Origin: Bacteroidales bacterium
GTDB taxonomy: Bacteria > Bacteroidota > Bacteroidia > Bacteroidales > UBA1556
DNA length: 34,243 nucleotides
Assembly: GCA_029935325.1 (NCBI GenBank)
Contig: JAOZKO010000001.1
Location: 1 to 34,243, forward strand
Reading direction: 5' to 3'
The translations under genes were made by a program, and so were the position numbers. Position 1 is the stretch's first letter; every line of letters begins with the position of its first letter. This document shows, in pieces, positions 1 to 34,243 of this stretch. The notes beneath the pieces were generated by a model, which was not told where the DNA came from, did no database searches, and worked only from the letters and a program-made list of their open reading frames with translations.

Positions 1-1327
1 CAGCCACTGCACTACCAATTACTCCAGATACGTTAGGAGCCATGGCATGCATAAGCAGGTGATTATTGGGGTCATATTTTAATCCTTCGGTTTGTACTAC
101 CCTAGCACTATCGGGTACTGCAGAAACTCCTGCTGCTCCCACAAGCGGATTGATTTTATTATCACCTTTTAAGAAAAGATTCATAACCTTAGCAAATAAA
201 ATGCCTCCTGCGGTGGCAACAATAAAGCTTGCTGCTCCGAGTCCAAAAATCATCAAGGAAGTATCCTTTAAAAACACGGTTGCCTGAGTTGATGCACCAA
301 CAGTTACTCCTAGTAATATTGTCACTATATCAATCATTGATGTGCGAGCAGTTTCTGCCAATCGCTTAGTAACACCACTCTCCTTTAGTAAATTGCCAAA
401 AAACAGCATTCCTAAGAGAGGAATAGAACTTGGTGAAATAAACGCTGTAAGTAGAAAACCGATAATAGGAAAAAGTATTTTCTCGAATCTAGGAACTACT
501 CTTGGTGGCTTCATTCGTATAATACGCTCCTTGCTATTAGTTAAAAGTCGCATAATAGGAGGCTGAATAACAGGAACTAAAGCCATATACGAATATGCAG
601 CGATGGCAATAGGGCCAATTAGGTTTTTTACTTGTACTCCATCATAAAAATTAATTCCATTGGCAAGTTTCGAGGATAGGAATATCGCTGTAGGACCATC
701 GGCACCACCAATAATTCCAATTGCTCCTGCTTCGGGAGGAAGAAAACCCATGGCAAGAGAACCCAAGAAAGTAATAAAGATACCGATTTGAGCCGCTGCT
801 CCTAGGAGCATTAGTTTAGGGTTAGAAATAAGAGAGGAGAAATCGGTCATGGCACCAATACCAAGGAAAATTAATGGAGGATAAATTCCTAATGTTACTC
901 CTTTGTATAAGTAATTCATTACACTGCCTTGCTCATAAATTCCTAATTGTAATCCAGCACCTTCAAGAAAAGGGATATTACCAATTAGAACTCCAAATCC
1001 TATGGGAATAAGCAGTAGAGGTTCGTAATCGTATTTTATGGCTAGAAAGATAAAAAACAATCCCACGAGAATCATAACTAGGTGTCCCCATGTTGCATTG
1101 GTAAAACCCGAATAATCAAAAAACTGATTAACACCATCGAAATTAATTCCATCTGCTTCGCTAGATTCAATAGAATTGGGTGTAGTTTCATGCGTATTAA
1201 TAGTAGTTTCAGTTTTGGAAAGTTTGCTATCCTTGCTTTGAATATCAGAAAGACCAAAACTTTGCGAAACAATAGCAATAATGGCTAGAGCCACAAATAT
1301 GGTCATTAATTTTCTCCAGTATTTCAT
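1..1327 (-). CDS. mmdB: Sodium ion-translocating decarboxylase beta subunit (OadB/MmdB/GcdB family); C-terminus cut by window edge
   Basis: Absent from the ORF track because the frame runs off the window. Hand translation of the minus strand from ATG 1327-1325 gives MKYWRKLMTIFVALAIIAIVSQSFG...LAIKYDYEPLLLLIPIGFG. Mid-gene (661-721) reads IGIIGGADGPTAIFLSSKLA and the edge (2-52) reads MHAMAPNVSGVIGSAVA, all in one frame and typical of the OadB family. Only these stretches were translated by hand. It is the last gene of the decarboxylase operon, 18 bp after the biotin carrier gene. Confidence 0.85.
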   Translation of the reverse strand, partial: MKYWRKLMTIFVALAIIAIVSQSFGLSDIQSKDSKLSKTETTINTHETTPNSIESSEADGINFDGVNQFFDYSGFTNATWGHLVMILVGLFFIFLAIKYDYEPLLLIPIGFGVLIGNIPFLEGAGLQLGIYEQGSVMNYLYKGVTLGIYPPLIFLGIGAMTDFSSLISNPKLMLLGAAAQIGIFITFLGSLAMGFLPPEAGAIGIIGGADGPTAIFLSSKLANGINFYDGVQVKNLIGPIAIAAYSYMALVPVIQPPIMRLLTNSKERIIRMKPPRVVPRFEKILFPIIGFLLTAFISPSSIPLLGMLFFGNLLKESGVTKRLAETARTSMIDIVTILLGVTVGASTQATVFLKDTSLMIFGLGAASFIVATAGGILFAKVMNLFLKGDNKINPLVGAAGVSAVPDSARVVQTEGLKYDPNNHLLMHAMAPNVSGVIGSAVA

Positions 1328-1345
1328 GTGTATATGGCTTTAAAA

Positions 1346-1765
1346 TTACAAACTTATTTCAATCAAAACAGTATCCTGCAATACAGCATCGCCAGTGTTT
1401 ACAAGGATTTTAGTGACCTTGCCACTTTTTTCGGAAAGAATTACATTTTCCATCTTCATAGCTTCATACATCAATAGGTTATCGCCTATATTTACCTGAT
1501 CACCAACATTAACCGATATATTCATAATATTACCAGGAAGAGGGCATTTTACTAGATAATTACTTGTTTGCTCTTTCTTTTGTATGGTTTTATGAGTTTG
1601 TACAGCAGCTCGTACTAAAGTTGGTGTTTTCTTTACCTGAATTTCATGCTCTAGTTCAACACTATATTGTGAGCCATTAATTTCGATATCAACAATATTT
1701 CTATTTTGATTTAAAACCTCCACATCGTATTTATGCCCACGTATTTTAAAACTGAATTTCTTCAT
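1346..1765 (-). CDS. Biotin carboxyl carrier subunit of the decarboxylase (biotinyl domain protein, MmdC-like)
   Basis: 139-aa ORF. The C-terminal biotinyl domain carries the biotinylation motif EAMKM (LLMYEAMKMENVILS). Operon position is between the OadG-like and beta subunit genes. Confidence 0.85.
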   Translation of the reverse strand: MKKFSFKIRGHKYDVEVLNQNRNIVDIEINGSQYSVELEHEIQVKKTPTLVRAAVQTHKTIQKKEQTSNYLVKCPLPGNIMNISVNVGDQVNIGDNLLMYEAMKMENVILSEKSGKVTKILVNTGDAVLQDTVLIEISL

Positions 1766-1798
1766 AATTCTATATCTTTTTGTGTTTAGATAAAAACA

Positions 1799-2146
1799 CT
1801 ATTTTCTATAATTATTCATACTATATATCTTGGAATTCCAAGGAGAATATCGCTTTGATATTTTCTTAATTGTAATTGTGCCGCTTTCCAAGTCGTGATG
1901 TTCGCTAAGGATATAATATATTGCAGTAGCTATAGCGGCACTTTCGTCTCCACTAAGATCTAATGTATTTGTCTCAGCACATTTCTTTCCTTCTTTTTTA
2001 AGCTGCTGTCGCGTATATGCATTTAGTAATTTTGGCACAAAAGAATAAACAGCAAATAGAAATGTCAATGCTGACAATACAATTAGGTAGCCTACTATGC
2101 TTACCATTATTCCATATTCCATATTCGACAATAAAAATATTTTCAT
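1799..2146 (-). CDS. Small membrane-anchored decarboxylase subunit (OadG-like / MmdD-like)
   Basis: 115-aa ORF with one N-terminal hydrophobic helix (GIMVSIVGYLIVLSALTFLFAVY). Size and position (12 bp after the carboxyltransferase gene, 33 bp before the biotin carrier) match the small anchor subunit of Na+-decarboxylases. No strong sequence motif, and the start codon is uncertain (M1 or M9). Confidence 0.5.
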   Translation of the reverse strand: MKIFLLSNMEYGIMVSIVGYLIVLSALTFLFAVYSFVPKLLNAYTRQQLKKEGKKCAETNTLDLSGDESAAIATAIYYILSEHHDLESGTITIKKISKRYSPWNSKIYSMNNYRK

Positions 2147-2158
2147 GATAATAAATAT

Positions 2159-3715
2159 TTATAAAGGTATATTTGAATGTTTTTTAGGAGGATTTGTATC
2201 CTTCTTGCCTGCCAAAGTTTTTAAAGCTCTAATAATTCTAAAACGAGTATTACGAGGTTCAATAACGTCATCAATATAGCCGTACTTAGCAGCTTCATAA
2301 GGATTTGCGAACTTGTCGTTATACTCTTTTTCTTTTTCAGCAATATATGCTTGTGCTTCCTCTGCGGTCATTTTACTAATACTTCTTGCTTCAAGCACTT
2401 CAACTGCTCCTTTGGATCCCATTACGGCAATTTCAGCAGTTGGCCATGCATAGTTTATATCACCACGCAATTGCTTTGAACTCATAACATCGTGAGCACC
2501 ACCATAGGATTTACGTAGAGTGATTGTAACTTTTGGCACTGTTGCCTCTCCATATGCAAACATTAATTTTGCTCCATGAGTAATTATTCCACCATGCTCT
2601 TGCTTGCTGCCAGGCAAAAATCCGGGAACATCAACTAATGTAACAATAGGAACATTAAATGCATCGCAGAATCGAACAAACCTTGCCGCTTTTCTAGAAG
2701 CATCAATATCTAATACTCCTGCTAAATAGTTTGGTTGGTTTGCAACAATTCCCACTGGCATTCCATGAAATTTGGCAAAACCAGTAACAATATTCTTGGC
2801 ATAATGGCGCTGAAACTCAAAGAATTCCTGCTTATCAACGATAGTATAAATAATGTTCTTGATATCATAAGCCTCAGCTTTGTTCTCAGGAATAACATCA
2901 TTTAGTACATCATCAATTCTATCGATAGGGTCAGTACAAACTGTTTGTATAGGGTCTTCTAAATTATTCTGTGGTAGAAATTCTAATGTTTTTCTTATTA
3001 GCATTAAACCTTCATCTTCGTCATCAGCCCTAAAATGTGCAACACCAGATTTACTAGCATGAACATTGGCTCCACCAAGCTCTTCGGTTTCAATAATCTC
3101 ACCTGTTACAGTTTTTACAACCTTAGGACCAGTTACAAACATATAGCTAGTTTTATCGCTCATAATTACCACATCAGTAAGGGCTGGGGAATAAACTGCC
3201 CCTCCAGCACAAGGTCCAAAAATAGCTGAGATTTGAGGAACGACTCCTGAGGCCATGATATTCCTTTGGAAAATCTCGGCATAACCTGCCAAGCTATTTA
3301 CTCCTTCCTGAATTCTTGCCCCTCCGCTATCGTTGATGCCAATAATTGGAGCGCCAACCTTCATCGCCATATCCATTACTTTGCATATTTTCTGAGCAAA
3401 GGTCTCACTTAATGATCCACCAAAAACAGTAAAATCTTGTGAGTAGATAAAAACAATCCTTCCGTCAATTGTTCCATGACCAGTAATAACACCATCTCCA
3501 GCATAATGTGTTTTATCGATACCAAAATTAGTGCTACGATGTTCCACAAACATATCAAATTCCTCGAAACTACCTTCGTCAAGCAGCATATCAATACGTT
3601 CTCTTGCAGTGTATTTCCCTTTTTTATGTTGTGATTCAATGCGCTTTTCGCCACCACCTAGTTGAGCCTCTTTACGACGGTCAATAAGATTATTAACTTT
3701 TTCTTGATTTTTCAT
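2159..3715 (-). CDS. mmdA: Methylmalonyl-CoA carboxyltransferase (acyl-CoA carboxylase beta-type; decarboxylase alpha subunit)
   Basis: 518-aa ORF with long stretches typical of the propionyl-CoA carboxylase beta / 12S carboxyltransferase family ([69 protein letters not shown]). Confidence 0.9.
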
Positions 3716-3781
3716 ATAATTCGTTATTTCAATAACAATTGTATTGTAAAAAAAAGAGAATTTGAAATCCCCTTCAATATT

Positions 3782-4183
3782 TTATTTGCTACAAATTTCT
3801 GTTAAAACACCTCCAGTAGATTTAGGGTGAAGGAAACCTATTTTAAGGCCTTCAGCGCCTTGTCTGCTTTGCTTATCAATTAGTCGAATGCCTTTAGCTT
3901 CAATATCTTTCAGTGCATTATCGGCATTATCAACAGCAAAAGCAATATGGTGCATTCCTGGTCCTTTTTTTTCTACAAATTTTCCAATAGGGCCATCGCT
4001 ATCAGTAGATTCTAATAATTCAATTTTAGTATCTCCAACTTGAAAAAAAGCTGTTTTTACTTTCTGATCTTTTACCTCCTCTATAGCATAGCACTCGAGC
4101 CCTAATACGTTTTCGTAATAGGCAATACTTTCCTCAAGATTACTAACGGCTATGCCGATATGTTCAATATGTGTTGGTTTCAT
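3782..4183 (-). CDS. mce: Methylmalonyl-CoA epimerase (VOC/glyoxalase fold)
   Basis: The track ORF starts at TTG 4219. The in-frame ATG at 4183 (MKPTHIEHIGIAVSNLEESIAYYENVLG...) gives the usual ~133-aa epimerase with IEHIGIAV and GMHHIAF metal-binding segments. It sits directly upstream of the carboxyltransferase gene. A TACTTTTG box at 4224-4217 fits the shorter start. Confidence 0.8.
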   Translation of the reverse strand: MKPTHIEHIGIAVSNLEESIAYYENVLGLECYAIEEVKDQKVKTAFFQVGDTKIELLESTDSDGPIGKFVEKKGPGMHHIAFAVDNADNALKDIEAKGIRLIDKQSRQGAEGLKIGFLHPKSTGGVLTEICSK

Positions 4184-4216
4184 AAGTTTAGAATTTTGGC
4201 TGACTTTATTGAGCCA

Positions 4217-4224
4217 CAAAAGTA
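4217..4224 (-). promoter_or_regulatory. Candidate Bacteroidota -7 promoter box (TACTTTTG) for the mce-mmd operon
   Basis: Plus strand caaaagta is TACTTTTG on the minus strand. It matches TAnnTTTG and lies 34 bp upstream of ATG 4183. Confidence 0.4.
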
Positions 4225-4352
4225 ATTAGCTTTTCTTGTTTTGCCAATAAATTTGCATATCAATTTATAGTAATGCGCATGATACTTGTCAATTATTTTA
4301 TAAGAACATAAATATTTAATTATTTTATCATAAAACATAGCAATAAATGAAA

Positions 4353-4360
4353 TAATTTTG
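4353..4360 (+). promoter_or_regulatory. Candidate -7 promoter box (TAATTTTG) for the PorW/SprE-like gene
   Basis: Matches TAnnTTTG and lies 49 bp upstream of the in-frame TTG at 4409. It overlaps the TTG that the ORF track used as start. Confidence 0.35.
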
Positions 4361-4408
4361 TCTTTTATCTGTTTATTGATAACAATAACTTTAGAATTCG
4401 TTAAACTG

Positions 4409-7069
4409 TTGAAAATACGCAACATACATATATTAGTGTTTTTGGGAATCATGATGATTTTCCTTGGTAATTCCTGTTCTACAAAAAAGAACAAATGGAA
4501 TCGTAGGGTTTATCATAATCTTACTGGTCATTATAATGCTTATTTTAATGGAAGTGAGTCGCTTAAGGCAGCAGTGAAAAATATCGCCCTTGACCATCAT
4601 GATGACTATACTGAAATACTGCAAGTTTTTCCGTTGGGAACATCAGAAAGTGTAATGACAGAAACCACTGGATTGGATCGTACGATCATGAAAGCTTCCA
4701 TAGTGGTACATAAACATAGTATGTATTTTGGCAAGAAAGAGCATGTACAATGGGTATATTATAGCTACCTAATGATGGGTAAGGCTAGGTTTTATAAACA
4801 TGAATATGGTACAGCAAAGCAGATTTTTAAATATGTTGTAAATAAATATCCGAAGGAAAATGTAAAGCAAGATGCACAAATGTGGATTGCTTTAATTGAA
4901 AGTATTCAAGGAAATTACGAGAATGCAATTTCGCAGCTAGATGCAATAAATAGGAAAGTAAGTAGCGGCGCAGTTAGCAAGGAATCCTTCAGAATGATTC
5001 CTTTGGTATATGCTGATGTTTATTTGCGCCAAGGAAATTATGAGGCTGCAATTCCATACCTTAAGAAGGGTATTGATAGAGCTAAGAAAAAGAAAGAGAA
5101 AGCTCGATTACTTTTTATTTTAGGTCAATTAGAGCAAGATCAGGCCAAGTTTAAGCCAGCCATACAGCATTACCTAATGGTTTTGAAGAAGAATCCAACA
5201 TATGAAATGGATTTTAATGCCAGAATGAATATGGCAAAATGTTATGATGGTGGCGACTCAAGAGTAGTTATTAAGCAGCTTAATAAAATGCTTAAGGATA
5301 TTAAAAATGAAGAATATCAAGATCAGATATATTATGTGCTAGCTGAAATAGCATTGAAAGAGAAGAAAGAACCTTTAGCAATAGAATATCTTGAGAAGTC
5401 GGTATTATTAAGCGTAAGTAATAATAAACAAAAAGCTTTTAGTGCATTAAAATTGGCTGAAATATATTTCGATAATGAGAAATATACTAGCGCACAGTCT
5501 TATTACGATAGCACAATGCTATTCTTGCCTAAAGACTATCCTGATTATGATAAACTGGATTATAGAAAGAAAGTTCTCACTGACTTGGTAAGTAATCTTA
5601 TTATAATTCAAACAGAGGATAGCTTACAAGCATTAGCAAATATGTCCGAAAGCAAAAGAAATAAGCTTATTGATGGGTTTATTGCAGCGGAGATTGAAGC
5701 AGAGCGAAAGCGTGCTGAAGAGGAGCAGGACCGACTAGCAACTTTGCAGTTTATGCAAGAAAATAGGATGAATAATCCTAAGGAGATGCAATCAGTAACT
5801 CAGAAAGGAAAAGCTTCTTGGTATTTTTATAATCCCAGTTCTGTGAGCTCTGGCTTTTCGGAGTTCTCTGCTAAGTGGGGAAGTAGGAAGTTAGTTGATA
5901 ATTGGCGTTTGAGTGATAAAACAGTTATTTCCTTCGATGACGAAAGTGAAGGCGATGAGGCAGATACAACAGAGGCAGGGTTGAAATCAAAAGTAACTAG
6001 CAATAAAAAAAGCCGAGATTATTATTTAAAAGATATTCCATTAACGCAAGAGGCAATGGATACTTCCAATGTTTATATTGAGGATGCTTTGTTTGCTGTA
6101 GGAGTAATATATAAAGAGAAACTTTTGAATAACCCAAAAGCAACAGAAAGCTTTGATGAGCTTTTGCGCAGATTTCCTACTGGCGAATACACAGATCAGG
6201 CTTATTATAATCTATATCGTATATATATGGTTGAAGGGAATAAATCTGATGCGCGTTTCTATAAGAAAAAGCTAATAAAGGAATATCCAGAGAGTGATTA
6301 TGCGAAATTATTGCAGGATCCGGATTACTTTAAGAAACTTCAGAAAGAAGCTAATAAGGTAAAAGTATTATACAAAGAAACATATCAATTGTACTTAGCA
6401 AAGCAGTATTCAAAAGTACAGCAGAACTACTCTTTGGCTTTGAAAGATTATCCTGATAACAAAAGAGAACTATCAAAATTTGAAATGCTAAATGCTCTTT
6501 GCGTAGGAAGCACAAGAGATACTACAGCTTTTATTGCAGCTCTACAAAAAGTAGTAGATGATTATCCTGATAGTGATGTGAAACCCAAGGCGGTAGAAAT
6601 GATTGCACTTTTACAAACCAAGAGTAATATTACCAAAGGAAAAGGGAAAGAAGGTGGCGAAACGGGTGAAGTAGAGGAAGAAAAAGAAACTTCTATTTTT
6701 GTTTATAATGAAGAAGAGACCCATATGTTTCTTGTGCTAGCAGATAAACGAAATGTGAAAATCAGTGAACTTAAAAATAGAATCTCGGATCATAATTCTA
6801 CATATTTTGGCACTGAAAATCTTACAGTCTCAGCTATTCCTATTAATGCAAATATATTGCTAATAGGTGTGAGTAATTTTAAGAATGAGGCCGTTGCAAT
6901 GAACTATTTTAAAACAGCAAGACGTAATAGTTTACTTTATGTAATGCTAAAGAAAAATGGTGGCAACTATTTTATCATATCAGAAGGAAATTATTCCAGA
7001 CTATATAAGTCTAAAGACCTAGAAGGTTATAGGCAGTTCTATAGTCGGTATTATCCGGAGGGGAAGTAG
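4409..7069 (+). CDS. porW: TPR-repeat lipoprotein, PorW/SprE-like type IX secretion system component
   Basis: The ORF is open from 4358. A TTG at 4409 gives MKIRNIHILVFLGIMMIFLGNSC, a lipoprotein-type signal, followed by STKKNKWNRRVYHNLTGHYNAYFNG, an N-terminal signature I associate with PorW/SprE. About 850 aa of TPR-like helical repeats follow, and the ~885-aa size fits SprE. This is family recall only, with no search. Confidence 0.5.
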   Translation: MKIRNIHILVFLGIMMIFLGNSCSTKKNKWNRRVYHNLTGHYNAYFNGSESLKAAVKNIALDHHDDYTEILQVFPLGTSESVMTETTGLDRTIMKASIVVHKHSMYFGKKEHVQWVYYSYLMMGKARFYKHEYGTAKQIFKYVVNKYPKENVKQDAQMWIALIESIQGNYENAISQLDAINRKVSSGAVSKESFRMIPLVYADVYLRQGNYEAAIPYLKKGIDRAKKKKEKARLLFILGQLEQDQAKFKPAIQHYLMVLKKNPTYEMDFNARMNMAKCYDGGDSRVVIKQLNKMLKDIKNEEYQDQIYYVLAEIALKEKKEPLAIEYLEKSVLLSVSNNKQKAFSALKLAEIYFDNEKYTSAQSYYDSTMLFLPKDYPDYDKLDYRKKVLTDLVSNLIIIQTEDSLQALANMSESKRNKLIDGFIAAEIEAERKRAEEEQDRLATLQFMQENRMNNPKEMQSVTQKGKASWYFYNPSSVSSGFSEFSAKWGSRKLVDNWRLSDKTVISFDDESEGDEADTTEAGLKSKVTSNKKSRDYYLKDIPLTQEAMDTSNVYIEDALFAVGVIYKEKLLNNPKATESFDELLRRFPTGEYTDQAYYNLYRIYMVEGNKSDARFYKKKLIKEYPESDYAKLLQDPDYFKKLQKEANKVKVLYKETYQLYLAKQYSKVQQNYSLALKDYPDNKRELSKFEMLNALCVGSTRDTTAFIAALQKVVDDYPDSDVKPKAVEMIALLQTKSNITKGKGKEGGETGEVEEEKETSIFVYNEEETHMFLVLADKRNVKISELKNRISDHNSTYFGTENLTVSAIPINANILLIGVSNFKNEAVAMNYFKTARRNSLLYVMLKKNGGNYFIISEGNYSRLYKSKDLEGYRQFYSRYYPEGK

Positions 7070-7103
7070 AAGGAGAAAAGGGGAAAGGGAGAAAAGGAGA
7101 AGA
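7057..7103 (+). other. Polypurine tract spanning the PorW stop codon
   Basis: 47 nt with 46 purines (only T7067): ggaggggaagTagaaggagaaaaggggaaagggagaaaaggagaaga. It contains an imperfect mirror repeat centred near 7085 and several GGAG/AGGAG cores. Confidence 0.9.
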
Positions 7104-7172
7104 TGTGAATGGGGCGAATGAGCGAAAGCAAAGAGCGAAGCGACTTAGCGTACTTTGTATCCTATTTATTTT

Positions 7173-7195
7173 GCGATCTTTGCGTGAAATAAAAC
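7173..7195 (+). repeat. Short intergenic motif GCGATCTTTGCGTGAAATAAAAC (copy 1 of 2 in window)
   Basis: Near-identical to 29992-30014 (GCGTCTTTGCGAGAAACAAAAAC). Both copies are intergenic, on the same strand, and preceded by a second GCGT(A)CTT half-copy. Confidence 0.6.
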
Positions 7196-7288
7196 AAAAG
7201 GCTAAAGAAAAGCAACAAAACGTAGTTTGCATTTTTTTATCTTTCAATTTAATTTATTATTATTGCAAAACTATAAAACCAAAATATT

Positions 7289-8020
7289 GTGAACGATAGC
7301 ATAGTTATAATTCCGACCTTTAATGAAAAGGAAAACATTGAGGCAATAATCCGCAAGGTTTTTTCATTGAAAAAAGATTTTGATATCCTTGTGGTGGAGG
7401 ATAATTCCCCAGATGGTACAGCATCGATAATAAAAGGAATAATTCCAGAGTTTCCTGATAGACTACATATTGAGGAACGAAAGGGAAAGCTAGGCTTAGG
7501 CACAGCATATATTCATGGCTTTAAGTGGGCTCTGGAAAATGGCTATGATTATATCTTTGAAATGGATGCTGATTTCTCGCATAATCCTGAGGATCTTGAA
7601 AAGCTTTATGACGCAACTGCAGTTCAAGGAAATGATGTGGCAATTGGCTCACGTTATATTACTGGTGTAAATGTGGTTAATTGGCCAATGGGGCGTGTTC
7701 TTATGTCGTATTATGCCTCTGCCTATGTTCGTATTATAACCGGTATGAGCATTAGAGATACCACTGCTGGCTTTATGTGCTACCGCGCTGATGTTCTGAG
7801 AAATATAGGGCTTGAGAAAATTAAGTTTATTGGATATGCTTTTCAAATTGAAATGAAATATACCTCCGTTAAAATGGGTTATAAGGTTGTTGAAGTGCCA
7901 ATTATATTCACCGACCGTACCCTTGGAACAAGCAAAATGAGCGGTTCTATTTTTAAAGAAGCTATATTTGGTGTTATGAAATTGAGATTTAAGAAAATTC
8001 CTAAAAGACCAACTAACTAA
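7289..8020 (+). CDS. Family 2 glycosyltransferase, polyprenol-phosphate mannosyltransferase (Dpm1-like)
   Basis: 243-aa ORF with a GTG start. It shows IVIIPTFNEKENI, VVEDNSPDGT, LGLGTAYIHG and EMDADFSH (DxD region), typical of dolichyl/polyprenyl-phosphate mannose synthase-like GT2 enzymes. Confidence 0.8.
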   Translation: MNDSIVIIPTFNEKENIEAIIRKVFSLKKDFDILVVEDNSPDGTASIIKGIIPEFPDRLHIEERKGKLGLGTAYIHGFKWALENGYDYIFEMDADFSHNPEDLEKLYDATAVQGNDVAIGSRYITGVNVVNWPMGRVLMSYYASAYVRIITGMSIRDTTAGFMCYRADVLRNIGLEKIKFIGYAFQIEMKYTSVKMGYKVVEVPIIFTDRTLGTSKMSGSIFKEAIFGVMKLRFKKIPKRPTN

Positions 8021-8129
8021 TACTTGCCAGAAAACGCCAATTTCTGACTAAGCACTTTAAAACAGTAAGTTTTATTGCTGACACTAAAAAGTATTCGATT
8101 ATCTCATATACTATTAATATTCAATACAA

Positions 8130-9419
8130 ATGGATCCAACAGAAAAAGACTGGCTAGCGCGATATATTGACTTGCGTTCTGATATTTCGTTGGGTTTCCC
8201 TATTGGTGATGATTGGACTTGTCAAAAGCAGATATATAAATACCTACAGCCCACTGGAATTATTTATGGTCACCCTATTACACTTCCCAGTTCGGTCGAA
8301 GTTGCTACTGAGCCATGGCCTGTAAAAGAGCGCCTAGTAGTTATACTAACAGAAGGACTTTTGGCAACCTATTGTATTTATAATAATATAAATACGCCAG
8401 ATAGTGATACTTTAACCAAAGCTTCGGAAGCGATTAATCAGTTCTACCTTAAACTATATCCAAAGCATGCAAAAAAGGGTTTCTTTGAAGGAGCACCTAA
8501 AAGTAATCAACAGCAGTTAGAGCGGATTATTGCAAAAAGAATTACCGTTAAATCAGAGTGGAATGCTCAGTTTTGGAGAGGGTTTTTTCAAAATATTCTG
8601 CTGTTTGCTGACATAATCATTTTTCTTGATTATTTGAAATCGGAGCAAGACTTAAGTACTGAAACATTGCAGCAGCAGAGCAAAGAGATCCAACAGAATA
8701 TTATTTCTCTTTTATCAGTAATTGTTCATTTAGCTGATAATAGTGACAGCCAAAATATAAACTTCTTCCACTATTTTATTGAGTCCACAGATTTAAGTAA
8801 AATTGAAAAAGAAGAAGCTTTAAAGGCGAAAGTTTCTCCAGATATGGAAAAGCTTATAAGGTTTCTGAAAGATTCAGATTGGCTGCTTAAAAAGTATTTC
8901 CTTGAGTTGGGAGTTTTAAGCATTTGGGCAGATCATAGTGCCGAGGATTCGGAAAAATTGATATTAGAGGAACTCACCGATAAATTGAATCTTGATAGTC
9001 TGGAATTGGAAGCTAGCAGCTTTGCTGTGGAATCGTTTGTAATGTTAAATTGGCAACAGGTTCATTATTTGCAATCCAAACAAAGCTATTTGGTTCTTTC
9101 AAAGCGAATGGCACAGCGAATGACCAAGATTAGCAAAAAGTATGGCAATCAGATAAAAATTGAAATTGATGAAAATAAAGAGCTGGTAAAATTGCTAAAA
9201 ATATCCCAAGAGCGGCCATTAAGCCTAGATGAAAAGGAAAAAGTTAGATCTCAACTAATCGATATATTAAAAAGTATTCCTGCATTTGTGGTATTAGTGA
9301 TGCCAATGGCTTTTTTAACAGTACCTATCTTAATGAAAATATTACCAAAAAATTTATTCCCATCAAGTTTCGACCCAAATAGAATGATTAGTAAGCGGGG
9401 AAATCGGGTTTATGGATGA
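8130..9419 (+). CDS. LETM1-like membrane protein (hypothetical)
   Basis: 429-aa ORF. The C-terminal segment LSLDEKEKVRSQLIDILKSIPAFVVLVMPMAFLTVPILMKILPKNLFPSSF follows the LETM1-domain pattern (charged helix, then PF-type hydrophobic hairpin ending FPSxF). The remainder is helical with no recognisable motif. Confidence 0.4.
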   Translation: MDPTEKDWLARYIDLRSDISLGFPIGDDWTCQKQIYKYLQPTGIIYGHPITLPSSVEVATEPWPVKERLVVILTEGLLATYCIYNNINTPDSDTLTKASEAINQFYLKLYPKHAKKGFFEGAPKSNQQQLERIIAKRITVKSEWNAQFWRGFFQNILLFADIIIFLDYLKSEQDLSTETLQQQSKEIQQNIISLLSVIVHLADNSDSQNINFFHYFIESTDLSKIEKEEALKAKVSPDMEKLIRFLKDSDWLLKKYFLELGVLSIWADHSAEDSEKLILEELTDKLNLDSLELEASSFAVESFVMLNWQQVHYLQSKQSYLVLSKRMAQRMTKISKKYGNQIKIEIDENKELVKLLKISQERPLSLDEKEKVRSQLIDILKSIPAFVVLVMPMAFLTVPILMKILPKNLFPSSFDPNRMISKRGNRVYG

Positions 9420-9631
9420 GGAGTATAGCGCCAACCTACGAGCTCTCAATAACCCCAAAAAACTAAAGGAAAAACGAAAGAATATTCCAATCAAAGTATT
9501 ATCATGCTTGAGGGACCAATTTGATTAGACTAACTTTATTAACTATCTTCTGTTAAGACTTCGCCAATTTTATTTACCGTATTTTCTTAAAACTTACCTA
9601 CATTTACCAACATAAACCAACAAAATAGCTT

Positions 9632-10972
9632 ATGACTCGCAAGAAAAAGCAGAAAAAGATTTTTGTATTGGATACCTCGGTGATTTTATATAATCACAAT
9701 TCCTTAAATAGCTTTGAAGACAATGATGTAGCAATCCCAATTACTGTATTGGAAGAGCTTGACAACTTCAAAAAAGGTAATGAAACCAAAAATTTCGAAG
9801 CTCGAGAGTTTATTCGTATTCTCGATAAATTATCGGGAAATGGAGTGCTACAGGATTGGGTTTCTTTGGAAGGCAAAGGCAAAGGGCGGATGATAGTTGT
9901 GATGAACGAGTTCGTAAATGGCGATAATAATGCTATTAGAGTTTTTGGCGATGATAAACCTGATCACCGAATATTGAATGCAGCCCTGAAAATGCAAAAG
10001 GATTATCCGGATTGCAAAGTGACCATGGTTAGTAAGGATGTGAACCTTAGACTAAAAGCTAAGGCGCTAAATCTCAATGCCGAAGATTTTCAAACGGGAA
10101 AAATTCAAAATGTAGAAGAATTATATACTGGTAAGCTTTTGGTTGAGGATTTGCCTTCTGAGATAATTGTAAAGCTTTATGATGAAGGTTTTATTGATCC
10201 AAAGGAAATAGACATTAAGGATATTTTTCCTAATCAATATTTTATACTAAAGAATGGAAAATCATCAGCATTAGCATATTATAATCCAATAACAAGGTTA
10301 ATTGAAAGAGTTGAGAAGCATAATGCACAGCGTATCAGACCTCGAAATGCTGAGCAAGTATTTGCTTTGCATGCCATAATGAATCCTGATGTAAAATTAG
10401 TAACCTTGCAAGGAGTAGCAGGAACAGGAAAAACACTATTGGCATTGGCAGGAGCATTGGAGCAGAAAAGAGAATATAAACAGATATTTATGGCGCGCCC
10501 AATTGTGCCCCTTAGCAATAAAGATATTGGCTATTTGCCAGGCGATATTAAGACGAAACTTAATCCATATATGGAGCCTCTTTTTGATAATCTGAAATTT
10601 ATCAAAAATCAATATAATGAGAATGATAAGGAGCATAAGAATTTTGATATTATGCTTGAAAAGGAAAAATTGCTAATCTCACCACTTGCTTATATTCGTG
10701 GTAGGAGTTTGTCAAATATTATTTTTATTGTTGATGAAGCACAAAACCTAACTCCTCACGAGGTAAAGACTATAATTACACGAGCTGGAGAAAACACAAA
10801 AATTATTTTCACAGGAGATGTTTATCAAATTGACACTCCATATCTAGATTCTCAATCAAATGGCTTGTCATATCTTATTGATAAGATAAAGCATCATCCG
10901 ATTTATGCACATATAAAACTCGAAAAGGGAGAGCGATCTGAATTGGCGAATTTAGCTAATGATTTACTTTAG
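9632..10972 (+). CDS. PhoH-family ATPase with N-terminal PIN domain (PhoH2/YlaK-type)
   Basis: N-terminal PIN-like segment (FVLDTSVILYN...PITVLEELD). The C-terminal PhoH domain has Walker A GVAGTGKT and Walker B IFIVDEAQN, and ends TGDVYQID. Confidence 0.85.
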   Translation: MTRKKKQKKIFVLDTSVILYNHNSLNSFEDNDVAIPITVLEELDNFKKGNETKNFEAREFIRILDKLSGNGVLQDWVSLEGKGKGRMIVVMNEFVNGDNNAIRVFGDDKPDHRILNAALKMQKDYPDCKVTMVSKDVNLRLKAKALNLNAEDFQTGKIQNVEELYTGKLLVEDLPSEIIVKLYDEGFIDPKEIDIKDIFPNQYFILKNGKSSALAYYNPITRLIERVEKHNAQRIRPRNAEQVFALHAIMNPDVKLVTLQGVAGTGKTLLALAGALEQKREYKQIFMARPIVPLSNKDIGYLPGDIKTKLNPYMEPLFDNLKFIKNQYNENDKEHKNFDIMLEKEKLLISPLAYIRGRSLSNIIFIVDEAQNLTPHEVKTIITRAGENTKIIFTGDVYQIDTPYLDSQSNGLSYLIDKIKHHPIYAHIKLEKGERSELANLANDLL

Positions 10973-11048
10973 GGGCCTTCTATTAATTCCTTTCTTTCAG
11001 GTAATTATTAGGAGTTCTCTATAGATATTCTAGATTGTTTTAGTGACT

Positions 11049-11180
11049 TACCTTGGATTTTGACCCTAAATACCATTATTATACCTTGGATTCTGACCAA
11101 TTATTGTTAATATTTACCTTGGATTCTGACCAATATTATCGTATATTTGCATTGGAATTTGACCAAAAGGTAAATATATT
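11049..11180 (+). repeat. Four tandem 33-bp units (19-bp conserved core TACCTTGGATTCTGACCAA plus 14-bp AT-rich variable part) ending exactly at the ATG of the ATPase gene
   Basis: Units start at 11049, 11082, 11115 and 11148, an exact 33-bp period. The cores read taccttggattttgaccc, taccttggattctgaccaa, taccttggattctgaccaa and tgcattggaatttgaccaa. Each core has TTGG-N7-CCAA end symmetry (partial in unit 1). Confidence 0.9.
11142..11149 (+). promoter_or_regulatory. Candidate -7 promoter box (TATATTTG) for the AAA ATPase gene
   Basis: Perfect TAnnTTTG created at the junction of repeat units 3 and 4, with 31 bp between the box and ATG 11181. Confidence 0.4.
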
Positions 11181-12500
11181 ATGAAAAGAGACATCTATAA
11201 AGAACTGATAGACTGGCGAAGAGCTGATTCAATAAAGCCATTATTAATACGAGGGGCAAGACAGGTAGGGAAAACATTTATTATTCAGAAGTTTGGTGAA
11301 AGCGATTTTTCCAATTGTATTACTATTAATTTTGAGCGAAATCCAGAGTATAAAGACGTATTTACAACTTTTGATCCAGTTGAAATAGTAGAAAGAATAA
11401 TACTATTAACGGCAAAAAAAATTGTTAAAGGTAAAACCTTGCTGTTTTTCGATGAAATACAAGAATGCCCAAAAGCAATAACATCTCTTAGGTATTTCTA
11501 TGAGGAAATGCCCGATTTGCACGTTATAGGAGCAGGGTCACTTTTAGAATTTGCATTAAGGTCAGGCGATATAAAGGTTCCTGTTGGTAGAATTCAATAC
11601 ATATATATGCACCCTTTAAGTTTTAATGAATTTTTAGATGCATTAGGAGAATCAGCCCTAAAGAATCATATTTCATTAAGTCAGAATATAGCTGATATAA
11701 CAGATTCATTACATAATAAGCTTATTGATTTAGTACGTAAATATTATTTGATTGGAGGTATGCCAGCAGTTGTAAAAGAGTATATTAGCACTAGAGATAT
11801 TATTAAATGTCAAAGGATACAAAGATCAATAATAGATACATATACAGATGATTTTGGAAAATACTCTAAAGATTCGAATATCAAATATCTTCAAATGGTA
11901 TTTTACGCTGCAGCATCAATGGTTGGTAAAAAGTTTGTTTATTCACATGTCGATAATAGTATTAAATCTAGATATTTGAAGGAAGCTGTTGAGTTACTTG
12001 AAACAGCAGGTGTTTTAACCCGAATAAGGCGAACAAATGGAGACGGACTTCCTTTAGAGGCAAACGTGAAAGACAATTTTTTTAAATTATTATTCCTTGA
12101 TGTGGGCTTACTGCATAGTGTCAATGGAATTTATAATGAAACAATAAGAACCGAAAATCTTGCCTCTATTTTTAATGGAGCTGTTGCTGAACAATTTGTA
12201 GGACAAGAATTATTAGCTAATCAAGATTTTTATAAAAAACCTACTCTTTTCTATTGGGCTCGCGAAGCAAAAAATAGTAATGCTGAGATAGATTATTTAA
12301 CTAGCTATAAGAGTGATATTATACCCATAGAAGTAAAATCAGGAAAGTCAGAAAAGATGATTAGCTTAAAAATGTTTATTAATAAATACAAATCAAAGAT
12401 TGCACTGCAGGTGTCACAGTCTAAATCTAGTAATAAAGCAATAGTAGTTTCAATACCATTTTATGGAATAGCGAATTTCACAAAGTTAATAGATAACTAA
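11181..12500 (+). CDS. AAA-family ATPase with DUF4143-type C-terminal domain (ATP-binding protein)
   Basis: 439 aa. It has Walker A GARQVGKT and Walker B LLFFDEIQ, with the overall layout of the AAA_14 plus DUF4143 family common in Bacteroidota. Confidence 0.75.
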   Translation: MKRDIYKELIDWRRADSIKPLLIRGARQVGKTFIIQKFGESDFSNCITINFERNPEYKDVFTTFDPVEIVERIILLTAKKIVKGKTLLFFDEIQECPKAITSLRYFYEEMPDLHVIGAGSLLEFALRSGDIKVPVGRIQYIYMHPLSFNEFLDALGESALKNHISLSQNIADITDSLHNKLIDLVRKYYLIGGMPAVVKEYISTRDIIKCQRIQRSIIDTYTDDFGKYSKDSNIKYLQMVFYAAASMVGKKFVYSHVDNSIKSRYLKEAVELLETAGVLTRIRRTNGDGLPLEANVKDNFFKLLFLDVGLLHSVNGIYNETIRTENLASIFNGAVAEQFVGQELLANQDFYKKPTLFYWAREAKNSNAEIDYLTSYKSDIIPIEVKSGKSEKMISLKMFINKYKSKIALQVSQSKSSNKAIVVSIPFYGIANFTKLIDN

Positions 12501-12534
12501 AAAAACTAATGACCACGATTTTAGCAATGATGGA

Positions 12535-13242
12535 TTAAGAATCAAGCAAGTCCTGTATCTTTTGGCGAGTTAGTTTTTGTAATTCAATTTCTGATAATTC
12601 TGCAACTACTGATGCATCTATTGGTTCGCCAAAAATCATCCTTACTTTGCCGGGCCTAATATGTTTGGAAGTAATATTATTAATTTTCCATAAGCCTTGG
12701 AAGGCAATAGGGATAATACCAACTTCTGACTTTTTGGCCATCATAAAAGGTAGTTTCTTAAAAGAACCCATTTCAGGTGGTGTCTTAGTTCGTGTTCCCT
12801 CAGGGAGTATTAATATATTTTTTCCTTGCTTTACTTCCTCTACTGCTTCTAACATTGTTTTGAAAGATGCCCTAGGACTAGAGCGGTCTATTGGCAAATT
12901 ACCGTATTTTTTAAGCACCCAGCCATATAGTGGAACTTTAAAGTGACTAGCTGCTTGTATGCCCCAAAAATCTACAGGAATAAAGCCGAGTAACATTGGA
13001 ATATCAAACATACTCACATGGTTTGGCATAAACACATAGTTTTTTGTTCGGTCAATATTATCTGTTCCTTCCAACGAAACTCGAATAAATAATAGCTTAA
13101 AAAACGTTTGAAGAAAAGTTCTTACCCATTTAATAAATGTTTTATAAGGCCATATTGATGCTACAATTAGGAACCATATTAAAAAAATAACAAATACTAA
13201 GAATGCAACTGCCCATTCCCATGCTGTAACTATATATTTCAT
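12535..13242 (-). CDS. plsC: 1-acyl-sn-glycerol-3-phosphate acyltransferase (PlsC family)
   Basis: N-terminal TM helix, acyltransferase motif NHVSMFDIP (HX4D), and ILPEGTRT motif. Confidence 0.8.
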   Translation of the reverse strand: MKYIVTAWEWAVAFLVFVIFLIWFLIVASIWPYKTFIKWVRTFLQTFFKLLFIRVSLEGTDNIDRTKNYVFMPNHVSMFDIPMLLGFIPVDFWGIQAASHFKVPLYGWVLKKYGNLPIDRSSPRASFKTMLEAVEEVKQGKNILILPEGTRTKTPPEMGSFKKLPFMMAKKSEVGIIPIAFQGLWKINNITSKHIRPGKVRMIFGEPIDASVVAELSEIELQKLTRQKIQDLLDS

Positions 13243-13284
13243 AAATTAATGATTAATATTTAATTATAATCCAATTGCAAAAGT

Positions 13285-13319
13285 AAAAAAAAAAGCCGTA
13301 GTAAAAATCCACGGCTTTT
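13285..13319 (-). terminator. Rho-independent terminator downstream of the aminopeptidase P gene
   Basis: The minus strand reads AAAAGCCGT-ggatttttact-ACGGCTTTT followed by a T run (10 consecutive T in total). It lies 27 bp after the stop at 13346. Confidence 0.55.
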
Positions 13320-13345
13320 AGTCCTTTTTAATAATTCTCTTATTT

Positions 13346-14737
13346 CTACTTTCCGATAACCGCAGCTAACTCCTCAGCAGTAATTGGAATTCTTTTATCT
13401 CCCATAATTCTACCACCAGTTTCTGTTATCAATAGGTCATCTTCGAGGCGAATGCCACCAAAATCACGATACTCATTTACCTTATCAAAATTAATGAAAT
13501 CAGTGTTGATACCTTCAGCTTTCCACTTATCCATTAGTGCTGGGATAAAGTATATACCAGGTTCGTTGGTAATAACAAAGCCAGGTTTAAGCTCGCGAGC
13601 TAAACGAAGGTATGCCGTTCCGAACTGAGAGCTACGCTTTAATTCATCGCCATAACCCACATAATCTTCACCAAAATCTTCCATATCATGTACATCAAGT
13701 CCCATCATATGACCTAGGCCGTGAGGCATAAATAGTGCATGAGCACCTGCAGCAACGGCTTCATCAATATTACCTTTCATCAAGCCTAACGACTTCATGC
13801 CTTCAGCAATGGTTCTTGCAGCTAGCATATGCATCTCACGATACATAACCCCAGGTTTTACCTTGGCATTTACAGCATTATTTGCTGCCAATACAATTTC
13901 GTAAATTTCTTTCTGCTTTTGAGTAAATGTTCCTCCCACAGGCGATACACGAGTATTATCAGTAGCATATCGCATTGGTGATTCAAAACCACAATCTACT
14001 AAAAGCAAATCATTGGTTTTTAATATATTATTATGATTGTGATTGTGAAGAGTTTCGCCACGCTTCGAAAGAATAACAGGGAAAGAAACATGACCACCAT
14101 TGCGCAATGCAACTCCTTCTACTGCTCCGGCAATATCGCGCTCATGAGCACCGTCAATTGCCATTCGCATAGCGGTTGTATGCATTTCAGTTCCTATAGC
14201 CATTATCTCATCAAGATGTGCAATTTCGTATTTGTCCTTTATACTTCGTAGAGCAACAATTGCGTTTATTAGCTCAACAGAAGCAGCAGCTTTAGTTTCC
14301 TTAGCTTTAATGCCTGTAAGTTCTTCTAATAGAATCATATTTGCTGAGCGATAAGGAGGAGTGAAATGGACCTTACGACCTTGCGAAATTGCATTTTTAA
14401 TATAATCGAAAATAGAATTGAAACTTTGAGTATGCTCAATGCCAACTTCAGATGCCTGATCCTTAACTGATGGCTGAGGTCCCATCCAAATAATATCATC
14501 AATTTCCACATCATTACCAAAGATAATATCTTTGCCAGAATCTAAATCCAAAACAGCGGCATAGCCAGGATGATCAATGCCAAAGAAATACAAAAAGGTA
14601 GAATCTTGGCGATAGTGGTAAGTGTTTTGAGGGTAATTCATAGGAGCTTCATTATTTCCTAAAATAAGAACAATGCCCTCCTTCATTGAAGAATGCAAAC
14701 GTTTTCTTCGATCTATATAAACTTCTTTTTTAAACAT
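13346..14737 (-). CDS. Xaa-Pro aminopeptidase (aminopeptidase P, M24B family)
   Basis: 463 aa. An N-terminal AMP_N-like domain is followed by an M24 catalytic domain with LLVDCG, HGLGHMMGLDVHD, NEPGIY and RLEDD metal-ligand segments. Confidence 0.85.
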   Translation of the reverse strand: MFKKEVYIDRRKRLHSSMKEGIVLILGNNEAPMNYPQNTYHYRQDSTFLYFFGIDHPGYAAVLDLDSGKDIIFGNDVEIDDIIWMGPQPSVKDQASEVGIEHTQSFNSIFDYIKNAISQGRKVHFTPPYRSANMILLEELTGIKAKETKAAASVELINAIVALRSIKDKYEIAHLDEIMAIGTEMHTTAMRMAIDGAHERDIAGAVEGVALRNGGHVSFPVILSKRGETLHNHNHNNILKTNDLLLVDCGFESPMRYATDNTRVSPVGGTFTQKQKEIYEIVLAANNAVNAKVKPGVMYREMHMLAARTIAEGMKSLGLMKGNIDEAVAAGAHALFMPHGLGHMMGLDVHDMEDFGEDYVGYGDELKRSSQFGTAYLRLARELKPGFVITNEPGIYFIPALMDKWKAEGINTDFINFDKVNEYRDFGGIRLEDDLLITETGGRIMGDKRIPITAEELAAVIGK

Positions 14738-14762
14738 ATTTACAAATTATTGGTTAAGGCTA

Positions 14763-14770
14763 CAAATTTA
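14763..14770 (-). promoter_or_regulatory. Candidate -7 promoter box (TAAATTTG) for the aminopeptidase gene
   Basis: Plus strand caaattta is TAAATTTG on the minus strand, 26 bp upstream of ATG 14737. Confidence 0.35.
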
Positions 14771-14814
14771 GGAATAATTAGGCAGACCGCTTTATTAATA
14801 TTTGGTAAAATTTT

Positions 14815-15939
14815 TCAATTCTTCCTCCCCTTCCAGCCAACACCTATTAACAAGCCAAAGACTCCCACAAAAACAATAAAGAAAGGATAGATAATCTCTA
14901 GAAGCAAAAGGTTTTTTAGAATACCTTTTTTATCAAAAAACCTTGCTGCGGATAATAGTATTGGTAGATCTATTATTGTTTTCAAAATAAAGAGTGCAAT
15001 AGGTAAATACCAAAACTCACCAATAAAACTTATAAGAATAAGTGATGCCAATATCAAAATATTAAAGCCTAGGATAATGATAGCTGTAAGGCTAGTATAA
15101 TTAATTTTATAATGCTTTGCTTTGGATGTCCAGCGGAATCGTTGTTGTAACCAATCATTTAGACTTTTTGGAGCAGGAGTTTCTACAATTGCATCTTGGT
15201 CTTTTAAAAAGTAAATTTCATCCTCGCCATAATTATTCACCACATAATGCATTAAAAAAATATCATCACCAGAAGCGATATCACTTTCATATATTTCGCC
15301 AAGTGCTTCTATTGCCATTCTTCTATCAAAAAGCAGATTTGCAGCATTAAGCATTATAGGTTTTCTAATTCCCATAGCTCCGGCACCACTTGCTACCAAA
15401 CTCATAAACTCAATATCCATAAACTGACCCCAGAGTGTGCGTTTTGATATAAAACTAATTGGACCAGCAATCATCTTTGCCTTTCGCTGATGCAATGCTT
15501 GATTGTATGATAATAGTAATTTGTTTGGAACTCGACAGTCGGCATCTAAAGTAAGAATAAACTCATTAGTTGCAATGGAAAGAGCTTCTTTTATGGCATG
15601 TTTCTTTCCTCCTTGGCTTGATAAAAGCTTCCAATTACAATTATTAGTTATAATGAAGTTAGAAATTATTTGATAAGAGGAGTCTGTGGATTCATCATCT
15701 ACCAATAGAATTTCAAAATTTGAAGAAGGATATTCTAATGCGCTTAGGTCGTTTAATAAATTAGGTAGATTTTCAGCTTCATTTCTTAAAGCTATTATTA
15801 TTGAAAAGCTATTGCTTAATATTTTGGTTTCGCTTACTTTTTGTTCCTTGGTTTTGTTCCATCCGTAGGTAAATGACAGAATTGTCAATGCGTAAAGCAA
15901 TGAAAAAACTATTAGCAATATTAAAAAGCTAAGCCACAT
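14815..15939 (-). CDS. Membrane-bound family 2 glycosyltransferase
   Basis: 374 aa. An N-terminal TM helix is followed by a GT2 core (FSIIIALRNEAENL, LLVDDESTDSS, TLDADC, QRFRW-type motif QQRFRWTSK) and C-terminal TM helices. Confidence 0.7.
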   Translation of the reverse strand: MWLSFLILLIVFSLLYALTILSFTYGWNKTKEQKVSETKILSNSFSIIIALRNEAENLPNLLNDLSALEYPSSNFEILLVDDESTDSSYQIISNFIITNNCNWKLLSSQGGKKHAIKEALSIATNEFILTLDADCRVPNKLLLSYNQALHQRKAKMIAGPISFISKRTLWGQFMDIEFMSLVASGAGAMGIRKPIMLNAANLLFDRRMAIEALGEIYESDIASGDDIFLMHYVVNNYGEDEIYFLKDQDAIVETPAPKSLNDWLQQRFRWTSKAKHYKINYTSLTAIIILGFNILILASLILISFIGEFWYLPIALFILKTIIDLPILLSAARFFDKKGILKNLLLLEIIYPFFIVFVGVFGLLIGVGWKGRKN

Positions 15940-16942
15940 TATTGGATTCTTTAGATTTGAAAAACCTTAAATCTTTGATAAATAACAGACCGAGCATTGC
16001 GGGTAAGATAATGTTAATCAGCCAGATTATGGTAGAGGCTGTAAATATTGCATTATCGGATTGAGTATCGAATCCATAGTAAAGCCCAAAGACAAAAATA
16101 GCAACTGAACCACGAATACCAATTTCTAGCAGAGCAATGCTTGGGCGAATTGTATTTAAAAGAAAAATAGCAGAAACTATGCTCATACCTGTGAATAGTG
16201 ATAAATCAGTAAATCCAACTGCCACTAAAATAATATAGTATTGCAAGCTAAAGACTCCATACCTTAGGATGCTTATTAAAAGCGTTATAGATAATTGTTT
16301 GAATGAATATTTTCTAAAAATGTCAACATATTTATGTGTTTTCTTCCATTTTGATGGGAAGATACCCGAGAGTAATGAAATGCGGAAATATAATACTACC
16401 ACAATGGCTAGGGATATAAAGAATAGATTTTGGAATATCGCCAATTGATTTTGAGAAATATACTCATAAGTAACCATATTTGGAGCAAAAAGGCTGAAGA
16501 AAGCTATTCCACCAAATAGTAAAGTTGTAATGGTTTGAGCATAGCTACCTATTAAAGTAATAAATACTCCTTCCCAAAATGTGGTTTTCTTAAGAACGAA
16601 CACACGACCAAAATAATCACCCGTTCGATTGGGGCTGACAGCACTAATTGTTGCGCCACTCAAAACAGCTTTGATGGCGGTACTAAAGCTTATGATTTCT
16701 TTGGTTTTAATTATATATTTCCACTTTATAGCTTCCAACGACCAGTTTATAGGCATTAGTGCAAGGCAAATTAGGATTAAATACAATAAACCATCGGTAT
16801 TAAAAATGCTTTTTATGTCTGAAATCATTAGGCTAAAATCCTGTTTAATAAAAAGTTGATGCGACAAGAAAGCCAAAGAAGTAATTATTATAATACTTCT
16901 AATGATTATATTGTAGGTTTTGTATAACTTTGTTCTCTTCAT
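15929..16942 (-). CDS. UPF0104 / lysylphosphatidylglycerol-synthase-TM-region-like (flippase-like) integral membrane protein
   Basis: 337 aa, polytopic throughout (about 8 hydrophobic helices). Its stop overlaps the start of the downstream GT2 gene by 11 bp. The family assignment is by architecture and the GT2 pairing only. Confidence 0.5.
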
Positions 16943-17517
16943 ACAGCAAAGCCGAAATTTTGAGTAAAGATAGAATTATATTAGGAATTGACCCAGGAAC
17001 CACTGTAATGGGTTATGGATTAATTCAGCAAAAAGGCAATCAAATTGAATTGCTTAGCCTTGGCGTGGTAAAATTAAACAAACTTAGCAACCATGCGCTA
17101 AAATTGCAAAAGATTTTTAAAAGAACATTATCTTTAATTGATGAGTACCATCCTGATGAGATGGCCATTGAAGCGCAGTTTTTTGGAAAGAATGTGCAGT
17201 CGATGCTTAAACTCGGTAGAGCTCAGGGTGTTGCAATTGCTGCAGCACTTTCCAGAGACATTGCATATACCGAGTATGAACCCAAAAAGATTAAAAAAGC
17301 AGTAACAGGAAATGGCAATGCATCCAAGGAGCAAGTGGCTGCAATGTTGAAAAGTATTATCGGTTTAAAGAAAGTTCCAGACTTATTGGACGCTACAGAT
17401 GCCTTGGCAACGGCTGTTTGTCATTATTATCAACGCAAACCTGGTTTGGAACAGAAATCATATGGTAGCTGGAAGGCTTTTTTGGGAGATAACCCTGATA
17501 GATTAAAAAAGAAATAA
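16930..17517 (+). CDS. ruvC: Crossover junction endodeoxyribonuclease RuvC
   Basis: [14 protein letters not shown] (catalytic Asp segment), [12 protein letters not shown] and [12 protein letters not shown] are typical of RuvC. The track start is TTG 16930. An in-frame TTG at 16960 ([13 protein letters not shown]) is an equally plausible start. Confidence 0.9.
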
Positions 17518-17528
17518 ATTTTAAGATA

Positions 17529-18632
17529 ATGAATAGAATTTTAATAATTAGCATTATTACCATACTTAATATGAGTTTTGGTATAGCACAATCTCGAACT
17601 GATTCCATAATTGAAAAATCCGAAATAAGTCTTCTTTTTATCGGTGATTTTATGGGACATCAAGATCAAATTAATGCGGCTTATGATTCCAAAACGGGGA
17701 ATTATAATTACGATTCATGCTTTCATTATATGAAACCTATATTATCAGGAGCTGATGTTAGTATAGGAAACCTGGAAGTTACATTGGGAATAAAGCCATA
17801 CTCTGGATACCCTCAATTTAGTTCTCCTCCTTCCTTTGCAAAAGCAATAGTCGATGCAGGAGTTGATATACTAGCAACAGTTAATAATCACTCTTGCGAT
17901 AAATCAAAAGCAGGATTAGAGAGAACAATTCATCTTCTAGATTCCTTTAATATTAAGCATTTAGGGACTTACTATTCTCCAGAAGACAAAGCAAATTCAT
18001 CACCATTAATGATTGAAAAAAATGGCTTTAGGATTGCGCTTTTAAGTTATACCTATGGTACAAATAGCCTTTTGCCAGTCCCTCCTAATGTTGTCAACTA
18101 TTTAGATTCAGCAGTTATTGCATCTGATATTTCAATTGCAAAACAACAGAATCCGGATTTAATAATTGCTTATGTGCATTGGGGAATTCAGTATAAGAAC
18201 CTACCTAGTAAAAGCCAAAAGCGATGGGAAAAGTATTTTAATTCCCTGGGAGTAAAAATAATTATTGGATCGCATCCGCATGTTGTACAACCTATGAAAT
18301 GGAATAAAAATGATTCCAGTTTAATAGTATATTCTTTGGGAAATTTTGTTTCACATCAGCGAACTTTTCCAAGAGATGGAGGAGCGGTTTTTGAATTACG
18401 CCTAACAAAAACAGATAATAAAGTGGAGATAGCAAAAGCATCTTATGCCTTAAGCTGGGTTTATGAACCAATTATTAAAGGGCAAAAGCAATACTTTATT
18501 CTTCCTGTAAAGGAATTTGAGAATAGACCTGATTATTTTCTTCTTAAAAAGGATTATGATAAAATGATGCGTTATGCGAGGCATGCACGTAAGCTTTTTA
18601 AGGATTATAACCTTAATGTAGAGGAGATATAA
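17529..18632 (+). CDS. CapA-family protein (PGA_cap metallophosphatase-like), secreted
   Basis: Signal peptide MNRILIISIITILNMSFGIAQS. Segments GDFMGH, GNLE, NNHSCD, VHWG and GSHPHVVQP are characteristic of the CapA/PGA_cap family. Confidence 0.8.
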   Translation: MNRILIISIITILNMSFGIAQSRTDSIIEKSEISLLFIGDFMGHQDQINAAYDSKTGNYNYDSCFHYMKPILSGADVSIGNLEVTLGIKPYSGYPQFSSPPSFAKAIVDAGVDILATVNNHSCDKSKAGLERTIHLLDSFNIKHLGTYYSPEDKANSSPLMIEKNGFRIALLSYTYGTNSLLPVPPNVVNYLDSAVIASDISIAKQQNPDLIIAYVHWGIQYKNLPSKSQKRWEKYFNSLGVKIIIGSHPHVVQPMKWNKNDSSLIVYSLGNFVSHQRTFPRDGGAVFELRLTKTDNKVEIAKASYALSWVYEPIIKGQKQYFILPVKEFENRPDYFLLKKDYDKMMRYARHARKLFKDYNLNVEEI

Positions 18633-18649
18633 ATTTTAAAATTAATTTG

Positions 18650-19198
18650 ATGGATTTCTTGGATTTAGTTAAAAAACGACAAAGTGTTAGGCGATATATT
18701 TTAGAAAGGCCTATTGAAAAGGAAAAGCTTGATAGAATTGTAGAATCTGCACGATTGGCACCATCTGCTAGTAATTCCCAGCCATGGACATTTATTGTTG
18801 TTGATGAACCTGAACTTGCCTATAAAGTTGCAGATGCCACGCGTGGTACTCTAATAGGAATTAATAAGTTTGTAGTGCAATCGCCACTGCTTATTGTTAT
18901 GATAATTGAAAAGCCAAAAATTCATACCCAAATAGGAGCAGTGCTTAAGAATAAAGAATATCCATTAATTGATATTGGAATTGCTGCTGAACATATGTGC
19001 TTACAAGCAGAAGAGGATGGTATAGGAAGTTGTATGCTTGGGTGGTTTGATGAGAAAAAGATTAAGAAACTATTGAATATTCCTAGGAAGAAAGTTGTGG
19101 GATTGGTTATTAGTTTTGGTTATGCTCCTGAAGATTATAAACTGAGGGAGAAAATCAGGAAATCAACTGAGGAGGTTGTTCGCTTTAATTCTTATTAA
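18650..19198 (+). CDS. Nitroreductase family protein
   Basis: KKRQSVRRY and RLAPSASNSQPW are typical of the FMN nitroreductase fold. The track start is TTG 18647, immediately followed by ATG 18650. Confidence 0.85.
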   Translation: MDFLDLVKKRQSVRRYILERPIEKEKLDRIVESARLAPSASNSQPWTFIVVDEPELAYKVADATRGTLIGINKFVVQSPLLIVMIIEKPKIHTQIGAVLKNKEYPLIDIGIAAEHMCLQAEEDGIGSCMLGWFDEKKIKKLLNIPRKKVVGLVISFGYAPEDYKLREKIRKSTEEVVRFNSY

Positions 19199-19240
19199 TA
19201 AAGTCTAATAAGCAGCCAATATAATTTAAAATTAAATATT

Positions 19241-19642
19241 CTAGAGACTATTAAACTCAATAGAAATTCTAGAGGCAATTTCTTCAAATTCTTCTGCTTC
19301 AAAACTAAGTTTCTTTTTACTAAAATCCATATCATAAATTGTATTAATGGGGATAATATGAATGTGAGCATGAGGTACTTCCAAGCCAATAACCGTAATT
19401 CCTATTCTTTTACAAGGAATAACTTTTTCAACAGCTAGGCCTACTTTCTTTGCAAATTTCCATAAGTCAGCATATAGTTTATCTTCTGCGTCAAGAATAT
19501 AATCTATCTCTTTTTTGGGAATCACTAAGGTATGTCCTTTTGCTAAAGGATTTATGTCTAAAAAGGCATAAAAGTCTTCAGTTTCAGCTATTTTATAGGA
19601 AGGTATTTCTCCTGCGACAATTTTAGTAAAAATAGTACTCAT
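19241..19642 (-). CDS. HIT-family (histidine triad) nucleotide hydrolase
   Basis: 133 aa with histidine triad HAHIHIIP and an N-terminal IFTKIVAGEIPSYK segment. There is a 3-bp gap after greA. Confidence 0.9.
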   Translation of the reverse strand: MSTIFTKIVAGEIPSYKIAETEDFYAFLDINPLAKGHTLVIPKKEIDYILDAEDKLYADLWKFAKKVGLAVEKVIPCKRIGITVIGLEVPHAHIHIIPINTIYDMDFSKKKLSFEAEEFEEIASRISIEFNSL

Positions 19643-19645
19643 AAT

Positions 19646-20119
19646 TTAGCGCTCTATTTTAGTAATTTCAAAATTAAGGATTCCTGCAGGTACTTTAATA
19701 TCCACAATATCACCCACTGATTTACCAAGTATTCCTTGAGCAATTGGTGAGCTTACAGAAATTTTTCCTTTTTTCAAATCAGCTTCTTTTTCAGGTACTA
19801 AAGTATAAACCATTTCCTTTTTGGAAGAAGTATTTTTGATAGTTACTTTTGATAATAATAAAGCTTTACTTATATCTATTTTTGATTCATCAATTAAGCG
19901 AGCATTTTGAACTATATCCTGTAGTTTAGCTATCTTCATTTCAAGTAATCCTTGAGCATCTTTTGCAGCATCATATTCTGCATTTTCCGATAAATCACCT
20001 TTATCTCTTGCCTCTCCTATTTGTTGTGAGATTGCTGGACGTTGAACTGAAGTCAGTTCAATTAATTCTTCCTTCAGTCTCTCCATTCCTTCTTCCGAAA
20101 AGTATTGTACGTTTGCCAT
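19646..20119 (-). CDS. greA: Transcription elongation factor GreA
   Basis: 157 aa. The N-terminal coiled coil has GDLSENAEYDAAK, and the C-terminal domain has SPIAQGILGKSVGD. Confidence 0.9.
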   Translation of the reverse strand: MANVQYFSEEGMERLKEELIELTSVQRPAISQQIGEARDKGDLSENAEYDAAKDAQGLLEMKIAKLQDIVQNARLIDESKIDISKALLLSKVTIKNTSSKKEMVYTLVPEKEADLKKGKISVSSPIAQGILGKSVGDIVDIKVPAGILNFEITKIER

Positions 20120-20224
20120 TATAATGTTTGTTAAATCTTATTATTTGTAGTGATAATATAATATAAAAAAATATTGATGTAGAAGAATTAGCTACACGCA
20201 ATATTTAGTTTATAATATTTTGAA

Positions 20225-20267
20225 TAATATAAAACAAATCAGAAGGTCGTATGACCTTCTGATTTGT
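20225..20267 (-). terminator. Rho-independent terminator closing the outer-membrane operon
   Basis: Perfect 15-bp stem (20234-20248 pairs with 20253-20267) and a 4-nt loop. The minus strand follows with TTTATATT. It lies 38 bp after the stop at 20305. Confidence 0.7.
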
Positions 20268-20304
20268 GGGTGCAAAAATAATAAAAATATTTTAATTACA
20301 TCAA

Positions 20305-21357
20305 TTATAGATGTAGTCGCACTCCTATACTGTGAGATCCTGCAAAAGGATTTGAGGATTGGTATGCATAATCAATTGAAAAGCCACCTTCTTCACCTTT
20401 TTTAAATGGTGCTCCAATAGAAACTCCTGCTGAGAAACCTGTAAGTGCTGTCATTCGCATGGCATCATCTAAAAGACCATTTTCATATACATAACCAGCT
20501 CGTAGAATTAGATATTTACTCCACTTAAACTCCATACCAACAGCATGCTGATCGTTGGTAAATGAGTTGGATGTAAATGTATATGCTGGTGTTAATGTAG
20601 ATTTATCATTTAGATAAAAATCATAGGAAGCTCCAATTCTAATTAGTGAAGGAAGTTCAAAACCTGCTGATCGCTGCTCTACAGTCATTGCGTTAGCTTG
20701 ACCAGGAACAAAACCTCTAAAAGACATTCCATCTCCAGTATATTTCATGTTTGGTCCAACATTCTTCAGCGCAACACCAAATTTAATTTGATCACGCTTT
20801 CCTGAGATATATTGAATTCCAGCATCAATAGCAACAGTTGAAGCCTTAGTATCAGAAGTTGATTCGCTGACTATTTTAACATTCACACCACCGTAAATAC
20901 TATTAGAAAATGATTTTGCATAGGATAAATTCACATTACTCTGCTTAGGAGAGAATGTTCCTATTCCACCTTCTGGCTGATCCACAGTTGTGATATCAAT
21001 ATCTCCATGTGAGATTGATACTACTGAAAGCCCTATTACACCACCATTTTCGCCTATTTTTTGGGTTAATCCAAATGCTGCAATATTTGTTCCACTACCT
21101 TTTAACCATGTGGTATTTGCAAATATAATTTCAGTTGAACGTGTATGTGCAGTACCTGCAACATTCAGAAATTGTGCTTCTAAACCTTGTGCATAAGCTG
21201 AATTTGCTCCTCCTAATCCACTACTTCTTGCCCATGGATTAATCAGAAGTTGACCAGCTCCGGCCTCTCCAGCACGATCCTTATTGCCTGCATAGCTTTC
21301 ACCTAATACAAGGGTTAGCACTAGGCTCATTATCAAAATTTTATATACTTTTCTCAT
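20305..21357 (-). CDS. PorV/PorQ-family-like outer membrane beta-barrel (FadL-like)
   Basis: The signal peptide is MRKVYKILIMSLVLTLVLGESYA. The N-terminal segment AGEAGAGQLLINPWARSSGLGGANSAYAQGLEAQFLNVAG follows the PorV/PorQ pattern (hydrophobic-LI..ARs.G.GG...A, then a NPAG-like turn). Alternating beta-strand character runs throughout, but the protein ends in GVRLHL rather than a terminal aromatic residue. No search was run. Confidence 0.5.
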   Translation of the reverse strand: MRKVYKILIMSLVLTLVLGESYAGNKDRAGEAGAGQLLINPWARSSGLGGANSAYAQGLEAQFLNVAGTAHTRSTEIIFANTTWLKGSGTNIAAFGLTQKIGENGGVIGLSVVSISHGDIDITTVDQPEGGIGTFSPKQSNVNLSYAKSFSNSIYGGVNVKIVSESTSDTKASTVAIDAGIQYISGKRDQIKFGVALKNVGPNMKYTGDGMSFRGFVPGQANAMTVEQRSAGFELPSLIRIGASYDFYLNDKSTLTPAYTFTSNSFTNDQHAVGMEFKWSKYLILRAGYVYENGLLDDAMRMTALTGFSAGVSIGAPFKKGEEGGFSIDYAYQSSNPFAGSHSIGVRLHL

Positions 21358-21384
21358 TATATGATATGTTTTTGATTTTCTTAA

Positions 21385-24300
21385 TTAAAATGCATTTAAA
21401 TCAACTGGGCGTAAAACGCCAAACCACTTAATAACTTTCTCCCCAATATTAGGAGCATCTATATGGATATAGTAAACTCCACTTGCGATTGGAATATTAG
21501 CAGCGTTCTTTAAATCCCAATCAAGATAAGTATCAGTCTCATCTTTCTTATATCGTCTAACCAATACTCCATTAGTAGAATATATACTGATAGTACAGCG
21601 CTCAGGAAGGTTTGTTATTCTTACTCTATTATCTAACTGATCTGTTTCGTAGGCTGAAAAAGCATAGTACGGATTAGGTACTGCACGTATTATATCTAAT
21701 GCGCTTTCTGCAGTTGCTAAATCACCTGTAATAGTTGCTATATTATCAGTATTAAATGAATATGCTGGGTAATTACTATTGTATTCGCTACTAGTTACTG
21801 TAGAATTTAATTTATTCCATATGGCTTTTTGGTAAGAATAATTAACTCGTAATCTTACCCATGCATCGTTTTGAAGCCATTCTTCACCTGCAACTGCCAT
21901 TGGAATACTTACCCACATTATTTCTCGGTGTACTTGCATTAAAGTAATACTATTTGGACTTCCTTTCAATTTACCATATAGCCACTTACCACTATCGTAA
22001 GCTGGACATCCATTTGTTTCAGGTGAGTGACGAAGAATATAAAGGAAGTGCTTACCACCCATTAGAGGTGAACCAAGATTGGTTGAATAATTTGAAGTTG
22101 GATTAAACTGCATATCACGTCCGTTTTCACCATTTAGCCATGATGATTCACCGTACATAATATTTAGTCTTTCGCCGCTTTCTACGCTAATTGCGTATCC
22201 AGGGAACCAACCCATACCTTTCTCAGCAATATAATTTGCTACATTTTCATTATTGGGGTCATCACCACTGCCATCAGCGGCAAACTTTCCGTCTTTGTCT
22301 ATGGAATTAGAAGCACGTAATTGGAATTTATTACGATTCCCCTCACTTACAACAGCATCATCACCAGTTTCTAATACTACACAGCGTGTCCATTTTGATT
22401 TGTCAGAAGTAAAAATAACATCAACACTTTCTGTTATAGAGATTTTATAGCTAGTATGAGTGGGAGTTCCTGCAGGTCCATTTTCAAATTTTGAAACTAA
22501 ACGATATGGAGCCCATGTTCCACCAATTAATTTTTCATAAATCTCATTAGGATCTATCCAACTAGTAGGGTCATAATCATTATGGAATGCCTTGGCATTA
22601 TCATCAACACTACCTGCCCTAATCCAGTTAAATGGACTTGGAGTACTAGGATCTAAATCAGGAGCACCATCAACATCAGGAAAGCCTGTAAGCCAACGAT
22701 GTGAACTATCTTGGTAAATTAATTCAGAAGAAATATAGCCATTGGTTTCAAGGTCAACATCTCCTGCTCCTTTATTTTGCTGAATCTGAATACTTAAACC
22801 TTCGTCAAGGAATAATTGCTCATTCCCAAGCTCAATTGTTGCATTTGAAGTAGTAATAGAATCTCCATTTTTATATAGTACCCAATTAGCAGTATCAATA
22901 CTACCTGCTGCTTCAAACTTTAATATATATTCAGCATTTTCTACATTTAGAGGGTCAATTACTTTAACATTAATTGGACCTGCTCCATTCATATATTCAA
23001 TCTTCTCAACTTGATTTTCAGCTATAATTCGCGCCTTAGTTGCGGGTGTTAATTCTAAATCCATTCCACCATTACCACGACCATCAAGACGTGTAATCAT
23101 AGGTCCTGTGCCAAATTCAGAATTTACAATTGTACCACTACCTTCTGGATTAGGAATATGTGGCATTAAAGTGTGAATTTTAATAGGGCCAATAGCTGAC
23201 TTACGCCCTGCTAAATACCTTCTTTTCTGTCCATATAGTCCGTTTAAAGTATTTGGATCTTGTGAATATGGCAGATAATTATTGTGAGAGTATGCTATTG
23301 CAACAAAATAATATTTCTTATTATTTACTAATCGTGGATTACCACTAGCAAATTCATCTTCAGTAATTTTAAATGAATGGCGAATTCCTTGATTTTCGGC
23401 TTCTACCTTTAATTCAGGAACATTACCACCAAGCTTTTCATTATATACATAATTAATAAGGTTCTCAACAGTATCTTTTAAATCACATTGTGCAATTATA
23501 CGTGCTTTGTCAGGATCATTCAAATCAGCCAAAGAAACTTCATCATTTGCTAATTGGTAAATTTGATATCCTTGGAAGTGATATAGAGGATCATAATTTG
23601 TTGTATCATTATTTAGAGCTGAAATAGTAACATCCTCTTCAGTATAATCCTCATTGGCATTATTTGAAGACTCAATATTCTTTAAATAAATAATAATAGT
23701 TTTATCTAATTCTTGTGCCAATATCTCAGGAGCATCAGGGCCATCAAGTACTTTAAAGCAGTTATCAAATAATGCTTGAGCTTTATCATCAACCTGACGT
23801 AATAAAGTAACTGAAGCAAAAGGACCTCCTGTAGAAGAGCGTGCCCAAGGAATACCAACAGTAATATAATTTATTGCACCAGATTCCAATGTAAATTCAC
23901 CAGCAGATTGCATAAATCGGCGATCACCAGGTGCATTGTTTGAGGTTTCTTCTGTCCATTTTTTAGGGCTAGGAGTTACTCCTCCTGTTCCCCAATCACA
24001 AGGGTCAGTTAAATCAGGAAACATAAAATCACATTCCGGACCACCAGTATTATGTGCATCACCACCATAGGTCATTCTTGTTCCATCTTTCCATATTCCA
24101 CGTAAAAATTGGTAATATTCTGGGGCTAATGTAGGGTCTTGAGTTGCTGATGTTCCAAATGGAGGTCTATTATGATAAACGAACTTTCTCATACCGAATC
24201 TTTCGTTGTCTATAATTGTATCGCCAAAGTTAACACCATTAATACTTTCATCACATATTTGATCGCCATTGGCATCGTATTTCGGATTGTCTATTCCATC

Positions 24301-25419
24301 ATTGTCCATATAAGGTCCTTGGAAAAAATCTACACCAATTGCAGGTGGCTGTGCACCATAATCTTGGGGTCTGCCTAAGCCATCAATAGCTGTTCCATTA
24401 TAGCAATAACCTAAACCACGTTGTACATCACAACCTACATAATCATCGTCAGAATAACCTAAATCAGTATCTACCCACTGACTAAAATATGTATTAGTTA
24501 ATCTAAATGTGGAGCGATTTATAATTTCATAAGTATAAAAGGTCATATTATTAATCTCATCATTGGTAGTAAAAGAAAAAGCTTGAGCTCTAATTTCAAC
24601 ACCAATAGCATTACCCTTTGTTTCAGAGTGTATATTGCCATTATCATTAAATACCCACCAAATTGTTTGGTCACCTTTAAGTACGGCATCAGCTAATATT
24701 CCACCTTCAGGAGTTTTTTCGTAGTAATAATCACCAGCGGCATTCTTTGTGGGCTTACATAATTTGTTTCCAATATCGTAATATGGGTATTCGCCTTGTT
24801 CCCATTCATATACGCCATTTCCATTCAAATCAACAAATGGAGCTAGCCATTGGCTTTGTCCTAAAGAAACATCACCATTTGCAGGCCAATCTTTAATAAT
24901 GTCTGGTACGGCATAATCTGGATAGTCTGAATTATTATATTTCAAAATAAAATTATCCACCTTTTCTCTAGTAATTACAAAGTGCTCATCGTACTCATCG
25001 CAAATTTCAGCAGTAATACTTGCTTTACCATCTACGGTTAAAGGTCCTGGCCAATAGTCATTTCCACTTCCTCGGTAACGCTGAAAGGCTCCTTTTAACT
25101 GGCCATTAACATCAGTGCCACCTAACCATAATGAGGCAGAGAACATTGATGTTTTGGATGAACCTCTGGGGATTTCATACTGAGCAAGACCTTGCAAATC
25201 CCACCACATATCGCCACCAGTATTTATACGAGCTCTAACATTGTTAAGGTTTAATTCAGTTGATGCTTTGGCAGGTAGGCAGCCTGCAGCACCTGTGCGT
25301 GTACTATTTGAACTAGTTCTAGCGCCACTTTTTACCCCTTGGATATTTCTAGCGAAAGTTACGCTAGAGATTAAGGAGGCGACTAATATTAGCGCGAATA
25401 TATTTATAAATCTCTTCAT
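21385..25419 (-). CDS. Large secreted protein of unknown function with T9SS-type C-terminal sorting domain
   Basis: 1344 aa. The signal peptide MKRFINIFALILVASLISSVTFA has no lipobox. There are Asp/Asn/Gly-rich loops. The last ~95 aa resemble a type-A T9SS CTD (AVPNPYY, CTISIYSTNGVLVRRY, IASGVYYIHIDAP, KVIKWFGVL). Confidence 0.6.
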   Translation of the reverse strand: MKRFINIFALILVASLISSVTFARNIQGVKSGARTSSNSTRTGAAGCLPAKASTELNLNNVRARINTGGDMWWDLQGLAQYEIPRGSSKTSMFSASLWLGGTDVNGQLKGAFQRYRGSGNDYWPGPLTVDGKASITAEICDEYDEHFVITREKVDNFILKYNNSDYPDYAVPDIIKDWPANGDVSLGQSQWLAPFVDLNGNGVYEWEQGEYPYYDIGNKLCKPTKNAAGDYYYEKTPEGGILADAVLKGDQTIWWVFNDNGNIHSETKGNAIGVEIRAQAFSFTTNDEINNMTFYTYEIINRSTFRLTNTYFSQWVDTDLGYSDDDYVGCDVQRGLGYCYNGTAIDGLGRPQDYGAQPPAIGVDFFQGPYMDNDGIDNPKYDANGDQICDESINGVNFGDTIIDNERFGMRKFVYHNRPPFGTSATQDPTLAPEYYQFLRGIWKDGTRMTYGGDAHNTGGPECDFMFPDLTDPCDWGTGGVTPSPKKWTEETSNNAPGDRRFMQSAGEFTLESGAINYITVGIPWARSSTGGPFASVTLLRQVDDKAQALFDNCFKVLDGPDAPEILAQELDKTIIIYLKNIESSNNANEDYTEEDVTISALNNDTTNYDPLYHFQGYQIYQLANDEVSLADLNDPDKARIIAQCDLKDTVENLINYVYNEKLGGNVPELKVEAENQGIRHSFKITEDEFASGNPRLVNNKKYYFVAIAYSHNNYLPYSQDPNTLNGLYGQKRRYLAGRKSAIGPIKIHTLMPHIPNPEGSGTIVNSEFGTGPMITRLDGRGNGGMDLELTPATKARIIAENQVEKIEYMNGAGPINVKVIDPLNVENAEYILKFEAAGSIDTANWVLYKNGDSITTSNATIELGNEQLFLDEGLSIQIQQNKGAGDVDLETNGYISSELIYQDSSHRWLTGFPDVDGAPDLDPSTPSPFNWIRAGSVDDNAKAFHNDYDPTSWIDPNEIYEKLIGGTWAPYRLVSKFENGPAGTPTHTSYKISITESVDVIFTSDKSKWTRCVVLETGDDAVVSEGNRNKFQLRASNSIDKDGKFAADGSGDDPNNENVANYIAEKGMGWFPGYAISVESGERLNIMYGESSWLNGENGRDMQFNPTSNYSTNLGSPLMGGKHFLYILRHSPETNGCPAYDSGKWLYGKLKGSPNSITLMQVHREIMWVSIPMAVAGEEWLQNDAWVRLRVNYSYQKAIWNKLNSTVTSSEYNSNYPAYSFNTDNIATITGDLATAESALDIIRAVPNPYYAFSAYETDQLDNRVRITNLPERCTISIYSTNGVLVRRYKKDETDTYLDWDLKNAANIPIASGVYYIHIDAPNIGEKVIKWFGVLRPVDLNAF

Positions 25420-25443
25420 AATTGAAATATTATTTGTTCCGTT

Positions 25444-28400
25444 TTAGAAGTTAAAGATTACACCGATTCTAATTCTTCGGGGTAAACTATAATTATAGGG
25501 ATTATTAATTTTTGTTGAATATAAGTCAATAAATGACTGTGGGTCATTCTTAGCATATATTGAAGACTGATGCTCTGCCGCTGATAAATATCCATCATCA
25601 TCAGGATTACCAGTATAACGATATACACCCATTACATTTCTTGAATCAAGGACATTAAGTACTTGTAGATATACATTTAAGTAATGGTAGTTTTTGCCCT
25701 TGCCTTTTAAGTATATATCACGGTCTAATTTCAAGTCCATTCTAAACTGCCATGGCAAACGAGAACCGTTTAGTGAACCATCTAATACAGGTTGTCCACC
25801 TCCGAGTAATGCACTAGTGATATTACTTTGGCGGCTATATGGCAAACCAGAACCTCCCATAAATGTAACATTAAGTCCAGTATTTTCTAAAATTCTAACT
25901 ACTTTAACCTTGTCAGTACCTTTTACTTTACGGGTAAATGTTGGTCCATTATATGCTTTCCCTCTACCATATCGGTAATCCGTAATTACATTAATAGTAT
26001 GGTTACGATCTTGATTAATTGGGCTTAGAGTACGTAGGTTAGGCTGTCCTGATGTTACTAAATTAATACCTGATGTAGCACTTGAACCAGTTGCATTAGC
26101 AAATTGTAAAGTATAGCTAACTTTTAACCAAAGGTTCTTAGTACGACGCAAGTCGTAAGCTAGGGTAACCCCCTTTGCAGTACCAAAGTCAATATTATTA
26201 TATGAAATATAAGAAACAGGATAAGCACTTGTATAACGGAATGCTTGAATCTGATCTCTAAACTCGCGATAGTAAGCTGAGAATTTTAATGATGATGATT
26301 TTGAAAGTTTCTGTTGGAAACCTAATTCATAATCGGTTGTTCTTTCAGGCTTAAGATTAGGGTTATTAATTACTCCATTTCCTACTTGATCAATAAAGTA
26401 GTAGTTAATCATAGGTATTCTATTATTTCCTGTTGGACGTGAAGTTAATACGTCGTAATGAGCAAAGAATAATGCTTCATCAGAAATAGGGAATGAGAAT
26501 GATATACGTGGAGAAATAGTATTTTGTGGAGTATAGTCTTCAAAAGCAGAAGGTTTTAACTCTTTTTCATCTGGATTAACTAGATAAGGAGCAATTCCTG
26601 ATGCAGTTTGTAATACAGTAGGATCAGAAATTTCAGTTCCCTGAGCATTGTACCAACGACTTCCGTCACGATAACCAACAATAGCAGTAGGATTATCAAT
26701 ATCGTTAACATATACTACATAATCTTCTTCCATATTACTAGGAATAGATCCTAAATTAGGATTGGTGATTTCTTTTACTGTTTTAGCTTCAGAGAATAAA
26801 AACGGGTCTTTAAGTACTTTCTGGTTTGCATCAAAGCGGTCGAAACGTACACCTATTGTGAAAATCAAATCTTTGAAAGCAAATTTATCTTGAATATAAC
26901 CTGCCATATAAATTGGCTCATAAGCTCCTACAGTCCTAGTATAATTACCATCACTATTAATCTCATTAAAGAAATCTTCAAAAGCTGGTTTACCTTCAAT
27001 TTTGTTTCCATAAGGATCATATCCATAATAGAAAACATAAGGACTACCACTATTTAGTAACTCATCAACACTAAACATATCAACACTAAAAGTTGAAGGG
27101 TCATAACTATCTAAATCTATCCACTCTAATCCATCAACTGGTAAGCCTAGCTTTGTTCTTAGTTGTTTATCAAAATAAGCTTGTGTATTACCATCATATA
27201 AGCGGTTATACTCAATAGTATCCTGAAAAATACCTGAAGCATCACTTATAAGAATAGGATTAGCAAAATCTAATTGCTCAATATGACGGTTAGTAATACC
27301 TCTCATAAGAGTCCATAGTCCTGCAGGATTATATCCATAACCAGTTTCTTTTCGTTGCTCGTATTGGATACCAAATTGAATTTCGTGATTTCCAATATCA
27401 GCAGAACCATTTGCATTAATTCCGAAACGAGAATTGTCGAAATTACTAAATGCATTATAAGGAGTGCCTGTATTGGCATATAAACCATAAACATTTTCGG
27501 GAAATTGACCATTAAGCAATGCTCCACCATTTTGAACAGTTAATGCGTTTCTATAAAAACGATCATCTTCATAAAGATTGTAATATTGGTCAGTATAATT
27601 ACTTAGGTTTGGATTTATTTCTGATCTTTCAAAAGCATATAGAGTATCGAGGAAACCGTTTTGTACATATACATTGTTTAATCCTGTTACGGTATCTTCT
27701 CCAAGCTCATAGGACTTAACTGAATGTGTAGTAAATTTACCAACATATCCATAATTAAAAATATTGTCACCATGTAGTGGGTTATATGTTTTTGCTGTTG
27801 TTCTAGAGTAGTCGGCTTGAATACTATAATAAACATTTTTTACAACTGATCTACTATCTTTAGCGGTAGGGAAACGCTGTGTAAACTTACCATAAACACG
27901 CCAAGTATTATTAATACGTTCACCATTATTCTCAGGATTATATAAGGTGTTACTCATTGACCATAATGAGCGTTTTCCCCAAATAAACTGACCACCAAAA
28001 GTAAGATTAGTATTATCAGTAGTACGCACATCAATTTTTCCAGAGAAATTAGCACTCATTGATTCTGCATTTATCCGAGTATGGTTATTAACCAAATCAT
28101 CAGAATAAACATATTCTGAATTAGGGAATGAACCAAAGCCAGTTCCTGAAGGACGTACTGGATTATTTCTAAGATATTCTAGTTTTTCATCATTTACCTG
28201 ATAAGTACCTATAGAAGCAGGAGAGCCATCTCTATTATAATTACCCTCACCAGATATAAAGAAACCTAGAAGTGAAGTAGATTTTGTAGAGTCTTTGCCT
28301 TTAATAAGTGGCCCTTGTACACTAAATCCAATAAGATTGTAACCATATCCATCAAGTAATTCGGAAGTAACAACTTCAACTCCGGCACCAAAAGTACGAG

Positions 28401-29079
28401 AAGGCCCTTTGGTAGTAATATTTATAATACCACCTGTAAGGTCACCGTACATTACGGGTGTACCACCAGTAATAACAGCTACCTGATCGATTGCTGCTTG
28501 GGGCAATGTTGCTGATCCAATAACACGAACACCGTCAATATATGTAGCAGTACCACCTGATCGTTGACCACGCATACCACCCATATTGCCATTTTCATCG
28601 GAGAATACACCACCAACAGTTACAGCAACTGCCTCGGCTGAACGCCCTGGCATTTGTGCAATTTCCTCTGAGGTCATTGTTCCACCAGTAGAAGTTTCAT
28701 CTTTGTCAATTAAAGGTACTCTATATTCAAATACCTCGAAAACATCTAAGTCTGTTGCGGAAGATTCTAACTCAATATCTAAAAAGCGAATCTTGTTAGC
28801 ATTAATTAGTACACCTTTGTATAATTTCTTTTTGTAACCAACATATGATATCTTCACATCATACTTTCCTGGTTGAATCGGCTTGATTTTGTAGTTTCCC
28901 TCAAAGTCAGTTGTTCCACCATTGACTACTTTTCCTCCTAATTCTACCACCACGTTGGCAAAGGGAATAGGTTCTTTGGATACTCCATCGGTAACTTTTC
29001 CTTGTAATGTTCCGGATTGTGCATTTGCAAATACAGTAATCAACAAGATCATACTTGTTAAAAGTAAATTTCGAATCAT
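25444..29079 (-). CDS. Oversized TonB-dependent-receptor-type outer membrane protein (CarboxypepD_reg domain, plug, beta-barrel)
   Basis: The ORF is open from ATG 29148. ATG 29079 gives the signal peptide MIRNLLLTSMILLITVFANAQ. It has a CarboxypepD_reg-like sandwich (GTLQGKVTDGVSKEPIPFANVVV...GKYDVKISYVGYKK) and plug motifs (MRGQRSGGTATYIDGVRV, GGIINITTKGP). It ends in IRIGVIFNF, a terminal aromatic. Confidence 0.8.
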   Translation of the reverse strand: MIRNLLLTSMILLITVFANAQSGTLQGKVTDGVSKEPIPFANVVVELGGKVVNGGTTDFEGNYKIKPIQPGKYDVKISYVGYKKKLYKGVLINANKIRFLDIELESSATDLDVFEVFEYRVPLIDKDETSTGGTMTSEEIAQMPGRSAEAVAVTVGGVFSDENGNMGGMRGQRSGGTATYIDGVRVIGSATLPQAAIDQVAVITGGTPVMYGDLTGGIINITTKGPSRTFGAGVEVVTSELLDGYGYNLIGFSVQGPLIKGKDSTKSTSLLGFFISGEGNYNRDGSPASIGTYQVNDEKLEYLRNNPVRPSGTGFGSFPNSEYVYSDDLVNNHTRINAESMSANFSGKIDVRTTDNTNLTFGGQFIWGKRSLWSMSNTLYNPENNGERINNTWRVYGKFTQRFPTAKDSRSVVKNVYYSIQADYSRTTAKTYNPLHGDNIFNYGYVGKFTTHSVKSYELGEDTVTGLNNVYVQNGFLDTLYAFERSEINPNLSNYTDQYYNLYEDDRFYRNALTVQNGGALLNGQFPENVYGLYANTGTPYNAFSNFDNSRFGINANGSADIGNHEIQFGIQYEQRKETGYGYNPAGLWTLMRGITNRHIEQLDFANPILISDASGIFQDTIEYNRLYDGNTQAYFDKQLRTKLGLPVDGLEWIDLDSYDPSTFSVDMFSVDELLNSGSPYVFYYGYDPYGNKIEGKPAFEDFFNEINSDGNYTRTVGAYEPIYMAGYIQDKFAFKDLIFTIGVRFDRFDANQKVLKDPFLFSEAKTVKEITNPNLGSIPSNMEEDYVVYVNDIDNPTAIVGYRDGSRWYNAQGTEISDPTVLQTASGIAPYLVNPDEKELKPSAFEDYTPQNTISPRISFSFPISDEALFFAHYDVLTSRPTGNNRIPMINYYFIDQVGNGVINNPNLKPERTTDYELGFQQKLSKSSSLKFSAYYREFRDQIQAFRYTSAYPVSYISYNNIDFGTAKGVTLAYDLRRTKNLWLKVSYTLQFANATGSSATSGINLVTSGQPNLRTLSPINQDRNHTINVITDYRYGRGKAYNGPTFTRKVKGTDKVKVVRILENTGLNVTFMGGSGLPYSRQSNITSALLGGGQPVLDGSLNGSRLPWQFRMDLKLDRDIYLKGKGKNYHYLNVYLQVLNVLDSRNVMGVYRYTGNPDDDGYLSAAEHQSSIYAKNDPQSFIDLYSTKINNPYNYSLPRRIRIGVIFNF

Positions 29080-29174
29080 AGATTTAATATTTATATATTT
29101 ATAATTCCTGTGCGTTTTTAAAGGGCTCAAAAATAGAAAAAAATTCATTGGGTTTAACTAATTTTAACATCCAC

Positions 29175-29630
29175 CTAATTCTTTATGTATGGAGGGTTTA
29201 AAATAGCATCATATATGATAGCATCTTGTGGGTTGAAAACAAAATTATCCATAATGTTTTCCTCCTTTACTATTGAATAGGCAGCCTGTTTTTTATGTCT
29301 GTTTTTTAGGCTTATATTATCATCATATTCAATGCTATATGATGCACTATCCAATACTTTTTTATCTTCTATTATTTCATCTTCCTCTTCTATATATTCT
29401 TCATTATAATATTCGGTTTCAACTGCAGGAATAACTTTTTCTTCTCCAAAAAAAGTTTTAATAAAATCGTCTAATTTCTCCTCTGTATTGCCTCTTTTTG
29501 GAGTTTTTAACGGTCTTTCTTGAGCATTCCTTTGCTCAATAACGGGGTCAAGCCTTTTTTTCGTTGTTTTCTTGTATTGTTTATAAATCAAAAAAACTAT
29601 TCCAAGTATAATAGGTAAAAGATTTTCCAT
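29175..29630 (-). CDS. Small N-terminally anchored, highly charged hypothetical protein
   Basis: The ORF is open from TTG 29657. ATG 29630 gives MENLLPIILGIVFLIYKQYKK (TM anchor), then a Lys/Glu-rich region (EEYIEEEDEIIEDKK). I recognise no family. Confidence 0.45.
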   Translation of the reverse strand: MENLLPIILGIVFLIYKQYKKTTKKRLDPVIEQRNAQERPLKTPKRGNTEEKLDDFIKTFFGEEKVIPAVETEYYNEEYIEEEDEIIEDKKVLDSASYSIEYDDNISLKNRHKKQAAYSIVKEENIMDNFVFNPQDAIIYDAILNPPYIKN

Positions 29631-29670
29631 GCATAACGGTTTTGAAATTGTGTGCAATTATTTCAGAGGT

Positions 29671-29678
29671 CAAATATA
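29671..29678 (-). promoter_or_regulatory. Candidate -7 promoter box (TATATTTG) for the outer-membrane operon
   Basis: Plus strand caaatata is TATATTTG on the minus strand, 41 bp upstream of ATG 29630. Confidence 0.4.
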
Positions 29679-29991
29679 CATTATTATTTCAACGACAATG
29701 GAATAATTCAGATTTCGGTAAATTAAAGGCAGAAAACGGAAATTATAGAAAATTAATTTCAGAGTTCTAATTTATGAATATACCAGTCTTTATGTACTTT
29801 GAATCCATCTTAGATAATTCGGGATGATTATGTAAGTCTTAAAGGAATTATTACTCAAAGATACATTTCTAATTTTTTAGAGTTCTTTTGCATAATCCTC
29901 CGTTAATGTTTTATATAAATTAAACAGTCAGGCGATTACGGCTTTTTTGCAATAATGTATAATATTCACAAAATCAACACTTTGCGTCTTG

Positions 29992-30014
29992 GCGTCTTTG
30001 CGAGAAACAAAAAC
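29992..30014 (+). repeat. Short intergenic motif GCGTCTTTGCGAGAAACAAAAAC (copy 2 of 2 in window)
   Basis: Matches 7173-7195 apart from one indel and about 3 substitutions. It is preceded by a GCGTCTT half-copy at 29984-29990. Confidence 0.6.
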
Positions 30015-30050
30015 TCAACGAACTATTGTTTGCAGGTACTAGCTAATATC

Positions 30051-30809
30051 TTATTTCCCTTCATTCACTCCCATACCAAAAAGGGCAAAATCATATTTTA
30101 TAGGGTCGGAGGAATCAAGCTGTTTCAGATTATTTGTAAGTTCTACTACCGCTTTCCAATCATTTTGCTTGCGACTTAAAAGTCCTAGCTCTCTTCCCAT
30201 TCTAGCACTATGGGTATCTAATGGAATAAGTAGTGATTCTGCTTTTAATGATTTCCAGATTCCAAAATCCACTCCTTTTTCATCGGAGCGAACCATCCAT
30301 CTTAGAAACATATTTATACGTTTTGCGGCAGAGCCTTTTTCTGGATTTGCCACATGCTTTTCGCTTCTTTGCAAATGCGGTGTTTCAAAAAATACTTTTC
30401 GGAAGTGGATAATGCTCTCTTTCATATTTGTAGGATGCTCGGAGAAAAGAGGCTCCAATCCACCATGGTTTTTGTAGATGTTCTGAAGCGAATACATAAA
30501 GAACAAACAATCGTCACCATTGAAAGTGCGGTAAATGAAATCCGAAAATCGAGCGAAGTCTTTGTCGGGAGCCTGCATTATAAAATTGTAAGGCTGCCAA
30601 TCCATAAGCTCCATCCAAAGTTTAGCTTTTTTTATAATCTGAGGCCTTTGCCCCCAAGCAAGAGTTGCTGCTATAAAACCTGATATTTCAATGTCTTCCT
30701 TTTTGGAAAAGGCTCTAGGAATTTGAATAGGATCAGTCTCAATAAATTGTGGCTGCTGATATAATGCTGCCTTTGCATTCAGTATTTCAATAGTTTCTTG
30801 TGCTATCAT
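30051..30809 (-). CDS. TIGR02757-family (DUF2400) protein, cytoplasmic, function unknown
   Basis: 252 aa with no signal peptide. The N-terminal segment FIETDPIQIPRAFSKKEDIEISGFIAATLAWGQRPQIIKKA matches my recollection of the TIGR02757/DUF2400 family. Confidence 0.6.
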   Translation of the reverse strand: MIAQETIEILNAKAALYQQPQFIETDPIQIPRAFSKKEDIEISGFIAATLAWGQRPQIIKKAKLWMELMDWQPYNFIMQAPDKDFARFSDFIYRTFNGDDCLFFMYSLQNIYKNHGGLEPLFSEHPTNMKESIIHFRKVFFETPHLQRSEKHVANPEKGSAAKRINMFLRWMVRSDEKGVDFGIWKSLKAESLLIPLDTHSARMGRELGLLSRKQNDWKAVVELTNNLKQLDSSDPIKYDFALFGMGVNEGK

Positions 30810-30811
30810 AC

Positions 30812-31621
30812 TTACTTTGCAATATATGTCATTATTGAGCGTGTTTGTGCTGTAAATACTCCAATGGCATCTCCTTCAATATTACTAACAGGATTTCCTG
30901 GTGCAGCACTAAATCCACCACCACCTATATTTTGGCTAAGGACTTTATAATATTCAAAGGAGGCTTCGTCCATAGTAAGAAGACTTATATGTATTGTATC
31001 CAATGGATTAATGGGTATTTGAAAAAATGGAAATGCAATTTGGTCGCCATCTTGTCCGTCGTCACGGCTAATATACAAACTAGAATAGTAGGCTTTATTT
31101 ACAGATATTTTAAGCCTATAATAGTTTTTCTCACCGGGAATATCAGTGAAAAAACATACTGCCGTTAAATGGTCTTTTCCATGTGGACCAAACCCTAATG
31201 CATAGGCTCCAATGGAGTCTATTTTAACCATTTGAGGTAGTATTGATTTGCTGCTTATTTCTGTGCCTTCAATGCTCCCAGATAGCTCATACTCATCAAA
31301 ACTGGAACCCATAGGGATAAGAGGATTCCTAAACTGACCTTTGCCATAATAGTCTAAATGATAAGTATTGCCTGCTTTATCATTAATAAATAAGTCAGCA
31401 TCAGAAATAGTGTCAAATTCGTTACTTGTATAATAACTGCCTGTTCTTGTTAGCTTTACAAATGCATTTAGATGTGTAGAATCATAATGGGAATAGCTTA
31501 TTACTCCGTCTATTACAATACGTTGGTTAGCATCATTCAAATCCACATCAATTACTTTGGTGCAAGAGGCTAGGATTACTAATAGGCTAAAGGCTAGTAT
31601 TTTATTAAGTTTAATTTTCAT
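30812..31621 (-). CDS. DUF4249-family outer membrane lipoprotein
   Basis: Lipoprotein signal MKIKLNKILAFSLLVILASC. The ~270-aa size, the start CTKVIDVDLNDANQRIVIDGVIS and the position 3 bp after a ~790-aa TonB-dependent receptor gene are the usual DUF4249 context. Confidence 0.6.
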   Translation of the reverse strand: MKIKLNKILAFSLLVILASCTKVIDVDLNDANQRIVIDGVISYSHYDSTHLNAFVKLTRTGSYYTSNEFDTISDADLFINDKAGNTYHLDYYGKGQFRNPLIPMGSSFDEYELSGSIEGTEISSKSILPQMVKIDSIGAYALGFGPHGKDHLTAVCFFTDIPGEKNYYRLKISVNKAYYSSLYISRDDGQDGDQIAFPFFQIPINPLDTIHISLLTMDEASFEYYKVLSQNIGGGGFSAAPGNPVSNIEGDAIGVFTAQTRSIMTYIAK

Positions 31622-31624
31622 AAT

Positions 31625-33997
31625 CTAAAATTTAAAATTATAAGTAAGAGATGGAACAAATCTAAAAAGAGCCAATTGCACTGCTTCAGTTACATTTGGA
31701 TCATCTTCACTTACCTGAAACGATATTGAATAAGCATTCTCGCGTCCGTAAGCATTATAAACGGAGAAATTCCAGCTAGAAAGAAATTTCTTAGGAATCC
31801 TTTCCTTAATACCTGTTGCGGGATTTACTTTATATTTATATTTTTTCCCATACCAATTTACCCCAATATCAAGGCGGTGGTAGGCAGGCATTCTATATCC
31901 GTTTCTCTCAGTATAATAGTTTATTACCATACCATCAATTTCATATTTTCCGGAAGGGAAAGTAACGGCACTTCCTGTATAATACACCCAAGTAGCTGCC
32001 ACATTTAGCCTTTCTGAAATATCATACATACCAACAATTGATATATCATGCGTTCTGTCCTGACGTGCTGGATACCAGCTATTGGAATTTATTTCTTCAA
32101 ATTGCTTTTCTACCTTTGATAAGGTATATGATACCCATCCGCTAAGTTTGCCAATTCGCTTTTTTAATAATAGCTCTAAACCATAAGCCCTACCATGGCC
32201 GTATAATAAATCGCCTTCCACCAATGGATTGAAATTTACCTCAGCACCAGTACGGTAATCAATGCTATTTTGAATAATCTTATAATATATTTCCCCTGAA
32301 AACTCGAAGGTGTTTTTTCTAAAATTCCTGAAATATCCTAATGCAATTTGGTCGGCTATTTCGGGTTTAATATTATTAGAGCTAGGGAGCCAAATATCTG
32401 TAGGAGTACTACTTGTAGAGTTTGAAACTAAATGCAAATATTGATATGTACGAGCATAAGATGCTTTTACTGAGCTTTTTGGATTGATAATATATAGCAT
32501 GCTAAGTCGAGGCGCTAATCCATTATATGATGCTACTGTTTCTCCCTTTTCGTAATATTTTGAATCCGATACATCACCATCATCATCAAATGAATATATA
32601 GTTCCTGGTCCGATTTGAGTAAAGTTTGAATATCTTAATCCATAGGTTAAATGAAAGAATTTAGTAATCTTTTGCTCATTGGAGATATATAACGCACTTT
32701 CGATACTGTATCTCTTCTCTAATGTATTGTCAAGCTGAACTTCGCCATCAACTTTTACATCTCCTGGCGAAAAAGTATGGTGAATAATATTACCACCAAA
32801 GCTTAATTTGTTTTTACTATTAATAAAGTATTGCAGGTCCTCCTTTAAGTTGAAATCCAAAATATCAGAACCTGCCTCAATGGTTTTGTCATTAAATGTT
32901 GCTTTAAACACATAATTATAGTCACTATATAATAAGGTGGTGTTTGAGAATAATTTATCACTAAAAAGGTGATTCCATCTTAATGTAGCGGTTTTGTTTC
33001 CCCAATCAAATCCAAAGGTATTATCAAAACCGAACTTATCTCTACCGAAATATCCTGATAAATAAATCCTATCTTTTTTCGATACCTGATAGTTTGCCTT
33101 TAGGTTTAGGTCATAGAAATATAGGGTGCTATTTTGCTGTGTTTCGTTTGGTGAGAAGGCTAAAAACATATCGGCATAAGTTCTTCGGCCGCTAATAATA
33201 AATGAGCCTTTGTCTTTTACAATAGGTCCCTCTAAACTTAGTTTTGATGCAATAATCCCGATTCCACCACTGGCATGATAAGATTTATTATTTCCTTCCT
33301 TCATTTTTATATCCATTACAGAAGATAGGCGGCCACCATATTGAGCAGGCATTCCTCCTTTATATAGTTTAACATCTTTAAGGGCATCCGAATTAAAAAC
33401 AGAGAAAAAGCCCATCATATGCGATGCATTATATACCGGTGCTTCGTCCAGTAATATTAGGTTCTGATCGGCACTACCACCTCTAACAAAAAAACCTGCA
33501 CCGCCATCGCCTTCACTCTTAATTCCAGGAAGCAGCTGAATGGTTTTCATAACATCTTTCTCACCAAAGATTACAGGTATTTTTTCAACTTCTTTTATGG
33601 TGACTTTGCTAACACTCATCTCAGGACTGGTGACATTAGCATCAGATCTTTCTCCAGTAATTTCAACTCCCTGAAGTTGTTGTGATGAAGGTGTAAGCTC
33701 AATATTCTTTTGATAATTTTTATCCAGCTTAATTTTCATGGTTTTTTTTTCAAAACCTATAAATGAGTACAGAAGAGTATAGTCTCCTTCTGGAAGGCTC
33801 AATGAATAAAACCCATAAACGTTTGTAACTGCGCCAATACTTGGAAGTTCTTTAACTAATAACATAGCACCTATTAAATCTTCCCCACTGCTTCCGTCTT
33901 TAATAGTACCACTAATTGTATATTCTTTAGCGGTTTGACTAAAAGATGAGAAGGCAATAAGAATAAAAAATAGACTTAAAAGTATTTGTATTTTCAT
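31625..33997 (-). CDS. TonB-dependent receptor (CarboxypepD_reg domain, plug, barrel)
   Basis: The ORF is open from TTG 34009. ATG 33997 gives the signal peptide MKIQILLSLFFILIAFSSFSQT. It has a CarboxypepD_reg segment (YTISGTIKDGSSGEDLIGAMLLV...GDYTLLYSFIGFEKK) and plug motifs (FVRGGSADQNLILLDEAPVYN). It ends in SLTYNFKF. Confidence 0.85.
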   Translation of the reverse strand: MKIQILLSLFFILIAFSSFSQTAKEYTISGTIKDGSSGEDLIGAMLLVKELPSIGAVTNVYGFYSLSLPEGDYTLLYSFIGFEKKTMKIKLDKNYQKNIELTPSSQQLQGVEITGERSDANVTSPEMSVSKVTIKEVEKIPVIFGEKDVMKTIQLLPGIKSEGDGGAGFFVRGGSADQNLILLDEAPVYNASHMMGFFSVFNSDALKDVKLYKGGMPAQYGGRLSSVMDIKMKEGNNKSYHASGGIGIIASKLSLEGPIVKDKGSFIISGRRTYADMFLAFSPNETQQNSTLYFYDLNLKANYQVSKKDRIYLSGYFGRDKFGFDNTFGFDWGNKTATLRWNHLFSDKLFSNTTLLYSDYNYVFKATFNDKTIEAGSDILDFNLKEDLQYFINSKNKLSFGGNIIHHTFSPGDVKVDGEVQLDNTLEKRYSIESALYISNEQKITKFFHLTYGLRYSNFTQIGPGTIYSFDDDGDVSDSKYYEKGETVASYNGLAPRLSMLYIINPKSSVKASYARTYQYLHLVSNSTSSTPTDIWLPSSNNIKPEIADQIALGYFRNFRKNTFEFSGEIYYKIIQNSIDYRTGAEVNFNPLVEGDLLYGHGRAYGLELLLKKRIGKLSGWVSYTLSKVEKQFEEINSNSWYPARQDRTHDISIVGMYDISERLNVAATWVYYTGSAVTFPSGKYEIDGMVINYYTERNGYRMPAYHRLDIGVNWYGKKYKYKVNPATGIKERIPKKFLSSWNFSVYNAYGRENAYSISFQVSEDDPNVTEAVQLALFRFVPSLTYNFKF

Positions 33998-34026
33998 TAG
34001 AGTATTCAATATTAAAATAATTTTGG

Positions 34027-34034
34027 CAAATATA
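34027..34034 (-). promoter_or_regulatory. Candidate -7 promoter box (TATATTTG) for the second TonB-dependent receptor unit
   Basis: Plus strand caaatata is TATATTTG on the minus strand, 30 bp upstream of ATG 33997. Confidence 0.4.
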
Positions 34035-34213
34035 AAACGAAAATAGAACGGTCTAATAGGATATATGTTACTGAATCTTAATTTTTTTTTAAAAGTACTT
34101 AGAGTTAAAAGTGATTTGAGATATAATTGGGACTACAGGATTTAGAGTGGTAAAGTATTTTAAAAAAATCATGATAATCTTTATCAGTGCTAAATAATAT
34201 TTTAAGGGGCTGA

Positions 34214-34243
34214 ATGAATAAACTTGAAGTGAAAAATATCCGC
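34214..34243 (+). CDS. Possible 5' end of a gene running off the window (MNKLEVKNIR..., reminiscent of ABC-transporter ATPase N-termini)
   Basis: ATG at 34214 followed by 9 open codons to the window edge. Only 10 residues are visible, so this is very tentative. Confidence 0.2.
   Translation, partial: MNKLEVKNIR

Follow-up and report, generated by a model that had tools for sequence, protein, structure and literature searches.

Elsewhere in the Bacteroidota, SusD-like or DUF4249 lipoproteins are the ligand-capturing partners of the transporters, and we know of no TonB-dependent transporter that has a T9SS cargo as its partner. PorU consists of a gingipain-like C25 peptidase body followed by a tail, and in PorZ two beta-propeller domains precede the tail. 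Both tails stay uncleaved, and PorU and PorZ sit on the barrels PorV and PorQ (PMC10947112). Cargo with a type B CTD can be encoded beside a private anchoring outer-membrane barrel of the PorP/SprF-like kind, as in SprB-SprF and PG1035-PorP (PMC9143113). A TonB-receptor-type barrel, PorF (PG0534) of P. gingivalis, is needed for T9SS function in a role that is unknown (PMC12704123, PMC5445135), and C. hutchinsonii PorV pulls down CHU_1606, a PorF-like TonB-type barrel (PMC8564354).

We analysed a stretch of 34,243 nucleotides from a Bacteroidales bacterium (the window), in which an earlier note had described four consecutive genes as one transcription unit for a cargo-on-barrel pair with a TonB-type channel. 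The four ORFs lie on the same strand as described (Table 1), with gaps of 26 bp (95 bp if the short receptor start is taken), 24 bp and 27 bp. The last three, encoding a TonB-type receptor, a 1344-aa secreted protein (the cargo) and a PorV/PorQ-family barrel, are an ancient Bacteroidota three-gene outer-membrane module, inherited together and packaged like an operon. Profile searches with these three large proteins, which the earlier note had called for, all came out as it had predicted.

Table 1. Features of the locus, given as positions in the window.
Feature	Position	Strand	Remarks
Intrinsic terminator closing the trio, 5' of greA	20234..20267	minus	15-bp perfect stem, T-rich tail
350-aa PorV/PorQ-family (FadL-like) outer-membrane barrel	20305..21357	minus	NF033709
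Cargo, 1344-aa secreted protein of an uncharacterised family	21385..25419	minus	Sec signal peptide, no lipobox
T9SS C-terminal domain of the cargo, PorZ/PorU-like, residues 1236-1344	21385..21714	minus	ends in nearly invariant KWFGxLRPVDLNAF
Most conserved region of the cargo, residues 46-560	23740..25284	minus	mean pairwise identity 0.72
TonB-dependent-type receptor, 1211 aa	25444..29079	minus	Pfam CarboxypepD_reg + Plug + barrel
Conserved promoter-like leader of the trio	29090..29135	minus	TATTTTTG (29135-29128), GCACA, degenerate (C)TAACATAAA copy
Small membrane-anchored acidic protein	29175..29630	minus	151 aa from ATG 29630
TATATTTG box	29671..29678	minus	40 nt 5' of the ATG of the small gene (29630)

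Looking at the loci of relatives, we found the receptor-cargo-barrel order in 79 of 80 loci from Bacteroidales and Lentimicrobiaceae, with median gaps of 36 and 35 bp; the barrel was present in all 80 and a receptor ortholog in 79. We further found the complete trio in two Flavobacteriales, the isolate Halocola ammonii and a MAG whose contig spans 3.5 Mb, as well as in Chitinophagales and one Sphingobacteriales-labelled MAG, so that the synteny spans four orders, far more than had been expected at first reading. In every order examined the trio lies 5' of greA, the surrounding gene order being otherwise scrambled between orders. The three proteins are similarly conserved, with identities to the window copies of 47–74% for the receptor, 44–70% for the cargo and 41–77% for the barrel. 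The trio is set among housekeeping genes and its conservation is far above that of typical nutrient-uptake loci; no riboswitch was found at it, nor any enzyme, regulator or inner-membrane transporter conserved beside it. Among the named matches within the best 120 of each search there was only one cultured species and no model T9SS organism. Our literature search returned no paper describing a receptor-cargo-barrel module.

We then considered whether the four genes form a single unit. The operon-like packaging of the trio held up. Past its last gene we confirmed the perfect hairpin described earlier, which folds at −23.1 kcal/mol (z = −9.55), none of 200 shuffles folding as well. In 52/75 loci the barrel gene is followed by a strong hairpin and a T-rich tail, which the two internal gaps have in only 1/71 and 1/56 loci. 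The small gene, on the other hand, falls outside the conserved unit. The TATATTTG box reported before its ATG is indeed there; however, the window shows no enrichment of the motif class TAnnTTTG (64 occurrences against about 50 expected), and the box alone is therefore weak evidence of a promoter. Directly 5' of the receptor, TAnnTTT[GA] was found 53–65 nt from the ATG in 67/71 loci of the relatives compared, and AACATAAA (at most one mismatch) in 62/71, nearly always 17–19 nt from the same ATG. This leader had no match in Rfam, and RNAalifold predicted no consensus RNA structure in it. As this leader separates the small gene from the receptor, the conserved unit probably does not include all four genes.

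The small protein had been counted as a part of the machine, a claim that we could not sustain. The protein combines a TM helix at its N-terminus with an acidic low-complexity linker and the conserved C-terminal motif FDLRKAVIYSEILxRPY, and neither Pfam nor NCBIfam has a family that matches it. The window copy is recognised (E=8e-19) by a profile made from 49 loci, and the gene was detected in 56/85 loci, truncated contigs explaining part of the shortfall. On direct inspection, no such gene preceded the receptor in the gut MAG L069; related gut Bacteroidales MAGs gave no detection, and both Flavobacteriales loci lack it. The small gene is thus a lineage-restricted neighbour and does not belong to the core of the trio. 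The stretch KQYKKTTKKR after the TM helix suggests, by the positive-inside rule, that the acidic tail would be cytoplasmic.

The receptor was expected to be a plug-containing TonB-type barrel of about 1210 aa, and all its domains exceeded the Pfam cut-offs: CarboxypepD_reg at residues 47–127 (58.5 bits), Plug at residues 157–240 (27.8 bits, cut-off 23.9) and the barrel PF00593 at residues 519–1061 (49.5 bits, cut-off 27), all in the numbering of the long ORF. Its start is the ATG at 29079, which is kept in relatives and opens a typical signal peptide (MIRNLLL...). Then follow the CarboxypepD_reg N-terminal domain, a conserved TonB-box-like FEVxDYKVPLID, whose P, L, I and D are invariant, the plug and a large barrel that ends in ...IFNF. 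A PDB profile search matched only structures of the N-terminal domain. Among NCBIfam matches at E<=0.01 there was no SusC/RagA signature, and no siderophore-receptor equivalog was matched in NCBIfam. We rejected membership of the SusC/RagA subfamily, since this signature is missing and the neighbouring protein has no SusD or lipoprotein features. One could imagine that the TonB-type barrel works outward, exporting the 1344-aa protein or helping to assemble it, as Oar does for PopC in Myxococcus. Protein secretion that requires a TonB-dependent transporter has been documented (PMC6434023), and the receptor here is of unusually large size and diverges from every solved transporter; the cargo, however, already bears a bona fide T9SS export domain, T9SS parts are present in the genome and nothing else indicates export, and we regard this explanation as highly improbable.

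We next looked at the tail of the cargo, described at first as a non-lipoprotein with a T9SS-like CTD. Against the generic T9SS model the window copy scored 17.6–21.6 bits, just below the cut-off of 23. TIGR04183 nevertheless matched 16/16 relatives tested at E<=0.1 (best 6.7e-7), and several relatives bear the NCBI name 'T9SS type A sorting domain-containing protein'. The last 150 aa matched the tail of the PorZ equivalog (positions 658–750 of 757) with E 2e-9 to 4e-8, a stronger match than to the generic model, and the tail of the PorU model weakly; a tail-only profile found PorZ 5m11 (residues 687–746, E 0.008) as its best PDB match. We conclude from the relatives and from the PorZ-tail match that the cargo carries a T9SS sorting domain, the tail being closest to that of PorZ and weakly like that of PorU. 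Its mean pairwise identity is 0.72, as in the best-conserved part of the body, compared with 0.61 for the body.

The body of the cargo, outside the tail, matched no Pfam or NCBIfam family. Relatives of the cargo are numerous (at least 5750 in one search; 7362 clusters at 50% identity). The cargo is not the PorU sortase: NF033707 was matched only in its tail (positions 983–1079 of 1095, E ~3e-3), and neither Peptidase_C25 nor a caspase-like fold was found. Nor is it PorZ, as NF052228 was matched only at positions 657–750 of 757 and the predicted fold is a beta-sandwich without a propeller. AF2 modelled residues 46–1245 as a mostly beta fold (pLDDT 76), and at E<1e-3 no fold in the PDB matched the whole chain. 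For residues 46–600 (103 sequences) the model reached pLDDT 88.7 and pTM 0.88; residues 46–560 are predicted to form a large beta-supersandwich, in which many Asp, Asn and Cys residues are invariant. The best Foldseek matches of this N-terminal fold were the non-catalytic N-terminal beta-sandwich domains of a GH15-like dextran dextrinase, GH94, GH116 and GH63, with E 3e-5 to 1e-3, TM 0.2–0.33 and 7–11% identity, which hints weakly at a resemblance of the modelled fold to carbohydrate-associated beta-sandwich domains. Some relatives contain inserted Ig, cadherin-like or BNR domains, and a solo cargo paralog exists without an adjoining receptor or barrel. These inserts in a large, beta-rich, multi-domain protein are adhesin-like and, together with a paralog that has no receptor and with the lack of an enzyme-like family or close fold relative in Pfam, NCBIfam and the PDB, would suit a structural, adhesive or envelope-stabilising surface element made of cargo and barrel, the receptor being merely a long-standing operon neighbour. 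Yet the receptor has stayed beside the cargo in all the orders that we examined, at a spacing of about 35 bp and with hardly any terminators inside the trio, while gene order around the trio is otherwise scrambled between orders, and the three proteins are similarly conserved; we consider such an element rather unlikely.

The 350-aa barrel had been assigned to the PorV/PorQ pattern from its N-terminus, and it passed the subfamily model NF033709 with 148 bits (cut-off 90). It is not an equivalog of PorQ (NF033711, 75.4 bits, cut-off 220), PorV (NF033710, 67.5 bits, cut-off 250) or PorV2 (NF052325, 41.3 bits, cut-off 325), and the PorP model gave 30.6 bits (cut-off 90.55). All 23 orthologs tested matched NF033709 strongly (best E 8e-48) and the PorV, PorQ and PorV2 equivalogs weakly (best E 7e-26 to 2e-17, PorV giving the 7e-26). 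The barrel profile matched the solved F. johnsoniae PorV 6h3i_F (E 2.2e-14), to which the barrel is about 20–25% identical as estimated from the alignment, and FadL-family TodX/TbuX weakly. Judged by these profile comparisons, the barrel is a distinct orthologous group within the PorV/PorQ family.

If the barrel were instead the organism's general PorV (or PorQ), encoded here by chance, the cargo would be an ordinary cleaved T9SS cargo. The barrel does belong to the PorV family, and no second PorV-family gene was found in the window or in 85 loci of about 20 kb each. But such an identity is hard to reconcile with the low equivalog scores of the barrel and its orthologs and with its distance from the solved PorV. 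A PorW-like gene had also been noticed in the window; at 4358–7069 it is confirmed as the PorW/SprE equivalog with 680 bits (cut-off 250), which places a T9SS in this genome, its other components lying outside the contig. As PorW passes its own model with this score, the T9SS here is not generally divergent. In addition, the conservation of the tail relative to the body is unusual for a disposable signal, and the barrel accompanies one cargo across four orders. A general PorV is accordingly very unlikely to us.

The cargo-then-barrel adjacency resembles porU-porV, and the pairing of a protein exported by the T9SS with a barrel of the PorV/PorQ family is as in PorZ-PorQ and PorU-PorV of P. gingivalis. 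Unlike in those pairs, the cargo body is unrelated, the barrel fails both equivalog models and the operon includes a TonB-type receptor. With SprB-SprF and PG1035-PorP the locus shares the principle of a T9SS cargo and an adjoining private barrel, which here is of the PorV/Q and not the PorP/SprF kind, the tail type differing too. PorF and CHU_1606 are likewise TonB-receptor-type barrels linked to the T9SS and PorV (PMC12704123, PMC8564354), of about 91 kDa compared with about 135 kDa for the receptor here (PMC5445135, PMC8564354), a comparison that holds at the level of the general family only.

These likenesses raise the possibility that the trio belongs to the T9SS secretion/attachment machinery as an accessory part and is not a nutrient importer. 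The cargo would then join PorU and PorZ as a third 'component that is also a cargo', seated on its own PorV/Q-type barrel, and the receptor would play a PorF-like role, for example in handling a surface glycan or lipid for cargo attachment. The tail is most like those of PorZ and PorU, the barrel is within the PorV/PorQ family, a TonB-receptor-type barrel, PorF, is needed for the T9SS (PMC12704123, PMC5445135) and a PorF-like receptor co-purifies with C. hutchinsonii PorV (PMC8564354). Machinery is also a better fit than a nutrient locus for a highly conserved trio with a core-genome position that occurs in four T9SS-bearing orders; given this setting, a structural or machinery role fits at least as well as import. 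Against this, the cargo body outside the tail resembles neither PorU, lacking a C25 peptidase, nor PorZ, lacking beta-propellers, the receptor has a clear plug and exceeds PorF-type barrels in size (PMC5445135, PMC8564354), no such component is named in the T9SS literature searched, and the named matches within the best 120 of each search include only one cultured species and no model T9SS organism. We hold an accessory machinery role to be unlikely, if worth keeping in mind.

Our preferred reading, offered tentatively and with somewhat less than even confidence, is that the trio is a co-transcribed module in which a surface cap delivered by the T9SS is held by a dedicated PorQ/V-like barrel and works with a TonB-gated channel. 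The protein types stand as first proposed, the tail proving PorZ/PorU-like and the trio syntenic; the small protein has dropped out as a component. Sec would take the 1344-aa protein across the inner membrane, and the T9SS would carry it across the outer membrane by way of its PorZ/PorU-type C-terminal domain. The tail would remain uncut and stay on the co-encoded PorV/PorQ-like 14-strand barrel, which may collect the cargo at the translocon and then keep it on the cell surface. There, the predicted calcium-rich beta-sandwich ectodomain would contact the neighbouring TonB-energised gated barrel and capture for it a ligand to be imported, possibly a glycan. The precedent of a PorV-family barrel touching a TonB-type barrel counts for this module (PMC8564354); the solo cargo paralog, the weak fold similarity (TM <=0.33) and the lack of a substrate clue at the locus count against it.

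In such a module the cargo would fill the role of the SusD-like or DUF4249 lipoproteins and, if this is true, a T9SS cargo replaces the surface lipoprotein as the transporter's partner. As in SusC/SusD and TBDT/DUF4249 loci, a CarboxypepD_reg, plug and barrel receptor gene adjoins the gene of a surface-exposed partner. Here, by contrast, the putative partner has 1344 aa, no lipobox and no SusD/DUF4249 match, with a predicted T9SS route and its own putative anchoring barrel, and the receptor differs from SusC in having no SusC/RagA signature. A classical TBDT and DUF4249 pair is also present in the window, at 30812–34009.

On the minus strand of the window, four consecutive ORFs code for a small membrane protein, a TonB-type receptor, a large secreted protein (the cargo) and a PorV/PorQ-like barrel. 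The gaps between them (26 or 95 bp according to the receptor start, 24 bp and 27 bp) match those of the earlier note, which had read the four genes as one unit. The hairpin that it had placed after the last ORF was also found (−23.1 kcal/mol, z = −9.55), and 0 of 200 shuffled sequences folded equally well. A TATATTTG box does lie upstream of the small gene, at 29678-29671; its motif class is not enriched in the window (64 matches, about 50 expected).

Positions of the genes and signals discussed in the text
Feature	Position	Strand	Remarks
Small membrane protein	29175-29657 (TTG start)	-	ORF; 151 aa from ATG 29630
TonB-type receptor	25444-29148 (longest ORF)	-	1211 aa from ATG 29079, N-terminus MIRNLLL; start conserved in relatives
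Cargo, large secreted protein	21385-25419	-	ORF; 1344 aa
PorV/PorQ-like barrel	20305-21357	-	ORF; 350 aa
Conserved non-coding leader	29090-29135	-	TAnnTTT[GA], GCACA and (C)TAACATAAA in order; in loci L001-L083 it lies about 65 nt before each receptor start
Intrinsic hairpin	20267-20234	-	15-bp perfect stem, between barrel and greA
greA	19646-20119	-	downstream of hairpin
HIT-family gene	19241-19642	-	after greA
PorW/SprE	4358-7069	+	680 bits (cut-off 250)
CarbopepD_reg+Plug+barrel receptor	31625-34009	-	794 aa
DUF4249 protein	30812-31621	-	
DUF2400/TIGR02757 protein	30051-30809	-	

A search for relatives of the cargo yielded at least 5750; clustering at 50% identity gives 7362 clusters for the family, of which 2215 score below 1e-30. 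With one genome per species at least 596 matches were confirmed, and the family occurs in several hundred species-level genomes. Gene order was counted in the best 80 loci, mostly from Bacteroidales and Lentimicrobiaceae MAGs, and the trio seen in the window proved to be syntenic: the receptor gene precedes the cargo gene in 79 loci, the barrel gene follows it in all 80, and greA and the HIT gene are found downstream in 75 and 74 loci, respectively. Median gaps are 36 bp (receptor-cargo), 35 bp (cargo-barrel) and 107 bp (barrel-greA). The order receptor-cargo-barrel-greA also occurs in Flavobacteriales (Halocola ammonii, which is in culture, and a MAG that has a contig of 3.5 Mb), in Chitinophagales and in a Sphingobacteriales-labelled MAG; the HIT gene comes after greA in these distant loci (L083, L084, L086, L087, L088), the Sphingobacteriales-labelled MAG excepted. 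As judged by profiles, orthology holds for the barrel in all five distant loci and for the receptor in the three that are Chitinophagales or Sphingobacteriales-labelled. An order this stable usually marks a machine, and we are highly confident that the three genes make up one functional module.

Beyond the five-gene block (trio, greA and HIT), the neighbours vary between orders. Downstream of greA-HIT, ruvC, a gene for a 337-347-aa membrane protein and a family-2 glycosyltransferase gene are present both in the window (14815-17517) and in L081, a distant Bacteroidales contig (16038-18738) where the membrane protein is LPG_synthase_TM. Being common to both, these genes show that the region as a whole belongs to the core genome and is not an island. 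Just upstream of the module, at 30051-34009 on the minus strand, the window holds a second, classical transporter set (see table). In 35-38 related loci there are upstream ORFs of like size and position (about 829 and about 249 aa), but their profiles did not match the 794-aa and 252-aa proteins of the window.

A non-coding leader is conserved directly upstream of the receptor gene. Its TAnnTTT[GA] box lies 53-65 nt before the receptor ATG in 67 of 71 loci, and (C)TAACATAAA, allowing a single mismatch, was present in 62 of 71, nearly always 17-19 nt before that ATG. In the window itself the box reads TATTTTTG (29135-29128) and the second motif is present as a degenerate, A-rich copy; the leader is retained from Bacteroidales to Flavobacteriales. 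RNAalifold predicted no consensus RNA structure in it, and a candidate hairpin in which TAACATA would pair with TATGTTA over the start codon was dropped on that ground; upstream of the receptor, a search for riboswitches and other RNAs, which might have pointed to the substrate, gave no Rfam match in the window and seven loci. The leader could combine a promoter with an element acting in translation or bound by a regulator. At the other end, in the gap from barrel to greA, 52 of 75 loci carry a strong hairpin followed by a T-rich stretch, and such hairpins occur in the two internal gaps of the trio in only 1/71 and 1/56 cases. With a leader before the receptor, a terminator after the barrel and internal gaps nearly free of hairpins, it is the trio that forms the conserved unit; the four-gene unit had to be narrowed, as the leader sits directly upstream of the receptor. 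The adjacency of trio and greA is kept in four orders, with a conserved terminator between them.

Many Bacteroidales conserve the small protein (E 8e-19 by profile). Its C-terminal motif, FDLRKAVIYSEILxRPY, is strongly conserved and stands behind a fast-evolving acidic linker; the protein matched no known family. As a candidate fourth core subunit it was rejected: it was detected in 1 of 80 loci by tblastn and in 56 of 85 by profile, the latter shortfall coming partly from truncated contigs, and it is undetected in whole lineages that bear the trio. Upstream of the receptor it is absent from the gut MAG locus L069, on direct inspection, and from both Flavobacteriales loci, and it was not detected in gut MAGs related to L069. 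The charge distribution, in which basic residues follow the TM helix, suggests a cytoplasmic location for the acidic tail.

The cargo has a Sec signal peptide and no lipobox. The T9SS-like C-terminal domain ascribed to it was borne out: it covers the last ~110 residues, and TIGR04183 was matched by 16 of the 16 relatives tested. At E 2e-9 to 4e-8 the last 150 residues align with the tail of the PorZ equivalog model (positions 658-750 of 757); this match is better than that to the generic sorting-domain model, the PorU tail is matched weakly, and PorZ (5m11) is the top PDB match for a profile of the cargo tail alone. The mean pairwise identity of the tail, 0.72, is as high as that of the best-conserved part of the body and higher than the body average (0.61), and the C-terminal KWFGxLRPVDLNAF is nearly invariant, between orders too. 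The 1344-aa protein is very likely a T9SS substrate.

Searches of Pfam, NCBIfam and PDB sequences found no family for the cargo body, matches being confined to the tail. AF2 modelled residues 46-1245 at a pLDDT of 76 overall with a mediocre N-terminal half, and a whole-chain fold search against the PDB gave no match below E 1e-3. With a deeper alignment, residues 46-600 (pLDDT 88.7, pTM 0.88) are well modelled and form a large beta-supersandwich. In fold it resembles nothing but the non-catalytic domains at the N-termini of GH15-like, GH94, GH116 and GH63 enzymes (TM 0.2-0.33, E 3e-5 to 1e-3). These glycoside hydrolase/phosphorylase beta-sandwich matches were too weak for a function call, which was dropped; the model gives a hint, no more, of carbohydrate association. 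Many invariant Asp/Asn clusters suggest calcium sites. Some cargo-family members reach 1500-1700 aa (proteins P0237, P0247, P0438, P0440 and P0449, and that encoded at 8001-12632 of L088); the extra domains of the long relatives are Ig, Big_9/cadherin-like or BNR/Sortilin-like inserts and nothing else. They sit centrally or in the C-terminal part, and neither the tail nor the N-terminal region varies.

The assignment of the 350-aa barrel to the PorV/PorQ family was upheld by the subfamily model NF033709 (148 bits, cut-off 90), and the protein scored far under the NCBIfam equivalog cut-offs (PorV 67.5/250, PorQ 75.4/220, PorV2 41/325 bits). All 23 orthologs tested likewise scored strongly on the subfamily model and weakly on the three equivalogs. 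Against the PDB, an ortholog profile matched F. johnsoniae PorV (6h3i_F, E 2e-14) and, weakly, the FadL-family TodX/TbuX. Within the loci, which span too small a part of each genome for this to count, no second PorV-family gene was found. The low equivalog scores of the barrel argue indirectly against its being the sole PorV of its genome, as do the normal score of PorW on its own model and the fidelity of the barrel to one cargo; we lean towards a dedicated anchor. The PorW-like gene of the earlier note was confirmed; the longest ORF begins at TTG 4358, a little upstream of 4409, the start given there. Besides PorW/SprE, no T9SS core gene was found on the window contig.

In the receptor, the CarboxypepD_reg, Plug and TonB barrel domains each score over the Pfam threshold. 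No SusC/RagA or siderophore-receptor equivalog of NCBIfam matched, and among solved structures (PDB, also by profile) only N-terminal-domain structures did. A conserved stretch, FEVxDYKVPLID, occupies the position expected for a TonB box.

PorU and PorZ are T9SS substrates with uncleaved tails, seated on PorV and PorQ, and a proposed role of PorQ is to pick up PorZ at the translocon (PMC10947112); private PorP-like barrels serve type B cargo (PMC9143113). Against this background the findings are read most economically in three steps: the 350-aa barrel would act as private shuttle and anchor of the cargo, the PorZ-like tail would remain on this barrel, and the barrel-cargo pair would be the surface partner of the TonB-gated channel, a role that the earlier note had proposed for the cargo. 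The full capture-and-import model is tentative, its chances being slightly below even. PorF, a TonB-receptor-type barrel, is required for T9SS function in a role that is unexplained (PMC12704123, PMC5445135), and in C. hutchinsonii a PorF-like receptor co-purifies with PorV (PMC8564354). The trio might be an accessory component of the T9SS or of the attachment machinery, its receptor in a PorF-like role; this main rival fits the core-genome context and high conservation well, and we consider it unlikely. A somewhat unlikely further reading is an ancient phylum-wide machine of new architecture that would serve a housekeeping function of the envelope and not a niche nutrient, in which a TonB-energised gated barrel would carry a T9SS-delivered permanent surface subunit, its uncleaved tail on a private PorQ/V-type barrel. 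If true, it would add a third cargo-on-barrel pair and, for the first time, connect type IX secretion with TonB-dependent transport.

We found no description of the module in the literature on PorV2, PorV-like or PorQ-like paralogs and T9SS-TonB pairs, and databases label the cargo "T9SS type A sorting domain-containing" or "hypothetical" alone. The types of the parts are all known; the combination and the cargo family are undescribed. This is a very large family, for whose body we found no Pfam or NCBIfam model, close structural relative or paper, and in four or more Bacteroidota orders it is tied to a pair of outer-membrane barrels, in a module that is widespread, ancient and wholly uncharacterised. 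If the trio assembles, PorV/PorQ-type barrels would serve generally, beyond the attachment complex, to hold chosen T9SS cargo at the cell surface, and the TonB-type channels of the phylum would have a second route to a surface partner besides lipoprotein export, with a bearing on the role of PorF. The cultured carrier Halocola ammonii makes the module testable. A solo cargo paralog lies in L085 (10001-14176), from the same Flavobacteriales MAG as L084; with neither a receptor nor a PorV-like barrel nearby, it adjoins a UvrD-like helicase and efflux genes.

Follow-up and report, generated by a model that had tools for sequence, protein, structure and literature searches.

T9SS cargo is currently divided into two classes, type A, which is carried by PorV and cleaved, and type B, which is kept on PorP/SprF-like carriers. 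A different kind of outer-membrane partnership is found in SusCD, RagAB, and BtuB-BtuG, where the partner captures the substrate above the barrel. T9SS substrates exit the translocon on a cognate carrier protein (PMC10994853), and PorP-like barrels anchor type-B cargo (PMC9143113). PorU and PorZ keep their C-terminal domains (CTDs), remaining on PorV and PorQ, respectively, and cognate PorV-like barrels have been proposed to shield CTDs from cleavage (PMC10202324). Also, BamG is a 14-strand FadL-fold barrel that serves as the platform for the large extracellular BamH, a conserved terminal segment of BamH being wedged into the barrel wall (PMC12578637). Moreover, the T9SS of P. gingivalis depends on the TonB-receptor-like barrel PG0534 for its function (PMC5445135), and Oar, a TonB-dependent transporter, exports a protease (PMC6434023). 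The locus described here, in which a large secreted protein is encoded between a TonB-type barrel and a PorV/PorQ-family barrel, shares features with several of these systems.

A 1344-residue secreted protein from a large, unnamed family

In the window (the whole stretch of 34,243 nucleotides analyzed, from a Bacteroidales bacterium), a single ORF with an ATG start at 21385..25419 encodes a protein of 1344 residues (Table 1). The gene lies on the minus strand, a point on which the original prediction is corrected. The ORF, the signal peptide without a lipobox Cys, the peptides quoted in that prediction, and the RPVDLNAF end were all found in the translation. The signal peptide has no Cys at its end, and since the first Cys (C47) lies 24 residues beyond the hydrophobic core, there is no lipobox; the segment itself is weakly conserved (0.28 identity in the family alignment).

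Table 1. Features of the 1344-residue protein and its locus, with window coordinates.
Feature	Position	Strand	Basis or remark
Signal peptide, residues 1-23, MKRFINIFALILVASLISSVTFA	25351..25419	-	Read from translation
N-module, residues ~50-560, three Asp/Asn-rich loops and Cys pair C463/C474	23740..25272	-	Occurs alone in ~585-residue paralogs
FN3-like beta-sandwich region with insertion, residues ~565-750	23170..23727	-	AF2 strands throughout
Middle beta-rich region, residues ~760-1233	21721..23142	-	AF2 pLDDT mostly 85-95
Atypical type-A-like T9SS CTD, residues ~1247-1333	21421..21681	-	AF2 fold and Foldseek
Tail GVLRPVDLNAF, residues 1334-1344	21388..21420	-	Conserved in 120 family members
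TonB-dependent-type barrel, 1234 residues, CarboxypepD_reg domain and plug	25444..29148	-	Pfam; upstream partner
PorV/PorQ-family outer-membrane barrel (putatively private), 350 residues	20305..21357	-	NF033709; downstream partner
Terminator-like hairpin, 15-bp stem then T-run	20234..20267	-	38 nt after barrel gene stop, upstream of greA

A sequence search returned more than 5,924 homologs, and the family occurs in Bacteroidia and other classes of the phylum, so the large uncharacterized family suggested in the original prediction exists, and the protein is a member of a very large, unnamed family. In the 120 top-ranked homologs listed, out of more than 5,900, identity is 53-80% along the full length, and several homologs bear the NCBI name "T9SS type A sorting domain-containing protein". 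In the sampled genomes, full-length matches are confined to a few families of Bacteroidia, and several large families gave no match at all (for example, 0 of 87 and 0 of 28 genomes). The sole Pfam match is Por_Secre_tail (PF18962), with 13.4 bits, below the cut-off of 27, and the sole NCBIfam match is TIGR04183, with 17.6 bits, below the cut-off of 23. Nothing significant was retrieved from the PDB by sequence or by profile, the best profile match, itself non-significant, being PorZ. The earlier statement that no enzyme family can be assigned agrees with these searches, as nothing catalytic appeared in Pfam, NCBIfam, the PDB sequence and profile searches, or the fold searches.

The N-module, of ~510 residues, also occurs in ~585-residue proteins with a canonical CTD, one of them on contig C262 of this genome, and is an autonomous domain. 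It matches 6,694 of the 50%-identity clusters at E<=1e-3 and 5,087 at E<=1e-10, without a match in Pfam or, by sequence, in the PDB. Its AF2 model is moderately confident (pLDDT ~70) and contains no recognizable binding or catalytic fold; the best PDB fold match found by Foldseek has E 7e-3 and TM 0.17, and no solved structure with this fold was found in that search of the PDB. Acidic loops are located at residues 195-215, 315-332, and 370-392. An alignment of 49 sequences shows no substitution at D317, D319, D325, D326, D331, D372, D374, D377, or N378, and at least 90% conservation of D197 and of C463/C474, the latter two within GPECDFMFPDLTDPCDWG at residues 460-477. Calcium-stabilized extracellular proteins typically carry conserved Asp/Asn loops, and these loops are plausible, though putative, calcium-binding sites. 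Outside the loops, Asp, Trp, and Arg residues are invariant, as are His/Glu residues within the full-length family, and some short N-module paralogs bear cadherin-like or Big domains. The features of the protein lie far beyond chance.

The FN3-like region was modeled in both AF2 halves, and its Foldseek FN3 matches are weak (2crm, E 0.07) or predicted viral structures (E 1e-5). For the middle region, no specific fold match was obtained with Foldseek, and it contains a highly conserved block, GMGWFPGYA..ETGERLN..NGRDM.FNPT, at residues 1068-1108 (conservation 0.75 at 1081-1110). In tblastn comparisons with distant relatives, only residues ~1-880 and ~1210-1344 could be aligned; over residues of roughly 880-1220, the relatives from other classes did not align.

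The three-gene unit and its two barrels

The main clue to the function of the protein, its operon context, had been overlooked in the earlier reading. The gap between the upstream TonB-type barrel gene and the gene of the 1344-residue protein is 24 nt, and the downstream barrel gene begins 27 nt past the stop of the latter. All three genes lie on the same strand with these short gaps and form one operon, and the terminator-like hairpin after the barrel gene closes the three-gene unit. The order transporter, 1344-residue protein, barrel is kept in 77 of 80 loci of related genomes (78 of the 80 contain the downstream barrel), and nine of the ten loci in other classes, with relatives only ~30% identical to the protein, show the same order. 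The trio is single-copy and adjoins housekeeping genes, with an identity of ~50-58% across families, compared with 60-68% for greA. Its flanks are greA/HIT in Bacteroidia and multiheme cytochrome-TPR or GWxTD proteins elsewhere, and because the flanking genes vary by lineage, the neighborhood offers no consistent hint to the substrate. Nor was a regulatory clue to the substrate, riboswitch included, found at the locus, and our literature search returned no paper that describes the trio.

The upstream partner matches CarboxypepD_reg (8.6e-16), Plug (3.8e-6), and TonB_dep_Rec_b-barrel (7.8e-13) in Pfam, and its translation contains a TonB-box-like DLDVFEVFEY and closes with IGVIFNF; the real start of its gene is probably M24 (MIRNLL...) at 29079. 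Its NCBIfam matches are weak, generic TonB-receptor models, the SusC/RagA model being absent from them. That this barrel is not of the SusC/RagA type counts against reading the 1344-residue protein as a transporter partner.

The downstream barrel scores 148 bits against NF033709 (PorV_fam), above the cut-off of 90, and stays below the equivalog cut-offs of PorQ (75 versus 220), PorV (68 versus 250), and PorV2 (41 versus 325). Assignment to the PorP/SprF family was rejected (TIGR03519, 30.6 bits versus a cut-off of 90.55), and the BamG equivalog NF053685 is absent from the NCBIfam matches of this barrel. In the same genome, a FadL-like protein on contig C154 gave a weak BamG match (65.8 bits versus a cut-off of 250). 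In the tree, 20 barrels adjoining members of the 1344-residue family form one clade with a support of 100/98, separate from PorV, from PorV2, and from a third clade, which we take to be PorQ. The downstream barrel is an old, distinct branch of the PorV/PorQ family and has been inherited with the 1344-residue protein.

The C-terminal domain and its conserved tail

The host carries a T9SS, as judged from its PorU, PorV, and CTD matches: in the genome scan, PorU scored 1272 bits and PorV 442 bits, and 133 CTDs exceeded the cut-off. PorU and PorV are encoded elsewhere than the trio, an adjacent PorU2-PorV2 pair is present in the same genome, and the PorU model used in the scan does not match the gene of the 1344-residue protein. 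By sequence, the CTD of this protein fails the curated type-A cut-offs of TIGR04183 and PF18962, ranking 134 of 138 in the whole-genome CTD scan with 21.8 bits, and no type-B CTD match (PF13585 / TIGR04131) was found in the protein with Pfam and NCBIfam. In the AF2 model, seven strands at residues 1252-1333 are followed by about 8-11 residues, and Foldseek matches this fold to the RemZ CTD (8gl8_D; TMt 0.71, prob 1.00) and also to the NucA CTD (8glk_D) and 5hfs_A, 8gl8_D and 8glk_D being substrate CTDs bound in the translocon. The C-terminal half as a whole has PorZ (5m11) as its top Foldseek match, with E 3.4e-5 and TM 0.11 overall. At the fold level, this is a genuine CTD, and it carries PNP and GxY motifs. 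A type-A-like domain with a C-terminal extension had been predicted, and both parts of that claim stand, the extension being conserved like the acidic loops when homologs are aligned; the length given, ~95 residues, does not, as the CTD proper spans ~87 residues and is followed by the tail.

The CTD does not end the polypeptide, which runs 10 residues past the end of the CTD model. None of the 130 canonical CTDs of this genome has a terminal Phe, and in 126 of them the chain stops within -1..+2 residues of where the model ends. The last residue is aromatic in all 120 family members (119 Phe and 1 Tyr), and R[PQ]xD[LM][NQ][AS]F stands at the end of 113 of them and of none of 120 short paralogs. 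All nine trio-bearing relatives from other classes have a tail, too, with F or L as its last residue; the conserved tail reads hydrophobic-x-L-[N/D/S]-x-[F/L]-COOH. A long paralog with no barrel neighbor (L107) has a canonical end, PorU and PorU2 of this genome do not carry the conserved tail, and the tail is restricted to family members having an adjoining barrel. As an outer-membrane-protein beta-signal the tail was rejected, since its hydrophobic residues lie at positions 0, -3, and -5 and do not alternate; by contrast, the neighboring TonB-type barrel ends in IGVIFNF. The terminal Phe, which the original prediction had taken as typical of membrane-associated proteins, therefore loses its force as an argument for membrane retention.

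Retention of the CTD is indirectly favored on other grounds, because the gene of the putatively private barrel lies immediately downstream, because the CTD is conserved as strongly as the functional module (0.70 versus 0.72 for the N-module in the 1344-residue family, compared with 0.28 versus 0.43 in paralogs with a canonical CTD), and because no family member without the barrel has the tail. The conserved tail suggests that the protein would stay docked on the barrel. Nevertheless, the protein could be ordinary T9SS cargo, from which PorU removes the CTD together with the tail and which is then released or held on anionic LPS, the barrel being a translocon shuttle or independent and the transporter sharing the operon by chance. 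The standard type-A fold of the CTD with its two motifs, the NCBI name of several homologs, the PorU and PorV of the genome, and the short N-module paralogs, which are plain cargo with canonical CTDs, are consistent with this explanation. However, a domain that is discarded is not expected to equal the functional module in conservation, nor to be followed by a tail that stays invariant across 120 homologs and can be recognized in other classes, and the co-inheritance of the barrel as a separate clade fits a lasting partnership; we consider ordinary cargo unlikely.

Proposed role and comparison with known systems

In the proposed mechanism, Sec would carry the 1344-residue protein to the periplasm, and the T9SS would then move it across the outer membrane through its C-terminal beta-sandwich domain, with the private PorV/PorQ-family barrel, not the general PorV, as the translocon carrier. 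The CTD would remain uncleaved and, together with the tail, would stay on this barrel, anchoring the protein to the cell. Based on sequence features, such export followed by retention is probable, although not strongly so. At the surface, the Asp-rich N-module would capture or process a substrate outside the cell on behalf of the TonB-dependent transporter of the same operon, resulting in a complex of a transporter and a surface partner that contains no lipoprotein. The service of the N-module to the transporter is drawn solely from strict co-transcription and co-inheritance and is proposed tentatively; the N-module can do without a transporter, since the short paralogs are ordinary secreted cargo. 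The single copy of the trio, its near-greA conservation, and its housekeeping neighbors would point to a widely needed substrate or envelope function rather than to a niche glycan. Overall, the protein may be the cell-surface subunit of a three-protein outer-membrane unit, a description to which we give somewhat less than an even chance. That the trio would be an undescribed outer-membrane machine, in which a T9SS-exported protein with a third class of sorting domain, a type-A fold plus the conserved tail, is locked for good by this tail into a dedicated FadL/PorV-fold carrier barrel and forms the extracellular part of a TonB-dependent transporter, dating to the ancestor of Bacteroidia and the other classes, is rather doubtful.

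The same single-copy state, conservation, and neighbors would also suit machinery for envelope biogenesis or a T9SS accessory, for example, a scaffold resembling BamH on BamG or a PorZ-like supplier for the sorting reaction, the TonB-type barrel having a structural or export role instead of importing a nutrient. PorZ is the best structural match, BamG anchors BamH by a terminal segment (PMC12578637), PG0534 is needed for T9SS function (PMC5445135), and Oar exports a protease (PMC6434023). However, the confinement of full-length matches to a few families of Bacteroidia, with none in the families of 87 and 28 genomes, is not that of a phylum-universal machine, the barrel has no BamG match, the protein is unlike PorU and PorZ beyond the CTD, and the PorZ match reaches only the low overall TM given above, which makes this explanation quite improbable. 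Finally, a structural surface protein, such as an adhesin or a surface-layer component anchored by the barrel, with calcium in the loops for stability only and no functional link to the transporter, would fit the all-beta multidomain build with its FN3-like domain, the conserved Asp/Asn loops, and the cadherin-like or Big domains of some short paralogs, but adhesins and surface layers usually evolve fast, and the full-length identity of 53-80% among the top 120 homologs listed, the invariant residues outside the loops, and the link to the transporter gene across classes make it very unlikely.

The closest counterparts are PorZ-PorQ and PorU-PorV of Porphyromonas gingivalis, in which the surface protein is likewise large, carries a CTD of type-A fold, and is paired with a barrel of the PorV/PorQ family. 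Unlike PorZ and PorU, the 1344-residue protein has no beta-propeller or C25 peptidase homology (Pfam, NCBIfam, and PorU scan); moreover, the barrel of the trio falls in its own clade, the CTD carries an extra conserved tail, and a TonB-type transporter is always co-encoded. The type-B systems SprB-SprF and PG1035-PorP share the gene order, the cargo gene being followed directly by that of its own carrier barrel, and in them the cargo remains uncleaved and surface-bound through its carrier (PMC9143113, PMC10994853). In contrast to these systems, the CTD here is type-A-like and the barrel is a member of the PorV/PorQ rather than the PorP/SprF family. BamG-BamH offers a possible model for the role of the conserved tail, although BamH, a lipoprotein, has its anchor at the N-terminus and no BamA link is seen at the trio.

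With SusCD, RagAB, and BtuB-BtuG, the putative complex of the trio shares a TonB-dependent barrel co-transcribed with a large surface-exposed partner. However, the 1344-residue protein is no lipoprotein, it has neither a SusD nor a BtuG fold (no SusD-family match was found in Pfam or NCBIfam), and its route to the surface would be the T9SS, with a third protein holding it there. If this is true, T9SS export would be tied to a TonB-dependent transporter, and the surface-partner complexes of Bacteroidota need not be built from lipoproteins, the trio being a lipoprotein-free counterpart of the SusCD type. The N-module superfamily comprises several thousand 50%-identity clusters, for which neither Pfam nor NCBIfam has a model and no structure has been solved, and thousands of proteins of environmental and gut Bacteroidota would gain an annotation from any function discovered for it. 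Compared with the two cargo classes, the 1344-residue family points to a third T9SS arrangement, which would combine a CTD of type-A fold, a conserved tail, and its own branch of the PorV/PorQ family.

The 1344-aa protein and its N-terminal module

The 1344-aa secreted protein bears a T9SS tag and is the central member of an outer-membrane trio that is deeply conserved and unstudied; the trio forms a three-gene operon, in which the gene for the 1344-aa protein lies between those for a TonB-dependent-type transporter and a barrel of the PorV/PorQ family. Literature searches found no paper on the family of the 1344-aa protein or on the trio. All peptides quoted in the original prediction are present in its translated reading frame. 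The signal peptide, MKRFINIFALILVASLISSVTFA, lacks a terminal Cys. C47, the first Cys of the chain, is invariant across the family (AAGCLPA), and because the conserved AAGC (residues 44-47) sits 24 residues beyond the hydrophobic core of the signal peptide, C47 is not a lipobox and a lipoprotein reading was rejected, as the predicted lack of a lipobox implied. The statement that no catalytic family can be assigned is also correct, because Pfam, NCBIfam and PDB searches by sequence and profile yield none. The sole Pfam match is Por_Secre_tail (13.4 bits, cut-off 27) and the sole NCBIfam match TIGR04183 (17.6 bits, cut-off 23), both being sub-cut-off matches to the T9SS C-terminal domain (CTD, residues ~1247-1333). 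Nothing significant was found in all PDB chains, either with phmmer on the whole protein or with a 49-sequence profile, the best match of the latter being the PorZ CTD (5m11, E 0.75). With paralogues and distant relatives included, Pfam and NCBIfam matched CTD or FlgD_ig-type domains, plus one BNR propeller fusion.

Features of the locus, of the same assembly and of related loci
Feature	Location	Strand	Description
1344-aa protein	window 21385-25419	(-)	ATG start
TonB-dependent-type transporter	window 25444-29148	(-)	1234 aa, upstream of the 1344-aa protein gene (24-nt gap); CarboxypepD_reg, Plug, TonB-dependent-receptor barrel (Pfam)
PorV/PorQ-family barrel	window 20305-21357	(-)	350 aa, 27 nt downstream of the 1344-aa protein gene; NF033709, 148 bits
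Terminator-like hairpin	after the barrel gene		15-bp stem; then greA and a HIT-family gene
160-aa ORF	window 29175-29657	(-)	just upstream of the transporter; one N-terminal hydrophobic helix, very acidic Glu/Asp/Tyr-rich body
DUF2400 protein	window 30051-30809		after the second outer-membrane pair
Second outer-membrane pair	window 30812-34009	(-)	794-aa CarboxypepD_reg/Plug/TonB-dependent receptor, then DUF4249 protein
Short N-module paralogue	contig C262, L111:342-2090	(-)	~584 aa, canonical type-A CTD
PorU2 of the PorU2-PorV2 adjacent pair	contig C187, L145:31-5094	(-)	1688 aa, 'putative T9SS sortase PorU2'; matches NF052324 (720 bits), its barrel partner PorV2 matching NF052325 (502 bits)
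PorV2 barrel of the same pair	C187:5125-6105
Multihaem cytochrome-TPR protein	L099:12163-14328		directly downstream of the barrel; ~720-745 aa, multihaem cytochrome c motifs (MtrC/MtrF-like, c554, c3), C-terminal TPR
Multihaem cytochrome-TPR protein	L105:4492-6726	(-)	as for L099
Multihaem cytochrome-TPR protein	L106:11468-13657		as for L099

More than 5,924 homologues came from a word-indexed search. For the best 120, alignments span the full length with 52-80% identity, and a precomputed Pfam domain is absent from all 120. In an alignment of 49 sequences, the Asp and Asn residues of all three acidic loops singled out in the original prediction proved conserved, D317, D319, D325, D326, D331, D372, D374, D377 and N378 being invariant along with many Trp, Gly and Tyr, while D197, C463 and C474 are conserved in at least 90% of the sequences. 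This conservation fits putative structural calcium sites and disulfides of an extracellular protein.

The N-terminal part (residues ~50-560, hereafter N-module) is an autonomous module and a stand-alone secreted unit, as shown by the paralogue on contig C262 of the same assembly, which consists of a signal peptide, an N-module with the same motifs (35-40% identity) and a canonical CTD (44-51 bits). Homologues of this paralogue have ~560-990 aa (mostly 570-800) and combine the N-module with a canonical PF18962 CTD, sometimes with cadherin-like or Big domains. The C262 gene adjoins two glycosyltransferase-like genes, judged by eye from their translations, and another CTD protein. A full HMMER pass of residues 50-565 against 1.84 billion cluster representatives gave 6,694 matches at E <= 1e-3, of which 5,087 also pass E <= 1e-10. 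The residues invariant across long, short and distant members include D197, D250, N258, D259, D317, D319, W488 and R501, and a profile of 24 such sequences matched only CTDs in the PDB and Pfam.

The structure was predicted as two overlapping halves (residues 24-760 and 561-1344), each with the 49-sequence alignment. For the N-terminal half (mean pLDDT 70), a fold search against the PDB gave no entry at E <= 0.001; the best matches (E 7e-3, TM 0.17), too weak to use, cover beta-sandwich domains of glycoside phosphorylases, GH116 and heparinase II, and also FN3 domains, and a viral-model library gave FN3 matches only. The N-module may be a calcium-stabilised binding module or an enzyme.

The C-terminal domain and its tail

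The C-terminal half was modelled with a mean pLDDT of 83, its last seven strands (residues 1252-1333) forming a beta-sandwich. The predicted CTD resembles those of RemZ (8gl8_D, TMt 0.71, prob 1.00) and NucA (8glk_D), two substrates whose CTDs were seen within the translocon of F. johnsoniae. For the whole half, the top fold match is PorZ (5m11, E 3.4e-5), with a TM of just 0.11 over the whole model, and PorU (6za2) is also among the matches. The original prediction of a type-A-like CTD thus stands for the seven-strand fold, but the score lies below the cut-off and the chain runs on past the end of the model. In the same assembly, a MAG 75% complete in 413 contigs, the type-A model gives 138 matches, 133 of them above the cut-off, and the 1344-aa protein ranks 134th with 21.8 bits. 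Among the 130 canonical CTDs whose ends fall on a contig, 126 end within -1 to +2 residues of the model end and the remaining four have a longer loop and ...KKMVLIK-like ends, compared with +10 for the 1344-aa protein; moreover, none of the 130 has Phe as its last residue, whereas the 1344-aa protein does.

The tail responsible for this difference (GVLRPVDLNAF, residues 1334-1344, predicted at low confidence to be a short helix) is conserved, which answers the question of whether homologues share the extension. An aromatic last residue occurs in all of the best 120 of more than 5,924 homologues (119 Phe, 1 Tyr), and the terminal motif R[PQ]xD[LM][NQ][AS]F in 113 of these 120 and in none of 120 short paralogues. 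Relatives from other classes (about 1090-1190 aa, ~30% identical) also extend beyond the last strand (for example ...KKRIQLDLL, ...KKILQLSDF, ...KKRVQLNAF); in nine out of nine, position -3 is hydrophobic, position -2 is N, D or S, and the last residue is F or L. A paralogue of 1331 aa whose gene has no barrel gene beside it ends in ...VVKKMLLLK. An outer-membrane beta-signal was rejected as the nature of the tail, which has the wrong hydrophobic periodicity and lacks the alternating pattern that does occur in the neighbouring TonB-type barrel (...IGVIFNF). The sorting domain of the 1344-aa protein is a new type-A variant.

In the family of the 1344-aa protein, the mean pairwise identity is 0.70 for the CTD versus 0.72 for the N-module; for short paralogues with a canonical CTD it is 0.28 versus 0.43. 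A discarded export signal should not be held so constant. An ordinary cargo, released by cleavage, would agree with the CTD fold and with the NCBI names, but would leave the conservation of both CTD and tail unexplained, and we regard this reading as unlikely.

The conserved trio and its barrel

The order transporter, 1344-aa protein, barrel is kept in 77 of 80 related loci, which come from other species and for the most part from MAGs of Bacteroidales and Lentimicrobiaceae; in these 80 loci, tblastn found the transporter in 77, the barrel in 78 and greA in 72. Contig ends account for the exceptions, apart from a rearrangement in two loci (L017 and L046), with the barrel and greA upstream of the large gene, HIT downstream and the transporter not found within 6 kb; this order would be either real or a shared assembly artefact. 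The 160-aa ORF was found in two of the 80 loci and is therefore probably outside the conserved unit. Across these species, the trio proteins are 45-58% identical, versus 60-68% for GreA. The transporter contains a TonB-box-like DLDVFEVFEY, and an Rfam search of the whole window for a riboswitch that might name the substrate gave no match.

Matches occur in 176 of 401 sampled genomes of the phylum; full-length ones are confined to a few Bacteroidia families, and several large families have none (for example, 0 of 87 and 0 of 28 genomes). Thirteen regions were fetched, namely ten loci of other classes, two of Bacteroidia and the C262 region. The trio order is kept in nine of the ten other-class loci, the tenth being a lone paralogue, and in both Bacteroidia loci, and five complete other-class genomes hold one trio each, plus paralogues with no barrel. 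Ten flanking products were scanned at seven other-class trio loci: directly downstream, three multihaem cytochrome-TPR proteins, three GWxTD-domain proteins (L100, L101 and L108, next to the barrel) and one FG-GAP/ASPIC protein; upstream, two phosphoglycerate dehydrogenases and one trypsin-like PDZ protease. For these genomes and loci, a multi-copy sugar-utilisation module was rejected on the single trio per complete genome and on the absence of carbohydrate-active enzymes among the ten products, a small sample.

The barrel does not reach the equivalog cut-offs of PorV, PorQ or PorV2. A maximum-likelihood tree was computed for 49 PorV-family proteins, taken from six genomes and the trio loci. 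In it, the 20 barrels adjoining the large protein, a group defined by gene neighbourhood rather than by the tree, are set off together by a branch supported at 100/98, apart from the PorV clade, the PorV2 clade, a third clade that we take to be PorQ, and several further clades of other classes. Two other-class genomes (G128 and G036, L118-L144) encode 14-16 PorV/PorQ-family barrels each, in orthologous pairs between the genomes and in several clades beyond PorV, putative PorQ, PorV2 and the trio barrel; one barrel only per genome adjoins an N-module protein. Comparison of the window barrel with 89 orthologues shows that the trio barrel is most conserved at its mature N-terminus, which reads GNKDRAGxAGAxxLLINPWARS and reaches an identity of 0.75 over residues 31-45. 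This segment may be the counterpart of the FadL-fold N-terminal hatch, and could be the contact site for the tail.

The same assembly encodes three or more pairings of a large CTD protein with a barrel of the PorV family; in two of them, including the one studied here, the genes lie side by side. Contig C26 has PorV (442 bits) and PorU (1272 bits), and contig C187 a further sortase-like protein accompanied by a PorV-family barrel of its own; no paper was found using the names PorU2 and PorV2 in this sense.

A role of the trio in envelope biogenesis or as a T9SS accessory would agree with its single copy, high conservation and housekeeping neighbours, and TonB-type barrels have precedents in secretion, PG0534 (PMC5445135) and Oar (PMC6434023). 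Nonetheless, many families that have a T9SS gave no match to the trio, and such a role seems quite improbable. A structural adhesin or surface-layer protein, in agreement with the all-beta build but at odds with the slow evolution of the 1344-aa protein, is very improbable.

Proposed anchoring on the barrel and known systems

By analogy with known carriers, the 1344-aa protein is probably exported by the T9SS and anchored on its private barrel. The barrel would serve as both carrier and permanent anchor, the CTD would stay on uncleaved, and the conserved tail would be an extra contact giving a specific and stable pairing. Moreover, the transporter gene accompanies the other two so constantly that a joint function of transporter and anchored protein is suggested; in the simplest case, the anchored protein would capture or process substrate as the extracellular component of an uptake complex. 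The complete reading, with export, anchoring and the link to the transporter, is possible and is put forward tentatively. As for the original prediction, its observation was confirmed, and its interpretation is supported in part.

Different retention systems provide the comparison. In the Bacteroidota BAM complex, a large surface protein is attached to BamG, a barrel of the FadL fold, through a conserved terminal segment wedged in the barrel wall (PMC12578637); membership of the trio in a BamG-BamH system was rejected, the barrel not matching the BamG model. Type-B cargo is retained on PorP/SprF-like carriers, often encoded beside the cargo gene (PMC9143113), and cryo-electron microscopy shows that, within the SprA pore, the CTD binds loops of its carrier, with which it exits the translocon (PMC10994853). 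PorU and PorZ are T9SS substrates with unprocessed CTDs, held on PorV and PorQ, and cognate PorV-like barrels are proposed to shield such CTDs from cleavage (PMC10202324). The 1344-aa protein does not match the PorU or PorZ models, and its membership in these pairs was likewise rejected; the PorU and PorU2-like proteins of the same assembly have canonical C-terminal ends, whereas the 1344-aa protein carries the extra tail.
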